A stretch of DNA of 64,000 nucleotides from Dehalococcoidia bacterium (GTDB taxonomy: Bacteria; Chloroflexota; Dehalococcoidia; Plut-88900), in assembly GCA_965197645.1 (NCBI GenBank), contig OZ240219.1:1856001-1920000 (forward strand), given 5' to 3'. The notes beneath the pieces are model-generated. The model was not told where the DNA came from. It worked only from the letters and a program-made list of their open reading frames with translations, and ran no database searches. This document shows, piece by piece, positions 1 to 64,000 of this stretch. Position 1 is the first letter of the stretch. Each line of letters starts with the position of its first letter. The position numbers and the translations under genes were made by a program.

Positions 1-350
1 AACCGGCCCTGATAGAAGACGGGCGTTACGATACCGAGGTCGGGCAGGTGGCCGGCGCAGAGCCAGGGATCGTTGGTGAGGAAGACGTCGCCTGGGCTCA
101 ACTCATCCACGGGATACTTTTCGAGGACAGCCTTGGTGACGTTGGGCATGGTCATGTTGAAGACGGGCATGCTGCGGTAGGCGTGAGCGATGGACCGGCC
201 CTTTTCATCGAGGATTTCGCAGCCAAAGTCGTTGGCCGAGGCGATGATGGTGGATACCGAGGTGCGGAGGACCGTGGTCCACATCTCCTCAGCGATGTTG
301 AGCATCCGGCTCCACATTATCTCCAGGGATACAGGATCAAACTGCTTCAT
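1..350 (-). CDS. Hydantoinase B/5-oxoprolinase family subunit (5' part, runs off window)
   Basis: Manual translation from ATG at 350 (RBS GAGG): MKQFDPVSLEIMWSRMLNIAEEMWTTVLRTSVSTIIASANDFGC...PGDVFLTNDPWLCAGHLPDL; follows the hydantoinase A gene. Confidence 0.85.
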   Translation of the reverse strand, partial: MKQFDPVSLEIMWSRMLNIAEEMWTTVLRTSVSTIIASANDFGCEILDEKGRSIAHAYRSMPVFNMTMPNVTKAVLEKYPVDELSPGDVFLTNDPWLCAGHLPDLGIVTPVFYQGR

Positions 351-426
351 CTTCTACCTCACTGAGATTTCCGTTTGCCCTTCGATGGGCCGGCCCACCA
401 TGGGTGTAATTCCGCCGCTTGAGGGG

Positions 427-2541
427 TTATACAGTGCCTATCTCGATTACTAGGTTTAGCCACTCGTCTATGTAGCCGCTGTCCCGGGGCCCGATGATAG
501 CCGTGGCCTCCTGCTCCTCCACGATGGCTGGGCCTTCGATGTTGGTGCCGGGCTGGAGCCGGTACCGATCGAATACTGGGCAGTCTACGTAGCCATTGGA
601 GTCGGGGAAGTAGGCTTTGCGGCTGCCCTTTTGGGCTGTCGAGGGGTCGGCGTCTGCTGCCAGGGGTTCACGGCGCAGGTTGATGGAAGGCTCGGGGCCG
701 CTGACCAGCAGGCGCCAGTTCTGCACCTCTATGGGGATGTTCAGGTTCTTGCGGCTGTAGAGGTCCTGATAGATGTCCTGGAAGTCCGCTTCGATTCTGG
801 GTATGGCATCGGTGCCCAGCCTGCCGTCGCTGATGGGGACGTGAATCTCATGGATCTGGCCCACGAGACGCATGTCCGCGGTGCGGACCAGCTGCACCTC
901 TTGGGGTGATACCCCGATCTCGGCCAGGCGTTCCAGGCCGCGGGTCTCCATCTCGGAGTAAAGCTGATTGATGGTGTGCCAGTCGGTTTCGTGGAGGAGC
1001 CCGGGCAGGGAGCGGACCTCCTCGAAGGATAGGGGTGCGGCAAGGCAGCCCACGGCCGAAGTTACACCGGCTGCCAGGGGTGATATGACCTGGTTCACGC
1101 CCAGCGTCCTGGCGACCTCGCCGGCGTGCATGGGTCCTGCGCCTCCAAAGGCCATAATGGCGTAGTTTCTGGGGTCCTTGTTTCTTTCGATGATGTGGAT
1201 GCGGGCGGCGGACGCCATGTTTTCCGTGACCACCCGGTAGATTCCCCATGCGGTCTCGGTCTCCGAGAGATTTAGAGACCTACCGAGGCCGGAGACGGCG
1301 CGTTTGGCGGAATCAACGTCGAGACCCATCCGGCCGCCGAGGAAATAGCCGGGGTTGAGATAACCGAGGATAAGATCGGCATCGGTGACGGTGGGATCGG
1401 CGCCGCCCTGCCCGTAGCAGGCGGGCCCCGGACTGGCGCCCGAGCTGTGAGGGCCCACTTTGAGCAGGCCCAGATTGTCCACCCAGGCGATGCTCCCCCC
1501 ACCGGAGCCGATCTCGATCAGATCGACCACCGGCATGGTAACGGGAAGTCCGCTGCCCTTCTTGAATCGATGCAGCCGGGCCACCTCCAAGTGCTGGGTG
1601 ACGGGGGGCTTGGTGCCCTCTATCACACAGGTCTTGGCGGTGGTGCCGCCCATGTCCAGGGAGATAAGCTCAGGCCTGCCCAGAAGGTTGCCGTAGAAGC
1701 CCGCGGCCAGTGCGCCAGCGGCGGGCCCGGACTCCAGGAGCCGTATGGGATGCTCTCGAGCCCAGTCGCTGCCCATGACCCCGCCCTCGGACAGCATGAC
1801 CAGGAGTCTTCGCCGGTAACCTTTACCGGACAGCGTTTTTTCCAGGTTGCCCAGGTAGCTGGAGGCCTGGGGTTTGATGTAGCAGTCTGCGACGGTGGTC
1901 GAGGTGCGTTCGTACTCGTTGATGACGGGCGCCACCTCCGAGGATAGGGAGAGGGTCAGATCGGGGAAGCGGCCCGTTACGATTTCCTTCAGGGCCTTCT
2001 CGTTGGCCGGGTTCTTGTAAGAGTGGAGGAGGGATATCGCCAGCGCTTCCACGCCCTCTTCCTTCACCAGGCGTTGAATGAGGGGAATCACCTCCGACCC
2101 GTCGCACTCCTGGAATATCTCGCCGTCCCGGCTGATGCGTTCGGTGACCTCCTCCCGGAGATATCTAGGCACGAGGGGCGGAGGCATTTGGGCCTGGAGG
2201 TCGAAGATGTCGTACATCTGCTCGCGGCCCATCTCTAGCACGTCTCGGAACCCCTTCGTGGTGAGCAGGGCAGTGTGGGCGCCCTTGCGTTCGATGATGG
2301 CGTTGGTGTTCAGGGTGGTGCTGTGCACCACGACGCCCAACTGTTCGAAGGAGGTGGAGGCGGCGTCCAGGACCTGGGCGGCGCCTTCGATGACCGTGTT
2401 GGCTGGGTCCGAGGGGTCAGTCAGGACCTTGTGGACGGTGAGCCCTCCGGTACGCAAGTCCAGTAGGGAGAAGTCGGTGAAAGTGCCGCCGATATCGACG
2501 CCCAGGGCGTGGGTGAAGCTGTCTGTTGTTTGTGGCGTCAT
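427..2541 (-). CDS. Hydantoinase A/5-oxoprolinase family ATP-dependent subunit
   Basis: GVDIGGTFTD, SGPAAGA, DMGGTT, GPHSSGASPGPACYG, FGGAGPMH motifs. Confidence 0.93.
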   Translation of the reverse strand: MTPQTTDSFTHALGVDIGGTFTDFSLLDLRTGGLTVHKVLTDPSDPANTVIEGAAQVLDAASTSFEQLGVVVHSTTLNTNAIIERKGAHTALLTTKGFRDVLEMGREQMYDIFDLQAQMPPPLVPRYLREEVTERISRDGEIFQECDGSEVIPLIQRLVKEEGVEALAISLLHSYKNPANEKALKEIVTGRFPDLTLSLSSEVAPVINEYERTSTTVADCYIKPQASSYLGNLEKTLSGKGYRRRLLVMLSEGGVMGSDWAREHPIRLLESGPAAGALAAGFYGNLLGRPELISLDMGGTTAKTCVIEGTKPPVTQHLEVARLHRFKKGSGLPVTMPVVDLIEIGSGGGSIAWVDNLGLLKVGPHSSGASPGPACYGQGGADPTVTDADLILGYLNPGYFLGGRMGLDVDSAKRAVSGLGRSLNLSETETAWGIYRVVTENMASAARIHIIERNKDPRNYAIMAFGGAGPMHAGEVARTLGVNQVISPLAAGVTSAVGCLAAPLSFEEVRSLPGLLHETDWHTINQLYSEMETRGLERLAEIGVSPQEVQLVRTADMRLVGQIHEIHVPISDGRLGTDAIPRIEADFQDIYQDLYSRKNLNIPIEVQNWRLLVSGPEPSINLRREPLAADADPSTAQKGSRKAYFPDSNGYVDCPVFDRYRLQPGTNIEGPAIVEEQEATAIIGPRDSGYIDEWLNLVIEIGTV

Positions 2542-2733
2542 GTCGACCGTTCACATGCTAGGAAGAGGCTTCGCCTAGTATATAACACTAGATGGTCTGG
2601 GTCAGCGACCGGGGCCGTGAGCGGGGTCAGCGGGCAGGGGCGCGGCTTGTTGACGCTGAGCGAGCACCGCCTGTAAGATTGGGCCGATTTCGGGCGTAAC
2701 TCCCAATTCAAACTTGCCTTAATGGAGGTTGTC

Positions 2734-3534
2734 ATGGCTGCCGTAACGAAGGATGAAACCGTCGAGCTGAGAAGAGGAGCAGTCAAAACCCAAGTGAGGC
2801 GAGCCGGGAGCGGTCCACCGGTGGTGTTCCTGCATGGACTGGACACGGGCACGTGGAACCGGTTCTTCGATGACCTGGCGGCATCCTTCACGGTGTACGC
2901 TCCCCTCCATCCAGGGTTGAGCGACCCGGACTCCATTCGAAACATCGACAACCTCTGGGACCTGGTGCTTTACTACTACGAGCTGTTCGACGCCCTAGGC
3001 CTTCGAGACCCGGCGGTGATCGGCCATTCATTCGGAGGGATGGTGGCGGCAGAGGTGGCCGCTACCAACCAGGAGAGGGTTAGCAAGCTGGTGCTGATCG
3101 ACTCCCTGGGACTGTGGCGGGACGACTACCCGATGAAGGACCCGTTGGGGATGCCCCGTGATGCGGTAACGGAGGCTACCTTCTTCGATGTCGAAGGCGA
3201 AGTGGCTTTGTCGCTGACCAAGGCCCCGGAAGACCCGGATGCCAAGAACGATTATCTGATACAGGATATGTGGGCCAAGGCCTGCACCAGCAAATTCACC
3301 TGGCCGATCCCGGACAAGGGGCTGAAGTATCGGATACACCGGATAGTGGCGCCGACCCTGGTCATATGGGGCAAGAACGACGGCCTCACCGACCCGGTCT
3401 ACGCCCAAGAGTTCTCCGACAAGATGGAGAACGCGTCGGTGCAGGTCGAGGTCATCGACGAGGCGGGTAACTATCCTCACCTGGAGCAGCGAGAGAAAGT
3501 GGTTGGGCTGATCACCAGCTTCCTGAATACGTAG
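2734..3534 (+). CDS. Alpha/beta fold hydrolase
   Basis: FLHG oxyanion motif, GHSFGG nucleophile elbow; RBS GGAGG before ATG 2734; usual catalytic-His position reads AGNYPH. Confidence 0.9.
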   Translation: MAAVTKDETVELRRGAVKTQVRRAGSGPPVVFLHGLDTGTWNRFFDDLAASFTVYAPLHPGLSDPDSIRNIDNLWDLVLYYYELFDALGLRDPAVIGHSFGGMVAAEVAATNQERVSKLVLIDSLGLWRDDYPMKDPLGMPRDAVTEATFFDVEGEVALSLTKAPEDPDAKNDYLIQDMWAKACTSKFTWPIPDKGLKYRIHRIVAPTLVIWGKNDGLTDPVYAQEFSDKMENASVQVEVIDEAGNYPHLEQREKVVGLITSFLNT

Positions 3535-3603
3535 GAAGGTCGATTCCTCGGTCAAAAGGGGAGGAATGAGAATGAGTTACAGAATACTCCTAATAATCGG
3601 CAC
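3445..3603 (+). repeat. Imperfect direct repeat copy 1 (3' end of hydrolase + intergenic + start of next gene)
   Basis: CACCTGGAGCAGCGAGAGAAAGTGGT-GGGCTGATCACCAGCTTC-TGAA shared with 4398-4553. Confidence 0.85.
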
Positions 3604-4381
3604 GATTATTCTCTTCGGCATCGCCTGCACCATCGAGGTTCCCCAAGCCACCCCGGAGACAACACCGACTCCAAATCCGACGGAGACAAACGAGGAGGAG
3701 TTGCAAGCTGTCAACGAAATACTCGAAGAGGCAGGTTTGCCTACACGTACTCCGGATGAATGGGCCGAAAACTTGGAGTCGGTCCGCGACCAGGCTAATG
3801 CGACGCCTACCGGCACCCCGTTAATGATCTATGCGTCCTGCGAAGAGGCGGAGGCCGCAGGTGAACCACGAGTACTGGGTAGTGAGGGGATTGGGCTGGG
3901 CTTTCCAGCGGATAAAGTCCTCGATGACCGCGATGCGGATGGCGACGGTGTGGTATGCGAGGTGCAGCCACTCTCCACCTCAACGCCTGAGCCCACACCA
4001 ACTCCCACCCCCACCCCAACCGTTACTGCAACTCCAGTCCCCGCAGCCACGCTCCCCTTCGACATCACCGGGTCTGGTACGGTGGTGGAACGCATCACGC
4101 TGACCGAGGGATTCTACATCGTCGAGATGGATCTGAGGAACAACCAACAGTGTGCTGGGGACATCTGCGCCGATGACATTTTCACCGTAGGCATCGCGTC
4201 CATCAATGAAGTGGAGGGGATCTACGGAGAAATCCACGCATTCGATGGGTTCTCCACTGACTGGAGCGGCAGTGTCAGCGTACGAGTTGGGGGAGACAAG
4301 TTCGAAGGCCTGGTGCCCGGTGACCAGCTGGTCAACATCGAGTCAAGTGGCGACTGGACCATCCGCTTTTTCCCGCAGTAA
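3566..4381 (+). CDS. Putative lipoprotein with Excalibur-like Ca-binding motif and Pro/Thr linkers
   Basis: Lipobox GIAC; YASCEEAEAAG...DRDADGDGVVCE resembles Excalibur; PTPTPT linkers. Confidence 0.7.
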   Translation: MRMSYRILLIIGTIILFGIACTIEVPQATPETTPTPNPTETNEEELQAVNEILEEAGLPTRTPDEWAENLESVRDQANATPTGTPLMIYASCEEAEAAGEPRVLGSEGIGLGFPADKVLDDRDADGDGVVCEVQPLSTSTPEPTPTPTPTPTVTATPVPAATLPFDITGSGTVVERITLTEGFYIVEMDLRNNQQCAGDICADDIFTVGIASINEVEGIYGEIHAFDGFSTDWSGSVSVRVGGDKFEGLVPGDQLVNIESSGDWTIRFFPQ

Positions 4382-4397
4382 GGAGCGGACCCATAGC

Positions 4398-4553
4398 GTT
4401 GAGCTCATCGACCAGGCAGCAAACTATCCACACCTGGAGCAGCGAGAGAAAGTGGTAGGGCTGATCACCAGCTTCTTGAACTCGTAGAGGCCCTGTTCCT
4501 CCATCAAGCCGGAGGAGTGAGAATGCGATTCACCGCGTTCTTGATAATCGGAC
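4398..4553 (+). repeat. Imperfect direct repeat copy 2 (orphan hydrolase C-terminus VELIDQAANYPHLEQREKVVGLITSFLNS*)
   Basis: Near-identical to 3445-3603 in DNA and translation. Confidence 0.85.
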
Positions 4554-5923
4554 TGACCGTGGTACTGGCGGCATGTGGGAAGGTGGCAGGACCGGAGCCG
4601 TTGCGGGAGGAAACGCCTACTCCCGCCCCCTTGCGAGCAACCCCTGGGGTCACGGCCTCTCCCAATCCTGGAATCGCCACCCCCGGACCGGAGGTCACGG
4701 CCTCAAATCCAACCCCTACTCCAACGGCTGTTCCGACAACCCCCATCGCCTCCCACTCCACCGAAGCTGTAGCAACTGTCACAAAACCCTTTCCTGATCC
4801 CGCCAAGCGATATCCGCTCAACATAGAGCCGGCCTTTCCCGGCCTCCCTAGGCTAAAGCTCCCCGTGGCTCTGGTGGACGTGCCGAAGCACGATCTGTTT
4901 CTAATCGCCCTGCAGGACGGCCTCGTTCTCTCCGTACCCCGCGGAGGCCCCTACGATAACCCCCGCATAGTGCATGACCAAAGAGACCGAACGCTCCGCT
5001 ACGCCTACGAAGAGGGCTTTCTAGCGCTCGCGCTGGATCCCAGTTTCGACCAAAACGGCTACGTCTACGCCTATTACAGCTATAGTCCCGGCCCTGAGGA
5101 ACGCTCCACACGGCTCGTGCGCTTCGCGACCACAGGCGAAGGTGACACCTTCACCTTCGATGCCGACAGCGAGTTCGTCATACTCGAGATACCCCAACCC
5201 AATTGGAACCACAATGGCGGTAGTTTGGTCTTCGGTCCCGACGGCATGCTTTACTTGGGCATAGGAGACGGCGGTGGAGACGGTGATCCCCAGGGAAACG
5301 GCCAGAATCCGGGAACTCTGTTGGGCACCGTGATCCGAATCGATGTCCGCAACCCATCGGCCGAACAACCCTACTCCATACCTCCAGACAACCCTATGGT
5401 CACCATCGAGGGAGCCCGCCCCGAAGTTTGGGCCTACGGGTTTCGCAATCCATGGCGGTTGAGCTTCGATGCTGAGACGCGCCTTCTCTGGGCCGCCGAT
5501 GTCGGCCACTACCACGCTGAGGAGGTCAATATCGTCCGGCCGGGTGAGAACTACGGCTGGAACATCACGGAGGGTACCAGTTGCTTCCCTCAAGATCAGA
5601 CCTGTGATCTTGCCGGCCTGACGCTGCCTGTCTGGGAGTACGGCCGTTCCTCTGGATGCGCCGTCATCGGAGGCTACGTCTACCGGGGGAATGAGGTCCC
5701 CTCAATCGTTGGTCGGTATGTCTTCGCAGACTACTGCACTGGGCGTGTCTGGGGGATACATGCCGGAACCGCAGCCGCCGGAGAGTCCGTAGAATCGTTG
5801 TTGCTAGCCGATAGCGGCCTGCGCTTCATTCTGTCACTGGCGGAGGATGCCTCTGGCGAGATTTATCTCCTGATCGGTGAGGAAGAAAGTAAGGATCGGA
5901 TCTACTGCCTTGTTGCACGGTAG
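4517..5923 (+). CDS. PQQ-dependent glucose/sorbosone dehydrogenase family lipoprotein
   Basis: Lipobox LAAC; NHNGG, FGPDGMLYLGIGDGG, YGFRNPWR, ADVG, EEVN, NYGW motifs. Confidence 0.9.
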   Translation: MRMRFTAFLIIGLTVVLAACGKVAGPEPLREETPTPAPLRATPGVTASPNPGIATPGPEVTASNPTPTPTAVPTTPIASHSTEAVATVTKPFPDPAKRYPLNIEPAFPGLPRLKLPVALVDVPKHDLFLIALQDGLVLSVPRGGPYDNPRIVHDQRDRTLRYAYEEGFLALALDPSFDQNGYVYAYYSYSPGPEERSTRLVRFATTGEGDTFTFDADSEFVILEIPQPNWNHNGGSLVFGPDGMLYLGIGDGGGDGDPQGNGQNPGTLLGTVIRIDVRNPSAEQPYSIPPDNPMVTIEGARPEVWAYGFRNPWRLSFDAETRLLWAADVGHYHAEEVNIVRPGENYGWNITEGTSCFPQDQTCDLAGLTLPVWEYGRSSGCAVIGGYVYRGNEVPSIVGRYVFADYCTGRVWGIHAGTAAAGESVESLLLADSGLRFILSLAEDASGEIYLLIGEEESKDRIYCLVAR

Positions 5924-6138
5924 TGCGGGCGGCCACGGAGCGATCAAAGAGGACTCGAGCCATGTGCACGACACGGCCCCGATAGTAGACTGATTTCGTA
6001 AAAAGCTCGATCTGGTAACGCTCACCCGGCTCCCTGAAGCTGCTGACCAATGTAGTGGGGTTACAGAGTGGTTGCAAGGGGTTGGGCCGCTGGGACTTGG
6101 ATAGGCTGGGCTTGAGGTACACGACAGCTATAGGGGTA

Positions 6139-6164
6139 AGGCTAAGAGGGTCGGATTCGTACCC
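6139..6164 (-). repeat. Degenerate copy of tRNA-Ser 3' end (old att scar)
   Basis: AGGCTAAGAGGGTCGGATTCGTACCC vs TGGCGGAGAGGGTGGGATTCGAACCC at 30645-30670 (21/26 by eye), same orientation. Confidence 0.55.
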
Positions 6165-6246
6165 GGGCTGGTGCAGAGAATGGGCGATGGCACTTCACCT
6201 CGGAGAGACTTGCCACACTACGATCCGTTACTGTACGCTCGACCGC

Positions 6247-6591
6247 ATGACTCACCCACTCCGAGGCGCCCAAAGCCCTGTCGTCGTGACCGTCTATCCG
6301 ATGACCGGCCGCCAGCTTTTCTTCAACGTCCCTCACGCCGTCTGCAAGGAGTGCGACCTGACCGTTCACCTGGTACAGCGCGTCGCCGCCGACTTCCCCG
6401 ATGTCGAAGTTAGGATCAAACCGTGGTTTAGTCACCTCTTCGATGCTCTGCGACGTGGAGGATGGCATCCGCCCGTCGTTACGATCAATGGAAGAGTCAG
6501 TACCCAGGGAGTAGTCCCGGACGAAGACGGGCTGCGCCGCGAGCTAATGCACAGTGTAGGCCCTGTGGTCGCAGGCGCCGATGGCGACTGA
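6247..6591 (+). CDS. Thioredoxin/glutaredoxin-like protein
   Basis: CKEC motif, HPPVVTING cis-Pro-like segment; start placed at ATG 6247. Confidence 0.65.
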   Translation: MTHPLRGAQSPVVVTVYPMTGRQLFFNVPHAVCKECDLTVHLVQRVAADFPDVEVRIKPWFSHLFDALRRGGWHPPVVTINGRVSTQGVVPDEDGLRRELMHSVGPVVAGADGD

Positions 6592-7498
6592 CCATTCTGC
6601 CTCCGTGACCTCCACCGAGGCTTCACGCACTCTTCTCGGCGGCCTTGTCGCAGTCCACTCTACCCGTGAGTGGCTCAGGGTCTGGGCAGCCATCCTCATC
6701 CTCTTCGGTCCTGCAAGACTCGTCCTTCGTCTCACCACGGTTGTGGCAGATATGATCCCTATCCGCGGTCGGTCGGTCTGCCGGGTCGCTGAGCGTTGGT
6801 GGGCTCGGTTGGCTGCCCGTCTCCTCGGTCTGAAGATTTGCATCAAGGGCCTCGAACACATCGACCCGAACGAGCGATATGTGGTTGTATCGCTTCACGA
6901 AGGCTTCGCTGACGGCCTCGCCCTGCTCCATCTACCCCTATCGTTGACCGTGGTTGCTCGGAACGAGCTCATCACGTTCCCGCTTCTGGGCGGCCATCTC
7001 GCTCGCGGGCGGCACCTCTTCATCCGGCCCGAAAGTCCGGGACCAGCGGCCCGCACTCTTCTTGGCGGCGCCCGCGCTGCCATCGAGGCCGGAGAAAGTG
7101 TCCTCCTGTTCCCGCAGGGTTCTATCCTAGGAATCGAAGTCGCATTTCAGCCCGGAGCCTTCAATCTTGCGAGACGGCTCGGCCGACCGATTCTCCCCGT
7201 CGTTGTCACTGGCGGACACCGTGTCTGGGAGCACCCCTTCTCCCCCACGCTTCGCACCGGCCAGTCCATGAGCCTCGTCGTCCTGCCACCTATCCCGTCT
7301 GAAGAAGCCGTCTCCCGGCAAAGAACGATCGAACGGCGCATGAAACGGCTTGCCATTGCCAGCGCTACGCCACCCCGCCACTTCGATCCTAGTAAGGACG
7401 GCTTCTGGGATGGCTACCGATACGAGATAGACATAGCGTTCCCCGACCTTGCCCATCGAATCGCCACCCATCGCGCTCTACAATCTCATGGCAAATAG
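6581..7498 (+). CDS. Lysophospholipid acyltransferase (PlsC-like)
   Basis: HEGFAD (HxxxxD), FIR, FPQGS (FPEGT-like), PILPV motifs. Confidence 0.8.
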   Translation: MATDHSASVTSTEASRTLLGGLVAVHSTREWLRVWAAILILFGPARLVLRLTTVVADMIPIRGRSVCRVAERWWARLAARLLGLKICIKGLEHIDPNERYVVVSLHEGFADGLALLHLPLSLTVVARNELITFPLLGGHLARGRHLFIRPESPGPAARTLLGGARAAIEAGESVLLFPQGSILGIEVAFQPGAFNLARRLGRPILPVVVTGGHRVWEHPFSPTLRTGQSMSLVVLPPIPSEEAVSRQRTIERRMKRLAIASATPPRHFDPSKDGFWDGYRYEIDIAFPDLAHRIATHRALQSHGK

Positions 7499-7649
7499 GA
7501 TCGCGTGGCGCACGGCAAACTGGAATGATCTAAGTACGCTATGTATCTCTAAAGCGGCGCTATTCGCGGGCGGTGGGCAAACCTCTACCTGACGATAGCC
7601 GATATCGTCGTCAATCTCCCAGGAGGTGATTGTAGGACGGTTCAGGATG

Positions 7650-7670
7650 TGGCGGAGAGGGTGGGATTCG
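7650..7670 (-). repeat. att-type direct repeat of tRNA-Ser 3' end
   Basis: TGGCGGAGAGGGTGGGATTCG identical to 30645-30665. Confidence 0.9.
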
Positions 7671-7779
7671 GATTTAGCTATAAATGTGCCGCAATGATTA
7701 CCACAATTATTGGCCGAAAGAACATCCCCGATGAGCCTCAGGTGGGCCGTGACTTCAAGCCTCCATCTGACAGTAAGGT

Positions 7780-8260
7780 TGGACAGAGGAAGACCCACCC
7801 GCCATCAACGTAGCCCGTCCGCAGTTACTCCTTCGTCTGTCGCTCTCGTTGGATTGACATGACCTTACTAGTGGCGGCGTCCATGACCACCGCTCATCGC
7901 CAGTTGGACGTCTTCGGCGGCTCGATGATGCCCCCGGTACCAGCTCTTCCCCAGGGAGGCGTCGATGATGAAGCGATCTGCCTCGAGATCGATCCGGTCC
8001 CACGTTAAGGTCAGCGAATCGCCGAGGTGCAAGGCTGTTTGACCGATCGGATGAATGTCGGGATAAACCCATAAGACCCGCGGCTTGGGTTTGAGCATAG
8101 GCAGTCTTGGCCACCTGAACATTGGGTGTCTCGAACTCCCTCACCACCACTGGGAAGGCCGGAGACAGGGGACACGAGGTTCCGATGGATCATCTCTATC
8201 TTGAGAGCCTTCTTTATCCCGCTCGATAGCATCTTGTGTACGAGCTGCGCCGAGCGAGTC
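7780..8260 (-). pseudogene. Heavily degraded tyrosine integrase (lambda/ICE-type)
   Basis: Frame-hopping fragments VHKMLSSGIKKALKIEMIHRN; TALHLGDSLTLTWDRIDLEADRFIIDASL (TGLRxGE..LTW..IDL box); EPPKT..R*AVVMD..GYVDGGWVF; boundaries approximate. Confidence 0.65.
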
Positions 8261-8404
8261 TGTTCGGCCGATAGTCGACAGTGAAGTTGCTGCTAAGTGA
8301 GCTCTGACCGCATCTGCTTGTTACCCTAGATGACTAGATGTGTTCGATAACGCTGGGGTGCTCGCATTGCCGATACTAGTGGGCCTAGTAGATCTCTAAC
8401 GTTT

Positions 8405-9961
8405 CTATGCAATAACCCCTTCCTTCCAGTCCTTCAGTATCTCGTGGGCGGCATTGTGGCCCGGCGCCCCCGTCACCGTGCCACCCGGATGGGTACCTGC
8501 ACCGCATAGATACAGGTTACGGATGGGCGTTCTATAGTTGGCCCAACCGGAAAAGGGACGTTGTTGAAACAGCTGTCCTGGAACACAATCGCCGTGGAAC
8601 ATGTGGCCGCCCGTCATATAGATCCTGTCCTCCAGATCTTGAGGAGAGATGAAAACATAGTCGTCAATGATCTCTTTCAGGTTGGGTATGTATTCCTCCA
8701 TCAGGTCTACACAGTGCTCGACGTATGAATCGCCGATCTGCGCCCAGGCACCCTCCTTCAGATGGTATGGCGCCCACTGCCCATAGACCGTCATATAGTG
8801 TTTTCCCGGGGGCGCCATACTGGAGTCCATGGCCGAGTGGATGATTCCGGAGAGATAAGGCCCTTGAGCAGGCCGTCCGTATTTCGCGTCGTCCCAGGCC
8901 TTTTCCAAGTATTCCACGGTAGGACAAATCCAAAAGAGACCCTGGTGCTGCGAGCCGAGGCCCTTACCCGGTATCGCCTTGAATTCCGGCAGCCCGTCTA
9001 AGGCAAAGTGGATGTTGAAGGTCATCCCTTCCGACCGGATGTTTCCCACTTGGGTCTGAATCTCCGAATCCAGGTGCTCCGGCTCCAACAACCCGAGGAA
9101 AGTGCGCTTAGGGTCAGCGTTGGAGGCGATTACTTTAGCCTCAATAACCCTTCCGTCCGTTAGCTCCACACCCTTGGCCTTCCCATTGTCCACAGTTATC
9201 CGGGCCACTTCCGACTCGGTGTAAACATGGGCGCCAAAGCTATGGGCTGACATGGCCAGGGACTGGGTTATGGTACCCATGCCTCCCGGAACTCGACCCC
9301 AGGCCGTGCCTGGTTCGGGCCAGTAGTGCAGCATCATATAAGCCGAGCCAGGAGACATTGGCCCCCCGCCTATACCCGTCATTCCCCGCGGAGCGATGGA
9401 TGCCTTCACTTCTTCCGACTCGAAACGCGCGTCAAGGAATCCTTTCATAGTGCCGAACATTATCTCCTGGAAGCCCTTCAGCTCTCCCGCATCGGCGAAT
9501 TTTGACTCCAGCTCACCCAGGGACACCGGAGGCCGCAGCTCCAAGGACGGCTTGATGATCGAAGCCAGCTTGTCCATTTGCTTCTCAAACCGGAGGTAAG
9601 CTTGCGCATCCCTCTTTGAGAATTTCGCCACCTCGGACATGCTCTTATCTGGGTCTCTCCAATATTGTATGTAGCGACCATCCGGGAAGAGGTGCAGCCG
9701 ATGGGGATCGAAGGGGACCAGCTCGAATCCGAACTTATGGAGCTGCAGGTCACGGATGACCTTCGTCTTCAGCAACCCGCCGATTTGGGCGCCGGTACAA
9801 ACTTTGTATCCCGGAAACAGCTCCTCTGTTACGCACGCTCCGCCTACGATGTCTCGCCGCTCCAACACAGCAGTATTCAGCCCGGCTTTGGCCAGGTAGG
9901 CGGCACACACCAGACCATTGTGCCCACCCCCGACAATTGCGACGTCGTAGATTTCCGGCAT
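8405..9961 (-). CDS. FAD-dependent oxidoreductase, phytoene desaturase/PYROXD2-like
   Basis: GGGHNGLVCAAYLA, LERR..VGGA, GGMG, LYLCGAGTHPGG.VTGAPGHNAA. Confidence 0.9.
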   Translation of the reverse strand: MPEIYDVAIVGGGHNGLVCAAYLAKAGLNTAVLERRDIVGGACVTEELFPGYKVCTGAQIGGLLKTKVIRDLQLHKFGFELVPFDPHRLHLFPDGRYIQYWRDPDKSMSEVAKFSKRDAQAYLRFEKQMDKLASIIKPSLELRPPVSLGELESKFADAGELKGFQEIMFGTMKGFLDARFESEEVKASIAPRGMTGIGGGPMSPGSAYMMLHYWPEPGTAWGRVPGGMGTITQSLAMSAHSFGAHVYTESEVARITVDNGKAKGVELTDGRVIEAKVIASNADPKRTFLGLLEPEHLDSEIQTQVGNIRSEGMTFNIHFALDGLPEFKAIPGKGLGSQHQGLFWICPTVEYLEKAWDDAKYGRPAQGPYLSGIIHSAMDSSMAPPGKHYMTVYGQWAPYHLKEGAWAQIGDSYVEHCVDLMEEYIPNLKEIIDDYVFISPQDLEDRIYMTGGHMFHGDCVPGQLFQQRPFSGWANYRTPIRNLYLCGAGTHPGGTVTGAPGHNAAHEILKDWKEGVIA

Positions 9962-9980
9962 GAATCTCTAGAACCTGCCT

Positions 9981-11030
9981 CTATCTGGGCTCCAATACCT
10001 CTTTGATAACCGGTTTACATATACCCTGGCCCCACAGGGGCAGTACTGTGGAGTGGCCTCCCGCTGCTCCCCCGGCTACGAAAAGATAGAAGTCATCCCC
10101 CGTATTTCGGGCAGCTTCTTGTTTGCCCTCGGGGCCTGGGAACCGTGCACCGGCCAAGGCACCTCTTATGCCCTTATCGGGGGCCAAGTGAGGCCGGAGC
10201 TGGTTGGCCTTGCTGGCTATATAGTCCCTGACGTCGTTCTTTGACCACCCGGCCCCGCCGACCAGCGTGGCATGCTCCGGACTCATTAGCAGTATTGCCC
10301 CGGCATGGCAGCGCTCGCTCGAAGCCACGGTATGAGAAATTACGTCAAGAATGCCTTCCGGGTGGTGGTCCCTTTGGTTAAAGGCTTCCATCGGGTGTCC
10401 AACTGGCAACAGGCTCACGGTACTGGCCTCAAGGGGAAGGCCGTTATCGACGCTGTAAGCAGACCAGGGGCTGGCCTCTTCGTTTTCGCCGATGCACATG
10501 GTGTAGCGGCCGGAGTGTCCGAATGTGGACTTGGCGGTGACGCCTGGTATCTCTCGGCAGACGTTCATCAACACCAACCGAAGCGCCCGCCCTATGGTGG
10601 AGTTGGCCCTCCACCCCGGGCCCATCAGATTCCACCCGGAGTTGACGTCCAACTTCTCCCTCATGGGCCCGTTTATCACTATAAGAGCAGCGGAGGCCCC
10701 GGTGGTCTCCGCCAACGCCGACGCGTTGAAGGACGGCTCTAGCAGTCCTCGGATTGCCGCTGCCACCACGGGGGCGTACTCAGGGAGGCAGCCCGCCATG
10801 ATGGAGTTGACCGCCACCTTGCCCGCAGTGACCTCCCAGTTCCTACTGGGCCGCGTCCCTAGCACTTCTTGGAATTCAAGTCCAGCGCGATTCAGGAACT
10901 CCATCACCCGAGATTCGGTGGGAGGGATGACGGGAAGGCCGTCTGTCAAGCCCTGTTGGTAATAGTACTCAATAGCCTGAACGGCGTCGGTAAGTGGGTC
11001 TGGAACCGAAGCCTGTGATGTATCTGCCAT
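9981..11030 (-). CDS. Conserved protein of the TDGLPVIPPT family (usually linked to thioredoxin-like/UGSC proteins)
   Basis: TDGLPVIPPT..RV, VAVNSIMAGC.PEY.PVV, RAN.TIGRAL, ENEEASPW motifs. Confidence 0.7.
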   Translation of the reverse strand: MADTSQASVPDPLTDAVQAIEYYYQQGLTDGLPVIPPTESRVMEFLNRAGLEFQEVLGTRPSRNWEVTAGKVAVNSIMAGCLPEYAPVVAAAIRGLLEPSFNASALAETTGASAALIVINGPMREKLDVNSGWNLMGPGWRANSTIGRALRLVLMNVCREIPGVTAKSTFGHSGRYTMCIGENEEASPWSAYSVDNGLPLEASTVSLLPVGHPMEAFNQRDHHPEGILDVISHTVASSERCHAGAILLMSPEHATLVGGAGWSKNDVRDYIASKANQLRPHLAPDKGIRGALAGARFPGPEGKQEAARNTGDDFYLFVAGGAAGGHSTVLPLWGQGICKPVIKEVLEPR

Positions 11031-11065
11031 TTGATGACATACCCTGGATGCTAATTACGATTCAA

Positions 11066-11105
11066 CTGAACCGGTTTCTTGGGCCAGCTGAACCGGCTTC
11101 TTGGG
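11066..11105. repeat. Tandem 18-bp direct repeat in divergent promoter region
   Basis: CTGAACCGGTTTCTTGGG (11066) and CTGAACCGGCTTCTTGGG (11088), period 22 bp. Confidence 0.6.
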
Positions 11106-11339
11106 ATCAGCTTGGCAACCACAATCGCTCGAGAACAGCTCTACCGGACTGATTCAGGTGATAGTAGCCCCGACGGCGAAGCCGGGTCAACCGCACTATG
11201 TTTCGCTGCAGGCCCCTCAATATGGATCCGACTGCCGGCAGACCTAAGTGATATCGGGCTATCCGGGAGTCAAAATCGTCCGTCCTGGTTCGAAGGTTCA
11301 CATCTGTTCCTTGTTGCGTCCGACCAGTAATTCATAGCA

Positions 11340-11359
11340 TTTACATTGGAAAGTGTAAA
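11340..11359. promoter_or_regulatory. Imperfect palindrome upstream of LLM gene (candidate operator)
   Basis: TTTACATTGGAAAGTGTAAA in an AT-rich patch ~30 bp before the start codon. Confidence 0.4.
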
Positions 11360-11389
11360 GCGTTAAGATATCCCGAAAAGGAGGAGTCA

Positions 11390-12634
11390 ATGAAGTTCGG
11401 CATATTCACAAATCCGGCCATGCCCGGTGTGATTCCCGATGGTGTGAGGCTAGCCCCCATTGGTCGCAACAACGAGCGGTATCAGGGCCTGCTGGATGAG
11501 ATGAAACAGATCTGCTTTGCCGCCGAGGAGATGGGTTTCGACTCTTTCTCTACAACGGAGCACCACTTCCATTCCGAAGGAATCGAGATGTCTGTGGCCC
11601 CACTGTTGCTATATGCGGACCTGGCGGCCCGGACTAAGAAGATAAAGTTCGCTCCCCTGGCCATCGTCCTTACCACCTGGGACCCCATACGTGCCGCCGA
11701 GGAGTTGGCCATCTTGGACCACCTCACCCAGGGACGTATGATGGCGGGTTTCGCACGGGGCTACCAGGACAGGTGGGTAGGCGTTCTGGGCCAGAAATAC
11801 AGAATAAAAGGCACCCAGTCGGATAAATCGGCCACAAATGAACGCAACCGAAAGCTGTTTGAAGAGAACTGGCAGGTCGTCAAGGCGGCTTGGACCCAAG
11901 ACGTTCTCAGCTATCAAGGCGAGTTCTATGAAGCGCCCTTTCCCTACGAAGACGGTATTGAAGGCTGGCCTCTCGATCAGATCACCAGGGATCGGGGTGC
12001 GCCCGGTGAGATGGACGATGAGGGCGTGATACGGGGTATCTCCGTTGTGCCCAAGCCGTACCAGCTTCCTCATCCTCCCGTCTTCATGGCCTTCTCCCTC
12101 AGCGAAACGAGCATTAGATTTGCCGCCCGCGAAGGGATGATTTCCCAGATTCAGGTTTCCCGGCCTGCCGACTTCAACCACCTGTGCCACGTTTACCAGG
12201 AAGTCGCTGCGGAGCACGGCCGAGAGCTAGAGCTTGGCGAGCAGATTGCCGCACCTCGCTATATCTACATCGGAGATAGCTACGAAGAAGCCTTCCAGAG
12301 GGCCGTCAGGACGCTCGGCTGGCAGTATGCCGAATACTTCGGCGCCTTCGGTTTCATGGAAGGATTTCGCAACCCTGAAGACCCGGTAGAGCCGAAGCCG
12401 CTTAGATTCAAGGACGCCGATGAGGTCGCTAAACGACTCATCGAGCACCAGTTTGCCCTGGTCGGCACGGTCGATGATGTCAAGCGTCAGCTGGACTCAC
12501 TCGCCCGTTGCCACGATGGTGGAAATCTGGAGTGGTTCACCTACCAGCTGGACCAGGGTTACATGCCGATAGAGGAGGCTATGGAACAGATGGAAATCTT
12601 TGGCACCAAGATCATGCCCGAGTTCCAAGATTAG
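11390..12634 (+). CDS. LLM-class (luciferase-like) flavin-dependent oxidoreductase
   Basis: MKFGIF, AEEMGFDS..TTEHHFH, PIRAAEELAILDHLT.GR, PKPYQ.PHPP. Confidence 0.92.
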   Translation: MKFGIFTNPAMPGVIPDGVRLAPIGRNNERYQGLLDEMKQICFAAEEMGFDSFSTTEHHFHSEGIEMSVAPLLLYADLAARTKKIKFAPLAIVLTTWDPIRAAEELAILDHLTQGRMMAGFARGYQDRWVGVLGQKYRIKGTQSDKSATNERNRKLFEENWQVVKAAWTQDVLSYQGEFYEAPFPYEDGIEGWPLDQITRDRGAPGEMDDEGVIRGISVVPKPYQLPHPPVFMAFSLSETSIRFAAREGMISQIQVSRPADFNHLCHVYQEVAAEHGRELELGEQIAAPRYIYIGDSYEEAFQRAVRTLGWQYAEYFGAFGFMEGFRNPEDPVEPKPLRFKDADEVAKRLIEHQFALVGTVDDVKRQLDSLARCHDGGNLEWFTYQLDQGYMPIEEAMEQMEIFGTKIMPEFQD

Positions 12635-12710
12635 ACAAGTTGTCTCGGTACCAACCTTTGCTGGTGGATGTCGCAGAAGGATCCTCCTTAGTCAAGAAGG
12701 GAGAAACATC

Positions 12711-13850
12711 ATGGGCGAAGCAACAGTAGTGGACGCGGATGGCCACATCCTGGAGCCCTCAGACCTGTGGGAGAAAAACCTGGAGCCCCAGTTTAAGGAC
12801 AGGGCTCTGCGTATCGGAGTAGACCAGGACGGCATCGAGTACCTGGAGGTCGAAGGTAGTAAATCGGATGTAGTTAGCGGTGGAGGTTTCAACAGCTTCG
12901 GCAGCCTGGACCTCGACATCCGATCCCTCCGTGATACCAATAACCAAGTGGGAGGTCCAACCTACGAAGAGAGTGTTCCCGAGGGCGCCAGGAACATGGA
13001 AGCCCGGCTGGATTGGATGGACCAACAGGGAATTGATATCGCCCTCCTCTACCCGTCTCTCCTACTCGGCTGGCAGGACGAAACGGAAGATCCGGAATTG
13101 GCCGGGGCATACTGCCGGGTGTACAACACCTGGATTACCGATCTGTGCCGGCCCTATTCAGATCGCATTGTCCCTATAGCCCATGTCGCTCTGCATAACA
13201 TCGAGGACGCCGTTTTGGAGGTCAACAGAGCCGCCAAGCTGGGCGCCAAGGGCGTGTATCTCTTCGCTACACCCGTCCACGGGATTCCCTACGGTGATGC
13301 CCGCTACGATGCGTTTTGGAACGCCTGTCAAGAGTTGGGCTTGCCTCTGGGAATTCACGTAAGCAATACACCCAAGCATGCCGGCCACCACCTGTACCAG
13401 GGGGCCTTCGGCGAGAACTACTGGTGGCTAAACGTGATGTACAACCAGGACTGCCAGCTAAGCTTCACATCCTTCTTCCAAGGCGGTGTTTTCGAGCGCT
13501 TCCCCAAGCTGAGCGTCGGGATTGTGGAGACCGGGTGCGGCTGGATTGCCCATTGGCTGGAGCTGCTAGACTCCAAGTACAAGATAGGTGGTCATCCGCC
13601 TCTGAAGATGCTGCCTAGCGAGTACTTTGAACGGCAGGGTTGGATCACGGGTGAGGCCGATGAAAAGACCTTCCCTCACATGGCCCAGCTGGTGGGCGCC
13701 CACAAGCTCATGTTCGGCTCCGACTATCCTCACGAAGAGGGCCACGAGGAGCCGCTGGCAGAGCTAAAAGAGACCATCAGCATCCTCTCCCAAGAGGACC
13801 AGGACAAGGTCCTAGGGGAGAACGCCATGAGGATATACAACCTGAACTAA
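12711..13850 (+). CDS. Amidohydrolase_2 family (decarboxylase/hydratase-like)
   Basis: DADGHILEP, YPS, YN.W, GIH, ETGCGW, FGSDYPH. Confidence 0.9.
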   Translation: MGEATVVDADGHILEPSDLWEKNLEPQFKDRALRIGVDQDGIEYLEVEGSKSDVVSGGGFNSFGSLDLDIRSLRDTNNQVGGPTYEESVPEGARNMEARLDWMDQQGIDIALLYPSLLLGWQDETEDPELAGAYCRVYNTWITDLCRPYSDRIVPIAHVALHNIEDAVLEVNRAAKLGAKGVYLFATPVHGIPYGDARYDAFWNACQELGLPLGIHVSNTPKHAGHHLYQGAFGENYWWLNVMYNQDCQLSFTSFFQGGVFERFPKLSVGIVETGCGWIAHWLELLDSKYKIGGHPPLKMLPSEYFERQGWITGEADEKTFPHMAQLVGAHKLMFGSDYPHEEGHEEPLAELKETISILSQEDQDKVLGENAMRIYNLN

Positions 13851-13908
13851 GTTTCTGACCTCGTATAGGGACCGGCTGACAGGCGCCACTCAGGGCAGGA
13901 GGAATGCT

Positions 13909-15069
13909 ATGCAGGACGCCGTCGTTGACATAGATGGGCACGTCGCAGAGCCCATAACCTTGATCATGGACGAATACCTGGAACCGGAGTTCAGGGACCG
14001 GCCCCTGAGGCTGTTGAACGATGAGCAAGGCCTGGAATACCTGGAGATCAACGGCGTGAAGTCGGAGGTCATTCAAGGAGGCACGGGCTTGGGGGTAGAC
14101 GCCGGGAAAGCCTTCGGCGCTGAGGACTACCGCCCATTCTTTACCCCGGGAAAGGTGCACTACTACGACGGCATGATCCCGGAGTCCAACGAACCCAACG
14201 CTCGAGCCAAGTGGCACGAATCGGAAGGCATAGATAAGGCTTTGCTCTACCCAACCCTCGGCATTTCCTGGGAAACCGAATGCCAGGACCCCAAGGTGGC
14301 AGCAGCCTACTGCCGAGCCTACAACAACTGGATCCTGGATTTCTGCAGCTCACACCCGGACCGTCACTACCCTGTTGCCCACATCCCCACCATAGATGCC
14401 AACGAGGCCGCAGCAGAGGTCCGGCGTACCGCCGAACTCGGTATCAAGGGCTATATGGTCTACAGTACCGCTACCAATGGTCTCTACTACGGACATCCCC
14501 ACTTCGATCCCCTATACGAAGCCGTCCAGGAAACGGGACTTCCCTTGGGCAACCACGTTGTAAATCAAGCGGATTACCTTGCTAAGGACAACCACCGATC
14601 AGAGTACCAGCAATCCGATTCGACGACCGACGACTTCTTCTACCTGACCATGGTAGTACCCTTCCAACCCCAACTGGCTCTTATTCATATGGTCTCGGAA
14701 GGGGCCTTCGATAGGTTTCCCAACCTGAAGTACGTGTTTCTCGAGACAGGGGCCACATGGATTGCCTACTTGCTGGAGCGGTTAGACGAGAAGTTCGAAA
14801 CCCAGAGCCACTCCACAACCTTCAAGGAGAAGCCCAGCGACTACTTCCGGCGCCAGTGCTGGATCTCCCTCGAACCTGAAGAGGAGCTGATCCCCCACGT
14901 TATCCAGAAGGTCGGGGCAGATAAGTTCTTCTGGGCCACAGATTTCCCTCACCATGATGGGTTTCCAGGCGTGGTGCAAGCGCTAAGAGAGTTGCTAAGC
15001 CCGCTGTCTCAAGAGGATGTAAGCAAAGTCCTGGGCCTAAATGCAGTCCAAGTGTACAACCTAACGTAA
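13909..15069 (+). CDS. Amidohydrolase_2 family
   Basis: DIDGHVAEP, YPT, AYNNW, ETGATW, WATDFPH. Confidence 0.9.
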   Translation: MQDAVVDIDGHVAEPITLIMDEYLEPEFRDRPLRLLNDEQGLEYLEINGVKSEVIQGGTGLGVDAGKAFGAEDYRPFFTPGKVHYYDGMIPESNEPNARAKWHESEGIDKALLYPTLGISWETECQDPKVAAAYCRAYNNWILDFCSSHPDRHYPVAHIPTIDANEAAAEVRRTAELGIKGYMVYSTATNGLYYGHPHFDPLYEAVQETGLPLGNHVVNQADYLAKDNHRSEYQQSDSTTDDFFYLTMVVPFQPQLALIHMVSEGAFDRFPNLKYVFLETGATWIAYLLERLDEKFETQSHSTTFKEKPSDYFRRQCWISLEPEEELIPHVIQKVGADKFFWATDFPHHDGFPGVVQALRELLSPLSQEDVSKVLGLNAVQVYNLT

Positions 15070-15081
15070 AACCGTGAACAT

Positions 15082-15110
15082 TTGACACTTGGTAAACCGG
15101 TTAATAACAT
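15082..15110 (+). promoter_or_regulatory. Sigma70-type promoter of ABC operon with palindromic spacer
   Basis: TTGACA-17 bp-TAACAT; spacer contains TAAACCGGTTAA. Confidence 0.6.
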
Positions 15111-15181
15111 AACAGCCGCCCCAATTGAGCCAGACCCTGTCCAGCTTCCAACGAGGGACCAGGTCTAGGCAAGGCAAGCAG

Positions 15182-16423
15182 ATGACAACTACTGCGAAAG
15201 AAGTCAACGCCAACCAACCCGCAGCCGGAGGTGAGCACCGGCTGGTCTGCCGGAACATGTGGAAGGTCTTCGGGGACAAAGCTGAGAGTGTCATAAAAGA
15301 CTTGGACCCATCCCTCTCCCGGGATCAGGTATTGGAGCAAACGGGATGTGTTCTGGCCGTGAAAGACGTCTCCTTCAATGTGCGAATTGGCGAGACTTTC
15401 GTCATCATGGGTCTCTCCGGAAGCGGCAAATCAACCCTGGTGCGCTGTTTAAGCCGTCTCATCGAACCTACTCGTGGTGAGGTATGGATAGACGGCGAAG
15501 ACATCCTGGGGATGAGCAGACATCAGCTCAGGGAGATCCGCCGGCACAAAATCGGGATGGTCTTTCAGCACTTTGGCAACTTCCCCCACAAACGAGTATT
15601 TGACAACGTGGTCTACGGCTTGCAGGTTCAAGGCATGGACAAGACGGTGCGAAGAGAGAGGGTTGCCGAGGTGATCGAGCTGGTGGGCTTGACGGGATGG
15701 GAGGAACGGTATCCCCATGAGCTAAGCGGTGGGATGCAGCAGCGTGTCGGGCTCGCCCGAGCGCTGGCGGTAGATCCCGAAATCTTGCTCTTTGATGAAC
15801 CCTTTAGCGCCTTGGACCCCCTCATACGCCGGGAGATGCAAGACCAGCTGATAAACCTGCAGGGGCTGGTACAGAAGACCATGGTTTTTATCACCCATGA
15901 CTTCCTGGAGGCCCTCAAGCTGGGCGATAGGGTTGCCATCATGAAAGATGGAGAGTTCGTCCAGATCGGCACACCGGAAGAGGTCGTATCGGCGCCGGCC
16001 GATGATTACGTACGTGACTTCACCAGAGACGTACCCAGGTCAAAAGTGCTAACGGCCCGCTCCGTCATGTCGCCGGCGTTGGTGTCCGTCACGGCTGATC
16101 AAAACTTACGAGATGTTGTTAATCTAATGACAAGCCAGGACTGCAACTGCGCTGTGGTGGTGGATAATCAGGACCGTTTCAGAGGAACGTTACAGCTGGA
16201 GGACTGCCAAGATGCGGCGGTCACGGATCATGGGAGTGTCGCCGCTGTCATGCGGGACTCCTGTCCCACCGCGGCGCCCCACACCAGGTTGGAGCACCTG
16301 ATCCCCCTCGCCATCGCCAACGATAGCCCCATCGCCGTGATTGATGACGCACATTGTCTGGGGGTTATCAGCAGAGAGGCGGCAATGGCTGCCATGCTGA
16401 GCGAAGAGGGCGTTGCCAATTGA
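15182..16423 (+). CDS. proV: Glycine betaine/proline-type ABC transporter ATP-binding subunit with CBS pair
   Basis: [41 protein letters not shown]-terminal CBS-like region. Confidence 0.9.
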
Positions 16424-18429
16424 TTCGCGTAGGCGACATCCCATCCCAGATTCGCCATGGGGGCATGTACCGGGCCGGACTGTGGGCCAGTCTGGCTGTA
16501 ACTCTATACATCCTGGCTTACGTCCTCGCCAAGAACAACGCTAACATCGATTTTGGCGACTTTCCCTCATCCTGGGAAGTGCCCATACAGGAGCCCATAG
16601 ACTCCGTTTTTGGATGGGTAGGGGACACCTTCTCATGGTTCTTCAACCCTATTTCTGATGTCGTCGATCTGGGCCTCGCCTGGATCGATAGCTTTCTTCT
16701 TTGGCTTCCCTGGCCTGTTGTCGTCGCTGCAACTACCTTGGTAGGACTTAGGCTGAGCGGGGTGGGTTTGGCCGTATTCTGTGCCTTGAGCAGCATGTTT
16801 TTCGGCGTAATCGGCCTTTGGGATTCCACCATGCTGACCCTGAGTGTCATGGGCGTATCGGTCATTTTGGCTGTGGCAGTCGGCGTCCCGGTGGGCATAC
16901 TGGCCGGCTACAACAACCGGTTCGAGGCCGTCGTTCGGCCCATACTGGATACAATGCAGGTGCTCCCGCCCTTCGTGTATCTCATTCCGGCTTTGGTCCT
17001 GTTCGGCGTGAGCGGAACACAAGGGGTCTTCTTGACTGTGGTCTACTCCATTCCTCCCGTAATCAGGTTGACCAATTTAGGTATCCGCCAAGTACCTAGA
17101 GCGGCCATCGAAACCGCTCAGTCCCACGGTTCAACCAACTTGCAGACACTGTTCCAAGTCCAGTTGCCGCTGGCTAAGAGCTCCATAATGATGGGCATCA
17201 ACCAGACCATAATGATGGCCGTAGCCATGGTGATCATTACGGCGCTGGTGGGAGTGATTGGTCTGGGGAAAGAAGTCTGGGTCGCCCTGAGGCAAGTGGA
17301 TGCAGGCGCCGGGCTGGAAAGTGGAGTAGCCATAGTACTGTTGGCGATTATCCTCGACAGATTCAGTTATGCCATGTCCAAGTCCAATCAACAATCCACA
17401 CTCAGAGACGGCAGCCTTACGAACACACACGCCCCAGAGTCTGCCAAAACAACCCATCCCGCAGTCGGAGCGATCAGCGAGGTTTTCGATCGTTTCGGCG
17501 TCCAGATAACTGGCGGGTTGGTCATAGTTATCCTTTTGATCTTCTCCACGGTGTGGGACGGTGCTAAGGAGTTTCCCGAGGCTTGGACCTTCTCTGTATC
17601 CAACGCTGTCAACGAAGCAGCGGATTGGATGGCGGTTAACCTCTACTTCATCACCAGTTGGATAAGGGACAGCCTCTTTCGAGAATTCGGCTTTGGACCT
17701 ATCCAAACCTTACTCCTGTGGCTCCCTTGGCCAGCCGTAATCATCCTGTCAGCCGGCCTGGCTTTCGCAGTTGCGGGCAGGAATGTGGCCATTCTAGCTG
17801 CTTTGGGTCTGATGCTTGCCGGGATCGGCGGGATCTGGGAAGTTACCATGGATACCTTGAGCCAGGTGCTGACCGGTGGCGTTTTCACCGTAATCTTGGG
17901 AATAGCTCTGGGCGTTCTCGCCTCCCAGAGCAGGACTTTCGAATCAATACTACGACCTATCCTGGACACTATGCAGACCATGCCGATCTTTGTATATCTG
18001 ATTCCGGTCATCATGTTGTGGGGTATTGGCCCCATAGTAGGCATAATTGCCACAGTCGTTTACGCGTTGCCGCCCGTGATACGCATGACCTGTCTGGGCA
18101 TCAAACAGGTCCCTCCCCAGGTCATAGAGACAGCACAATCTCACGGCTCTACCGGCTTGCAGACCCTACTCCAGGTCCAAATACCCTTAGCATTCCCCAC
18201 AATCATGATGGGGGTGAACCAGACCATAATCATGGTCTTGGCCATGGTAATCATCGCCGGTCTCGTAGGCGCGGGTGGCTTGGGACAGGAGGTGTATGTT
18301 AGCTCCATCTATCTGAGGATGGGACATGGTCTGGTGTCTGGGTTGACCATAGTCATCATGGCCATGGTGTTGGACCGGATGACCCAAGGTAAGAGTGGTC
18401 TGGCTAGGACCTTTTCCATGGCGAGATAG
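16420..18429 (+). CDS. proW: Betaine-type ABC permease, two fused ProW halves
   Basis: Twice [15 protein letters not shown] and PPVIR.T.LGI.QVP, GxNQTI; start uncertain (TTG 16420). Confidence 0.88.
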
Positions 18430-18570
18430 GTGACGCAGGGTGCAACTTTGGAAAATGAGACCGTGAAACCAGCCAGGGAGGTGATGCCTATGGAAGGGTA
18501 ACAGCCCCCAGTTTGTTCAAGTCGAGTGCGATAAACTTTACTAACTCCCAACCGGAAGGGAGACAAACCT

Positions 18571-19635
18571 ATGAGTAAGAAGAGATCATGGTGGATTGGC
18601 CTACCGTTTGTGCTCATGCTGATAGCGGTAGTGGCTGTAGGGATGGCTTGTGGGGGAGCAGCCGAAGAACCGGATGAACCTGAAGTTTCCGAACCCGCCG
18701 AGGATGACGAAACTGCAACACCCGAAGTTCTTGAAACTGATACAGGCGAATCCAAGGGCAAGATAACGATCGTAGAGCAAGACTGGGACGGGCAGCTGGT
18801 TTTGACCTCGGTCGTACACATCTTGCTGGAGGAAGAGATGGGTTACGAGGTGGACCAGAAGTTTGCCCCGGCAGATTCCGTTCCCATGTTTATCGGGCTG
18901 GAGACCGGTGATTTTCACTTCGTCTGCTGCAACTGGCCCTCATATAGCGCCCATCTGCTCGAAGAATACGTGGACACCAAGGGGAGCGTCGAGCGCCTTG
19001 GTCTGGTCGGGATCAACGGGTCCAGTGGATGGTTCGTCCCGACATACGTTATAGAGGGAGACACCGAGCGTGGCATAGAAGCCGCCGCGCCTACCCTTCG
19101 AAGCTGGGAGCAGCTGGACGAATACGGCGAGATTTTCGCCACCGCTGACACCCGGGGCAAGGGTAGACTGGTGGAGATTGTGCCGGCCTGGGACACCCGG
19201 CCTGCCGAACGTTTGGAGGCCTTTGGCGCTGACTACGAAGTCGTCTTTTCCGGCTCTGAAGCTGCCAGCTTTGCCGAGCTCGGCGCTTACTACGAGCGGG
19301 GAGACCCTATCCTCCTATTCCTCTGGCACCCCCACTGGGCGCATGCGAAGTGGCAGTTGACCGAAATTCAGATGCCCCCTTGGACCGAGGAGTGCTACCC
19401 TGCAGGCGAGCAGTTTGACTGTGGCTGGCCCGGAGACCCCGTCGCCAAGCTGGTTTGGCCTGGACTGGAGGAGGCCTTCCCCGAGGTCTACCAGTTCCTA
19501 TCCAACTTCCAGATGACCAATGACCAGCAGAACGAGATGGTTCTCAAAGTAGCCGAAGGTGGGATGACTCCCCAGGATGCGGCCCAACAGTGGATAGACG
19601 CCAATGAGTCTGTCTGGCGTGCCTGGATACCCTGA
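18571..19635 (+). CDS. proX: Betaine-type ABC substrate-binding lipoprotein (OpuAC/ProX family)
   Basis: Lipobox GMAC, Trp-rich cage residues (WDGQ, NWP, PAW, WHPHW), AAQQWIDANESVWRAW end. Confidence 0.85.
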   Translation: MSKKRSWWIGLPFVLMLIAVVAVGMACGGAAEEPDEPEVSEPAEDDETATPEVLETDTGESKGKITIVEQDWDGQLVLTSVVHILLEEEMGYEVDQKFAPADSVPMFIGLETGDFHFVCCNWPSYSAHLLEEYVDTKGSVERLGLVGINGSSGWFVPTYVIEGDTERGIEAAAPTLRSWEQLDEYGEIFATADTRGKGRLVEIVPAWDTRPAERLEAFGADYEVVFSGSEAASFAELGAYYERGDPILLFLWHPHWAHAKWQLTEIQMPPWTEECYPAGEQFDCGWPGDPVAKLVWPGLEEAFPEVYQFLSNFQMTNDQQNEMVLKVAEGGMTPQDAAQQWIDANESVWRAWIP

Positions 19636-19692
19636 TAGATAACCAGGCCGGCTCCACTGAGAGATCGGTTACGAATCGATCCGTGGACTAGA

Positions 19693-19728
19693 AGCGATAG
19701 GAAGGGAGTGCGTTCCCTTCCTATCGCT
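19693..19728 (+). terminator. 15-bp-stem hairpin after substrate-binding gene
   Basis: AGCGATAGGAAGGGA-gtgcgt-TCCCTTCCTATCGCT; no U-tract, may be an mRNA stabiliser. Confidence 0.6.
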
Positions 19729-19798
19729 GGCCATGGTTCACATAAGGCCCGAGAAGTTGCGCGTGTTTCCCCGTGACCACAGAGCGGAGGTCTAGACG

Positions 19799-21349
19799 AT
19801 GAACTACGATCACATAGTCGTCGGCGCAGGATCAGGCGGAGCGGTGATGGCAAGCCGTCTATCCGAAGACCCCAACCGCTCGGTCCTCCTCCTGGAGGCG
19901 GGTGCCGATTTCCCGGACATTGAGCACCTACCCCCGGAGCTGAAGTACATGTATGGGGAGAGGCCTTCAGCTTTCGAAAGTGAGCACCTGTGGAACTTCG
20001 AGGCAAGGGGAACTGATGAAGGCCTACCCCTGCTGGTACCCCGCGGAAAAGTCACGGGGGGAACCAGTGCCGTCAACGGCGCCAATTACCTCCGGGCAGA
20101 CCGAGAAGATTTCGATCTCTGGGCAGAGGCGGGAAATGACGAGTGGGGCTTCGAACAGATACTTCCCTACTTCAAGAAAACGGAAACAGACCACCACTTC
20201 CAGAACGAGTTTCACGGCTCCGACGGTCCCATCCACTGCCGTAGGTTCACCCCCGAAGAGTGGGGCCCTCAGCAGCAGGCTTTCTACGATGCCTGTTTGG
20301 ATTACGGATTCCCCGATTGTCCAGACCACAACCGACCCGATTCCACCGGTGTGGGGCCTCTAACATTCAACATTGTAGACCGTATCAGATGGAGTACGGC
20401 GTTAGGCTATCTGGACCCCGCTCGCCACAGGGTTAATCTAACCATCAAGCCCAATTGTCTGGTCCATGGGATCATTTTCGACGGCGTTCGGGCCACCGGC
20501 GTTCTACTCACCAGTGGCGGAGAGATGTTCACGGTGTACGGGGAGGAGATTATTCTATCCGCAGGCACCATTGGCTCCGCTCACATCCTGGCCCTTTCCG
20601 GTGTCGGCCCCGCGGATCAGTTGACTCCCCTGGGCATCCCGGTTGTACAGGAAATGCCCGGTGTTGGACAGAACCTTCGGGACCATTTGGATTTGGACAT
20701 AAGCTGGAACTCGAACACAAGATTTCCCGTAGCCGAAGAACGCGCGGCCGAAGCGACAATAACCCTCCGATACACCGCTCCCGGATCACCCTACAAAAAC
20801 GATATGGTGGTTTGCATGAGCAACCGCCTGGGTGAGGGCCCGGGCCTCCCTCTCGATGAAAAAGCGGAGATGGGCATCGGACTCCATCTATGTAACTACA
20901 TGGCCCTCTGTTCCGGTGAGATGCGAATTCAGTCCACAGATCCTCGTAAAGCGCCCTACCTGGACTACAACTACTTCCAAGACCCGCTGGACCTCTCTAG
21001 ATATCGAGATGGTGTCAGGATGTGCATAGAACTCTCCAAGTACCCGGCCTTCGAAGAGCTGGTCACGGACCGCATCGCGCCTCCGGATGAGGTCCTGGAA
21101 TCGGATGATGCTCTGGACCTGTGGTTGAAGAAATCGGTGCGGTCGGCTCACCACATTGCCGGTACTTGCAAGATGGGGCCATCATCGGACCCGTTGGCTG
21201 TAGTAGACCAGTACGGCCGAGTTCACGGATTGGAAGGCGTTCGCGTTGCGGATGCATCGATAATGCCTCACTCGGTACGGGCCAATCTCAACGCCAACAT
21301 CTTGGCCATGGCCGAGCGGATAGCCGACTTCATTAAAGACGGACGTTAG
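19799..21349 (+). CDS. GMC oxidoreductase (choline dehydrogenase/MftG-like)
   Basis: GAGSGG, RGKVTGGTSAVNG, GVGQNLRDH, H..GTCKMG, RVADASIMP. Confidence 0.92.
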   Translation: MNYDHIVVGAGSGGAVMASRLSEDPNRSVLLLEAGADFPDIEHLPPELKYMYGERPSAFESEHLWNFEARGTDEGLPLLVPRGKVTGGTSAVNGANYLRADREDFDLWAEAGNDEWGFEQILPYFKKTETDHHFQNEFHGSDGPIHCRRFTPEEWGPQQQAFYDACLDYGFPDCPDHNRPDSTGVGPLTFNIVDRIRWSTALGYLDPARHRVNLTIKPNCLVHGIIFDGVRATGVLLTSGGEMFTVYGEEIILSAGTIGSAHILALSGVGPADQLTPLGIPVVQEMPGVGQNLRDHLDLDISWNSNTRFPVAEERAAEATITLRYTAPGSPYKNDMVVCMSNRLGEGPGLPLDEKAEMGIGLHLCNYMALCSGEMRIQSTDPRKAPYLDYNYFQDPLDLSRYRDGVRMCIELSKYPAFEELVTDRIAPPDEVLESDDALDLWLKKSVRSAHHIAGTCKMGPSSDPLAVVDQYGRVHGLEGVRVADASIMPHSVRANLNANILAMAERIADFIKDGR

Positions 21350-21361
21350 CAGCTACCCGGT

Positions 21362-21540
21362 TCACCTCGGGCGTTCTGCCGGTCGGAGTTGGCCATTGCG
21401 TTCTGGCAGGCCCTGTTTCCGGTAACCTTCGTCGGCAGCTCTTCCGTGATCACCTGCTCGATCTTGTCCTGGTCCTTCCACTCGATATTGTCGAACCGGT
21501 CGTTGAACTCCCTGACGATGTTGGAGAGCCGGTTTATCTT
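21362..21540 (-). pseudogene. Fragment of type I R-M HsdR C-terminus
   Basis: RLSNIVREFNDRFDNIEWKDQDKIEQVITEELPTKV...QNAMANSDRQNAR resembles HsdR tails. Confidence 0.6.
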
Positions 21541-21683
21541 GCGAGACAACCAGCCGCACGCCTCACCTCCCAATGTTCTGGCACATCGCCAAGCCAGGGG
21601 ACGCGTCGGAGGGTTTGAGGAGGGGTAGGGGGGTGGGGTCTCACGTCTTGCATGTATCTGAATTGAGGCCTGGCTACGATCGT

Positions 21684-22052
21684 TCAAAGACCAAGCTGCT
21701 CCCTTATGATAGAGGTCGCAATTCCCTTGGCTACATCAATTGTGAGGTTCGCCAGCTTGTGGCCCCCATTTTGGGCCTTTTGGGTCGCTGCCTCCCAAAC
21801 CGCATCTTCCCGAACGCTGTTGAGGAAATCATGTCCAGACCACGTGAGACCGTTGATACTGACGTAGTACTTGTTGCCAAACGTCCATTTGCCATCACCG
21901 TTCACTAACCCTTCCTGTATCAGAAGGTCTAGGTTGTAATCAACTTCCCCTTCGGTGTATCCCGCTACCTCTAGGGCTAGATCAGCATTACGGCTCTCTT
22001 GAGCTTCAATACGAAGCAGTAGCTCGCGAATCAAGTTTAAGTCCCGCCTCAA
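21684..22052 (-). CDS. DUF2513 family winged-helix protein
   Basis: MRRDLNLIRELLLRIE...Y.LDLL...LTWSGHDFLNSVR...VW; TTG start after AGGAG. Confidence 0.8.
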   Translation of the reverse strand: MRRDLNLIRELLLRIEAQESRNADLALEVAGYTEGEVDYNLDLLIQEGLVNGDGKWTFGNKYYVSINGLTWSGHDFLNSVREDAVWEAATQKAQNGGHKLANLTIDVAKGIATSIIREQLGL

Positions 22053-22114
22053 ATCGCATCTCCTAACTAAGAATAGAACATTGTTTAGATGTTCGTGATA
22101 GCTATCTACTGCGC

Positions 22115-22876
22115 TCACCGAGCGTAAGATTCCGACGGGCCTGCGTAATCAATCTGCGCAATCCTGTCATGCGGAAATGCTTGTAGGCCTTCGTTCTCTT
22201 CAGGCAGCAAATACACAAACTGCTCTCCAATCATGATGACCCGAAAACTCCCACTGTCGCCGGAAGCAAACTGGACGGTCGCCTGTGGCGATTGATGCAG
22301 GGCGTCCGCCGCCTCATCATGCGCCGTTGAGGACGAGAAATTGTAGGCATACGTCCCCCACAGGACCACCAACCCTACAGTGATGACACTGACAAGAAAT
22401 CGGCGAGAGGCCTTCTCCTCAACCTGTTTTTGTTCGGGCCTTGAATCCTCCGGTTTAGATTTGGCACGCATTGCCAAGCCCAGCATTGCTCCACCGTACA
22501 AACTCATAGCCATTGACAGTACAATCCAAAGACTCCGCATGACTGAATCAGTGGTGACAATTGGAGTAACACTCACAACGACTGGCCCCGCTACCATGAG
22601 AAGGCAGCCAAGACCGCACTTCTGCCATCTAGGCAATTGCAACCTCGTTAGAGGTCCAGATAGCAGGAAATACGAAACCAGCGCTATGGATAAGCCAATG
22701 CCTATGACCGTGACGCCAGGCGAGACTATAGCGTAATCTATGGCGCTCAACCGGGTCTCGAAAACGGGCACTCCGAGAGTTTCGTGGTAAGTAAGCACAT
22801 ATATTCGTCCAAGGAAAATCGTGAACGCTATCACGACGCCCTGAAGTACGATACCAAGGTACGGAAGACCCGACAT
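22115..22876 (-). CDS. Hypothetical multi-pass membrane protein
   Basis: 253-aa ORF with ~5 hydrophobic segments. Confidence 0.65.
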   Translation of the reverse strand: MSGLPYLGIVLQGVVIAFTIFLGRIYVLTYHETLGVPVFETRLSAIDYAIVSPGVTVIGIGLSIALVSYFLLSGPLTRLQLPRWQKCGLGCLLMVAGPVVVSVTPIVTTDSVMRSLWIVLSMAMSLYGGAMLGLAMRAKSKPEDSRPEQKQVEEKASRRFLVSVITVGLVVLWGTYAYNFSSSTAHDEAADALHQSPQATVQFASGDSGSFRVIMIGEQFVYLLPEENEGLQAFPHDRIAQIDYAGPSESYAR

Positions 22877-23081
22877 GCTTATCTCCGACTTTCTATACGA
22901 CCAAACACCGTGTTGTACTTTGGCTTCCGCCGTTCGGGGTGCTCTAGTGCCATTAAGTCAACTCTCACGCTTGCCGGTTTCTGAACGGCGGAAGACTCCA
23001 CACCAAGGTTCGTGCTCTCCGCCATTTAATCGCCTCCACCCATGATCTCACCCAACAATCCCTACGTCTCCCGCCTGAGGG

Positions 23082-23315
23082 CTAGGATGTCGGCCCGTAT
23101 CTCCGCCAGATGCCGATGTAGCCCTGCAGCAGATCCCCGTTCTCGTCCCATTCCAGGGAGTTTGCGGCCCCCTCGTAGTCGATCTGGCGGCCCTCGGCGA
23201 CTCCGTCGGGAGTCCCCAGGACGGTCTCCCCTGGCGGACTGCTGACGGTGCGCAACTGGTCCCGAATGGATGGGCCGTCAAGGTTTCCAGCCGCTTGAGC
23301 AGCCAGTGCGGTGTC
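23082..23315 (-). pseudogene. Fragment of branched-chain-type ABC substrate-binding protein C-terminus
   Basis: ALAAQAAGNLDGPSIRDQLR..IDYEGAANSLEWDENGDL..YIGIWR. Confidence 0.55.
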
Positions 23316-23520
23316 GGTATCTGGTCGGGACACATCCGCTCCTTTCCTGGGGCACTATGCCCTCAGTCTGGGAGCTCACACCCACTCCGATTTGTTGAGT
23401 CTTCTAAACCTCAGATGTGTCCGATGTTCACCGACGGTCTAGACATCACAACAGGGCCATCGGGGAGCTTACGAAACCTTAATCCAACCCCTGATCTTTC
23501 TGGTCTCAAAGGGTCTCATT

Positions 23521-24903
23521 TTAGCTACTTGCCGACAGAGCTTGACGGGCGGTGTTCCAGGGCTTGCGGGTAAAATGGCGGCCTAAGGTTCTCTCAATCT
23601 GACGCCACTTACGTTCCTCATCCAGCGTGACAAACGTTACCGCTTCTCCAGAGCGTCCCAGGCGTCCGGTCCGTCCGACCCGGTGAGTGAACAGCGGTCC
23701 AGAGTCCGGCAGATCATAGTTGATGACCTGGCCAATGCCCTCAACGTCCAGACCTCTGGCGGCCACATTTGTTGCGACCAAGATAGCCACCACGCCGGAC
23801 CGGAAGTTCGCCAGGACCCGTTCCCGTGCGCCTTGGCTCAGATTTCCTTGGAGCGCGCCAACGGGGTATCCAAGCAAATCTAGATGTTTCGCCAGCTTCT
23901 TGACACTGTGCTTGGTCTTGCGAAAAACGAGCACCGAAGCGCCATTCCTCTGATTCAACAGCGCCTGGAGAGCTTCAATCTTGCCGCTCTGTTCAATACT
24001 GTAGACCAGATGCTCAACGCTGGGCGGACTTAGCAAACCTGCGTCCACTTCCACTCTGACAGGCCGGCGCATGTGCTTCGCTGAGGTCTGGGTTACCCAC
24101 TCCGGCATGGTTGCGGAGAAGAGCGCCGTCTGTCGCTTCTGGGGTGTCCGATTTATGATGGCTTCGACGTCCCGGGCAAATCCCTGATCCAGCATTTCGT
24201 CTGCTTCATCCAGCACAAGGAATCGTACTGATTGCAGTTGCAGAGTGCCTTGGCGCAGATGGTCCAGGGTACGGCCCGGTGTCCCAACTATTATCTGCGG
24301 TCCATTCTTCAACGCTGCATACTCTGGCCTTATGGACCGGCCGCCGTAGAGCAGCGTCACGAGGAGTTGCTGCGGAGAAGCCAGAGCATCGATGACTCCA
24401 CCTACCTGAATAGCGAGTTCGCGGGTGGGTACCAGCACCAACGCCTGGACTTGCGGTAGTGATGCGTCGCACCGCTCTACCAGGGGTGCTGCAAACGCCA
24501 GCGTCTTTCCGGACCCAGTGCGCGCCTGACCTATCAAATCCAGTCCCTCAAGGAGCTTTGGGATGGCCTCTTCCTGAATCGGTGTTGGTTCCGATATGTT
24601 CATCCGGAGAATCGCCGCTCTGGTAGCAGCCTTCAAAAGTATTCCGGGAAACACGGCCTCATCGTCCAGACCTTTATCGGCAGGGGGACCACTTACGGCA
24701 GTCGGGTCCCTGCTCACGGGAGCTTTGGCGTTGGAAGAGGGGCCATTCCGGCGAGCCTTGAAGCACAGGCGACAATATATCGGCCTGCCTTGAGTTGGCC
24801 GGAAGGGGATGGTAGTAGTCGTGCCGCAATCTGCGCAAACACCGTGGTGGCGCTGGACACGGTTGGGCCGCAGTCGGCGACCTGAAATAGGTCTGACAAT
24901 CAT
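23521..24903 (-). CDS. DEAD-box RNA helicase with N-terminal CxxC-x17-CxxC zinc ribbon
   Basis: CADC...PFRP..GRPIYCRLC; PTPIQ, ARTGSGKT, PTRELA, DEAD, SAT, ARGLD, HRVGRTGR. Confidence 0.93.
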   Translation of the reverse strand: MIVRPISGRRLRPNRVQRHHGVCADCGTTTTIPFRPTQGRPIYCRLCFKARRNGPSSNAKAPVSRDPTAVSGPPADKGLDDEAVFPGILLKAATRAAILRMNISEPTPIQEEAIPKLLEGLDLIGQARTGSGKTLAFAAPLVERCDASLPQVQALVLVPTRELAIQVGGVIDALASPQQLLVTLLYGGRSIRPEYAALKNGPQIIVGTPGRTLDHLRQGTLQLQSVRFLVLDEADEMLDQGFARDVEAIINRTPQKRQTALFSATMPEWVTQTSAKHMRRPVRVEVDAGLLSPPSVEHLVYSIEQSGKIEALQALLNQRNGASVLVFRKTKHSVKKLAKHLDLLGYPVGALQGNLSQGARERVLANFRSGVVAILVATNVAARGLDVEGIGQVINYDLPDSGPLFTHRVGRTGRLGRSGEAVTFVTLDEERKWRQIERTLGRHFTRKPWNTARQALSASS

Positions 24904-25037
24904 GGCAAAAGACTCCTTAGTAACAGAGGTGACACCCGTGATTCAGCGCGGGGCGAAAAGACGGGAACCAGGAGTCTGATGGACCGTTGCTGTGTGAAAC
25001 CTTGGCGAGACTGTGGGTCGCAGTCTGTAGTATAACA
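24904..25037 (-). promoter_or_regulatory. Extended -10 promoter and structured 5' leader of helicase
   Basis: TGtTATACT; leader AGACTCCT complementary to RBS-containing AGGAGTCT. Confidence 0.5.
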
Positions 25038-25310
25038 GACTTATCTCAAAAGTGTGGATGGGAGATGTGCTCCGCCCCTAACCTCAGAGGGCAGAATTCA
25101 TTTAACGATGGTAACTCCAACCCAGCCAAACGCAGAGCAGGGCGCGGGGATGGTAGGCCGGCGCCCTGCCCCGGTACGGCCGTTATGAGATCGGCTCGCT
25201 GTTCTACTACGTGTACACCGTCACCGCCGGCGGCGAGAGCATTCCGGCGGTGATAGAGGCCCACTGATGAGCGGGGAGCGGATAGCCATAAACACAACAA
25301 GACCGCGTAT

Positions 25311-25453
25311 GAGCCTGTCCCAGAACCCTGCTTTGAGAGAGTCCAGAGGGAAACTTCCCTCTGGTAGGGGGCCTGGGGGATGTTCCCCCAGCTACAAAAC
25401 CTTCCGAGGGCGGGCGGTTGGGACTAAGACGTCCGTACTTTTGAGACAAGCTC
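25311..25453. mobile_element. MITE-like element with terminal inverted repeats and internal hairpins
   Basis: GAGCCTGTCCCAGAA...TTTTGAGACAAGCTC; hairpins CCAGAGGGAA-ac-TTCCCTCTGG and CTGGGGGA-tgt-TCCCCCAG. Confidence 0.65.
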
Positions 25454-25489
25454 ATATATGGACGTGCGGGAGGGCTAGCACCCCGCCTC

Positions 25490-25656
25490 CCTCCATCTGG
25501 CATCCAGTAGCCGATGCGAGGCTCGGTGAAGATGTGGGTAAGGTTGCCCGAGTCGTCACCCGGCTTGCGGCGGAGAGTGCTCACGACGGCGCGCTCAATC
25601 TCGGTGAGGGCCGCTGCGATTGCGTTCGTGATGGAGAAGAGCGGAATGAACCTCAT
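25490..25656 (-). pseudogene. Chimeric relic: Fic-family N-terminus joined to OmpR/KdpE-type C-terminus
   Basis: MRFIPLFSITNAIAAALTEIERA + VVSTLRRKPGDDSGNLTHIFTEPRIGYWMP. Confidence 0.55.
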
Positions 25657-25665
25657 CCCTCTCTC

Positions 25666-28600
25666 CTACACCGACACCACTGTGTCCACATCCCCGGCGG
25701 CCAAGGCGTTCATATAGGCGAGAATGAGGGCCCGTGTGCGATAGGAGCCGAATTGAGCCTCGTCTTGCTGTCGGACAATAGGGAAGGTGTCGAGCACGTA
25801 GCCCGCGTCCTCTCTGGATAGCCCGTAGAGATGGAAGTAGAGGGCGTCGAGCCGCGCCCGCAGGTGGCGGCGCTCCTCCTCATCCCAGGTGAACGGCGGG
25901 CCGTCATAGCCGAGGTCACGGGCGAATGGGGCCATGTCGTGCGCCGTGTAGGTGAGCCGAAGCACATGGTCCCGGACGAGGTCGCGGGCCGTGTTGTCAC
26001 CGAACCGCTGATCGTAGTCGTCGGGTGCGATGATCGGGAGCTGTTCGACGATGTACCAGTTGAGATTGGCACCCTGAATCTTCTGTCGTGCGACGAAGTC
26101 CAAGCAGATGGAGTTCAGGTTCGCTACAAGGGAAGCAGCGACTATGCCGTCGCTGCCGACGAAGAGGGGCACTTTGTTGCCATAACCGGCCCAAGGCACG
26201 ATGGAGGCGATCACTGTCCTCACGTCCGTGGGCCGGGCAATGTCTCGGAAGCCTAGCGCATAGCCACGGCTCTTGCTTAGAGCAGTCTCTACGTTGTCGG
26301 CTGGAACCCAATACTGCGTCTGCGGCAGGAAGCTGGGATCCGCGTGCTGCGTCTCAGTGACCTCTTCGCTGAGGTACGGGTTGTGAGTGTTCTCCGGGTT
26401 CACCCGAACGGAGCTCACCCGGTGGTCGAATTGGTGAATCATCCGGCCCTGATAGAGCGGCAGGTACATCTCCGCGCCCTTCTTCCAGCGATTGCCCTCT
26501 ACGGGGTAGAAACCCGCCGACTCCAACTGCGCGGCAGTTCGGAAAAGATGGGAATCGTTGGTCATGTCGAACATGCGCACGTACCGTACAGGCCATGCTT
26601 TGCGCTCCTCGCCCCTTGAGCGGTCGACGAGCACGGGATGCCGCTCGTAGATGCGCCGGGTGATCTCCGCGTCCCGCCGCGTACGAAATATGGGCGCGGT
26701 GCCGGTGTTGGGGTTCACCAGTACGAAGTCCGAGGGGGCCAGAGGGAAGCAGTGGCCAGGGTTGCTAATGGTCTCGGTATCGTGGAGGAAGAAGGCGCAC
26801 TCGGTCTCTTGGAACCGCCGCTCCGCGCCGCCGAGTACCAGGGCGCAGAACTTGAACCGCGAGTCCACGTCGGGGAAGAAGTGTGGCAGCCCCGTCCCAA
26901 GGCGGCGGTTCTCGAAGTCGAACAGGCCGGACACACGTCCGCTGGTAGAGACGGACTTGAAGAAGTCCGCCGCCGTCTTGTCGGCGTAGATGCCGGAGGG
27001 CGTGAGCAGTCCGACGATTCCGTCGGGCTTGACAAGCCCCATGGCGCGCTCCACGAACAACGAATAGAGGTTGATGTCGCCACCGCTCAGCAGGGGATAG
27101 TTCCCGGAAGCGCGAATCAACTCGCCCAGCTTATCTGCTCGCTCCTTCGCAGCGTCGAACTCGTCCGCCAGAGACGCTCCCTTGTCACGCAGTTGTTGAA
27201 TGCCGGTTTTACGTGCGGCCGCTGTCGGGGCCAGGGCCAGCTCCGGTGAACGAGTGGCGAACCACTCCACCTCTTGGAGTTTGATGCGGTCCCACGGCGG
27301 GTTGCCCATGACGGCGTCGAACCCGCCAACCGGTTGTTCTTGCTGCCACCGCTGCCAGACGCCGGGGAAGGCCGCCTCCCAATGCAGGAAGCCTTCGCGG
27401 TCCGCGACGTGCCGGGCATCGCTCCACAACTCTTTGAACCCTGCCCAGGAAGTGTCGCCGCCGGTCTCCCCTTCCCCAAAGACGTCAGGACCCCGCGCCA
27501 GGAGACTGTAAGCCTCATTGGGCCGACCGCCCAGGGTTTCAACCAGAGGAACCTCAAGCGCGGCGCGCGCTTTCCCCTTCATGTCCGAGGTCAGCCAGCG
27601 CAGGCCGCACAGAAAATCGAGCAGGCCTCGAAGGTCGGCCGTCGTGTCTTCGACTCCACGGAACAACTCGGCCGACTCCCGCACCTCCGCAACGTCCGCG
27701 TCCGACATCTCCTCTATGCGCTGCATCCCGGCGGCGGCGGCCTCCGCGCCGGCTATGGCGGAGCTTGCGAACAGCCCCCCAAGCCGGTTCAACTCCCTCG
27801 TGGCCTCCGGAACACGGAGCCCGACCAGGGAGTCGCCGCAGCGCAGATGGTGGTCTAGGAACGACAGCGGCGCCCCGACGGTGAAACTGTGCAACCACAG
27901 CGACACCTTCGCCAGCTCGACGGTCAGGGGGTTCTTGTCCACGCCGTAGATGCAGCGTTTCAGCACCATCCGCCGGATGATGGCCTGGTCGGTCAACTGG
28001 GTCTCGTCCATGACCCAATCCGACGCTTGGGCTCGCTGGAGGATGTCCCGCCGAATGGCCGCCACCCGCTCCACAAGAGGGGATGAGTACTCGCCGTCCA
28101 GCCAATCCGGCACCGCTGGGGCATACTCCGCTATCTCCGCAATGTAGTCCGATAGGAAGTCGACGGCGGTGACCAGGAAGTGACCGCTTCCCATGGCCGG
28201 GTCCAGCACCTTCAGGTTGAGCACGGCTTCGGCTGGGTCCAGCTCAAGCAACTCGGCATTTCGCACGGCGATGGGGCGGTGGTCGCCGCTCAACTCCTTC
28301 GACTTGTCCTCGAACACCTTCAAGCGTTCTTCGGCCAGCGGCTTCAGAGTCCGGTCGACGATCAGATCGACGAGCTCTTGAGGGGTGAAGAAGCTGCCGC
28401 TGTCCTTGCGGGCATAGCTGTTGGGACGCACGGCGATCCCGCCACTGCCGTCCCGGACAGGCTCACGTTCCAAGAGCCTCTCGTAGATTGATCCAAGCTG
28501 TTGGACGGACATGTCACGGTAGTTGACGAAGTGGCGTGTGCCCTCAGTTTCCGTGTGGCTCAGGTCGTAGATGATGTCGCCGACTATCTTGTCCGTAAGG

Positions 28601-29706
28601 CGGGCCGCCTTGAGCAATGGAGCAGCCTCGGATGCAAACAGGCCGCCGTTGTAGGGCGGCAGACCGATGGACTCGTCGCCCTCGTCGATTTGGCGGAACA
28701 GCGTCATCAGGTGGTCGTAGTAGCTGGAGGCGCTGGCAGAGAAGACGCCGCCGCCTTGCATCCTGTGCGCCACGTGGTCGCGGACCGGCTTCCGCAAACC
28801 GTAGTCTTCGTACCGCTGATCGTTCACAGGAAGCAGTCCCCGGTCCTCGGCGTAGAGCACGAAGAGCAGCCGGTAGAGAAGGATAAGGGCTGCGTGGCGG
28901 ACGCGTGACAGATCTTCGTCGGTGGCGTCGGCCAGGGCTTGGACCAGCTTGGGAAAGACCCTCTCGAATACAACGCTGGATAGGTCCTGCGCCACCTTCT
29001 CCTCGTACCGCCTCCCGCGAGCCAGCGCCGCTTCCAGGAAGCTGGTCGTGTCCCCCTGGTGCGGGGTGAAGGAGTCGCGACGGAACAGCAGGTAGAAGAG
29101 GCGGAGCCCGTCTTCGCCGCCGGACTCCAGCGTCTCTCCGAGGTCGGCCTCGAAGTAGCCTGTGGCGCGTGGGCGGGAGCGGTAGTCATAGAGACGCCAC
29201 AGGCCGCCGTTGGTCAGGAATCCCCACCGGATTCGGCTCTCCGACTCGATATCAGCCGTCGAGAGGTATCGGAGAATTTGGCCGTGGGGCGTCCTCGATT
29301 GGCGTCCTTTTTCCCTATCGCGGGCGTCAAGAGAGAGACCGAACCTCTTGCTCTCCTCCACCACGATGGCGTCCCTGAATCGTTCATCAGGGTTGGCCCT
29401 CCCGGCGGCGCGCTCCTTGGATACGGCATCGGTGAAGAGGAGATAGTCGGGTATGTCCTCGTTGCGGGTTGTTCCCTGCTGGGGAAGGTAGTCGGCCCAT
29501 CCCAGGAGTTTCAGGATCGGGCGAATCAGCTCTTGCTCGGTGACGGCCTCGTTGGGGCCTTCGGAGCTGCTCAGCGCACCGTAGCTTTGACGAACGCCAT
29601 GACGAAATGCGGCAAATGCCGTCGAGTCCGAGATGGACGTGCGCCACTCGGTGGTCGCCCTTATGCCTTCGGTCAGGAAGTAGTTGGTGAACAGATTGCC
29701 TGGCAT
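25666..29706 (-). CDS. Type IIG-like fused restriction endonuclease/N6-adenine methyltransferase
   Basis: PD..EsK nuclease motif, LTNG.LWRLY, YNGGLF, LGSIYE.LL, RKDSGSFFTP, DPAMGSGHFL, GNPPW, C-terminal TRD. Confidence 0.9.
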   Translation of the reverse strand: MPGNLFTNYFLTEGIRATTEWRTSISDSTAFAAFRHGVRQSYGALSSSEGPNEAVTEQELIRPILKLLGWADYLPQQGTTRNEDIPDYLLFTDAVSKERAAGRANPDERFRDAIVVEESKRFGLSLDARDREKGRQSRTPHGQILRYLSTADIESESRIRWGFLTNGGLWRLYDYRSRPRATGYFEADLGETLESGGEDGLRLFYLLFRRDSFTPHQGDTTSFLEAALARGRRYEEKVAQDLSSVVFERVFPKLVQALADATDEDLSRVRHAALILLYRLLFVLYAEDRGLLPVNDQRYEDYGLRKPVRDHVAHRMQGGGVFSASASSYYDHLMTLFRQIDEGDESIGLPPYNGGLFASEAAPLLKAARLTDKIVGDIIYDLSHTETEGTRHFVNYRDMSVQQLGSIYERLLEREPVRDGSGGIAVRPNSYARKDSGSFFTPQELVDLIVDRTLKPLAEERLKVFEDKSKELSGDHRPIAVRNAELLELDPAEAVLNLKVLDPAMGSGHFLVTAVDFLSDYIAEIAEYAPAVPDWLDGEYSSPLVERVAAIRRDILQRAQASDWVMDETQLTDQAIIRRMVLKRCIYGVDKNPLTVELAKVSLWLHSFTVGAPLSFLDHHLRCGDSLVGLRVPEATRELNRLGGLFASSAIAGAEAAAAGMQRIEEMSDADVAEVRESAELFRGVEDTTADLRGLLDFLCGLRWLTSDMKGKARAALEVPLVETLGGRPNEAYSLLARGPDVFGEGETGGDTSWAGFKELWSDARHVADREGFLHWEAAFPGVWQRWQQEQPVGGFDAVMGNPPWDRIKLQEVEWFATRSPELALAPTAAARKTGIQQLRDKGASLADEFDAAKERADKLGELIRASGNYPLLSGGDINLYSLFVERAMGLVKPDGIVGLLTPSGIYADKTAADFFKSVSTSGRVSGLFDFENRRLGTGLPHFFPDVDSRFKFCALVLGGAERRFQETECAFFLHDTETISNPGHCFPLAPSDFVLVNPNTGTAPIFRTRRDAEITRRIYERHPVLVDRSRGEERKAWPVRYVRMFDMTNDSHLFRTAAQLESAGFYPVEGNRWKKGAEMYLPLYQGRMIHQFDHRVSSVRVNPENTHNPYLSEEVTETQHADPSFLPQTQYWVPADNVETALSKSRGYALGFRDIARPTDVRTVIASIVPWAGYGNKVPLFVGSDGIVAASLVANLNSICLDFVARQKIQGANLNWYIVEQLPIIAPDDYDQRFGDNTARDLVRDHVLRLTYTAHDMAPFARDLGYDGPPFTWDEEERRHLRARLDALYFHLYGLSREDAGYVLDTFPIVRQQDEAQFGSYRTRALILAYMNALAAGDVDTVVSV

Positions 29707-29735
29707 GTCAGGCGTCAGCCCACGGTTTCATGACA

Positions 29736-30092
29736 TCACTCCAGTAGGACACTGATCTTCTCCAGCGCCTCCCCAACAACCTGCCGCGGGGCCTGGCTCT
29801 CGAAACGGGCGCGTCTCGCCCGCCAGTCCAGGCTCTTGACCTGGTCGGCCAGCACAACTCCCGAGACGCTGCTTGTCGCGGGGAGGAGTACTTCAAACGG
29901 GTATCCCTTGACTCTTGACGTGATCGGACAGAAGAGCGCTAGGCTGGTCTTCGCGTTGTAATCTTCCGGGCTCAGGGTCAGAGCAGGCCGGTGGCCAGCC
30001 TGTTCATGCCCAGCCTGTTCATGCCCAGCCTGGGGCGCAAAGCTGAGCCACACGATGTCTCCCCTTGCGGGAACATACTCCCGGTCTACCAT
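29736..30092 (-). CDS. mazF: MazF/PemK endoribonuclease toxin with 5-aa internal duplication
   Basis: RGDIVWLSF.PQAGHEQ(AGHEQ)AGHRPALTLS..YN, CPITS..KGYPFEV, DQVKSLDW.AR. Confidence 0.92.
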   Translation of the reverse strand: MVDREYVPARGDIVWLSFAPQAGHEQAGHEQAGHRPALTLSPEDYNAKTSLALFCPITSRVKGYPFEVLLPATSSVSGVVLADQVKSLDWRARRARFESQAPRQVVGEALEKISVLLE

Positions 30093-30325
30093 ATTTCGTT
30101 GCCCTGGGCCGGACCGGAGTCCTGCTCGGAATGAAGATTGTCATGGCTCATCTGGGCCAGCATGCCGGCCAGGTCATAGGACCTCTTGCGCATTACGACT
30201 TGGTCGCCCCGAGGAACAATCTCTATGGCTGACCCTTCCTGGACACCCCACTGCTCGGCGATGGGTTTGGGAATCCGGACGGCCAAGCTCGTGCCCCACT
30301 TGGAGACATGCGACTTTGCACCCAT
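30086..30325 (-). CDS. mazE: MazE/AbrB antitoxin
   Basis: KWGTSLAVRIPK, YDL..ML, G.AQGNEIW; overlaps mazF start; RBS GGAGG. Confidence 0.9.
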   Translation of the reverse strand: MGAKSHVSKWGTSLAVRIPKPIAEQWGVQEGSAIEIVPRGDQVVMRKRSYDLAGMLAQMSHDNLHSEQDSGPAQGNEIW

Positions 30326-30451
30326 ATGAGCACCTCCTCTAATATACATATTATATATCATGGTCGAGTGTCCATGCCAGACCGCAATCCGCCAAATCCT
30401 TGGATGCTGCCGGATATTGAGCGATAGAGAGAGTAGCACTGCTTCTGGTCC

Positions 30452-30604
30452 AACGCTTCGCGCCGTCTCAGGCCTGGACGTCCAGATACGTTTGAGGACT
30501 TCCAGTACGGCGGCCCGGTTATGCGACGCTTTCTCGCGAGCTCTGGCTAGTCTTACCGATGGATATCCCCCCAGCCCGATATCGCGACGGCGTCCGTCGA
30601 TGGC
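30452..30604 (-). pseudogene. Internally deleted relic of P4-like integrase
   Basis: IDGRRRDIGLGGYPSVRLARAREKAS.NRAAV fused to LEVLKRIWTSRPETAR; both match the intact integrase at 44532. Confidence 0.85.
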
Positions 30605-30644
30605 ATTAGGCAATGAGCCGTAGATATGAGATCGGAAGGGTAGT

Positions 30645-30735
<91 letters not shown>

Positions 30736-30927
30736 CCGATGTGGCTTCTCCCAATACTATAGGATACGGCACACGCCTTCGGCAATCGTAGCGGGGTGCT
30801 GAGACAGGCTCGGTACTCGCCCCATCCCATGCCGGTTTTCCCTCCCACTCACCGCGGATTGCATCCACACACTCCCACCCCTCGGAGTTCGTATCATGCG
30901 GGGCACTTTGGGACAGGTTCGGGAGGG

Positions 30928-31878
30928 CTACTTCTCCGGTTCCTCGTCCTCCTGTACGGGCGGCGCCTGAGTAATCTTCACCTTTCTTACCCGGCGTCCC
31001 GTTGTGGACAGCACGGATATGCGGAACCCGTCTTCCTGAATCTCGTCACCCGGGTTCGGGATCTTTCCAAGACGGGCCAGTATGAACCCGCCGATGGTAT
31101 CGAAGTCCTGGCCCTCTATCCCTAGGGAAAACCTATCGTTCAGCTGATCTACCCCCACGCTCCCGTCCATGACCACCTCGGTGGGGCTGACCGTCTCTAT
31201 CTGGGTACGGCCCACGTCGAACTCGTCCTCGATCTCCCCAACTATCTCTTCCATCAGGTCCTCGAGGCTGACCAACCCCGCAACGCCGCCGTACTCATCT
31301 ACGACCACGGCCATGTGCACTCGTCTCACTCGAAACTCCTGGAGAAGCTCGTCTATCCGCTTCGTCTCAGGTATGAAATGGGTTTCCCTGGCCAGCTCCC
31401 GAAGCTCCACCTGGGGGCTTCTTTCGCCCCACAGCCGCAACAGGTCCTTGGCATAGATGACCCCGATAATGTTGTCTATGGTCTCCTCGTAGATCGGGAT
31501 GCGACTGAATCCGTGAGTAATGATTGTTCGGACCACGTCCGATAGTGGACTGGCAGCATCGATGGCGATGATATCGGTGCGGGGTACCATGATCTCCCTG
31601 GCGACGGTCTCGTCCAGCCTGGTGATGGACCGGACCATCTGGCTCTCCTCCTCTTCCAGGACCTCCTGTACCCCCTCGGCGTGGACCAGTATGGTGGACT
31701 GGCCGTTGGACGGCTGCGGTTTCCGCCTGAAGATCAAAGCTACCAGCTTGGCCCGGAAACCCCTGGCTTGTACAGAGCCGTTTGGTTTCGGAGGTTCAAG
31801 CCCCTCTTCGGGTTCCGAAGTAGATTCATGGCTCCCGAAACGTAGAAATCTGGTTACCGGTCCGAAAGTCAACTTCAT
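30928..31878 (-). CDS. CBS + CorC/HlyC domain protein
   Basis: AREIMVPRTD, HGFSRIPIY, MAVVVDEYGGVAGLVSLEDL.EEIVGEIEDEFD, DTIGG. Confidence 0.9.
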   Translation of the reverse strand: MKLTFGPVTRFLRFGSHESTSEPEEGLEPPKPNGSVQARGFRAKLVALIFRRKPQPSNGQSTILVHAEGVQEVLEEEESQMVRSITRLDETVAREIMVPRTDIIAIDAASPLSDVVRTIITHGFSRIPIYEETIDNIIGVIYAKDLLRLWGERSPQVELRELARETHFIPETKRIDELLQEFRVRRVHMAVVVDEYGGVAGLVSLEDLMEEIVGEIEDEFDVGRTQIETVSPTEVVMDGSVGVDQLNDRFSLGIEGQDFDTIGGFILARLGKIPNPGDEIQEDGFRISVLSTTGRRVRKVKITQAPPVQEDEEPEK

Positions 31879-33257
31879 GTTATCGTCTGATGTTCCTCTT
31901 CCCGGGAGTGTCCGTCTAGCTTCTTCATAACTCTTGCCGGCACCCCTGCGACCTGAGTGTCGGGTGGAACGTCGTGGGTGACTACGGCCCCTGCTCCGGT
32001 GACAGCCCGAGCACCTATGACTATCGGGGCCACCAGCATCGAGTCACATCCGATGAATGCGCCATCTTCTATGGTGGTTGGGTTCTTTCTGACGCCATCG
32101 TAATTGCAAGTGACGGTACCGGCGCCGATGTTCACGTTGGCTCCCAACGCAGCATCCCCCAGATAGGTAAAGTGTCCCACCCGAGTGCCCCGCCCCAGAC
32201 GGCTTTTCTTCACCTCTACGTAGTTCCCCAGGTGGACTCCGGACTCCAGATGAGAGCCCGGCCTTACATGGCTGTAGGGCCCGACATCGACGTTCTTCTC
32301 CAGGGTGCTGGCCTCGATCACCGATGCCCTGATCCGGCACCCATCGCCCATCACCGAATCAGTGACGATGCTATGGGGACCAATCTCGCATCCTTGTGCT
32401 ATTCGGCTCTTGCCGCCGATGCTGGTGCCCGGATGGACCACGGTATCTATGTCAATCTCCACGTCAGTATCGATGTAGACAGTGCCGGGGTCGGGGAGAG
32501 TGACCCCCTCCCGCATCCATCGCTCACGATTACGCTGATAAACAATCCGAGAGGCGCTAGCCAGGTCCAACCTATCGTTGACGCCGATAGCTTCTTCCGG
32601 CTCGTTCGGCCTGGTGCTCTCAACCCTCTGACCTTCGCCCGAGGCTATAGCCACCAGGTCCGTCAGGTAGTACTCCCCAGAGGCGTGGGGTTCGAGCCGA
32701 CTGAGGACCGGCCACAACCAGGAGGCCTGCAGGCAGTAGGCCCCGGCACAGAACTCCCGGATAGCCAGCTGTTCAGAGGTCGCGTCCCGCTCTTCGATAA
32801 TCTCGGAGATCGAGCTGTCACCGTCCCTGACTACCCGACCTAACCCGTCGGGATGCTCGGTTTCAGACGTCAGGACGGTGACGACAGCCTCGGTGGCCAG
32901 GTGGTGCTCCATCATCTTACCGAGGGTCTCGCTGGTGATGAGTGGCTGATCGCCGTTTACGACTAGTACGGAGTCAACTACCTGCTCGAGGAGGGGTTGC
33001 GACTGTACCAAGGCGTCTCCCGTACCCCTGGCCTCTGCCTGTGTGACCAGCGAGACCCCGTTGCCGACCCTATCGCGGATGGCGGAGGAATTGGGCCCGA
33101 CTATCACAAGCGATTTCCGAGGCTCGGTCTGGCCAATTGCATCCAAGACGTAGCGTAGCATCTCTTTGCCCGCGATGGGATGCAACACCTTCGGAATCTT
33201 GGAGCGCATGCGCCTTCCCAGACCGGCTGCCAGGACCACGCTGCCCCAGCCTGTCAT
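31875..33257 (-). CDS. glmU: Bifunctional UDP-GlcNAc pyrophosphorylase/glucosamine-1-P acetyltransferase
   Basis: VLAAGLGRRMRSKIPKVLH, GTGDA, EYYLTD, hexapeptide repeats, NYDG; RBS AGGAGG before ATG 33257. Confidence 0.96.
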   Translation of the reverse strand: MTGWGSVVLAAGLGRRMRSKIPKVLHPIAGKEMLRYVLDAIGQTEPRKSLVIVGPNSSAIRDRVGNGVSLVTQAEARGTGDALVQSQPLLEQVVDSVLVVNGDQPLITSETLGKMMEHHLATEAVVTVLTSETEHPDGLGRVVRDGDSSISEIIEERDATSEQLAIREFCAGAYCLQASWLWPVLSRLEPHASGEYYLTDLVAIASGEGQRVESTRPNEPEEAIGVNDRLDLASASRIVYQRNRERWMREGVTLPDPGTVYIDTDVEIDIDTVVHPGTSIGGKSRIAQGCEIGPHSIVTDSVMGDGCRIRASVIEASTLEKNVDVGPYSHVRPGSHLESGVHLGNYVEVKKSRLGRGTRVGHFTYLGDAALGANVNIGAGTVTCNYDGVRKNPTTIEDGAFIGCDSMLVAPIVIGARAVTGAGAVVTHDVPPDTQVAGVPARVMKKLDGHSREEEHQTIT

Positions 33258-33274
33258 AGACCTCCTAAGCAAAG

Positions 33275-33319
33275 GAGCCCACTGCCCTTCGAGACATGGC
33301 TCGATTGGGCGGCGGGCTC
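33275..33319 (-). terminator. Long GC-rich hairpin just upstream of glmU RBS (attenuator-like)
   Basis: GAGCCCGCCGCCC..TCGAG..CTCGA.GGGCAGTGGGCTC followed by CTTT; TTGACA promoter ~100 bp further upstream. Confidence 0.45.
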
Positions 33320-33600
33320 ACTAGTTCCTATATACGAGTGGCGGTGAGCTACTATCGTCGGGATCGCTAGGTTCACTCATCGTCTATCCACAATCCATAT
33401 TAAATCCGGTATGAGACTACTGTCAAGGACGCCTGATATTCTAGCCGCCAGTAAGTCGTTTCTTCTTTGCCGCCGGTAAGCCAGCGTGCTATACTCGGCC
33501 GGATGAGTCCGACCGGGCAAATCCTTCATTTCTAGCGTCACATCGCAGCCGCTTCCGTTGACCCGCTCCATTATTTCCTGAATACGACTGAGGTACGCGC

Positions 33601-34908
33601 TTGTTTTTTGCAGGTGGAGAAGGAGGCATAACCGAGGTTGTAACGCTGCTGATCTTCCAGCTGGCAGTGATTCTAATTCTCGCCAAGCTGGGCGGTGAGC
33701 TGTTTACACGCTATCTGAAGCTACCGGCCGTCATCGGCGAGCTTCTCATCGGTGTGGTTATAGGCCCCTTTGCCCTGGGCGATCTGATCGACTTGGGGAC
33801 GATAATCCCGGGCTCCGGTTTGGGAACGCTGTTTCCCAAGCCCGATGTTCCCATCGACGCAATCTCCTCGGAGCTCTTCTCCATTTCCGAGATAGCGGTC
33901 ATAGTCCTGCTTTTCGTGGTCGGGTTGGAGACTGACCTAAAACTGTTCGTCCGCTACTCTCGCCCGGCATCGGTGGTGGCTCTAGGTGGGGTAATCATAC
34001 CCTTCTTCATGGGCGTCTATGCCACCATACTGTTCGGTCATGCCGATAGCCTCGCCAGTCCGCAGGCCTTATTCATGGGGGCTGCCATGACGGCCACCTC
34101 GGTGGGAATTACCGCCAGGGTCCTGAGCGATAGGGGAAAGCTGGGCACTCCCGAAAGCGTGACGGTGCTGGCGGCGGCGGTAATAGACGATGTTCTTGGC
34201 ATTCTGGTCTTGACCCTTGCCGTGGGCGTAGCCGAGACCGGGGAGGTGTCCATCGTAGACGTACTCGCGGTCGGTGGTAAGGCGCTGGCGTTCCTGGCGA
34301 TATGGTTCGGCGGCGGCCTGGTTGTATCCAAGTACATCTCCCGATTCATTCACTCGCTGAGGGGTGTAGGAGCGGGAATCGCCATAGCGCTGGGGCTGGC
34401 TTTTCTCTCTTCGGGACTGGCGGAGAGCTTCGGACTGGCCTTCATTATCGGAGCCTATGCCACCGGTCTGGCCCTTTCCAACACCGACCTTTCCGAAACC
34501 CTGGAAGGACCAATGTCCGCGGTCTACAATGCCCTGGTACCCATCTTCTTCGTGGTGCAGGGTATGCAGGTGGATGTGACGACCTTCAGCCACGCCATCG
34601 TCTTCGGTATAGTACTGAGTGTTCTGGCCATCCTGGGCAAAGTTCTAGGCTCCGGCATCCCGGCGTTGGCCGTGGGGTTCAACAATATCGGGTCGGCGAG
34701 GATCGGGTTCGGCATGTTGCCCCGGGGAGAGGTCGCGCTGATCATTGCCGGCATAGGACTCGCAAAAGGGGTCATAGGGCAAGAGCTGTTCGGGGTGGCC
34801 ATCCTCATGACCATTGTCACCACCCTCATAGCCCCTGTTGTGCTGGTCTTTCTATTCCAGCGTGAGACATCCGGCCTGCGTACGAGACCGAGGGTTTCCT
34901 CGGATTGA
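33601..34908 (+). CDS. Cation:proton antiporter (CPA2, NapA-like)
   Basis: GELLIGVVIGP, LLFVVGLETD, ATSVGIT, AAVIDD, GMLPRGEVALI. Confidence 0.92.
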   Translation: MFFAGGEGGITEVVTLLIFQLAVILILAKLGGELFTRYLKLPAVIGELLIGVVIGPFALGDLIDLGTIIPGSGLGTLFPKPDVPIDAISSELFSISEIAVIVLLFVVGLETDLKLFVRYSRPASVVALGGVIIPFFMGVYATILFGHADSLASPQALFMGAAMTATSVGITARVLSDRGKLGTPESVTVLAAAVIDDVLGILVLTLAVGVAETGEVSIVDVLAVGGKALAFLAIWFGGGLVVSKYISRFIHSLRGVGAGIAIALGLAFLSSGLAESFGLAFIIGAYATGLALSNTDLSETLEGPMSAVYNALVPIFFVVQGMQVDVTTFSHAIVFGIVLSVLAILGKVLGSGIPALAVGFNNIGSARIGFGMLPRGEVALIIAGIGLAKGVIGQELFGVAILMTIVTTLIAPVVLVFLFQRETSGLRTRPRVSSD

Positions 34909-35103
34909 CACCTACAGGCCGCCCCTCGAAGGGAGTGTGCCGCTGGCTTCTCTTAACCTTCTCGGAGGGATCAAGTCTAGGATCCAGGCAAGACTAATAC
35001 CGGGACCAGCCTGTTGTTCCTGGGTACGGGTCTGTTGGGCCCGGGAGAGCAGGGGTAGCGTTCCGGCGCTTTGAAGCCGTAGAATAGGGTCGGTTAGTCA
35101 AAC

Positions 35104-35178
35104 GCCCCCGTAGCTCAGAGGATAGAGCGCCAGCCTCCGGAGCTGGAAGCGTGGGTTCGAGTCCCGCCGGGGGTACCA
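35104..35178 (+). tRNA. tRNA-Arg(CCG)
   Basis: GCCCCCGTAGCTCAGAGGATAGAGCG CCAGCCT-CCG-GAGCTGG...GGTTCGAGTCC...ACCA. Confidence 0.95.
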
Positions 35179-35373
35179 CTCCTTGACCGTATTGCCACCA
35201 CTTCCAAAGTCACGTAAAACCGCAAGAGGACTGAGCATGGGAACGGAGGGGTAGGACTCGGGTGCTGGTAGATGAGAGCAGATAGCGCATAAGCGGTGAA
35301 TTGCCGGATTCACTCCACACCACGACCCACGTCAACACGGGCGGTGCGCCAATCGACTCTTGGAGGATAGACC

Positions 35374-37470
35374 ATGCATGAAGTGAAATCGATTCAGAAC
35401 CTGTTGGATGAGATTGGGCACGGAGAAATTCTGGTGCCAGAGTTCCAGCGCGGCTATGTCTGGAACCGGGACCAGGTTCGTGGACTAATGCAGGCCCTAT
35501 ATCTCAAGCACCCTACAGGGCATCTGTTGACTTGGCGCACCTACAAGCCATCGCTAGTACGAGGTACTCAGTCTCCACGAAACGGCCACTCCATACTGCT
35601 TCTGGATGGACAGCAGCGTCTTACGACGCTTTACGTGCTGTTCGAGGGAAGAGCACCGTTGTTCTATGAGGGCGAGTCCCTGTACTTCGACCTGCACTTT
35701 AATATGCAGACGGAGGAGTTTCGCTTCTATCAGAAATCGCGAATGGCGAACGACCCGACATGGATCGGCGTGCACGAGTTTCTCCGGCATGGGCTGACAA
35801 AGACACTGGAGAAGATCGATCAACTGGACGAGAATCGGCGGGCTGTCATCCAGCAGAATTTGGCCCGGTTAAGTCGTCTGGATGCGATCCGAAACTACAC
35901 ATATACGGTCGACCAAGTAGCTGGTGACGAATACACCGTAGATCAGGTCGTGAGTATCTTTAACCGGGTCAACAGCCAAGGTACGCCTCTCACGAAGGCG
36001 GACCTCGCCCTTGCACATGTCTGCAGCATCTGGCCGGAGGCGCGGGAGGAGTTGCGAACATTCAGCCTGAAGATGGCAGGTGTGGGATTCGATGTCAATC
36101 TCAGTTTCTTAGTCCGGTGCATGGCGGGCGTGGCCACGGGATCTATCGTGCTCGAGGGCACCTTCATGAGAACGCCAGCGGAAGAGCTCCAGAGCGCTTG
36201 GCAGGAGATGCAGCCAGCTTTCGAACATCTGGTTGGAGTACTCCGGCACGAAGCGTACATCGGCAGTCTGTCAGACCTGACTACGGACAATGTCCTGGTC
36301 CCCGTTACGATTTATCTGGCCCGACACAACGGGACATTCCCGAGCGAAACCGTCAAGCGAAGGTTTATTCGATGGCTCTGTCTGGCCGGACTGTGGGCGC
36401 GGTACTCAGGAGCCACCGAAACCAAGCTCCAGCAAGACGTGGCACTGGTAGCCGGCAGCGATCCAGACCCGACGCACGAGCTGGAAGCGGCAATCATTCG
36501 AGAGCGTGGCCGGGTAGCCCTAGAAGAGGGTGACTTGGACCGGGCTCGCATCAACTCATCTGTTGCACTTCTCAGTCAGGTCGTGGCGCGAGCGCGAGGT
36601 GCCCGTGACTGGTTTACTAGCATCCAGATCTATGATCCAGCAGTCGGCAAGAGTCATGGCGGCGAACGTCACTACATTTTCCCGAAGACATTGTTGAAGA
36701 GAGCAGGGATTACTGACTCAACCAGAATCAACGCGGTCGCTAACCGGGCGATCCTTGGGCAGAACCCATCTCTAGCGGATCGCCGGTCGTCGCCTGTCGA
36801 TTATCTGCCCAAAGTCGAAGGGGATGCACTTAGGGCTCAGTCCGTGCCGATGGCATCTGAGCTATGGGAACCGGAGCGGTTTCTAGAATTTCTCACGGCC
36901 CGGCGACGTCTGCTGGCAAAGGCCATGAACGAATTCATCGAAAGTTGGATTTCAAAGATTGACTCAGAGACGATTAGTGAACATGATGTTCGCCGTCTCA
37001 TGGCTTGTGGCGAAAACGAGAGGGTGGAGTTCAAGTCAAGCCTCCGCTGGGCCGTAAATGAAGAAAGGGTCAATAAAGCGCTTGAAGCTGTAACGATCAA
37101 AACGCTGGCGGGTTTCCTCAACTCAGAGGGAGGTACTCTTCTGATAGGCGTTGATGACAGCGGACGTGCGGTTGGACTTGCCGAGGACTACAAGACTCTT
37201 AAGGGACAAAGCCGTGACGCGTTCGAGCAACACTTGCAGCATATCGTGGCGAGTAATCTAGGGGAGGCCCTGTCGGTATCCTACATGACGGTCAACTTCC
37301 ACGAGATTGATGGTAAGGACATCTGTCAGGTTGCCGTCGATACCAGCGATGAGCCGGTCTATGTAGAGAACGCCAGCCAACCACTGTTCTACGTGAGGAA
37401 CGGGAACCTGACTCAGCCACTCCCGGTAGATGAGACTGTGAAGTACGTGCAGCGACATTGGGGGCTATGA
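35374..37470 (+). CDS. GmrSD-like (DUF262 + degenerate HNH) protein fused to Schlafen/AlbA_2 domain
   Basis: PEFQRGYVW, LDGQQRLTT, F.RVNSQG.PL; HYIFP..NAVAN; ENERVEFKSS..AGFLNSEGGTLLIGVDD..FYVRNGN. Confidence 0.85.
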   Translation: MHEVKSIQNLLDEIGHGEILVPEFQRGYVWNRDQVRGLMQALYLKHPTGHLLTWRTYKPSLVRGTQSPRNGHSILLLDGQQRLTTLYVLFEGRAPLFYEGESLYFDLHFNMQTEEFRFYQKSRMANDPTWIGVHEFLRHGLTKTLEKIDQLDENRRAVIQQNLARLSRLDAIRNYTYTVDQVAGDEYTVDQVVSIFNRVNSQGTPLTKADLALAHVCSIWPEAREELRTFSLKMAGVGFDVNLSFLVRCMAGVATGSIVLEGTFMRTPAEELQSAWQEMQPAFEHLVGVLRHEAYIGSLSDLTTDNVLVPVTIYLARHNGTFPSETVKRRFIRWLCLAGLWARYSGATETKLQQDVALVAGSDPDPTHELEAAIIRERGRVALEEGDLDRARINSSVALLSQVVARARGARDWFTSIQIYDPAVGKSHGGERHYIFPKTLLKRAGITDSTRINAVANRAILGQNPSLADRRSSPVDYLPKVEGDALRAQSVPMASELWEPERFLEFLTARRRLLAKAMNEFIESWISKIDSETISEHDVRRLMACGENERVEFKSSLRWAVNEERVNKALEAVTIKTLAGFLNSEGGTLLIGVDDSGRAVGLAEDYKTLKGQSRDAFEQHLQHIVASNLGEALSVSYMTVNFHEIDGKDICQVAVDTSDEPVYVENASQPLFYVRNGNLTQPLPVDETVKYVQRHWGL

Positions 37471-37483
37471 ATCCGCAAGGGAC

Positions 37484-37549
37484 TCCGCGGTAATAGTCGC
37501 CACGGTGACCGACGTGTGCGGCTTTCTGCTCTTCCTGGGTGTGGCCACC
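37484..37549 (+). pseudogene. Last transmembrane helix of an MgtE-type Mg2+ transporter (relic)
   Basis: SAVIVATVTDVCGFLLFLGVAT resembles the MgtE C-terminal TTxTDxxGF motif. Confidence 0.55.
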
Positions 37550-37717
37550 CCGGTATTCACCGCCCTGCACTTTGTTCCAGGTGGGTTCGCCGAAGTGCTT
37601 CTGGGCGCCAGTGCGAACCCCGAGGTCATTGACCACATGAATGTGAAGTTTGGCACCGACTGATGCCGTCGCTGTATAATCCCATCACTTTAGGGGAAGC
37701 TACACTAGGAGTCGATC

Positions 37718-38134
37718 GTGACAGCAGAAGTGAGGGAGCAAACCGGCCAGATTAGAAACGTGAACGTACGTTGGGCGCATGTTGTTGTCGAAGGACACAC
37801 CGTGGAGCAGGTCCTGTCCTTCGACGTTGCTGAAGCAGAGGCGGTGTATGGACGGCCCTTTGATGACGAAATGGACAAGCATATCCAAATGGGTATGTTC
37901 GCCATAGACCGTATAGCTGCCTCTGAAACAATGCATAAGGTCGCGTCTGCAACCAGCTATGTCCTCGATGGCGAGTGCATGAGGACCGCTAAGATAGTGC
38001 ATTGCAAGGACATCGAGCCAGCGGAGATGCACATAGTCCAACGGGACGGACGCGAGGTACACCAGGACCCTTGGAGTTGTGTTCCCGGAACAGCGCCAAT
38101 AGACCACAGAAAGCTGACAGCTCTTGACAGATAG
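37718..38134 (+). CDS. Hypothetical protein
   Basis: 138-aa ORF, RBS AGGAG, upstream TATAAT. Confidence 0.6.
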   Translation: MTAEVREQTGQIRNVNVRWAHVVVEGHTVEQVLSFDVAEAEAVYGRPFDDEMDKHIQMGMFAIDRIAASETMHKVASATSYVLDGECMRTAKIVHCKDIEPAEMHIVQRDGREVHQDPWSCVPGTAPIDHRKLTALDR

Positions 38135-38341
38135 AGAAGAAAGATCTGTCGCGGTGAGTGTCCAGCGAAGTCCAGGCTAGAAGGAGCTAGGACGGACTCT
38201 CGAGGAGAGGAGGCAGCGGATTCAACCCGAATCGGCTGGACCCGGTGCGTCAGCTCCTTCGAAACAAACCACTCTCTCTTGTGCCTCGTGGTAATATGGG
38301 TAATCAAAGTCCACCCCCTCCAGCAAGAAGGGAGCAACGGT

Positions 38342-39484
38342 ATGGGCGCTAGCAAGGTTGTCGACGCCGACGGACACATCATGGAGCCTTCCGACCTGTG
38401 GGAGAAGAACCTGGAGCCCGAGTACCGAGACCGAGCGATACGCATAAGGAAGGACACCAACGGCGCCGAGTACCTGGAAATAGAAGGCAAGAGGTCCGCA
38501 GTGGTGCACGGCGGCGGACTGGCTACCTTCGGCAGCTTGGACGCCAGCACCAAGCCTCTCTACGAAGCCAGTGAAAAGGTGGGAGGCCTGGACTACGAGG
38601 AGGGCGTACCAGGCGGCGCTAGGGACTTCGATGTCCGGCTCAAGTGGATGGATGAGCACGGCATCGACATCGCCCTTACCTATCCCTCCCTCTTTCTAAG
38701 CTGGCAGGACGAGACCCGGGACCCCGCCCTTGCGGCTGCCTACTGCCGGACCTATAACACCTGGTTGACCGACCTGACCCGGCCCTATTCAGACCGCATC
38801 GTCGCCATTGCTCACGTGGCCCTCCACGACATAGAGGAGGCGGTGGTCGAGGTGAACAGGGCAGCCAAGCTGGGCGCCAAGGGTCTCTACCTTTTCCCAA
38901 CAACCCCAGTAGATGACATTCCCTACGGGGACCGCCACTACGATCCCTTCTGGGCCGCTTGCCAGGACCTGGGCCTGCCGCTGGGCATTCACGTCAGCAA
39001 CACTCCCAAGCACGCCGGGCATCGGCTCTACCCGGCCACATTCGATACCAACGTCTGGTGGCTCAACCTGATGTATAACCAGGACTGCCAGGCAGCTTTC
39101 ACATCCTTCTTCCACGGCGGTGTCTTAGAGCGATTCCCGGAACTGAGCGTAGGGGTGGTGGAGACCGGGTGCGGCTGGATAGCTCACTGGGTCGAGTTCA
39201 TGGACTCCAAGTACGGTATGGGGGGGCACCCGGAGATGAAGCTGCGGCCCAGCGAGTACTTCGACCGCCAGTGCTGGATCACCGGTGAAGCCGACGAGAA
39301 GACGTTCCCGTTCATGGCCCAGCTCGTGGGCGCCCACAAGCTGATGTTCGGCTCGGACTATCCCCACGAGGAGGGTCACGAGGAGCCGCTCACCGAGCTG
39401 AAGGAGACGATCAGAACCCTATCGGAAGAGGACCAGGACAAGATACTCGGCGGTAACGCCATGAGAATCTACAATCTCAACTAA
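38342..39484 (+). CDS. Amidohydrolase_2 family, close paralogue of 12711-13850
   Basis: DADGHIMEPSDLWEKNLEP, GIHVSNTPKHAGH, FGSDYPHEEGHEEPL. Confidence 0.9.
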   Translation: MGASKVVDADGHIMEPSDLWEKNLEPEYRDRAIRIRKDTNGAEYLEIEGKRSAVVHGGGLATFGSLDASTKPLYEASEKVGGLDYEEGVPGGARDFDVRLKWMDEHGIDIALTYPSLFLSWQDETRDPALAAAYCRTYNTWLTDLTRPYSDRIVAIAHVALHDIEEAVVEVNRAAKLGAKGLYLFPTTPVDDIPYGDRHYDPFWAACQDLGLPLGIHVSNTPKHAGHRLYPATFDTNVWWLNLMYNQDCQAAFTSFFHGGVLERFPELSVGVVETGCGWIAHWVEFMDSKYGMGGHPEMKLRPSEYFDRQCWITGEADEKTFPFMAQLVGAHKLMFGSDYPHEEGHEEPLTELKETIRTLSEEDQDKILGGNAMRIYNLN

Positions 39485-39573
39485 GCTCTGAACGCCCCGC
39501 GGTATAGCCCGCATCTCCAAGCCGCATCGCGAAGAGCCTCACTATTTCCTGTCACCTGAAAGGGGTCGATGCT

Positions 39574-40728
39574 ATGGAAGTCAAGATCGTCGACGCGGAT
39601 TCCCACGTCCTCGAGCCTTCCGAGCTTTGGGAAGAGAACCTGGAACCTGAGTTCAGGGACCGGGCCATACGGCTCGGTAAAGACGAAGGGGGTCTGGAGT
39701 CCTTTTACATCAACGGCAAGAAATCGCTGATGCTCAGGGACGGGACTCTGGGCACGGTCGCCGCTGTCGGGCAATCGCACAAGGAGATGAGGGAGCGGTT
39801 CCTCAAGGCCGGAGTGATAGGCTACGAGGAAGGCAGGGCGATCGCCTCCGGCTCCAAAGACCCAGACGAGCGCATCCGCGTGATGGACTCGGAAAACACC
39901 GATATTACCTTTCTCTACCCCACCGTCGGTCTGAGCTGGGAGGTGCTGTGCGAAGACCCGGAGCTGTCTGCCGCATGCTGCAGGGTCTACAACGACTGGC
40001 TCGCCGATTTCTGCAACGCCCATCCGGAGCGTCTGAAAGGCATTTCCCACGTCCCGATGATAGATGCCGCCGAGGCTGCGAAGGAGTTGGACAGGGCCGC
40101 CGCAAAAGGACTGAAAGGGGTGTTCTTCACCATCTGGCCCCCTTCGGAAAGGACCTTCGGTGATAAGTATTATGATCCCCTCTGGTCCGTTGCCCTCGAT
40201 GCCAAGATAGGGGTGTCGCTGCACGTGTTCAACAGTTCGAAAACGGTCACGTCACACCAGCGGCCGGACTACTTCGCGGAACCGCTTTTCGAGGACTGGA
40301 CGTCCGGTGTCATGTTCAACGTAGACGTCATCAAGGCCTACACCACCGTGGTGGCCGGAGGGACTATGGACCGGTTCCCGGACCTCAACTTCGTCATGCT
40401 GGAGGTGGGATGCGGCTGGGTGCCCTACTGGCTCGATAGGATGGACAGTGCCTACGAAGCTGCGCCGTGGAATGCGCCGATGAAGCTAAAGCCCAGCGAG
40501 TATTTCTTCCGCCAGTGCTTCGTGACCATGGAGCCGGAGGAGCGGACCGTAGCCGCCACCGCTGGGCTGATAGGCTCCGATAAGATCCTGTGGGCGTCGG
40601 ACTACCCCCACTCGGAAGGGCACGTGGGTACCGTGGCCGAGGTCAAAGAGAAGATAGCGCCGCTATCGGAAGAGGACCAGGCGAACATACTTGGCAACAA
40701 CGCCTTCCGGCTGTACGACATCGGCTGA
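39574..40728 (+). CDS. Amidohydrolase_2 family
   Basis: DADSHVLEP, YPT, YNDW, EVGCGW, WASDYPH. Confidence 0.9.
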   Translation: MEVKIVDADSHVLEPSELWEENLEPEFRDRAIRLGKDEGGLESFYINGKKSLMLRDGTLGTVAAVGQSHKEMRERFLKAGVIGYEEGRAIASGSKDPDERIRVMDSENTDITFLYPTVGLSWEVLCEDPELSAACCRVYNDWLADFCNAHPERLKGISHVPMIDAAEAAKELDRAAAKGLKGVFFTIWPPSERTFGDKYYDPLWSVALDAKIGVSLHVFNSSKTVTSHQRPDYFAEPLFEDWTSGVMFNVDVIKAYTTVVAGGTMDRFPDLNFVMLEVGCGWVPYWLDRMDSAYEAAPWNAPMKLKPSEYFFRQCFVTMEPEERTVAATAGLIGSDKILWASDYPHSEGHVGTVAEVKEKIAPLSEEDQANILGNNAFRLYDIG

Positions 40729-40738
40729 GGCGAGGCCG

Positions 40739-41506
40739 TCATCCGTCGATTATCGCCGTGACTGGATCGCCGATGGACACAACGCCCGGGTTCTCGACCA
40801 CCCCGTATACCCCGAAGTAGGCCTCCTTGTCAGGTCTGTAGCTGAGGATAGCGCGCAATGTGTCCGCGTCCCGCTTTCCCGTATCGGGATCGTGGGTGGT
40901 GATGGCGCATCTGGGGTCTCGATAGGCCACCCGCACGCGGAGATCATTGCCGATCTGGACCATGTTCCAGACCCATTCGTCCTCCTCGTGGGGCCGGCAG
41001 CCTCCGATGAGAAAGTTGGGTCGGAACCGCCTGTTGTCCAGGGTCTTGGTGATGCCGGGCTGGCGGCTGAGCTCTTCTATCGATGCCTGGGTCAGAATCG
41101 AAACGGGAAACTCATCGAAGGCCTGGCCCGGCTTGTCGGTGATCACCAGCTTGACACGGCGGTTGCAGAAGTCGGACAGGGCATCGTTCCAGTTTCCCAA
41201 AACGACGTTCCCCGATACGTCCCGGCCGAATACATCGACCGTTGCCGCTTCGCCCCGTTCCGGCACTCCCCTAAGCGTGGGCGAGTCGGGAATGGACAGC
41301 GCCAACTCCTCAGTCGCAGCATCATATTCCGCCTTGACCTGCACCAGCCTGCCGATCTGCCGTTGGGTGACGAGCTTACCCCGGTTGCTCATAAGCAAGA
41401 AACGCCGGTCTTCCAGGATGCCCTCGGACCCTACGTGCACCCGCTGCGGATGACTGAGCCCGAAGGACTTGACCGGCGAAATGTTGATGGCTTCGACTGT
41501 TGGCAT
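40739..41506 (-). CDS. MOSC domain protein
   Basis: ISPVKS, DRRF, RRFRPNF, EDEW, PRCAITT.DPDTG, FGVY. Confidence 0.9.
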   Translation of the reverse strand: MPTVEAINISPVKSFGLSHPQRVHVGSEGILEDRRFLLMSNRGKLVTQRQIGRLVQVKAEYDAATEELALSIPDSPTLRGVPERGEAATVDVFGRDVSGNVVLGNWNDALSDFCNRRVKLVITDKPGQAFDEFPVSILTQASIEELSRQPGITKTLDNRRFRPNFLIGGCRPHEEDEWVWNMVQIGNDLRVRVAYRDPRCAITTHDPDTGKRDADTLRAILSYRPDKEAYFGVYGVVENPGVVSIGDPVTAIIDG

Positions 41507-41659
41507 GGGACCGTCCTGTCTAGGGATTAGCCCACATACGGTAGGCCAACAGACGGGACTATGTCAATCTAGCTTGCGGCTCTAGATTCAAGCTGGTACC
41601 ATTTCATCGTTCTTCCAGAAATCCCAGGCGTCCTTCCACAAACGCTAGGAGGTGGCCCA

Positions 41660-42829
41660 GTGAGATTTGCATTCACTTCGGAGCAGGAAGCATTCAGAGA
41701 AGAGGTCAAGGAGTTCATTCGCACCGAGCTGCCCGATGGCTACGAGGATGCGGTGGGCGGCACGGATGAGTGGTGGGAGAACGAGACCACCACCCGAAAG
41801 AAGCTGGCCGACAAGGGTTGGCTGACCATGGCCTGGCCCCAGGAATATGGGGGCTTGGACGCGCCCATCATGCAGCAGGTGGTCTTCAACGACGAGTGGG
41901 CCTACGCCCACGCTCCCGGCTGGGACGGCGAGGGCATAGGGTACATTGGGCCTGCCATAATGGTCCATGGCACCGAAGACCAGAAGAAGACGCACATCGG
42001 CGGAATCGCTCGGGGTGAGGTGGTCTGGTGCCAGGGGTACTCGGAACCGGAAGCGGGCTCGGACCTGGCTTCGCTGCAGACCCGAGCCGTGGACAAGGGC
42101 GACCACTACGTGATCAACGGGCAGAAGATATGGACCAGCCAGGCCCACTACGCCGACTGGATCCTACTCCTTGCCCGGACCGATCCTGATGCTCCCAAGC
42201 ATCGGGGGATCTCCATGTTCCTCGCCGACATGAAAGACCCGGGCGTAGAAGTGCGCCCCATCATCAACATGACGGGCTCCCATGAGTTCAACGAGACCTT
42301 CTTCAACGATCTGAAAGTCCCCAAGGAGAACGTTGTCGGAGAGGTCAACCGGGGCTGGTACGCCGGTATGACGTTGCTGGACTTCGAACGGTCCGGTGTC
42401 GAATACGCCGCCCACAGCCGTAGAGTACTGGACGACACGATTCAATACGCCCGGGAGACCAAGTCCAACGGCGAGGCCCTGATCGAGCTACCCGGCGTGC
42501 GAAACAAGCTTTCCGAAATGGCCGTGGAAGTGGAAGTCTCCTACATGCTTTCGTACCAGATAGCGTACCTGCAGGGAAAGGGAGACGTGCCCAACAAAGA
42601 GGCTTCGATGGGCAAGCTGTTCGGCAGCGAGGTCCAGCAGCGGGCATCCAAGATATCCATGGATATCCTCGGTCTGTACGGTCAGCTGCGCGGCGATTCG
42701 GCGCCTCTCAAAGGGGCTGCGCCCGATCGGTACATGGGCACCGTGTCCTCCACGATAGCGGCGGGTACGTCGGAGATACAGCGGGGAATCATCGCTGGCC
42801 GGGGGCTTGGGCTGCCGCGAGGCACTTAG
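41660..42829 (+). CDS. Acyl-CoA dehydrogenase family protein
   Basis: WCQGYSEPEAGSDLASL, NGQKIWTS, FNETFF, AGTSEIQR. Confidence 0.93.
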   Translation: MRFAFTSEQEAFREEVKEFIRTELPDGYEDAVGGTDEWWENETTTRKKLADKGWLTMAWPQEYGGLDAPIMQQVVFNDEWAYAHAPGWDGEGIGYIGPAIMVHGTEDQKKTHIGGIARGEVVWCQGYSEPEAGSDLASLQTRAVDKGDHYVINGQKIWTSQAHYADWILLLARTDPDAPKHRGISMFLADMKDPGVEVRPIINMTGSHEFNETFFNDLKVPKENVVGEVNRGWYAGMTLLDFERSGVEYAAHSRRVLDDTIQYARETKSNGEALIELPGVRNKLSEMAVEVEVSYMLSYQIAYLQGKGDVPNKEASMGKLFGSEVQQRASKISMDILGLYGQLRGDSAPLKGAAPDRYMGTVSSTIAAGTSEIQRGIIAGRGLGLPRGT

Positions 42830-42849
42830 GTTCAACATAAGGAGTTGAA

Positions 42850-42885
42850 AAAGGGGGGCGTGCGGCCGGCCGCACGCCCCCCTTT
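42850..42885. terminator. Bidirectional terminator (perfect 36-bp palindrome)
   Basis: AAAGGGGGGCGTGCGGCCGGCCGCACGCCCCCCTTT between convergent genes. Confidence 0.8.
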
Positions 42886-42898
42886 ACGTTTGTCCAGG

Positions 42899-44173
42899 TC
42901 AGCTGGCCGCCTTGCCTATCGCACGGTGACCCAAGCCCACCCTGTTCCATCGCCCCGGCAGCATCAGAGCGCACACCGTAAGGCTTAGAGCGGAGAGACA
43001 GGTGACTGTGAGCGCCAAACGCAGGTCGTCGGTGGCGCTCTGTATCGATCCTGACAGGACCGGCCCTATCACGCCGCCCGCTGTCATCGTCGTCCTGAGA
43101 AAGGCCAGCGCCACCGCCGTTTCTCTGGGTCTTATGCCGGATAGCTCGAAGGGGATGCTTAGGACTATCGGGAAGAATGCGAAGGACAGGCCTTGACCGA
43201 TGGACATGAGGATGAGCAGGCTGAAATTACCGGTGTACACCAGTCCCAACGCCGTTCCCGCTACCGCCAGCCCGGAAACCGCCAATATCAGCTTCCTTTG
43301 TCCTATCCTTGCGACCAAAAATCCCAGTGCAACGGCACATGGAGCGGAGACGGCTGTGCTTAAGGCAAACAGGGCTGCAGAAGCGGTCAACGAGATGTCG
43401 TAGGTGTCCAACATGTAGCTGGGCCAGAAGGTGCTGAACGCCGAGAATCTCATCTCGATTCCCACTACCCCCAACCCCACCAGCCACAGCTCCTTGTATT
43501 TGAGTATGCTGCTTATGGGGCTGCTGCCCTGTTGGGAATCGAGCTCGCTGGTGTACTCCTCGGTAACGCGCTCGCGGCCGATTGCCACCCAGAGGAGAGT
43601 CAACACAAAACAGATGACGGCGAGCAGGTAAAAGGTAGCCCTCCAGCTATCATCCAACAGTCCCAGTATCAACGGCATGAGGATGAAAAGCCCCGCTCCG
43701 ATGCCAAACAGGATATGTAACGAGGCATTGGCCAGCATTATCTCTTTCGGCTTCATCCACTGCTTGATCAACAACGCCCTGGCAGGTTCCCGGCTCACCA
43801 CCGTCAGGCCGTAGATAAGCCGAGCCAGCAACAGCAATCCGAAGAAGGGAGCAGCTGCCTGAAACAGCATTATCAGGGTACCGGCCAGCAGGGTTACCGT
43901 GGTCAAGGGTTTGGGTCGGAACCGGGAAAACAGCCACCCGGAAGGGATCGCTATCAGCAGAATCCCAACTTTGGGAGCGGAACCCAACCAGCCTTCCTGG
44001 ATTGGTGACAAACCCATGTCCTCTCTCATGCTGGGAAGAAAGATTCCCAGGGTCTCGATGAGTATGATGCCCCACATGTGAGCGCCCATCCAGGTAATGA
44101 TCACCACCCACCGGTAGGCCGAGGCTGGAGTCGCCGAGTCCATAGTCGCAGTCTGGCGCATAGCAGGCATCAT
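42899..44173 (-). CDS. MFS transporter
   Basis: ~12 hydrophobic helices, G...SRFRPK and ARIGQRK loop motifs. Confidence 0.85.
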   Translation of the reverse strand: MMPAMRQTATMDSATPASAYRWVVIITWMGAHMWGIILIETLGIFLPSMREDMGLSPIQEGWLGSAPKVGILLIAIPSGWLFSRFRPKPLTTVTLLAGTLIMLFQAAAPFFGLLLLARLIYGLTVVSREPARALLIKQWMKPKEIMLANASLHILFGIGAGLFILMPLILGLLDDSWRATFYLLAVICFVLTLLWVAIGRERVTEEYTSELDSQQGSSPISSILKYKELWLVGLGVVGIEMRFSAFSTFWPSYMLDTYDISLTASAALFALSTAVSAPCAVALGFLVARIGQRKLILAVSGLAVAGTALGLVYTGNFSLLILMSIGQGLSFAFFPIVLSIPFELSGIRPRETAVALAFLRTTMTAGGVIGPVLSGSIQSATDDLRLALTVTCLSALSLTVCALMLPGRWNRVGLGHRAIGKAAS

Positions 44174-44283
44174 ACTACCCGGCTGGGGGGATTGTTAATG
44201 TAAATGGGTCTCGGCGCCCAGGGTAACGGCGTGGGCGTAATAGACAGACAATGATGCCTGGGATATGATGTTTAGAGGCCTTA

Positions 44284-44375
<92 letters not shown>

Positions 44376-44531
44376 ACTACCCTTCCGACCCCGTCTTCTG
44401 TTGTCCCGTACTGCCCCTAGTTCATAGCTAAACAGCGTCGATCTATGCTCATTCAAGCCTTATGATTCCCCTGCTATCCAGCGTCAAATGTGGTAAAATA
44501 TGTGGGAAGACTTTTTGCAGAGGACGACCTT

Positions 44532-45776
44532 ATGGAGCTATCGGCGACGCGGATCAAGGCACTAAGGAAACCAGGGAGATACTCCGACGGCGGAGGTCTG
44601 CACCTATACATCAGCAAGGCGGGACGCAAATCTTGGGTCCTGCGAATCACCATAGACGGACACCGACGCGATATCGGACTGGGAGGATTTCCGGCCGTAG
44701 GCTTGGCCAGGGCTCGCGAGAAGGCGTCGCAGGACAGGGCTGCAGTAGCCAACGGTCGGGATCCTCTGGCCGAGAAGCACGCGCCTCCGATGCCGACCTT
44801 CAGGGAGGCCGCCCACGCTGTCCACGAGGCCAACAAGCCACGCTGGAAAAACCCCAGGCATGCAGCCAACTGGATGCAGACGTTGGAGCGTCATGCCATG
44901 CCGGCACTGGGCAACACGCCGTTGGACCATATAGACCGGGGCGAGGTGCTCGGAGTCCTCAAACGGATATGGACGTCCAGGCCGGAGACGGCCCGAAGGG
45001 TGCGTCAACGGATGAGGACCGTCTTTAGGTGGGCCATGGCTCACGGTTTCATCGAAACCAACCCGGCAGGGGAAGCCATCGACGGAGCCCTGACGCCCAT
45101 GCCCAAGGTGAAGGCACACTTTAGAGCGCTGCCATACCAGGAAGTCGGGGCTGCTTTTGAAACCGTTGAAGCATCCCCGGCCTCAATGTCGGCCAAATTG
45201 TGCTTCCGGTTCCTGGTCCTCACGGCGGCCCGCTCAGGAGAGGCCAGGGCCGCCGCCTGGGACGAGATCGACTTCGATGACCAGGTATGGCGGATACCAC
45301 CGTCGCGGATGAAAGCCGGTTTGGAGCACCGGGTGCCCCTCAGCAGGAAGGCCCTCGAGGTGCTTGACCAGGCTTCTGTCTTGCGTGACGAGACCGGCCT
45401 GATATTCCCATCTCCGCGGAAGTGGAAGACCCCCATGTCCGATATGACGCTGACGAAGGTCCTCCGCACCGTCGGCCTAGCGGAACGTGCCACGGTCCAC
45501 GGGTTCCGCAGCAGCTTCAAGAACTGGACCCTGGAACAGACGGATACATCCTGGGCCGTCTCGGAGGCGGCACTGGCTCATACCCTGGGCAATTCGACTG
45601 AACAGGCCTATGCGAGGTCCGATCTGTTCGAGCAGCGTCGTGAGCTTATGCAACTCTGGGCGGACTACCTGACGAAAGGCCGGGATGGTGCAGCAGCTAC
45701 CCCGACGATGCCTAGGCCGCTTTCGTCGCGTCAAACTCGCCCGTCGCAACTGGCCGGGACTCCAGCCAGGCTGTGA
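44532..45776 (+). CDS. P4-like tyrosine integrase with arm-binding domain
   Basis: YSDGGGL.L, GLGGFPAV.LA.AR, TAARSGE, MKAG.EHRVPL, HGFRSSF, LAH, AY.RSD. Confidence 0.95.
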   Translation: MELSATRIKALRKPGRYSDGGGLHLYISKAGRKSWVLRITIDGHRRDIGLGGFPAVGLARAREKASQDRAAVANGRDPLAEKHAPPMPTFREAAHAVHEANKPRWKNPRHAANWMQTLERHAMPALGNTPLDHIDRGEVLGVLKRIWTSRPETARRVRQRMRTVFRWAMAHGFIETNPAGEAIDGALTPMPKVKAHFRALPYQEVGAAFETVEASPASMSAKLCFRFLVLTAARSGEARAAAWDEIDFDDQVWRIPPSRMKAGLEHRVPLSRKALEVLDQASVLRDETGLIFPSPRKWKTPMSDMTLTKVLRTVGLAERATVHGFRSSFKNWTLEQTDTSWAVSEAALAHTLGNSTEQAYARSDLFEQRRELMQLWADYLTKGRDGAAATPTMPRPLSSRQTRPSQLAGTPARL

Positions 45777-45918
45777 TGTCACTAGTCCTCCACCGGACGG
45801 CTGTGGGACCGACCCTGACGGGCCTTGGAAACTGACCGACCTGCATCAAACGATAGATCGAGGAGCGGGTCAGTCCCGTGACCTCCTCTACCTGTCTGCG
45901 CCTGAGTAATCTATCCAT
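45712..45918 (-). CDS. AlpA-family excisionase/regulator
   Basis: LLRRRQVEEVTGLTRSSIYRLM..G.FPRPV.VG..AVRW. Confidence 0.9.
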   Translation of the reverse strand: MDRLLRRRQVEEVTGLTRSSIYRLMQVGQFPRPVRVGPTAVRWRTSDITAWLESRPVATGEFDATKAA

Positions 45919-46380
45919 TGTTCTCGATACCTCGCTTAAGTTCTTGGAATGTAGTGGCAGAGCCGACTGGCCCGGTTGGTGCAGGCAACGCATGGAAGAC
46001 CAGCCTGGTGGTAGTCGGGGTGCAATGTGTCATCGACGCCAGTGAAAGGGTTTGAGCTGTTCTCCGCCACGTGCATGTTATCCGGGGGTCTGTTGCTAAT
46101 CATCGGGTTTGCTCGGTTGTCGTAGTCGTTCGGGTCACTGACCTCTCCTCGATTGCCTGTACTGGGCCGCAAACGCGAAAGCTCCCCTGCCCAGAACGGA
46201 CGGACGCTCTCCTGTCAGTGTGCGATGTGCAAAGGCCGGTCGGTATCCCCTGCAAGGGACTTCATCGATGAAATCCCCTCTGGGGTTGCAACGGACCAGG
46301 GGCGGTGAAGTCCTGCTCGGAAGGCGTCTCAGGTGTTAATGTCCACGCTACGCGATAGGAAGAGCAGACTGCACGAAACA

Positions 46381-46647
46381 TTAACGACGTCGACGGATCC
46401 TGGCCGTAGGCAGTAAGTGGCTGAGGTCCATGCTTTCTGCGAGGTCCTGGAGGGCCAGGAGGTGACGAGCATTGGGCTGGACTCCCCGGCTCCGCCAACG
46501 CCACAGATTGAGCCCGCTGGTGCCGAGAAGACGGGCTATCTCGGCCCACGGCAGGCCAGAGGCTTCCTTGAACCGCTGAAGGCTCTGGGAGAAGTCTCCG
46601 GTCAATGCATAGGCGGCTCTCTTACGACGGATGCGTTTACGAGGCAT
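46381..46647 (-). CDS. XRE-type HTH protein
   Basis: SGLPWAEIARLLGTS..NLWRWR..GVQP. Confidence 0.75.
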   Translation of the reverse strand: MPRKRIRRKRAAYALTGDFSQSLQRFKEASGLPWAEIARLLGTSGLNLWRWRSRGVQPNARHLLALQDLAESMDLSHLLPTARIRRRR

Positions 46648-46972
46648 AGGGGCACTCTTTCAAGATCGGGTCCAGGAAGTCCTCACCCATCAGGATGTCC
46701 AGGCCTCCCGGGACCCACGACGCAAGACCCACGAGGCAGTGGTAGGCTCCTCCAGACGGTTCTGTACCGTTCCGCCATCTGAGCACCTGCTTGAGCTCGA
46801 CGCCCAGCACCTCTGAGAACTCCTGCCAGGTGAGGCCGCTGGCCTGCTTAAGCCGGATGAGGCGCTTCACGAAGTCCTCCGGCAACTCCCCACTGCCGGC
46901 CGGCAAAGGACGCCCATCGATAAATGGGTCCCCGTGATGGATAGGCAGCCGGGGAGAGCTATGAGTGGTCAT
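46637..46972 (-). CDS. XRE-type HTH protein
   Basis: DFVKRL.RLKQASGLTWQEFSEVLGV...V.RWRNGTEPSG. Confidence 0.75.
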   Translation of the reverse strand: MTTHSSPRLPIHHGDPFIDGRPLPAGSGELPEDFVKRLIRLKQASGLTWQEFSEVLGVELKQVLRWRNGTEPSGGAYHCLVGLASWVPGGLDILMGEDFLDPILKECPYAS

Positions 46973-47225
46973 TCGGGTGTTGCAATGCGAACAGTTCATC
47001 GAACTCCTTCACTCCCAGGACCTCCTGCATCCGCCGCCGGATGCGGCCCGATGGGGCGCGTCCCCTGTTGATTAGCGTGGACAGGTAGCCGGGGCTGATC
47101 CCGACTTCACGGGCAAACCAGTTCTGGGAGCGGCCCAGCAGGTCTAGCCGCTTCCAGAGGGCTCTTGGCTTGAGTAAGACTGCGGTACGTGGTTGTTGTT
47201 TCATGGCGCGTTGCAAGACTTTCAC
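46959..47225 (-). CDS. Cro-like HTH protein
   Basis: SQNWFAREVGISPGYLSTLIN.GRAPS. Confidence 0.8.
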   Translation of the reverse strand: MKVLQRAMKQQPRTAVLLKPRALWKRLDLLGRSQNWFAREVGISPGYLSTLINRGRAPSGRIRRRMQEVLGVKEFDELFALQHPNDHS

Positions 47226-47248
47226 CCCCTAAGTCCCGATTATGTTAC

Positions 47249-47296
47249 ATTGTAAGTACTGAGCAAATTGCTTGTCAAGAACGCCTGTGCTACTAT
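47249..47296. promoter_or_regulatory. Overlapping divergent promoters (phage-like switch)
   Basis: Minus: TTGACA-18-TACAAT; plus: TTGCTT-17-(TG)TACTAT. Confidence 0.6.
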
Positions 47297-47346
47297 GAGC
47301 ATAGATATCTCCGTTATGGGGCCATTGACCAGGAGACAATCAAACT

Positions 47347-47703
47347 ATGACCGATGACCGGGGTTACCACTGGAACAGCATCGGAACCCGCATCAAGGAG
47401 GCCAGGATGAAGGTGGGCCTCACCCAGAAGCAGGTGAGCGATCTGGTTGGGGTCAGTCCCCACGCCGTCTGGTCCTGGGAAGCGGGAAAGATGAAGCCCA
47501 CCCCGGAGCATCTGCTGGAGTTGGCCTACCGCTGCGGGACGAGCACCGACTGGCTGTTGGGTAGGGACGTGGTCGAGGGGGAGATCCTGCAGGAGGCGGA
47601 CGTATCCTTCCGAAAAGCCATAGAGGGGCTTCCCATGGAGGACCTGGAGTCGATCATGAACTTCATAAGGTTCGTCCGGGAGCAACGTCGTAGGAGGAAG
47701 TAG
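47347..47703 (+). CDS. CI/ImmR-like XRE repressor
   Basis: IGTRIKEAR...GLTQKQVS..VGVS..AV.SWE.G...P, STDWLLG. Confidence 0.9.
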   Translation: MTDDRGYHWNSIGTRIKEARMKVGLTQKQVSDLVGVSPHAVWSWEAGKMKPTPEHLLELAYRCGTSTDWLLGRDVVEGEILQEADVSFRKAIEGLPMEDLESIMNFIRFVREQRRRRK

Positions 47704-47711
47704 GCCGAGGG

Positions 47712-48140
47712 ATGAACCGGGCGCAGAGTAGGGGAGTGGAGCTCCGGCGAAAGCTGGAGCTGCGGGGCAGAGTGGACGCCGAGGCGGTGGCCAATCAATT
47801 CGGGTTGGTCGTACAGCCCTGGCCTCTAAAGGTCCAGGAGGAGCTGCTGATGGACGGCTTCATCTGCGTAGCCGAACGGCTATGTCCTCGCTGGAGACGC
47901 TGGGTCACGGCTCACGCGATGGGTCATAGGCTTCTGCATTCGGGCAACCACCTGTGGATACGGGATCACACCAGCTTCAGCAGCCGGTTCGAGCGGGAGG
48001 CTGAGGATTTTGCCCGCACGCTTCTAATGGATGGACAGGAGGCTATGGAGGCGGGTCTCACCGAGGTATGGGAGGTGGCCGAGCATTTTGGGGTGCCGGA
48101 GGAGACGGTCCTGCTTCAAGCGCCTTTCCTAATGGAGTAG
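47712..48140 (+). CDS. ImmA/IrrE-family metallopeptidase (HEXXH degenerate: HAMGH)
   Basis: RRWVTAHAMGH, EREAEDFA..LLM, VAEHFGVP. Confidence 0.8.
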   Translation: MNRAQSRGVELRRKLELRGRVDAEAVANQFGLVVQPWPLKVQEELLMDGFICVAERLCPRWRRWVTAHAMGHRLLHSGNHLWIRDHTSFSSRFEREAEDFARTLLMDGQEAMEAGLTEVWEVAEHFGVPEETVLLQAPFLME

Positions 48141-48302
48141 ACGTTTTGCGCCGAGCCGTCAAGAGCGTTGCGTTGGTCAGTCGAGCGGGCAGCATCTCGC
48201 ATTGTTGTTCGGCACATGACAACAAGGCTGTGTGGTAAGAACCCTGGTACGCAACGCCAGCTCTGCAATGAGCAGGTTACTTTGTCGGTAGTCTTGGCGG
48301 CA

Positions 48303-49486
48303 CTACTCAGAAGAAGTTCGAATCTCCTTAGGTGGGCCGACGTGTACGGTAGACAGAACTGAGGGTTCAAGGGCTACCTTTTCGCTGGCCCGCCCGGCTA
48401 AAAAATTGTCGTCTGGCATGGGCACCGTGTAGCGAATCAGGGCGTCGCCGGGGATGACCATGATCTCCTTAACGAAGGACTCGATGAAGGCCCGGCGCTC
48501 GGTCAATTCGCTCTCTTCCAGGAAGTCCTTCATGTCCTTGGCGTAGGCCGAGATGGTGTTGACGTCGTCGAGGTATGCCCTGCGCTGGGACAGCACCGCC
48601 CTGGCGTCCGCAGCCGCATCCTCAAGACGCTTCTTGCGCTCCCGGTGCTCTTTGATCCTGTCCGCTGCGTCGGAGATGTCGAGGTCGGAGGTCTCGATGG
48701 CGTTCCAGATGACGCCCAGCCGCCGCTTCACATCCTCAAGCTCATCGTCGATGGTCTTGAGCCGCTTGCGCTGGTCGCTGGCGATGCCGTCCATTTCCTC
48801 GTCCACGGCCTTCACCAGCTCGGTGATGCTCCCCTCGGTGAGGATGTTGGAGCGAATCTTGTCGACGATCATCTGCTCGAAGCGGCGGGCATTGAGCCTC
48901 GGGGTAACGCAGGCGCCCTTGCCCCGCTTCATGATCGACTGGCAGACGTAGTAGGCGAACTGGCCGCTCTTGGCGTCCTGACCACTGAGCGCCCTGTTGC
49001 ACTTCTTGCACTTGACCAGTCCGCTGAGGAGGTAGGTGCTTCCGACCCTCCGGGGGTGGGACCTCTTGGGCGCCCGGGCGCGCATCAGCTTGGCGACGCG
49101 GCCGAACTGAGCCTTGGTAACGATGGCGGGGAACGCCTTCTCCACCCGCACCGGCTCGGCGTTGTCCTTTGCGTTGACTCCCCAGACCAGCGTCCCCGTG
49201 TAAGCCTCGTTGATGAGGATGGCATGGACGCTGGTCTTGCCCTTGGGGCTCAGGATGCCCTCATCGTTGAGGGTGCTGGTAATCTGAACCATCCCGTTGC
49301 CAGCCTCGGCCATGTCGAAGATGCGCTTGACGATGCGGGACGCATCCGTATCGGGTTCCAGGGTGGGGCGCTTCTTGGGTCCGTCCTGCACCATGACCCG
49401 GTTGTAGCCGAAGGGGGCGTAGCTGGAGACCCAGAACCCGCGCGAGGCCGCCTCACGCATCCCTCGCGTGACCTCCTGGGCCAGGA
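48303..49486 (-). pseudogene. Large serine recombinase lacking N-terminal catalytic domain
   Basis: Begins at LAQEVTRGM; PFGY, Y.G, PAIV, YLLSGLVKC..C, YY.C zinc ribbon, coiled coil; upstream is unrelated lower-GC DNA. Confidence 0.85.
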
Positions 49487-49667
49487 TATCAGTTATCCAA
49501 TCGACACAAAAAGCTTAGGTATACGTGGGGGGTGGTGCTTGAAGCCAGTTGACTACGACCACGAAGTCGCGTGGAACGGCTACGCGATAGGGACATATAG
49601 TAAACAACCGTCGGAGCACTGCTATCTGGTTGAATAATGCCCGTTGAGAGCGGGCAGCATTCCGTCT

Positions 49668-50393
49668 TCATTGCAGTCGGCGCGCGTGTTCAGTAATTAC
49701 AGCAATCTCATCCTCTGAGACACTCCGCAGCCCCCTACCACGGGAAGGATCTGACAGGAGGCTGTGAATTTCATCCCTGTTGGGAAAGTCTCCACTAAGC
49801 TCAGAATATCCGTTGGCCAGCAGGACATCGTCGATAGCGCCAACTGCCGTCATAGCTATTGAGTAAGTGTCGTCAGTGGTTTCGGCCATCCGGTCTCCAA
49901 CCGTTTGCCCGGCGCAGAGAGCTTCGGCTGCCACTTGAAGAGATGCTCCTGTGTCGCTGGCCACGTTGGCAATTTGCCCAGCTAGGAAACGAACAGCATG
50001 ATAATCCTTCTGTGCGTTTTCTAATGCAGCGTGCTGTTCCTCCGTCAAGAGTGAGTTTAACTCTGAGACGATGCTCAGCATGTGAGATTGGTCGCCATCG
50101 TATTCCGCTAGAAGGGCCGCGGTGATAATCTGAGAGTGCGTCTTTACGAGAGTTGGATCTATGCTGGGGTAATGTCCTAGCATATCTCTGTAAAGCGCTT
50201 TGGACAACCGAGCATGCTGTTTGTGCGTGATGGGCTGTCCTCGGCCGTGTCCTAGCATCACCTGTTTGGCTGTCTTGTTGAAGTTCTCGAGGTCATCGGG
50301 CAGTATCGCGGTACTGCTATAGCTATCCCGATATCGCTGGGTGGTGGAGGCCATATTTAACGCCCTCTGATACAAGAGTGGTAACTGAATCAT
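49668..50393 (-). CDS. Hypothetical protein
   Basis: 241-aa ORF with RBS GGAGG; no motif recognised. Confidence 0.6.
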   Translation of the reverse strand: MIQLPLLYQRALNMASTTQRYRDSYSSTAILPDDLENFNKTAKQVMLGHGRGQPITHKQHARLSKALYRDMLGHYPSIDPTLVKTHSQIITAALLAEYDGDQSHMLSIVSELNSLLTEEQHAALENAQKDYHAVRFLAGQIANVASDTGASLQVAAEALCAGQTVGDRMAETTDDTYSIAMTAVGAIDDVLLANGYSELSGDFPNRDEIHSLLSDPSRGRGLRSVSEDEIAVITEHARRLQ

Positions 50394-50688
50394 GATGGGT
50401 CCTCCTTCCTCCTAGCGATTCGTACAATTGACGTCATGGAAAACCCCCTTCTGAGGCAGTGCGTAGCCTTGGCACGGCAATGAGGAAGGTTTCCGAATCC
50501 GATTGTCGGCCACGGTGTCTTGATTCGGATCAAATATGCCCTATCGCTCATTTGGCCTCAGTTAGCACCGTGTGATACTAGTCGGTAGGGTGTCCCGGTT
50601 GTTGGGACCACCTACGTACCCCGATGTTGTGGCGTTGATAGATGTTAGTATAGATGCTACAATTCTGACATTCAAGGGAGTCGTGCCG

Positions 50689-51286
50689 ATGCCGAGTTCG
50701 CCGGAACAAATCATGACCTACGCCACCACTCAGCCCGAAGGCGCGCTGCTGCATCCGAAAGTGCTGCTGCACTTGGGGAGCAGAGCAGCCATAGACCAGG
50801 CGTTGTCCCGACTCTCCAAGAAAGGAAGATTGATACGAGTCTGCCACGGCACCTATGTATGCCCCGTGGAGACCTGCTTCGGTCCTCGCCCGCCTGCCGT
50901 GGAGAAGGTGATCGCCTCGCTGTCGGCTCTATGGGGCGAGACGATAGTGACCTGTGGCGGCACTGCGGCGAACGCCCTTGGGCTCACTACCCAAGTTCCG
51001 GTCAAGTCAGTTTACCTCACATCCGGACCCAATCGCGAGCTGACGCTTGGCGAGTTGACAGTGGAGCTGCGCCATGCCCCCCCGTTGGCAGCTGGCGGCC
51101 CCGCACCGACCTGCAGGCGAGGCGGTTCGCGCATTGTCCTGGCTGGGGCCTGATGAAGTGGAGTCGGGTTTGGACGTAATTTGGCGCAGGCTCTCCGCCG
51201 AAGACCTTGAGGAGTTGGCGGCTTTGCGGGCAATCATGCCAACTTGGATCGCCGAACCCGCAAGTGCATTGGTTGCCAATGGCTGA
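50689..51286 (+). pseudogene. DUF6088/AbiEi-like antitoxin, frameshifted in a C7 tract
   Basis: GSRAAIDQALSRL..G.LIRV..G.Y, AANALGLTTQVP...VYLTSG; continues in another frame (RWQL...RALSWLG...PTWIA) after 51077-51083. Confidence 0.8.
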
Positions 51287-51327
51287 AGCATACCTTTCGA
51301 TCAATACAGATAGGGAGGACATCGCGG

Positions 51328-52788
51328 TTGACCATCGACGCCGCCATTCGTGAAGGCCAGGTACTCACCGGGCCGTTGTTCAATGAGCCTATGCGTGTGG
51401 AGACCGTGCGTCCAAACGGTCCTGATTCCGTGGAGGCAGGACTGGTCGGGCAGCGGACCGAGCGGTTTCGGCGGGTTACGTTGACTTCAATAGACCTCGC
51501 GGACTTGACCATCGCCGATGCCACTTGGCCTTATGACGGCGACGGAAGTCTGTTGAAGCTCGGTCTTCAAGCCTATTCCCTCGGCATCGCCCACGAGTTC
51601 GACCCCTACTTCGGCCTATCCATCTCGCGAGTGGACCCGTTACCCCACCAGCTTGAAGCGGTCTACGAATACTTCATGAAGCTCCCCAGCGTGAGGTTTC
51701 TGCTGGCAGACGACGCTGGAGCCGGCAAGACTATTATGGCTGGGTTACTCGTCCGCGAGCTCAAGCTCCGGGGTCTTGCCGAGAGGATACTCGTAGTGTG
51801 CCCGGCGAACCTGGCCTTTCAGTGGCAACGGGAGTTGAAGGAGAAGTTCGATCAACAGTTCCTGGTGTTGAAAGGCGGCGACATCCGCGACCAGTTCGGC
51901 GTCAACCAGTGGCTGAGCCAGAAGCAGGTCATCACGTCCCTAGACCTCGCCAAGCGCGAGGACATCTTGCCGGGATTGAGGCAGGTTCGCTGGGATCTCG
52001 TGATCGTAGATGAGGCGCACCGCATGTCGGCGAGCGACGAGACGCACAAGAGCCAACGTTACAGGCTCGGCGAGCTTCTGAGGGACAGCGCGGACAACTT
52101 GCTGTTGTTGACCGCAACCCCCCATAAGGGTGACCCGCACAACTTCACGCTCTTCCTACAACTCCTCGACCGGGACGCCTACGCCGACGTGAAGTCCATC
52201 CGCGAGGCGATGGAACGGCGACGGGCACCCTTCTATCTACGAAGGACCAAAGAGGCGATGGTCTACTTCCCGGAGCGGCAGCCCGACGGGGCTTGGGCAG
52301 CGCAACCGGTCTTCACCAAGCGGATCACCCGTACGGCCGACTTCGCCATCGATGGAGACGAGTTCAAGCTATACGAGGAGGTCACCAGGTTCGTAAAGAG
52401 GCAGAGCGCACGCGCCGCTGCGCAGGGCGACGACCGGCGCGCCCGCGCGGTCGGGTTCCTCATGTCACTGTACCAGCGGCGGCTCGCCTCCAGCGCCTAC
52501 GCAATGCGCCGGTCGCTGGAGAACCGGGCAAGGCGGCTGGACGAGGGCCTGAAGCAGGCCCAGGACGTGGCGCGGTCGGCACCGCCCGACCTCCCTGATT
52601 TGGAGGATTTGGAGGAGCTGGAAGACGCCGAGCGCGAGCGTCTTGAGCGAATGCTGGAAGCGGTCACGCTGGCCGGCAATGCCGAGGAGATGCTGCCGGC
52701 TCCACCCGGACTGGCGCTCATTCGAACACCGCGATACGCCAATCGCAAGTGTTACAGACCTACCGCCAACCCGCTAAAAGTGAATTAG
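51328..52788 (+). pseudogene. SNF2-family helicase, C-terminal helicase domain missing
   Basis: PLPHQLEAV, LLADDAGAGKT, DEAH, LTATPH, RRLASS; recognisable similarity ends near 52690. Confidence 0.8.
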
Positions 52789-53164
52789 TTGGAACGGATG
52801 GTCAAGGAGCGGCCCCTGTAAACCGGCGTTGTCGATGCGGTCAAATGGGGCGGTAGACACCTCAACGACGAAGACCCTTCTGCGGGAACTGGGCATCGAC
52901 AATCACGGGCAAGCGCGGGCTACGACTAAAGGAGAGAGTGTTGTCACCATCGTGGTCTGAAAGAGGACCAAGCCCTCCTGCTAGGGATCAACACGCTAGA
53001 AGGGCCTGGTGTTGGCGGTGGCCCCGGAAACTCATCGGGCTGATTCCCACCCAACATGATCTTGTACTAAAACTCTGCGGCACTTGCCCCGCATCCTCGC
53101 CCCGCACCGAATCGCGTTAGACGTTCGGAGCATCCACCTGTCTCCGCATAATGTCCATTTCTTG

Positions 53165-54133
53165 CTAGACCACCACAATACGAAACTGATGGATCTGAGT
53201 GCCAAAGCTCAGTAAGTCCACCTCCTTCTGTTCTCGCGTGCCAGTATGCAGGATGATCATGTCCACATCGGTGGACTCTCTAACTTTAGGGCGCTCGAAT
53301 ATCCTCAGCCCTCTTCCAATCCGGAATACACTTCCGTCGAAGCGAATGTGCCTGTCGTGAGCGTACTTTCTGAAGTCCGCCTCTTGAAAGAGGAGGACCT
53401 GGACCAATTTGATGCCATTGCCGTTCAGCCTGGCCACCTGCGACCTTATTTTACCCTCGGTGACTTTTGCTCCTTTGGAAGAGGGATCAATGGACGAGTA
53501 AATGGTCACACGACATCTCTTCGCGTCTCGGTCAAGAAAGTTGAATAGGCGAAACAACCCACTTATATTGTTATCCCGTGTGGCGTATTGATCTACAATT
53601 ATGGCTTCCCTTGAAAACTTTGCTATTCTTTGAAATCGCTCCGTCCAGACGTCTCCTATTGCCTCACCAACGCTAATCGCTGTAGTGCTGAGCATTTCTG
53701 AGTTCGAGAATCTCGCGGATACGTCTATATCCCATAACCTGATACCTTCAACTTGCCCAAAATATCTACTCTCGCCGTTGGGTATGTCCAAATCAAAGGC
53801 TCGAGTGTCTTCCAATATAGCGACTTCAAACTCGCTTTCGAATACTGCCAAGGAATCAGAACTGTCTACTTGGTCCCAGTCAAATGAGATGCCATCATTT
53901 GGAATCCATCGGTACGAATTTCCGTTGTTCTTGATCGCCTTCTCCCATGCCATTGTCCAGTGTTTCCTTGGGGCTGGAGCAAGCGCCGCGATCGCCTTTG
54001 CCAAGGCAGGATCGCCTCGTCGAGGGTACACTAGCATTCCAAAGCGTTGCCACCTGTCCAAGAGCCTAATTATGTGTGCGGGGCTCGCAGAGTCATTCAC
54101 CGCTTCGTCTTGAATTGCGAACTGCACCAACAA
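53165..54133 (-). CDS. Uncharacterised protein with PLD/MIT_C-like C-terminus
   Basis: IIVDQY...HDRHIRF...IGRGL.IF; downstream of ATPase, same lower GC. Confidence 0.6.
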   Translation of the reverse strand: MLVQFAIQDEAVNDSASPAHIIRLLDRWQRFGMLVYPRRGDPALAKAIAALAPAPRKHWTMAWEKAIKNNGNSYRWIPNDGISFDWDQVDSSDSLAVFESEFEVAILEDTRAFDLDIPNGESRYFGQVEGIRLWDIDVSARFSNSEMLSTTAISVGEAIGDVWTERFQRIAKFSREAIIVDQYATRDNNISGLFRLFNFLDRDAKRCRVTIYSSIDPSSKGAKVTEGKIRSQVARLNGNGIKLVQVLLFQEADFRKYAHDRHIRFDGSVFRIGRGLRIFERPKVRESTDVDMIILHTGTREQKEVDLLSFGTQIHQFRIVVV

Positions 54134-54145
54134 ATGCTCTTCTCC

Positions 54146-55693
54146 CTACGCCATGAGTTCGCCAAAGCCATCCTCGAAAAAGCCATCCGGCCATTCGTCA
54201 ACAAAGTCCCCCTTATCATTGAGACGAAGTCGATATATCGCGCTTCCCTCTGTTTCAGGTGCATTCGGATCCACATAAAGTATCGACACGTCAGAGGGAT
54301 CCAGTGTACCTTCACGGATTCGGCGTTGAAGTCGCAAAATTAGCAATTCGCTGTGGGTCTCAACAATCCACTGCTTTTGGCCCCGACCGGCGATATTCGC
54401 AATCATGAGGTCAGCTAAATGTGCCTGAAGCCTTGGATGGAGGTGAATCTCAGGTTGTTCGACGCAAAGAACGCGGTCTTCACGCCCAGTAAAGAAATCA
54501 ACACCCTCTACAATCACGGGCAAAATCTGATTTATGCCAAATCCGACGTCGGCGAGACTAACAGGCGTTTTCGAGGAGCGGTCGATCAGAACCAGAGCTA
54601 TATGCTCACCTGACACAGCTATATCGCCAAATCTTCTAACGTCCAGTTCATAGGGTATTTGGAATCGCTCGAACCAATCATTCACAATATGGATGAGTCC
54701 AGGCTGATAGTACAACCTGTGATGGGTAAATTCTCCTCTCAACCCTGAAAAGTAGCTATCCACGCCTGGAACCTTGTAGAGTCTTTCTGGATAACTTCTG
54801 AGCGGCCCTAAGTATCTGACCTCGCTGAGTTGGTCTTTGAATGATATCGGCATACCCTTTAAGGCAAGCATCTGCTCCAAATGCAGCGTGCTTTCCAATG
54901 CCTTTAGGAGTTCTGGGTCGGGCTGACGGTTGAGGGCCTCCATTGTCGCTTGCGTTCTAGACAAATCCCTGTCAAGAGGCGGAAGTCTTTCTAGTTCCTC
55001 CTCAGACATGCTAACTAACTCTCTGTAGCGCTGTTGTTGTCGGTCCTGCTCCAACTGCCTGAGTCTTGCGCGCTCTCGAACGAGGCCACGTTCTCGTTCG
55101 GGCAACTGGGCCTCGTTTTGCTCTATCAGACGCTCTAATTCCAACAGCTTCAACTCTGGCAAGAAGCGTAGTTCCAACCCAAAGTCAAGAACCTTGTAGA
55201 TGCCAAACGTGTCCGCGACGGAGACATGAGCGTCCCACCAACTGCCACCAGAGCTGTCCAATCTCGCTTCTGCAAGTAGTGTACCTTCACTGCCGATCTG
55301 ATACGTCACTTCAGACAGAGCTGCGGAATCTTCCAGATACTCTTCTCCTTTGGCATCTATGTCTGTCACGCCATGAAATGACATGTTGGCACTAAGGTAG
55401 GAATCATCGTGCCCATAGGTCATCCTGATGCCAAGTCGCCTCTCTTGGTTGTGGTTGTGGAGCAGAGCGACGTGACTGCCGAGGTCAACGTATTCTCCTC
55501 TCGTGACCAGACCCCAAATCGTGGCAGCGGCTCCGGCTTCCAATGCTGACTGCTTGAGCATCAGAATCGCTTGGATGATTGAACTTTTGCCGCCAGAGTT
55601 GGGACCGTATATGAGGGTTATTTTGGATAGTGGTGCTCTCTGTTCCATGTCACCAAATGCCTTAAAGTTTCTCAACCCAAGTTCAAATAGCAT
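54146..55693 (-). CDS. ABC-type (AAA_21) ATPase with DUF3696 C-terminus
   Basis: NFKAF, YGPNSGGKSS, YLGPLR, DVGFGINQILP, EQPEIHLHP, ETHSE, WPDGFFE. Confidence 0.9.
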   Translation of the reverse strand: MLFELGLRNFKAFGDMEQRAPLSKITLIYGPNSGGKSSIIQAILMLKQSALEAGAAATIWGLVTRGEYVDLGSHVALLHNHNQERRLGIRMTYGHDDSYLSANMSFHGVTDIDAKGEEYLEDSAALSEVTYQIGSEGTLLAEARLDSSGGSWWDAHVSVADTFGIYKVLDFGLELRFLPELKLLELERLIEQNEAQLPERERGLVRERARLRQLEQDRQQQRYRELVSMSEEELERLPPLDRDLSRTQATMEALNRQPDPELLKALESTLHLEQMLALKGMPISFKDQLSEVRYLGPLRSYPERLYKVPGVDSYFSGLRGEFTHHRLYYQPGLIHIVNDWFERFQIPYELDVRRFGDIAVSGEHIALVLIDRSSKTPVSLADVGFGINQILPVIVEGVDFFTGREDRVLCVEQPEIHLHPRLQAHLADLMIANIAGRGQKQWIVETHSELLILRLQRRIREGTLDPSDVSILYVDPNAPETEGSAIYRLRLNDKGDFVDEWPDGFFEDGFGELMA

Positions 55694-55894
55694 GGTTTGA
55701 CCCTCACACCGGTATCAGGACTGACTCATTCCCCAGCGTTTCGACTAAAGCTACCACCTAGGTTGGAACTCCTGCAAGTAGAGGTCTGGCGACCGCCCTG
55801 TCTACTACGTTCATTCCGGCGAGCATCCGACATCGTTGCGCTGAATGTTCAATTCCTGTGTGGGGCCAATGATAAATGAGCAGATCACGAACCC

Positions 55895-56731
55895 TCAAAC
55901 TCCACAGTGTCCCTCGCACTCGTTGCCGAACCCGTCGGCCTGTCCGTCTGCTTCCAACTAGCTCTCGTCATATACGACCGCTTCGTCCAGGGGCCTCCGC
56001 AGCATGTGCAGATAGGGAGTCTTCTGCAGGGCCAGTCCGCCCCGCAACCTGGCGTCGATCTCGACGGCCTCGGCAAAGAGCTCGGGCCACCTGCGCTTGG
56101 TCTCCACCCACCTTGCGCGTGACTGGAAGGGGCAGGCGGCGCAGGCCGAGCGTTCAAGGGGCCTGTCGTACCGGGCCGTCCACCAGTCGGCGAAGTCCCT
56201 CCGGGACATGCCCGCGTCGATGAGCGGGTAGCGGTTCGTTATCCACCGGTCGCGCTAGGTCTTCATGCGGATGGCCTCGTCGGTGGATATGCTCAACCAT
56301 ATCTCGACAGTGGTTCCGGCGGGGACGCGCTGCTTCGGTTTCAGTCCCAGCATATCCCGTATCCTGCGGCGTATGGGCTTGACCTTGTAGTTCTCGGTGC
56401 ACTGCCGCTTGCCGATACCATCTGCCTCGCCATCGCCTCCCTTCAGATAGACTGGGATGTCCACGTAGTTGCGGTGACCCGAGTGGCTGGTGAGGGTCTT
56501 CACGTCCTCGCGGAGGCTGCGCCCGTTGTCCACGACGTACAGGGGGAATCCCAGCCGGTCCCCGAGCCACTCGACGTGCTCGTAGACGCTGGGCGGCTCC
56601 CAATGGGTATCGGCGAAGATGGCGCAGTCCGGCACCCGGCCGAACGCGCCCTCTCGGGCCATGAGGGCCATGACGGAGGACTGGACGCCTCCGCCCAGGC
56701 TGAGCACGGTGAGGGTGGGAGGTGCGTTCAT
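55895..56731 (-). pseudogene. PP-loop (PAPS reductase/adenine nucleotide alpha-hydrolase-like) protein with two in-frame TAG codons
   Basis: SLGGGVQS, FADT..E, RQCT..YK..P, YPL, SAC..CPF, terminal FGNECEGHCGV*; TAG at 56255-56257 and 55958-55960, frame otherwise intact. Confidence 0.8.
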
Positions 56732-56937
56732 TGGGGCTCCTCCCCGCCGCCGTCCTCGGCAGCCTCAGGCAGGGACCCTGCCTCCTTCTTCCGCATGTAG
56801 GAGCGGATGGCCACCCGCGCCCAGATGCGCACGCCCCTGCGGACCAGCCTCCGCTGCTCCGGGGTTAGGGACGCGGGCGGCCAGGCCGGCGAGTCCTCGG
56901 GCCTGTCCTCCTCGTTCTGTCTGCTGGTATCTTTCAT
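56728..56937 (-). CDS. Small hypothetical mobile-element protein
   Basis: 69-aa ORF coupled (ATGA overlap) to the PP-loop gene. Confidence 0.55.
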   Translation of the reverse strand: MKDTSRQNEEDRPEDSPAWPPASLTPEQRRLVRRGVRIWARVAIRSYMRKKEAGSLPEAAEDGGGEEPQ

Positions 56938-57007
56938 GGTGCATAGTCGCAGCGGCGGTAGTTGGGCCGCTGGCCTCTCATTGGCGGTGTGCGGCGGGGC
57001 CGTTGGT

Positions 57008-57337
57008 CTAGCTGTCCTCCTTGAAGAAGCTCATCTGGAAGCTCTCGGTAACGAGGATCGCCATCCCTCCGGGTATCCGGGCTGCGAAGCGGAAGATGGC
57101 GTGCATGGCCCAGCCGGAGGGCTGGACGCCGTTGCGCCACCTGTGGACCAGCTTGGGGTCCACGCCGATGGCCCTGGCGAATGCAGCCCACGTGAGGCCG
57201 CTGACCTCGTGCAGCCGTTCGAGGCGCTTGGGGAAGTCCTCCGCCAGCGCGACGGCCTGGAGCACCAGGTCCTGTTCCTCGTCGTCGAACTGTTCCATGG
57301 TCCCGTCGAGACGGGACGAATCGGTTTGGCTAGTCAT
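57008..57337 (-). CDS. XRE-type HTH protein, paralogue of 46637-46972
   Basis: EDFPKRLERL..VSGLTWAAFARAIGVD...V.RWRNGVQPSG. Confidence 0.75.
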   Translation of the reverse strand: MTSQTDSSRLDGTMEQFDDEEQDLVLQAVALAEDFPKRLERLHEVSGLTWAAFARAIGVDPKLVHRWRNGVQPSGWAMHAIFRFAARIPGGMAILVTESFQMSFFKEDS

Positions 57338-57604
57338 CTCTATCCTCCATCGTGAAGAGTTGGTCGAAGTCGTCGAAGTCCAGGGCTCTGAGCATCCGGC
57401 GGCGGATGCGCCCGGAGGGCGTGCGCCCCGCGTTGACCAGCATCGAGATGTAGCCGGGGCTGACCCCGACCTCCCTGCGAGCCAGTTCTGGGAGCGGTTC
57501 AGCAGTGTGAGCCGCTCCCAGAGGGCCGCCGTGTCGAGCCGGACAACGGTCCGTCCTCCACGCCTCCGGGGGCCTTTCTTCCTGTCTTGGTCTTGTGAAC
57601 GCAT
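57330..57604 (-). pseudogene. Cro-like HTH (1-bp deletion), paralogue of 46959-47225
   Basis: ALWERLTLLNRSQNWLA / EVGVSPGYISMLVNAGRTPSGRIRRRM in the next frame. Confidence 0.7.
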
Positions 57605-57670
57605 GGCTTCACGTCTCCTCTGGGGAAGAGAGCGCGAGCCGTCGCGCCGCTTCCCCGTGTCAGTGGTCGG

Positions 57671-59023
57671 TCATTGAGGGGGCATGGCCTGGGGCGACTG
57701 CCAGTCGCCCGGGGAGCGCCATGCGCGTCCCAGCGGCCCCAGCTGCTCGATGGCGGCCTTGTGGGAGACCCACAGGGGCACCGTCAGCCCTCTGGCCTGC
57801 ATCTCCTCCCGCGCCAGGCGCAGGAAGTGGGTCTGGACGATCTCGTCGTCGAAGACGATGAGGACGGAGGGCCGCGTGCCGTGGTCGTCGGTGGGCCGGT
57901 GGGAGGATAAGTAGCGCAGATAGGGGGCGAGGCGCTCGGACATGGTCGAGGGCCGCACGGCCCTTCGCTCCCACTCCAGCAGGAACGGCCATGCGGTTTC
58001 GCCCTGTCTGAGGACGCCGAAGGCGTCGGGGTTGACCGAGCGCATCCCGTCGCCGTGCCTGAAGTGTCGAGAGGCCCTGCGGGGCGGGTCGACCTGGGAG
58101 ACCTCCCACTCCAGGAGGCCCGCCTGCACGGTCATGGCCGCCAGAAAGGAGTGGACGGCGGCGGTGTGCTCGACGTTCCTGAGCAACTGGCGGCTCCTCG
58201 CGCCGGCCACGTTGTCCCAGACGAACGGCGTGCCGGGGAACAGGGGAGCGGCGCTCCAGCGCCTCCTCGCCACGGTCACCGAGGTGCGGTCCCTGCGGGC
58301 CAGGAGCGACAGGGCCCGGTTGGTGAGGGTCATGCGCCCGCTCCCGGCGATGGGCCGGGCGACGAGGCGGAACCCTTCCAGGGGCGTCACCAGCTGGGAC
58401 GCTCTGGGCGGGGACACACCCATGAGTCCGGCCAGGTCCGTCAGGGCGATCCAGGGCCAGTCGGAGATGAGGTAGAGGGCCCGCTTCTCGGCGGGCTTGA
58501 GGGTGGCGGGGAGCAGATAGTCGGAGATCCTCCATCCCGGACCCTCGACGGAGAGGTCGGCGGTGACCGAGGCCATCTGGAGCTCGTCCTCCTCGGGAAG
58601 GGGGATTCCCTCCTCTATCCGGTCGAGGACCGAGCGCAGCTCGACGGAGGCGCTGACGGCGGACGGACTCCACGCCGGGTCGTCCGGCGACGCCGCAACG
58701 GCCGCGCGCTCGACGGCGAGGTAGATGGGCACGGGTGCGCCGGTCAGCGTCCTGCGGACGTGCCGGAGCCGGATGGGGTCGGCCGTCAGCACGAGCACCG
58801 CTCCGGGGAGCTCCCCCTGTCGCAGCCTCCACATCCGGTTGGAGAAGGAGGACCTGTCGGCGGTGAGCCCCTGCCTGACGATGCCGACGGTGCGGCCGCC
58901 GGGGAGCTCGACGGCGGCGTCCAGGGGCGATGCCCTGTACCAGCGGAAGCCTATCGGGTATGCGACGGCGGAGACGGAGACGGCCAGCCGGTAGATGGAT
59001 GCAAGGGAGTCGAGCCGTCCCAT
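57671..59023 (-). CDS. Replication-relaxation (Replic_Relax-like) protein, probably 5'-truncated
   Basis: H..AV..F, PDAFGVL...FLLEWER, RL..Y..Y; frame extends upstream (SAQWRRNL) into the FN3 gene end. Confidence 0.7.
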   Translation of the reverse strand: MGRLDSLASIYRLAVSVSAVAYPIGFRWYRASPLDAAVELPGGRTVGIVRQGLTADRSSFSNRMWRLRQGELPGAVLVLTADPIRLRHVRRTLTGAPVPIYLAVERAAVAASPDDPAWSPSAVSASVELRSVLDRIEEGIPLPEEDELQMASVTADLSVEGPGWRISDYLLPATLKPAEKRALYLISDWPWIALTDLAGLMGVSPPRASQLVTPLEGFRLVARPIAGSGRMTLTNRALSLLARRDRTSVTVARRRWSAAPLFPGTPFVWDNVAGARSRQLLRNVEHTAAVHSFLAAMTVQAGLLEWEVSQVDPPRRASRHFRHGDGMRSVNPDAFGVLRQGETAWPFLLEWERRAVRPSTMSERLAPYLRYLSSHRPTDDHGTRPSVLIVFDDEIVQTHFLRLAREEMQARGLTVPLWVSHKAAIEQLGPLGRAWRSPGDWQSPQAMPPQ

Positions 59024-60123
59024 CAGGTTGCGCCGCCACTGGGCGGAGCCGGGGCGGTCGCGCTCCAGCTCAGGAGGACGCCGCCGCCGGGCCCGTCGTC
59101 TCCGGCCAGGTCCGCGGGCGGCGCCAGGGCCGTGACGGTCAGGGTGTCGGAGAGCTCGCTCATCGACCCGGCGGTGCGGGACCGCACGGCATAGACATAG
59201 GTCGCTCCGGCGGAGGCCGTCAGGTCGGTCCAGGACGTGGCCGTGTTTCCGGTGTCGCGCACGAGCGGCGCCAGGGACTCGGCGTCGGGACCCCGCAGGA
59301 TGCGGTACCCCGTGACCTCGCCGGCGGCGGAGCCCTGCGGCTCGTCCCAGCCCAGCGTCACGCGGCCCTCCTCGTCGAAGGAGGAGGCCAGCCCCGGCGG
59401 GGCTGGCAGGTCCGGGTCGACGGCGGGCGCCGCCGTGGTCACGGAGAAGGCGTCCGAATCCGGCCCCGGCCCCAGGTCGTTCAGGGCCGTCACCCTATAG
59501 GCGTAGGTAGTCTCCGGGCTGAGGCCCGCGTCGGCGTACTCGGTGAGGGTGGAGCCGGTGTCGCTCGCTACCGTCTGCTCCGGCCCGTCGCCGGAGGAGC
59601 GCGTGACCCGGTATCCCGTGACCTTCGAGTTCGGGGGGGCCTCCCATCGCAGGGTCGCCCGATCGCCCGTGACCCCGGAGAAGGTCGGGCCGGTGGGCTG
59701 CCCCGGCAGGCCGTACGAGACCCGTCCGGTCACCTCCGCGAAGGGGCCGCTCCACTGCGGTCTGTGCACGGGCCGCAGGTACCGGGCCCGCACCCGCACC
59801 CGGTACTCGGTGTCCTCCTGCAGCCCCCTGATCTTTCTGAACTACAGCGTCGTGTAGTGGTTGAATTCGTCGTCCCGCCACGTGGGGACCGGGTCCCCTA
59901 CCTTGTGCCACACCAGCCTGTAGTCGCTGGGCCGCGGCTCCGTGCCGTCCCACTCGACCAGCAGGATTCCCGGCTCCGGGCTGGACGCCCTGAGCCCGGT
60001 GACCTCTCCCGCGGGCGGGTTCTCGGGCTCCTGGGCCTGCGCCGCCGCGGCGAAGGCCCCGCCGAAGATCGCCACGGCCAGCGCCAGGGCCGCCAGGACG
60101 GCCCACCGCCGGGAGCGCAGCAT
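59023..60123 (-). pseudogene. Secreted fibronectin type III repeat protein, in-frame TAG and truncated
   Basis: Signal peptide AQA; repeats W..P...VTGYR..R, GL.P.T.Y.YRV.A.N..G; TAG 59842-59844 in frame; ends mid-domain. Confidence 0.8.
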
Positions 60124-60200
60124 TCTTAGACCCCCCAAGGGGGGGAGCCTCTGCCGCGGTCTGAGAGCGAGATTATGGTCAAGGTAGGGTTCCTCCAGTT

Positions 60201-60875
60201 ATGGCTTTGCGGAAACAGCGAGCGGGCCGGGGGTTCGGCACGGGTGGCCGCCGGCCCTCTATCTTCAGAAGGCGGTCGAGGCCGGGGGACTCGACGGCGG
60301 ACGGAGGGCAGGCGCGGGACGGCGTCGAGGCGGTGAGGATGGCGCAGCGGGTCGAGCCCGACGTCATCGTCATGGACGTGATGATGCCGGGCAAGGACGG
60401 CGTCGACGCCTGCCGGGAGATCATGGAGGAGCTGCCGAACGTCCAGGTGCTGATGCTCACGGCCTCCACAGCAGAGGATGCCGTGATCGAGGCCGTGGCC
60501 GCGGGCGCGACGGGCTACCTGCAGAAGCACTCGGGGCCGGAGGACCTGGCGGTCGCGATTCGGGACCTGGCCCAGGGGCGCCTGCGCATACCGGACCGGT
60601 ACATACGGCGGGTCTTCGCCATGATCAGGGGCCAGCGCGGTCTCGGCGGCGGGCGGACCCTGGAGTCGATAAAAGACCGGGAGAGGGAGATCCTGAGGCT
60701 GTTCGCCGGCGGCAGGTCATACGCGCAGATCGCCGAGACCAGGGGCACCAAGGCCTCGACCATCAAGAACGCGATCTACCGCATCCAGGAGAAGCTGGGG
60801 GTCGAATCCAAGCAAGAGGTCGTCGTCTGGGCGGTGCGAAACGGCCTGCTGGACGAAGCGGAGCAGGCCGGATGA
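60201..60875 (+). CDS. NarL/LuxR-type response regulator with damaged N-terminus
   Basis: ARDGVEAV, PDVIVMDVMMP..DG, LTAS, GATGYL.K, RE.EIL...GRSY.QIA; first receiver strand (VDDH) not visible. Confidence 0.75.
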   Translation: MALRKQRAGRGFGTGGRRPSIFRRRSRPGDSTADGGQARDGVEAVRMAQRVEPDVIVMDVMMPGKDGVDACREIMEELPNVQVLMLTASTAEDAVIEAVAAGATGYLQKHSGPEDLAVAIRDLAQGRLRIPDRYIRRVFAMIRGQRGLGGGRTLESIKDREREILRLFAGGRSYAQIAETRGTKASTIKNAIYRIQEKLGVESKQEVVVWAVRNGLLDEAEQAG

Positions 60876-60908
60876 GGACGGTGAGGAGCTCGCGGTCCAG
60901 GGAGCGGC

Positions 60909-61754
60909 ATGCCCATCCCTGAGCGGACACGGTCACGGTGGAGCCATCATCGTGCAGCGACGGCCTTCACGCAGGCGCACGTGCCCATCCGGAAGGCGAT
61001 GGATGAGCACAAGGGGCTGTCGCAGTTCAATTTTGAGGTCTTCCTCCAAGGGTCGTACAAGAACGACACCAATCTCGGTGGGGACAGCGATGTCGACGTG
61101 GTCATGCGGTTGGCCTCGAAGCTCAAACCCCGCATGGCCGTCCCAACAGGGAAGCAGTTAAAGAAAGACGTTTCCCACAAGGTGGCACACCAAAGATGGA
61201 AGTCATTCCATGACGAAGCGTTGAAGGCGATGAGGGCCGCGTATGGTAAGGATGCGAGCAGCGGCCGCAAGACCATCAAGGTCGCGAAGGGCAAGATACA
61301 GGCCGACGCCGACCTCGTGGTGACGCTGAGCTACAGGGAGGGCATAGCATTCTACCTCTCAGACGAGGGACGCTGGGTGGTGAGCTATCCGCAGCAGCAC
61401 CATCAGCGAGGGTCGAAGAAGGAGAAGACCACCGGCGGGCGGTTCAAGAGGGCGGTCCGGATGTTTAAGGCGGCCCGCAACAGGCTGATCGAGAAGAAGG
61501 TTCTCACCAAGGACGACGCGCCCTCCTATTTCATCGAGTGCCTGTTGTATAACGTTCCCGACAGGCTGTTCAAACCGAAGCTGGCGCCGACCTTTACGGG
61601 CATCATCGGCTGGCTGAAGACAGCTGAGCTCGATGGTTTCCAGTGCCAGAACAGGAAGGTGGCGTTGTGCGGGCCTGGAAAGGAGCAGTGGTCGGTGAAG
61701 AAGACGCGGGCGTTCGTCAGGGCGCTGCAGGGTCTGTGGGAGGCGGGGGGGTGA
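60909..61754 (+). CDS. cdnE: cGAS/DncV-like nucleotidyltransferase, clade E (CdnE-like)
   Basis: MPIPE....WSH, FLQGSYKNDTN..GDSDVDVV, GRKTIKV, ADLVV, RWVVSYP..H...G..K, RMFK.AR, PSYFIECLLYNVPD, F.CQN, EQWS; collinear with CdnE enzymes as recalled. Confidence 0.88.
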   Translation: MPIPERTRSRWSHHRAATAFTQAHVPIRKAMDEHKGLSQFNFEVFLQGSYKNDTNLGGDSDVDVVMRLASKLKPRMAVPTGKQLKKDVSHKVAHQRWKSFHDEALKAMRAAYGKDASSGRKTIKVAKGKIQADADLVVTLSYREGIAFYLSDEGRWVVSYPQQHHQRGSKKEKTTGGRFKRAVRMFKAARNRLIEKKVLTKDDAPSYFIECLLYNVPDRLFKPKLAPTFTGIIGWLKTAELDGFQCQNRKVALCGPGKEQWSVKKTRAFVRALQGLWEAGG

Positions 61755-61840
61755 GAATGGAAGTCTCCTACGGGCGACCATGGCGTGATAGCGGTTGGGC
61801 TGCTTATCCCAACTGAAGACACCCTTAGGAACGAGAATCC

Positions 61841-62842
61841 ATGAGCAATATAGGTCGAGAACACATCATCGAGGTTCCGGGACTACCGGCTGAATTGCAG
61901 GCCACCGCTAAGGAGGACATCGGCAGGTTACTGGGCGCAATCGCGGGAGTGGCCGACAGACAGGGGAAGCAATTCCTGTTGGACAGGGTCCGTCTCTCCG
62001 ACCGCTTTGAAGATGACGTGAACCGGTTCCTCGATGACCGTTCAGGTCTTAAGGGGTATGTCGCTGCCCGGCGCAATGCCCACGCGATTGGCAAGACCAT
62101 TTGGACTCGCTCCCAGCAAGGGAACAACCGTTTTGTGGTGATTATCGATGCGAGTCAGATCGGCCCGTGGGCGATCACCAATGCTCGGTGCCTGACTACC
62201 GTCCTGCACGAGCTCGTCCATGTGCTCCGAGAAGAGCGTCATCTGGAGCGGCTGGGGGAACAAGAGTACACCGCGGACAGAGACACTAGGGAGCGGTGGC
62301 TGGACGGTTGGGCCAGCTTGCTTCTCGATGAATTCGATGTGGACCGACTGGTGGACGTCATAGTTAACGGGCTAGCTACGAAGGATGACGGACAACCCTG
62401 GTCCTTGCGAGAGCTCGATGAGGCTCAGGGACTGGATTGGGTTCACGGGTTGCTGAATACTCTCGATCGCTTGCCACAGTTCGTAGACGAAGAGGTCTGG
62501 AAGTTTCGGACTTGGGAAATGGGGATCGACGACCTTGCCCTGTCGGTGATTCCTTATATCAAGGACGTACTTAGGTTGCTGAGCCACACCGCTGCGAGGT
62601 ACATGGGAACTGATCGTTGGCCAGACATCGTTGAGCGAATCAAGGAGACGGACGCCTCTCAGCGGTTCCTGAGGGAACACCTTGATACCGTCCTTGCCCA
62701 TCTCGATGATGCGCAGTTGCCCCTGGAGGAGTCCATTCGAATCGTTGGTCAAGCAGTGGAGGGGATGTTCCAGAACTGCGGATTTGGGTTTCGGACAATC
62801 CCCCGGGGTGTGTACATCTCAGTCGGGGAGCCGTCGGGTTAG
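61841..62842 (+). CDS. Uncharacterised zincin-like (HEXXH) protein
   Basis: TTVLHELVHV with downstream DEFDVDR (candidate third ligand); no TM segment or signal peptide. Confidence 0.65.
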   Translation: MSNIGREHIIEVPGLPAELQATAKEDIGRLLGAIAGVADRQGKQFLLDRVRLSDRFEDDVNRFLDDRSGLKGYVAARRNAHAIGKTIWTRSQQGNNRFVVIIDASQIGPWAITNARCLTTVLHELVHVLREERHLERLGEQEYTADRDTRERWLDGWASLLLDEFDVDRLVDVIVNGLATKDDGQPWSLRELDEAQGLDWVHGLLNTLDRLPQFVDEEVWKFRTWEMGIDDLALSVIPYIKDVLRLLSHTAARYMGTDRWPDIVERIKETDASQRFLREHLDTVLAHLDDAQLPLEESIRIVGQAVEGMFQNCGFGFRTIPRGVYISVGEPSG

Positions 62843-63153
62843 TTGGCAGGCGCGAGGATTGAATCACGTCATAATAACTTGGTTTCCGCGGCAAGCTGGT
62901 AGAGGACGGGAGCAGCCCGAGGCTCATATTCGTCGAGCCCCGCATGAGCTACAGGATACCGAGGGCCGAGGGGGATGAAGAGTCAAAGGAATCGTAGCTC
63001 GATGTGCTTCGTGGCGCCGCGTACCCTCCGCTGTTATGGGCCACGAGGGTCGGGGCGAAGGTTCGATGGACTTTCAGACCTCCAGCCTCTCTCTAGGGCC
63101 GTTGAACGGTGGGCGCCTCTACGCATTCTTGGGGCGACGACTCGCAGCGGCCT

Positions 63154-63732
63154 CTAACGTCGGGAGCGTCTATTATTCAACAGGGCTTGGTGCTGTTTCG
63201 CCACACCGGTAACTTCCAATCTGTACTTGGCCATTCTCTCGCTAACTCCGCACTTACTGGCGATGTCGTTCGCGCTCGATCCCCGGCGGACTTCTGCCAC
63301 TAGTAGTGCGCGGGGTAGGAGGAGGCAACCGGAGAGCCACGCCGCCTCGTCTTCCTGGGTCGCGTCACCCGACAGGAAGGTGACATCGCCAATTCGCTCT
63401 ACTCGGCTCAACTCGTGATCGAGGAGAGCGTGCGCGAGTTCGTGCGCAATATCACTCCTCCGGCGTGTCGCTCCCGAGCGGGGATTGTAGACTACGACCG
63501 TGCGATCGGGCGAAGGTCGGAGAGTGCATGCCGAGAAGGAATCGGGCTGAATGTCGTCGAGATAGTTGAACCGCTCTCGCGGGATCAGCTCGTCGCCTGC
63601 CCGGACCTCTATACCCAACAATTCCGCGAGAACTTCGGGCGCAACGGATTGGGTGGCGCCCATTCCTAACTCCGTTCGCACATCCCTCGCGATTCTCTCA
63701 GCCTCGGACTTAAACCCTCTCCGCAGAGCCAT
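63154..63732 (-). CDS. ImmA/IrrE (CapP-like) metallopeptidase
   Basis: RRGFKSEAERIA, FSA, R.RSDIAHELAH, QEDEAAWL.G.LLLPR, GVS..MA.YR. Confidence 0.88.
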   Translation of the reverse strand: MALRRGFKSEAERIARDVRTELGMGATQSVAPEVLAELLGIEVRAGDELIPRERFNYLDDIQPDSFSACTLRPSPDRTVVVYNPRSGATRRRSDIAHELAHALLDHELSRVERIGDVTFLSGDATQEDEAAWLSGCLLLPRALLVAEVRRGSSANDIASKCGVSERMAKYRLEVTGVAKQHQALLNNRRSRR

Positions 63733-64000
63733 CGGCGGATTCCTCCAGGAGCGCTTGATTCAGGTCGTTCAGCAACGCGCTCAGCGCACGAGCGGCTTCA
63801 GGGCGAAAGGTCTTCGCAGCCCGCAGATGCACGGCGGCAACATCCCCAGGCCGAACCAGGGCTTGATAGAGGTCGCCGACAATGTCTGCGATTCGTTCTG
63901 CGGCTTCCGGAGGGAGGTTTCGGTCTGCACGAAGGTGCTCAGCGATCACGTCGGTCGTAGCGGTCGCCCTCTCTTGGTTCTCGAAGAACTGCTTGATATC
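63710..64000 (-). CDS. Probable HTH regulator partner (3' part only)
   Basis: VIAEHLRADRNL..EAAE.IA.IV..LY; overlaps the peptidase start; N-terminus outside window. Confidence 0.65.
   Translation of the reverse strand, partial: DIKQFFENQERATATTDVIAEHLRADRNLPPEAAERIADIVGDLYQALVRPGDVAAVHLRAAKTFRPEAARALSALLNDLNQALLEESADGSAERV

Follow-up and report, generated by a model that had tools for sequence, protein, structure and literature searches.

The gene at positions 35374-37470 of the 64,000-nt window (the whole stretch of DNA analysed, to which all coordinates below refer) combines the core of a DNA-restriction enzyme with a Schlafen domain, and raises the question of which of its two putative nucleases is still at work, and on what. 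The ORF, encoding the protein P0001, was confirmed as a genuine gene. A Shine-Dalgarno-like GGAGGA (35362-35367, + strand) was read from the sequence with the ATG 6 nt further on, full-length homologues share 65-87% identity with P0001, and the protein is under purifying selection (dN/dS against three homologues ~0.07-0.08, with dS saturated). Scans for promoters (1 promoter-like site versus 1.4 expected) and terminators (3 terminator-like sites versus 2.0 expected, all within the ORF) were uninformative. In the contigs of run X1, which may be the source sample, the gene is identical throughout, codons 41 and 434 included. The gene is laid out as follows.

35374-37470, + strand: whole gene, 698 aa, ATG start (ORF list and translation)
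35392-36021, + strand: DUF262 / GmrSD_N domain (ParB/Srx-like NTPase), residues 7-216 (Pfam, aligned to the BrxU N-domain)
35494-35496, + strand: codon 41, GCC (Ala), at the BrxU Ser42 position of the RLFDS motif (hhalign register)
36022-36573, + strand: middle (linker) region, residues 217-400, with homology to that of BrxU (continuous hhalign alignment, query 5-517)
36574-36948, + strand: degenerate DUF1524-like His-Me (HNH) region, residues ~401-525 (hhalign to BrxU up to residue 570)
36664-36684, + strand: ERHYIFP, residues 431-437, with H433 at BrxU D474 and Y434 at the BrxU catalytic H475 (hhalign)
36730-36747, + strand: N453-A-V-A-N457-R458, matching BrxU N505...N509 (hhalign)
36778-36780, + strand: Asp at codon 469; 82/106 representatives have the distal Asn in this column
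37012-37422, + strand: Schlafen / AlbA_2 domain, residues 547-683 (PF04326 profile positions 1-117 of 118)
37012-37035, + strand: catalytic motif ENERVEFK, E547-x4-E552-x-K554 (translation)
37147-37158, + strand: GVDD, residues 592-595, aligned with the GVDD of SLFN11 and SLFN14

The initial annotation had described three domains and proposed to check them with HMMs. The first and last were recovered by Pfam (PF03235, residues 7-216, E 7.5e-30; PF04326, residues 547-683, E 9.2e-18), while the profile for the middle one, PF07510 (DUF1524), gave no match for P0001. A DUF1524 fold is suggested by a continuous hhalign alignment through BrxU residue 570 and by the relative P0192, which passes PF07510 over the equivalent region (28.4 versus 23 bits); ESM Atlas features fell in GmrSD_C and HNH_4 clusters (0.89-0.92), which we take as a lead only. 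The PADLOC family HEC-05, which corresponds to BrxU at 99.2% identity (preprint 10.1101/2024.01.29.577857), matched P0001 at E 5.5e-41. NCBIfam returned no family for P0001, EcoSlfn7 (discussed below), BrxU or the archaeal homologue.

BrxU (Escherichia fergusonii pEFER; PDB 7P9K), a GmrSD-family type IV restriction enzyme of 587 aa, aligns whole with residues 5-517 of P0001 (PDB profile match, E 1.7e-19; hhalign of the family alignment, probability 99.06%, E 1.9e-18, 485 columns, query 5-517 on BrxU 6-570). Both proteins have an intact DGQQR and the order DUF262, linker, DUF1524-like region, and homologues of P0001 are nested in larger defence operons, as is brxU in BREX. However, they are only 25% identical over the aligned columns, P0001 has Tyr for His475, Asp in the distal Asn column and Ala for Ser42, and it carries an extra 150-aa Schlafen domain.

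The architecture of P0001 is already in print, and the protein is a further example of a catalogued fusion. The combination of GmrSD and AlbA_2 was noted in a 2017 survey of His-Me proteins (PMC5714182), and DUF262.pSlfn fusions make up the class pSlfn7 of Perez Taboada et al. (Nat Microbiol 2026, PMC13056530). P0001 falls within this class by its N-terminal DUF262 and its homology to a listed member from Haloquadratum walsbyi PL100 (WP_014554916.1; 33% identity over residues 7-697, E 2e-124). Such long members share the three-part build of P0001 (WP_014554916.1 matches HEC-05 at E 4e-43), although WP_014554916.1, unlike P0001, retains HHIFPK and the distal Asn. Long BrxU-like proteins would make up about one third of pSlfn7 by length, with 35 of the 109 ORFs listed in the class table reaching at least 2,100 nt, like the P0001 gene (homology was checked for one of the 35).

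The same paper gives pSlfn7 a defence-neighbourhood score of 0.76 and describes tests of two of its proteins, one protective and one without protection (PMC13056530); both belong to a short lineage unrelated to the long lineage of P0001, for which our literature searches found no tested member. EcoSlfn7 (E. coli UC4224, WP_028985442.1), a single-gene defence encoded by a P2-like prophage at a mobile defence hotspot, shares both Pfam domains and their order with P0001 and lowered T7 plating 538-fold (PMC13056530). At 589 aa, it nonetheless showed no significant similarity to P0001: the best BLASTP E value was 0.084 (not significant), hhalign returned a probability of 22% for the Schlafen part only, and in the PADLOC families its DUF262 is NsnA/PD-T4-2_A-like, without a HEC-05 match. 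EcoSlfn7 therefore lacks both a BrxU-like core and a His-Me region. Searching the UC4224 chromosome with P0001 returned nothing, and EcoSlfn7 was located with PF04326. EcoSlfn7 is probably an independent DUF262-Schlafen fusion.

Upstream of the gene lies the tRNA to which the initial annotation had drawn attention.

35104-35178, + strand: tRNA-Arg(CCG), upstream neighbour ending 195 nt before the ATG (ARAGORN)

No tRNA adjoined the gene in any of 31 homologous loci, and relatives retain the same tRNA-Arg without the P0001 gene; in 4/4 relatives it follows the Na+/H+ exchanger gene and the downstream content differs. We rejected the tRNA-Arg as a functional partner on both counts. On this comparison it is the marker of a variable site, lies outside the system and adjoins the gene incidentally.

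In the window, the gene is flanked by the Na+/H+ exchanger gene, the tRNA-Arg and amidohydrolase genes, and no defence partner was found adjoining it. Its homologues adjoin HmaA and/or HmaB in 10 of 17 loci examined (both in 8). The nesting between the HmaA helicase and the HmaB methylase described in the Payne et al. preprint is absent from the window copy; the only HmaA-like ORF in the window is truncated and lies 14 kb off (51244-52788). Other Dehalococcoidia copies likewise stand alone, and a search of 11 genomes of the same family recovered no full-length gene. DNA similarity to the homologues starts at the ATG and stops near the stop codon, so that no shared flanks were found. A shared mobile cassette was rejected on the same ground, and no att-like direct repeats of at least 14 nt were found between 35050 and 39000. 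Downstream, neither 37472-37663 nor a 138-aa ORF (37718-38134) had a Pfam match; the former was judged by eye only to consist of gene fragments.

We read P0001, with moderate confidence, as an anti-phage protein that works alone, a member of the BrxU/HEC-05 branch of GmrSD-like proteins with a C-terminal Schlafen nuclease as its output. The DUF262 NTPase, the linker and a folded, catalytically degenerate His-Me domain would together form an NTP-dependent, nucleic-acid-sensing switch. Upon infection, this switch would release the Schlafen Ex4ExK RNase, which would cut RNA, most likely tRNA, and halt translation (abortive or growth-arrest immunity). In BrxU, NTP binding converts an interlocked dimer to monomers.

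The family comprises 12,411 hits; conservation was assessed in 106 of its representatives at 50% identity and, separately, in a set of 115 close homologues. As the initial annotation had it, the DUF262 motifs of P0001 are intact: PEFQRGY (Q25, R26), DGQQR (residues 78-82) and FNRVN (196-200) are invariant or nearly so among the close homologues, with D78, Q80, Q81 and R82 each present in 115/115 and aligned to BrxU D98-R102 (hhalign). Position 41, in contrast, is Ser in 114/115 close homologues and 97/106 wider representatives and Ala in P0001, which thereby lacks the Ser that binds nucleotide in the RLFDS motif (BrxU S42). This substitution was not among the points raised in the initial annotation.

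P0001 may be impaired because Ala41 falls where the BrxU mutation S42A abolishes defence (PMC8565348). Taken further, the gene could be a decaying, horizontally acquired copy, cut off from the Hma operon in which it usually lies and non-working through Ala41, Tyr434 and Asp469. Ala41 is indeed unique among the close homologues, but Ala also occupies this position in three other, intact, representatives among the 106. Likewise, three near-invariant columns show a singleton change in P0001, compared with a mean of 0.92, but this lies within the range observed (maximum 5, with at least 12 sequences having 3 or more). The downstream stretch 37472-37663 without a family match and the absence of the full-length gene from same-family genomes would also fit decay; against this, the 698-codon frame is intact behind a good ribosome-binding site, all Schlafen and DGQQR residues are in place, and the solitary position is shared with the other Dehalococcoidia copies. 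We consider decay unlikely and retain the sensor-effector reading.

Among the close homologues, only one part of P0001 is more conserved than the linker (residues 217-400). In the His-Me region that follows, P0001 departs from BrxU. The usual motif of the family is [H/D]-H-I-F-P-K; P0001 reads ERHYIFP, as the initial annotation had noticed, and has H433-Y434 where the DHIYP motif carries its catalytic (D/H)-H, with Tyr at the BrxU H475 position. The distal Asn, likewise described there as not evident, is replaced by Asp469, so that neither Asn nor His completes the H-N-N/H motif. In BrxU, H475A and D474A each abolish defence and DNA cutting and leave NTP hydrolysis intact (PMC8565348). The His-Me site of P0001 looks dead, and DNA restriction by it has probably been lost.

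This does not extend to all close relatives. Position 434 is His in 55 of the close homologues, Tyr in 47 and another residue in 13, with at least 31 changes within the clade, while the distal column (469) is His in 66/115, and H434 and H469 occur together, in the classical H-N-H pattern, in 39/115. We therefore rejected the idea that the whole close clade is nuclease-dead. Moreover, H433 (113/115), N453 (114/115), N457 (114/115) and R458 (115/115) are near-invariant, as is F436; residual or alternative His-Me catalysis may exist on account of these residues and of the 39 H434/H469 homologues. P0001 might then be a dual nuclease, a type IV-like restriction enzyme whose His-Me site still cuts DNA, H433 (or Tyr434) serving as base and Asp469 binding the metal, with the Schlafen domain as a second or backup effector. 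The purifying selection on the His-Me region (dN/dS 0.09-0.13 against the three homologues, dS saturated) would agree with such a role, as would the full HH...N site kept by 29/41 Schlafen-fused representatives, which makes dual activity plausible for the family at large. For P0001 itself, we judge it quite improbable: Tyr stands where the Ala mutant of BrxU is inactive (PMC8565348), position 434 changes repeatedly among close homologues, and independent lineages have lost His434 and the distal Asn together.

Of the 106 representatives, 81 have both His434 and the distal Asn and 20 have neither; the remaining five keep one of the two (His in 4, Asn in 1; Fisher p 1e-16). The tree requires at least 16 changes. 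The association persisted among 12 independent pairs (~9.4 in the same direction, 0 opposite, p ~0.004). Joint loss in independent lineages is the pattern expected of an abandoned active site. In total, the His-Me general base and/or the distal metal ligand is lost in 25/106 representatives, on at least 16 separate occasions, both being gone in 20 of the 25.

The idea that the HNH site was lost because the Schlafen domain took over found no support. A dead site was not significantly more frequent in Schlafen-fused (12/41) than in unfused (13/65) representatives (p 0.35; independent pairs not significant), nor was loss of His434 (11/41 versus 10/65, p 0.21), and the comparison of any C-terminal extension with the bare core (21/73 versus 4/33) gave p 0.084, again without significance in independent pairs. 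We suggest, tentatively and at less than even odds, that many 'type IV' BrxU/GmrSD-like proteins do not cut DNA and that the scaffold serves as a pure NTP-gated sensor signalling to an appended effector. Such sensor-only lineages would retain the NTPase and the fold, with the effector being Schlafen in the present case and, in others, C-terminal domains that carry no annotation. The close clade of P0001 would then represent a hand-over under way, in which position 434 flips freely and the Schlafen Ex4ExK is invariant.

The Schlafen domain of P0001 is clear by profile (PF04326, 65.3 bits versus a cut-off of 25.3), and residues 547-683 also matched the SLFN14, SLFN11 and SLFN12 chains (E 0.009-0.02). 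The residues reported by the initial annotation, E..VEFK and GVDD, are present as E547-x4-E552-F-K554 and G592-V-D-D595. E547, E552 and K554 are each found in 115/115 close homologues, and E-E-K in all 41 Schlafen-fused representatives; D594 is kept in 101/115 and D595 in 93/115, being Asn in 21/115. The Schlafen motif, defined as Ex4(E/D)xK, is needed for both defence and tRNA cutting by RorSlfn5 (PMC13056530). RNA cleavage is the likelier output of P0001 because this catalytic motif is strictly conserved, and the domain is predicted to be an active RNase. RorSlfn5 and human SLFN11/13/14, all Schlafen tRNases, align with P0001 at Ex4(E/D)xK and the GVDD stretch and follow the logic proposed here, a sensor domain gating a Schlafen RNase. 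Their sequence similarity to P0001 is weak (E ~0.01) and their sensors differ, RorSlfn5 using an Ig-like domain that recognises the T5 tail assembly chaperone and the human proteins eukaryotic helicase modules. That the AlbA_2 domain is instead a nucleic-acid-binding or regulatory module, making P0001 a non-catalytic sensor or regulator of, for example, a neighbouring Hma system, would suit its placement in the Alba DNA/RNA-binding superfamily by the 2017 survey (PMC5714182) and the frequent location of the gene inside Hma operons, but is very improbable in view of the E-x4-E-x-K invariance, the need for the same motif in RorSlfn5 (PMC13056530) and the window copy and several others having no Hma partner.

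The initial annotation had proposed a single-gene defence in which sensing of modified DNA triggers RNA cleavage rather than DNA restriction. Its motif observations were borne out by the sequence, Pfam and the close homologues, and much of the interpretation stands in qualified form: comparison with related proteins supports a single-gene defence, and we infer that P0001 would defend against phage; two canonical HNH residues are missing, and the strictly conserved Schlafen motif points to RNA cleavage as the likelier output. The trigger fared less well. Sensing of modified DNA is unsupported because EcoSlfn7, distant and of an unrelated lineage, was no less effective against unmodified T7 and T5 than against T-even phages, and restricted T7 best of all, in the tests described by Perez Taboada et al. 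(PMC13056530). Modified DNA may be one possible trigger among others.

If the proposed mechanism is true, a DNA-restriction enzyme has been re-used in this lineage as the sensor for an RNA-cutting effector, and that effector domain is the one that human cells employ in antiviral defence. In practical terms little is gained, since the fusion is catalogued and a distant analogue validated. Pairs for comparison already exist in nature, as H434 and Y434 variants that are 80-87% identical.

The 698-aa window protein P0001 is the product of a real gene, with the following features.

35104–35178, tRNA-Arg(CCG), upstream of the P0001 gene
6 nt 5′ of the P0001 ATG, + strand, GGAGGA, read from the sequence
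35374–37470, + strand, P0001 ORF, ATG start, 698 aa
P0001 residues 7–216, + strand, GmrSD_N/DUF262 (Pfam, E value 7.5e-30)
P0001 residues 547–683, + strand, SLFN_AlbA_2 (Pfam, E value 9.2e-18, profile 1–117 of 118)

No GmrSD_C/DUF1524 match was returned for P0001 in the Pfam scan, nor was any NCBIfam model matched. PADLOC returned HEC-05 (PDLC04151; E value 5.5e-41, best stretch 70–523 on profile 110–594 of 600) and PDC-M55C (E value 2.1e-27, residues 3–538); the HEC-05 representative is reported to be 99.2% identical to the GmrSD-family type IV restriction enzyme BrxU (Payne et al. preprint). The DUF262, ERHYIFP and E..VEFK/GVDD motifs and the nearby tRNA-Arg were all located as the initial annotation had described them. 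Among 115 full-length close homologues (≥65% identity), QR (residues 25–26), DGQQR (78–82) and FNRVN (196–200) are invariant or almost invariant, and each residue of E547-x4-E552-F-K554 is conserved in 115/115. ERHYIFP occupies residues 431–437 and GVDD residues 592–595, with D594 present in 101/115 and D595 in 93/115 (Asn in 21). dN/dS of P0001 against three homologues is 0.07–0.08, with dS saturated, and P0001 carries three singleton changes (L21V, S41A and G416S; mean 0.92, maximum 5) at 231 near-invariant columns; three other representatives of the wider family likewise have Ala at position 41.

A profile of 23 homologues (A1) matched BrxU (7P9K) among solved structures (E value 1.7e-19), and hhalign of A1 against the brxU sequence from pEFER aligned P0001 residues 5–517 on BrxU 6–570 of 587 (probability 99.06%, E value 1.9e-18, 485 aligned columns). 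As this alignment spans nearly all of BrxU, the ~520 N-terminal residues of P0001 represent an entire BrxU, to which the Schlafen domain is an addition. hhalign paired the following residues.

P0001 A41, BrxU S42
P0001 H433, BrxU D474
P0001 Y434, BrxU H475
P0001 I435-F436-P437, BrxU I476-Y477-P478
P0001 N453, BrxU N505
P0001 N457, BrxU N509

In BrxU, D474A and H475A are reported to abolish phage resistance and DNA digestion with normal NTP hydrolysis, S42A to abolish both while doubling phosphate release, and N519A to weaken resistance in vivo only (Picton et al., PMC8565348).

The state of the His-Me (HNH) site was assessed in the wider family (12,411 matches at an E value of 0.001 or better in an exhaustive search). 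P0001 was aligned with 116 representatives of at least 480 aa, and 106 rows were retained, each covering at least 420 of 525 core columns with its His-Me region filled, the 11 excluded rows being fragments. The consensus in this alignment is [H/D]-H-I-F-P-K ... N-E-I-A-N ... x-N. His434 and the distal Asn are both present in 81/106 representatives and both absent in 20, with His434 alone retained in four and the Asn alone in one (Fisher p 1e-16). On a FastTree tree built with the motif columns left out, each residue has undergone at least 15–16 changes, and in 12 independent pairs differing in the His, the Asn differed in the same direction in ~9.4 and in the opposite direction in 0 (median p 0.004). 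P0001 lacks both canonical residues, having Y434 and D469. Repeated loss of the two residues together is the pattern of an active site that has been abandoned, and the His-Me nuclease of P0001 is therefore likely dead.

The apparently dead HNH of the initial annotation thus stands as regards the catalytic His and distal Asn, but the other His-Me residues are fixed among the close homologues (H433 113/115, F436 115, N453 114, N457 114 and R458 115). Together with purifying selection on the region (dN/dS 0.09–0.13), this suggests that the domain is retained for some role. Furthermore, judging from the aligned sequences, the close clade is mixed in its His-Me state rather than uniformly dead: the distal column is His in 66/115 close homologues, 39 of the 115 display the classical H-N-H pattern (H434 plus H469), and positions 434 and 469 have changed at least 31 and 29 times, respectively, on the clade tree, far more than the remainder of this 78%-identical clade. 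Only one point may deserve follow-up: BrxU-like proteins have repeatedly lost the two His-Me residues together.

A tie between His-Me loss and Schlafen fusion could not be demonstrated among the 106 representatives. His434 is missing from 11/41 Schlafen-fused and 10/65 other representatives (p 0.21), and the 'dead' state, defined as either His434 or the distal Asn missing, is found in 12/41 and 13/65, respectively (p 0.35), neither difference being significant; for 4/33 bare cores against 21/73 proteins with any extension, p was 0.084 and the independent pairs were non-significant. What does hold across these sequences is an asymmetry of constraint, the Schlafen E-E-K being intact in 41/41 fused representatives and 115/115 close homologues while the His-Me site varies. 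Six BrxU-like relatives with a degenerate His-Me site (P0154, P0174, P0198, P0232, P0245 and P0262) carry C-terminal extensions of 117–319 aa, which may be effector domains of a new type; Pfam returned GmrSD_N alone for the first four. Another relative, P0186, has degenerate His-Me and Schlafen Ex4ExK motifs, although the PF04326 match persists (E value 6e-13).

The A1 profile also weakly matched SLFN14, SLFN11, SLFN12 and Slfn8 chains (E value 0.009–0.024), with ExxxxEFK and GVDD in register. The Schlafen catalytic motif has been defined as Ex4(E/D)xK, and RorSlfn5 E15A/D20A is reported to lose both defence and tRNA cutting (Perez Taboada et al., PMC13056530). Novelty was overstated in the initial annotation, as the same paper describes the DUF262-Schlafen fusion ('DUF262.pSlfn') as class pSlfn7 (109 members, 1.8% of the set, defence score 0.76). 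Two members were tested there: EcoSlfn7 cut T7 plating 538-fold (log10 reductions in the source data: T7 2.75, T5 1.25, T4 1.16, T2 1.0, T3 0.52, T6 0.41), and the Enterobacter ludwigii protein gave about no protection. The EcoSlfn7 gene is located within a P2-like prophage of the E. coli UC4224 chromosome.

EcoSlfn7 has the same two Pfam domains as P0001, yet BLASTP returned no significant match between them (best E value 0.084), hhalign against the P0001 lineage reached a probability of 22% in the Schlafen part only, and EcoSlfn7 residues 6–184 matched NsnA and PD-T4-2_A in PADLOC, not HEC-05 as P0001 does. Of the pSlfn7 ORFs (Supplementary Table 2 of PMC13056530, all 109 rows), 35 are at least 2,100 nt and 74 are 1,746–1,905 nt, both tested ORFs being short (1,770 and 1,776 nt). 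One long entry, WP_014554916.1 from Haloquadratum walsbyi plasmid PL100, displays 33% identity over P0001 residues 7–697 (E value 2e-124) and matches HEC-05 (4e-43), as P0001 does. This homology, together with the dissimilarity to EcoSlfn7, places the P0001 lineage inside pSlfn7, yet distinct from the validated protein; judged by length only, the remaining 34 long entries would also belong to this lineage. We found no test of a long member in literature on DUF262-Schlafen, HEC-05, BrxU-DUF1524, GmrSD-AlbA and Schlafen-type IV restriction. An Enterococcus Schlafen protein is reported to defend against phage (PMC13552941), and Schlafen RNases are described as serving a backup effector role at BREX and related loci (PMC12839542). 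Overall, the initial annotation is right in broad terms about a defence role, a dead-looking HNH and a likely Schlafen effector, but its trigger, modified DNA, is unsupported.

A word-index search matched at least 120 clusters, 119 of those listed carrying both domains (65–100% identity among the matches listed), and a species-genome scan returned 553 relatives. The closest are in Dehalococcoidia MAGs (74–80% identity), followed at 59–72% by relatives in Latescibacterota, Acidobacteriota, Spirochaetia, Gemmatimonadota, Myxococcales and other groups. Identities this high between members of different phyla suggest that the family has spread horizontally. From the 80 kept, 17 loci with full flanks were taken, and PADLOC was run on the bigger and closer 66 of their 125 flank ORFs. 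HmaA and/or HmaB adjoin the gene in 10/17 loci (both in eight, with HmaC too in four), while the scanned flank ORFs of 7/17 loci, including all four from Dehalococcoidia, returned no match. Two stand-alone Dehalococcoidia copies adjoin a transposase or IS30-like gene, one having a DDE transposase immediately upstream (L004:6095–7648) and the other an IS30-like (HTH_38 plus rve) gene immediately downstream (L005:10764–11774).

In the window, CorC, GlmU, a Na+/H+ exchanger gene and the tRNA-Arg lie upstream of the P0001 gene and amidohydrolase genes downstream; PADLOC returned no match among the scanned window ORFs around it (30086–45776). The exchanger gene and tRNA-Arg are conserved in four same-family genomes, with different genes after the tRNA, and the full-length gene was not found in the 11 same-family genomes searched (80–94% complete). 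DNA similarity to homologues runs from the ATG to ~37463. No tRNA adjoins the gene at any of 31 homologous loci (two have tRNA-Pro >6.7 kb away). The P0001 gene is thus accessory and stands alone, at a site whose content varies. The tRNA-Arg, which relatives keep without the gene, serves as a landmark rather than a partner. Directly after the P0001 gene, an open stretch (37472–37663, + strand) looks by eye like fused membrane-protein gene pieces and has no Pfam or NCBIfam match. At L089 and L090, loci of two relatives, BipA and a DEAD-box helicase bearing a treble-clef zinc finger come after the tRNA-Arg; a like-built helicase lies in the window at 23521–24903 (− strand), 10 kb off on the opposite side of the tRNA-Arg, which suggests local rearrangement.

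Other candidate defence genes are present in the window. A 1,346-aa type IIG restriction-modification/DrmMI-like protein with Eco57I and MmeI domains (25666–29706, − strand) is encoded 5.7 kb upstream of the P0001 gene, adjoining tRNA-Ser(CGA) (30645–30735). Downstream of a tRNA-Ser (44284–44375) and an integrase (44490–45776), an AbiEi-like gene (50572–51153, + strand, E value 6.7e-42) adjoins a 514-aa ORF (51244–52788, + strand) that matches HmaA in its N-terminal third only (profile 7–412 of 1176, E value 7e-90) and is thus a truncated Hma helicase. This remnant seems to be interrupted by a candidate two-gene defence module of low GC (53165–55693, − strand; 0.50–0.53 against ~0.59 in its surroundings), comprising an NsnB/HEC-03B/PDC-M55A-like ABC-type ATPase (54146–55693, − strand) and a protein with a MIT_C/PLD-like domain (53165–54133, − strand). 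A CBASS-type oligonucleotide cyclase (60909–61754, PADLOC E value 3.5e-76) precedes a 333-aa ORF without a Pfam family (61841–62842) and an M78 peptidase/capP-like gene (63154–63732). GC content reaches 0.67–0.73 at 56000–61000, against 0.55–0.62 elsewhere in the window.

Follow-up and report, generated by a model that had tools for sequence, protein, structure and literature searches.

A CdnE-lineage cyclase without its Cap15-type effector and an undescribed zincin-like protein, encoded side by side in a tRNA-Ser-linked island of a Dehalococcoidia bacterium

A gene for a CD-NTase of the CdnE lineage and a gene for a zincin-like protein of no described family lie next to each other in the window (the whole stretch of 64,000 nucleotides analysed here). 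With a probability of roughly 0.52, we read them as cargo of a defence island linked to tRNA-Ser, each gene being mobile on its own, and not as a dedicated cyclase-effector system. Because the two genes are mostly found apart in other genomes, they probably do not constitute a dedicated signalling pair; rather, they would have been joined once into a two-gene block. Among the points that speak against this reading, the zincin-like gene takes the exact position that a 2TM effector occupies in relatives of the cyclase, and the block, spacer included, persists in two genomes with different flanks and has no terminator between the genes. The genes would have a role in defence.

In the following, WIN is the window locus, G000 the window's own genome, L-numbers are compared loci, and G-numbers are compared genomes, nearly all of which are MAGs.

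Organization of the locus and its island

The cyclase gene (positions 60909..61754, + strand, 281 aa) is separated by an 86-bp spacer (61755..61840) from the zincin-like gene (61841..62842, + strand, 333 aa). Upstream, an ORF for a LuxR/NarL-type response regulator (60201..60875, + strand) ends 33 bp before the cyclase gene. These open reading frames, both distances, and the shared orientation reproduced those of the original prediction. Assembled contigs bridge both the LuxR-to-cyclase and the cyclase-to-zincin junction, the latter being covered by a contig from a second sample that spans 61439-61876. A terminator scan of the + strand of the spacer gave no terminator-like site, and pairwise alignment with L002 showed the spacer to be partly conserved there, as islands of identity. 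The two genes of the block are probably co-transcribed. Genes at the compared loci were called with a greedy longest-ORF heuristic instead of a gene finder, and such calls give rise to spurious high-GC ORFs, for example downstream in L047 and, as a 171-aa ORF, in L006.

The LuxR-type ORF matched Pfam Response_reg (E 9.5e-21, residues 37-120 corresponding to profile positions 27-110) and GerE (E 1.7e-10). A LuxR-type gene is thus present at the predicted distance, but its receiver domain is 5'-truncated: the first ~30 residues of the domain are missing, paralogues in the genome align only from residue 36, and one of these carries the missing first strand, RIRVMVVDDH, with its DD pair.

Scans of the flanks against Pfam and PADLOC detected no patatin, SAVED, NucC, STING/TIR, or 2TM protein and no full Cap2 or Cap3, in agreement with the earlier statement that no known CBASS effector flanks the cyclase. 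That statement had missed, however, an M78 peptidase and HTH pair resembling CapP/CapH, located 311 bp downstream on the opposite strand (M78 protein: PADLOC capP, E 1.2e-9; Pfam Peptidase_M78, E 1.2e-17). CapH-CapP systems consist of an HTH repressor and an M78 metallopeptidase, which regulate CBASS and other defence operons. Here, the M78 and HTH genes are divergent from genes for an E1-like ThiF protein and a DUF6527 protein, and all four recur together at 3006090-3008934 of G000. The pair was therefore ruled out as the CapP/CapH of the window cyclase; it belongs with the ThiF and DUF6527 genes. This four-gene module was found near no other fetched locus of the cyclase subclade described below or of the zincin-like family. 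The ThiF gene itself lies 1.6 kb past the zincin-like gene, and its product matched E1-E2 models only over 50 residues (E ~1e-6). No full Cap2 was found in G000, where matches to PDLC00847 span only the ThiF core (~270-410 of 523), nor in G401, G403, and G408.

The island is linked to a tRNA-Ser gene (44284-44375). Its other genes include those for an integrase and for AbiEi, a SNF2 gene that is truncated, and an AAA_15/PLD pair; its GC content departs from the genome mean of 0.61. The cyclase and the zincin-like gene are both accessory: in none of 5 further genomes from this family is either of them intact.

An intact CD-NTase of the CdnE lineage

The cyclase matched the PADLOC model Cyclase PDLC00788 over residues 1-278 (E 3.5e-76). 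Its best solved relative is PDB 6e0k (E 4.4e-61, residues 1-279), followed at a distance by other CdnE structures (E 7e-26 to 3e-21). NCBIfam NF053871, an equivalog named "DS2_2 anti-phage nucleotidyltransferase", was matched with 213.4 bits, below its cut-off of 350 bits; a literature search on the name "DS2_2" returned nothing relevant. The catalytic residues G48-S49 (61050-61055), D61/D63 (61089-61097), and D135 (61311-61313), all on the + strand, are invariant in a 25-row alignment, which bears out the claim of a full set of motifs (GS, DxD, third Asp). With this GS/[DE]xD/third Asp core and full-length similarity to a characterized CdnE, the protein is, by its sequence, a clade-E CD-NTase. 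Its gene is under purifying selection (dN/dS 0.11-0.33).

The two other peculiarities noticed at the outset were found as well. Ser159 in RWVVSYP (61383-61385, + strand) corresponds in the alignment to the Asn that 6e0k has in RWVVNYP, and 13 columns after LSYR are deleted relative to 6e0k and all 2TM-linked relatives. The structure 6e0k is that of RmCdnE, for which PMC10442399 describes that the N166S variant forms mainly cAA. By analogy, the Ser lid predicts a purine acceptor, and since Ser159 occupies the same lid-1 position, the product of the window cyclase may be a cyclic dipurine such as 3'3'-c-di-AMP. The protein ends in ...WEAGG (61743-61751, + strand).

A CdnE subclade that lacks the Cap15-like effector

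The cyclase falls in a monophyletic subclade (support 100/100) with a stem of 0.94. Outside the subclade, a Cap15-like 2TM effector is encoded directly downstream in all 7 genomic relatives at 32-41% identity, and a PADLOC scan of 6 of these matched PDLC00703 in each (E 1e-50 to 8e-62). The same holds for 57 of the 62 metagenomic relatives at ≤43% identity, as counted by tblastn with seven 2TM queries; in 3 of the 5 exceptions, the gene ends within 20 nt of the contig end. Within the subclade, the metagenomic loci at 51-72% identity (n = 18, 9 of which carry at least 300 nt downstream) had neither a 2TM gene (0/18) nor a zincin-like gene (0/18). A search of G000 for the 2TM family PDLC00703 also gave no match; G045 and G080 served as positive controls and gave the match. 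The canonical effector of the wider clade is thus absent here, one of the outcomes that had been named in advance as counting against a new effector pair.

Compared with the type I CBASS of CdnE and Cap15 (RmCdnE 6e0k and the ClCdnE, EfCdnE, and LpCdnE operons), the window cyclase shows homology over its full length, the same catalytic motifs, and, like the 2TM-linked relatives, a match to the PADLOC model PDLC00788. It differs in its Ser lid, the 13-residue deletion, and a Gly/Ala tail; its genome lacks the 2TM effector, and a zincin-like gene lies downstream instead. The subclade as a whole keeps GS, DxD, and the third Asp, and its members have both the loop deletion and the Ser lid in common. 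Its members end in Gly or Ala in 18 of 22 cases, against 3 of 65 among the 2TM-linked relatives. The stem branch would have seen the loss of the Cap15-like 2TM effector, deletion of the 13-residue loop, replacement of the lid Asn by Ser, and gain of a C-terminal tail ending in Gly/Ala. In Jenson et al. 2023 (PMC10097602), Gly/Ala C-termini are reported only for cyclases of operons with Cap2 and Cap3. The tail, which counts against reading the two genes as separate cargo, hints at a missing protein partner, possibly a peptidase.

The Pfam-annotated neighbours of the subclade cyclases are mutually unrelated: DUF6615, KAP NTPase, HTH_17, aminotransferase, GerE, RR-LuxR, RpoA-CTD/sigma, and radical SAM. 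This, too, had been named beforehand as an outcome that would weigh against a new pair. Among the six genomic subclade loci (WIN, L002, L142, L143, L144, and a second copy in G000), the zincin-like gene occurs only at WIN and L002. The second copy in G000 is frameshifted and followed by DruA, and a third is truncated. The cyclase was matched in 7 of 401 genomes of the phylum, of which G000 alone holds a member of the subclade. No model of an effector or nucleotide sensor matched downstream of the window cyclase or in its flanks; an enzyme that looks active would have no receptor for its product encoded beside it. In the collection of papers searched, none on orphan or effector-less CD-NTases described this subclade; operons of this kind may be listed in supplements to CBASS surveys.

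The zincin-like protein represents an undescribed family

The 333-aa protein had been predicted to be an uncharacterized soluble HEXXH protein, and this holds: no match was found in Pfam, PADLOC, NCBIfam, or PHROGs, and because its highest 19-residue Kyte-Doolittle mean is only 1.06, it has no transmembrane segment. The HExxH motif (H123/E124/H127, 62207-62221, + strand) and E164 (62330-62332, + strand), a candidate third metal ligand, are invariant among 27 homologues and conserved to at least 90% among 30 distant members. In total, 112 homologues were collected, full-length or partial, and of 1.84 billion cluster representatives, ~222 belong to the family. All clusters retrieved from the ESM Atlas were nameless "hypothetical protein" entries, and a pattern search of viral contigs found no relative. 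The gene is under purifying selection (dN/dS 0.09-0.29).

In an AF2 model (pLDDT 89.5), the motif residues sit on helices 115-143 and 150-178. Comparison of folds gave a divided answer: nearly all of the top 50 VIA-align rows were zincin peptidases (best Z 8.5), while Foldseek against PDB and BFVD returned nothing at E ≤ 0.001. The best-Z alignment has an rmsd of 4.6 over 192 residues, and such Z values lie in the range that VIA-align calls common. Residues 3-310 align as a single thermolysin-like catalytic domain. As in thermolysin and M1 gluzincins, the helix with HExxH is followed by one that bears an invariant Glu; Z reached 7.5-8.5 for M1 aminopeptidase catalytic domains and 6.7 for thermolysin, and lethal factor, M30, M36, and YbeY were matched as well. 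Unlike the known gluzincins, the protein matches none of the Pfam peptidase families by sequence. We regard it as zincin-like by sequence and model, with a predicted peptidase activity, in a family that has not been described.

Several known metalloproteases were considered as relatives. The M78 protein encoded nearby was rejected beyond the HExxH helix (hhalign probability 43%, 40 columns); unlike CapP/IrrE, the zincin-like protein has no Pfam M78 match, and its gene has no adjacent HTH gene on the same strand. Lit, the "cell death peptidase" of the E. coli element e14, acts as a stand-alone HExxH abortive-infection protease, and resembles the zincin-like protein in size (297 against 333 aa), in the HExxH motif, and in its location in an integrated element. 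Beyond the HExxH helix it, too, was rejected as a relative (hhalign probability 2.9%, 15 columns around HExxH; no match to Pfam Peptidase_U49), but a defence protease working alone may act in an analogous way.

The zincin-like genes travel mostly without a cyclase

The 23 genomic loci of the zincin-like family are all in Chloroflexota MAGs, which so far are almost its only source. The expected co-occurrence of the two genes was not borne out: among 23 other zincin loci, a CD-NTase of the window type adjoins only at L002. When all 25 loci are considered, a zincin-like gene lies behind a CD-NTase operon at 3 (the window, L002, and L006), and no CD-NTase was found within 8 kb at the other 22. As a raw count, 3 of 25 may exceed what residence in the same islands would give, a further point against reading the genes as separate cargo. 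No match to the window CD-NTase at E ≤ 1e-5 was obtained in 13 of 22 genomes with a zincin-like gene, and where both genes occur they can be far apart (~562 kb in G401, 48 kb in G403, and at least 365 kb in G408).

Instead, the zincin-like genes are found in defence or integrative islands, behind restriction-modification, helicase, and other genes, and repeatedly with a large serine recombinase nearby. PADLOC matches (E ≤ 1e-5) were present nearby in 6 of the first 10 loci scanned, including MTase_II, HKD+Snf2, REase_III (1.4e-159), and MkoA. At L006, ~75 nt separate the gene from the preceding Cap2 gene of a type II CBASS (TIR-SAVED, CD-NTase, Cap2), whose CD-NTase belongs to another clade than the window cyclase. 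The family would take the 3'-terminal place in defence operons of various kinds (restriction-modification, helicase, CBASS), carried by islands and integrative elements of Chloroflexota. As a cytoplasmic, putative single-domain gluzincin-like metallopeptidase, the 333-aa protein would act as a protease in conflicts with phages or mobile elements, independently of cyclic nucleotides.

Nucleotide alignments delimit the two units at gene ends. The window locus and L002 form one continuous blastn HSP (60900-62846) across both genes, and both retain the two genes and the spacer within different flanks. Only the zincin-like gene is common to the window and L001, L003, and L008, the shared stretch starting at 61825-61857 and ending at 62842-62853; with L029, L047, L142, and L143, it is the cyclase alone; and with L144, the C-terminal part of the LuxR-type gene and the cyclase gene form one HSP. 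Because dS between the window and L002 is equal for both genes (0.61), cyclase and zincin-like gene appear to have been joined in one event.

Alternative explanations

First among the alternatives, though unlikely, is a form of the regulator variant in the original prediction: the zincin-like protein would stand in for Cap3, trimming or deconjugating the Gly/Ala-ended C-terminus of the cyclase and thereby regulating signalling. In type II CBASS, the CD-NTase is conjugated via its C-terminal Gly/Ala by the E1-E2 protein Cap2, which is reversed by the JAB protease Cap3. In likeness to this, the window cyclase ends in ...AGG, in keeping with the tails of its subclade, a metalloprotease gene comes next and is conserved there, with the spacer, in L002, and an E1-like ThiF gene is close by. 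At L006, the zincin-like gene fills the Cap3 slot after TIR-SAVED, CD-NTase, and Cap2, and no Cap3 was found by ORF inspection and PDB sequence searches. Against this stand the absence of full Cap2 from G000 and the three other genomes searched, the link to Cap2 at only 1 of 25 zincin loci, and the many loci without any CD-NTase within 8 kb. The ThiF gene belongs to its own repeated module, proteins encoded upstream of the zincin-like gene at other loci have no Gly end, and, unlike Cap3, the protein carries HExxH in place of JAB/JAMM and matched no JAB family in Pfam or PADLOC.

Improbable is the idea put forward in the original prediction, a type I CBASS of a new sort, with the zincin-like protein as an effector activated by a cyclic dinucleotide and proteolysis of host or phage proteins in place of membrane disruption. 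The co-stranded arrangement with no terminator-like site between the genes, the effector position of the zincin-like gene, the missing 2TM match in G000, and the purifying selection on both genes with equal dS are consistent with it. SAVED was not matched in G000 either, but control genomes also gave none. The case is weakened by a zincin family that mostly occurs without any cyclase and by the varying neighbours of close cyclases, including the 18 metagenomic subclade loci without a zincin-like gene. Moreover, no family of nucleotide sensors (SAVED, CARF, and STING among them) was matched in Pfam or PADLOC, the model leaves no recognizable sensor domain beside the thermolysin-like one, and genomes as close as G401, G403, and G408 keep both genes far apart. 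In the collection of papers searched, none on a metallopeptidase effector of CBASS described the zincin-like family, although such operons may stand in the supplementary tables of CBASS surveys.

The other option raised at the outset, non-defence or housekeeping signalling by the cyclase, for example supply of c-di-AMP in place of DAC under a LuxR-type regulator, is more improbable still. The Ser lid would suit such a product, LuxR/GerE genes are found beside cyclases of the subclade at WIN, L144, and L053, and the DAC domain is absent from G000 and from 5/5 other genomes of its family, while present in 47 of 121 genomes of the class. Since the subclade cyclase was likewise not found in those 5 family genomes, replacement of DAC was ruled out as a family-wide explanation. 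The cyclase is also rare in the phylum, is multi-copy in G000 with one frameshifted and one truncated copy, and lies in a tRNA-Ser-linked defence island with sharp module borders, next to a LuxR gene that is 5'-truncated.

Least probable is a decaying, functionless type I CBASS remnant with its effector deleted, since the lost effector, the damaged other copies in G000, and several truncated genes in the island are outweighed by catalytic residues that do not vary in a subclade whose members range over 51-72% identity, by a cyclase dN/dS of 0.11-0.33, and by the age (stem 0.94) and diversification of that subclade.

Implications

CBASS is defined by pairs of cyclase and effector. Against this background, a CdnE lineage has lost the Cap15-type effector while its active site is still intact and purifying selection acts on it, which raises the question of how a CD-NTase functions without a dedicated receptor. 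The 333-aa protein defines a zincin-like family for which Pfam has no model, and is a candidate for a new defence-associated protease. As the Gly/Ala tail is otherwise tied to Cap2/Cap3 operons, it may be asked whether conjugation could act in trans. A bolder proposal, which we hold to be a little less probable than the stand-in for Cap3 from which it extends, is that the zincin-like protein is an unrecognized accessory peptidase replacing Cap3, and the effector-less CdnE subclade a conjugation-competent, peptidase-controlled cyclase. If true, this would be a CBASS-derived module of a cyclase and a tail peptidase, with partners supplied in trans and no effector encoded in the operon.

An effector-less lineage of CdnE-type cyclases

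The ORF at 60909-61754 (+) encodes a CdnE-type CD-NTase of 281 aa (the cyclase), which matched the PADLOC Cyclase model PDLC00788 (E 3.5e-76) and, over residues 1-279, the RmCdnE structure 6e0k in the PDB (E 4.4e-61). Its score against NCBIfam NF053871 was 213 bits, under the cut-off of 350. The original prediction gave exact coordinates, and had described complete CD-NTase motifs, a serine at the specificity position, and a shortened loop, all of which were borne out: the cyclase has G48, S49, D61, D63, and D135, none of which varies among 25 aligned relatives; its Ser159 falls at the lid position that is Asn in RmCdnE; and 13 loop residues are absent. The expected effect of such a serine is likewise documented in PMC10442399, where RmCdnE makes cUMP-AMP and its N166S variant shifts to a cyclic dipurine, mainly c-di-AMP. 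According to the same paper, characterised CdnE operons are type I CBASS in which Cap15 is the 2TM effector.

Of 401 sampled genomes of the phylum, 7 matched the cyclase, including G000, the genome of the window. The 6 other genomes (32-41% identity) carry a gene of ~195-217 aa directly downstream at all 7 of their loci, and the PADLOC 2TM effector model PDLC00703 was matched at each of the 6 loci that were scanned (E 1e-50 to 8e-62). A metagenome scan for relatives returned 80 further loci. A 2TM gene lies directly downstream at 57 of the 62 loci of at most 43% identity, and 3 of the remaining 5 stop at a contig end. Neither a 2TM gene nor the zincin described below was present at any of the 18 loci of 51-72% identity, 9 of which have at least 300 nt of downstream sequence.

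In a maximum-likelihood tree, all close relatives form one clade (100/100 support) on a long stem (0.94). Throughout this subclade, the 13-residue loop deletion is accompanied by intact catalytic motifs and by a lid Ser where other relatives have Asn, and 18 of 22 members end in Gly or Ala, against 3 of 65 2TM-linked relatives. The genes surrounding subclade cyclases bear no relation to one another, and dN/dS within the subclade is 0.11-0.33. No match to the 2TM family was found in G000, G402, G403, or G408, while the control genomes G045 and G080 were positive. Together, the neighbour survey, the tree, the shared features, the absence of the 2TM family, and the dN/dS values place the cyclase in a CdnE lineage that is old, conserved, and effector-less. 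The CdnE kind is known; the novelty lies in the effector-less subclade, with Ser at the lid and Gly or Ala at the end of the tail.

G000 contains two more cyclase copies, one 71% identical with a frameshift and one truncated and of canonical type. The former, a subclade member, has its frameshift between codons 36 and 37. Downstream of it come genes for a homologue of DruA (PADLOC DruA E 3.4e-138; Pfam DruA E 3.5e-85) and for a protein of 991 aa without a family match, the whole arrangement occupying G000 1341153-1346552 (-; L029 2153-7552).

An undescribed zincin-like family

After a spacer of 86 bp, the ORF at 61841-62842 (+) encodes a 333-aa HExxH protein (the zincin), which had no match in Pfam, PADLOC, NCBIfam, or PHROGs, nor in the PDB by sequence. 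It has 112 homologues, mostly of ~333 aa and 41-86% identical, and a profile search recovered 222 members at E<=0.001, nearly all of 315-360 aa, from among 1.84 billion representatives. Thirty distant members carried no Pfam domain. Across homologues, H123, E124, H127, and E164 show little or no variation. The AF2 model (pLDDT 89.5) gave no Foldseek match at E<=0.001. An exhaustive VIA-align search was dominated by matches over residues 3-310 to zincin peptidases (M1 aminopeptidase catalytic domains, LTA4 hydrolase, thermolysin, collagenases, lethal factor, and YbeY), with a best Z of 8.5, a middling value. We read the protein as a single-domain, cytoplasmic, gluzincin-like protein without a separate sensor domain. 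It represents an undescribed family inside a known superfamily.

The cyclase-zincin block and its relatives

Relatives of the genes studied here come from Chloroflexota/Dehalococcoidia MAGs. The window and L002, a MAG locus with the same gene pair, align in one blastn HSP (window 60900-62846, 78% identity), which extends from 9 nt upstream of the cyclase start to 4 nt beyond the stop of the zincin. With loci L001, L003, and L008 the window shares just the zincin, and with four other loci just the cyclase; these borders, too, fall at gene ends. The spacer is partly conserved and contains no terminator-like site, and the junction is spanned by a contig assembled from another sample. Both genes have a dS of 0.61 between L002 and the window, which fits a single joining event that would have been inherited by two lineages.

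Among 23 zincin loci in 22 MAGs, L002 is the only one at which the window cyclase lies upstream. No cyclase match at E<=1e-5 was found in 13 of the 22 genomes, and subclade cyclase and zincin are far apart in G401 (~562 kb), G403 (~48 kb), and G408 (at least 365 kb). Neither gene occurs intact in any of five other genomes of the window's family. The zincin cannot in general depend on a cyclase.

Zincin neighbours are defence and mobile-element genes, encoding an MTase_II-like protein of 913-941 aa, Mrr_cat, HKD+Snf2, MkoA-like helicases, a large serine recombinase, and REase_III with a NACHT-like ATPase. Roughly one zincin copy in five looks disrupted. At L009 (4715-8831), the gene is split, with residues 1-63 encoded 3.1 kb upstream of residues 56-332 and three ~300-aa ORFs in between, which looks like an insertion into the gene. 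Loci L013, L014, and L019 (each 7107-8981) contain tandem zincin paralogues of 270 and 339 aa, downstream of genes for a NACHT-like ATPase of 907 aa and a type III restriction enzyme (PADLOC REase_III E 1.4e-159).

One locus changes this picture somewhat. At L006 (3771-9002, MAG contig CAXXWW010000011.1), a zincin homologue lies ~75 nt downstream of a type II CBASS operon, in the position usually taken by Cap3, and no Cap3 was seen at the locus. The operon encodes TIR (181 aa) and SAVED (246 aa) as separate ORFs, a CD-NTase from a clade other than that of the window cyclase (PDLC00810 E 9.4e-100), and a Cap2 with one frameshift (PDLC00847 E 2.6e-128).

Genomic setting of the block

G000 is a single contig of 3.21 Mb (GC 0.61, 94% complete), of which the window covers 1856001-1920000. 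A tRNA-Ser(gga) gene (44284-44375) followed by a tyrosine integrase gene (Arm-DNA-bind_3, Phage_int_M, Phage_integrase; whole 44284-45776) is the likely left border of an island carrying the block. GC within the island ranges from 0.49 to 0.73, and its cargo includes a serine-recombinase fragment and several partial genes. At 50572-52788 (+), a gene for an AbiEi-like antitoxin/regulator (PADLOC AbiEi E 6.7e-42), for which no AbiEii was seen, precedes half an SNF2 helicase gene; the 514-aa helicase matches only the first ~40% of the HmaA/DrmD/BrxH models and so is probably truncated. A two-gene unit of low GC (0.49-0.50; 53165-55693, -) is a candidate defence pair, comprising a 515-aa AAA_15/AAA_21/DUF3696 ATPase (PADLOC HEC-03B E 8.9e-52, PDC-M55A, NsnB) and a protein of 322 aa that bears a PLD-like MIT_C domain. 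Another mobile element probably left its remnants at 56255-60138 (GC 0.67-0.73): a PAPS-reductase/SspD-like gene fragment and genes for a 450-aa Replic_Relax protein and for an fn3-repeat protein whose signal peptide is on an ORF of its own.

This stretch adjoins a LuxR-type regulator gene (60201-60875; Response_reg and GerE domains), which ends 33 bp upstream of the cyclase. Its receiver match starts only at profile position 27, its alignment to genome paralogues only at residue 36, and one paralogue retains the missing first strand with its acidic pair; judged from these alignments, the gene is 5'-truncated.

Beyond the zincin, genes for an M78 peptidase and an XRE-type HTH protein (63154-63732 and 63710-64000, continuing to G000 1920225; -) are CapP/CapH-like (PADLOC capP E 1.2e-9). 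They belong with a divergent operon encoding a ThiF-family E1-like protein (420 aa) and a DUF6527 protein (141 aa; G000 1920487-1922184, +; L030 8487-10184). The four-gene arrangement recurs at G000 3006090-3008934 (identities: HTH 82%, M78 71%, ThiF 32%, DUF6527 42%). The arrangement has the look of a regulated module complete in itself, and may be a defence system or one for ubiquitin-like conjugation.

Interpretation

By the original prediction's own terms, two observations count against a new CBASS type with the zincin as effector: the neighbours of close cyclase homologues proved variable, and the canonical effector, which the more distant relatives do carry, is missing here. Given these two observations and the general independence of the zincin from cyclases, we favour, at a probability of about 0.52, that cyclase and zincin would be independent island cargo, joined once.

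Two alternatives posit a functional link between the proteins, and even taken jointly we consider them unlikely. They draw on the conserved block, on the arrangement at L006, and on the Gly/Ala tail of the cyclase. Jenson et al. (PMC10097602) found such a tail to be conserved in no cyclases but those of Cap2+Cap3 operons; in G000, G401, G403, and G408, no full Cap2 was found that could account for the tail. A non-defence signalling role for the cyclase is weakened by its accessory, multi-copy, island-borne distribution. The diadenylate cyclase domain (DAC, PF02457) is absent from G000 and five other genomes of its family. Of 121 genomes sampled across the class, 47 have it, with presence and absence following family lines.

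The locus is probably not the new CBASS type that had been proposed; rather, it yields two testable leads, the cyclase subclade and the zincin family.
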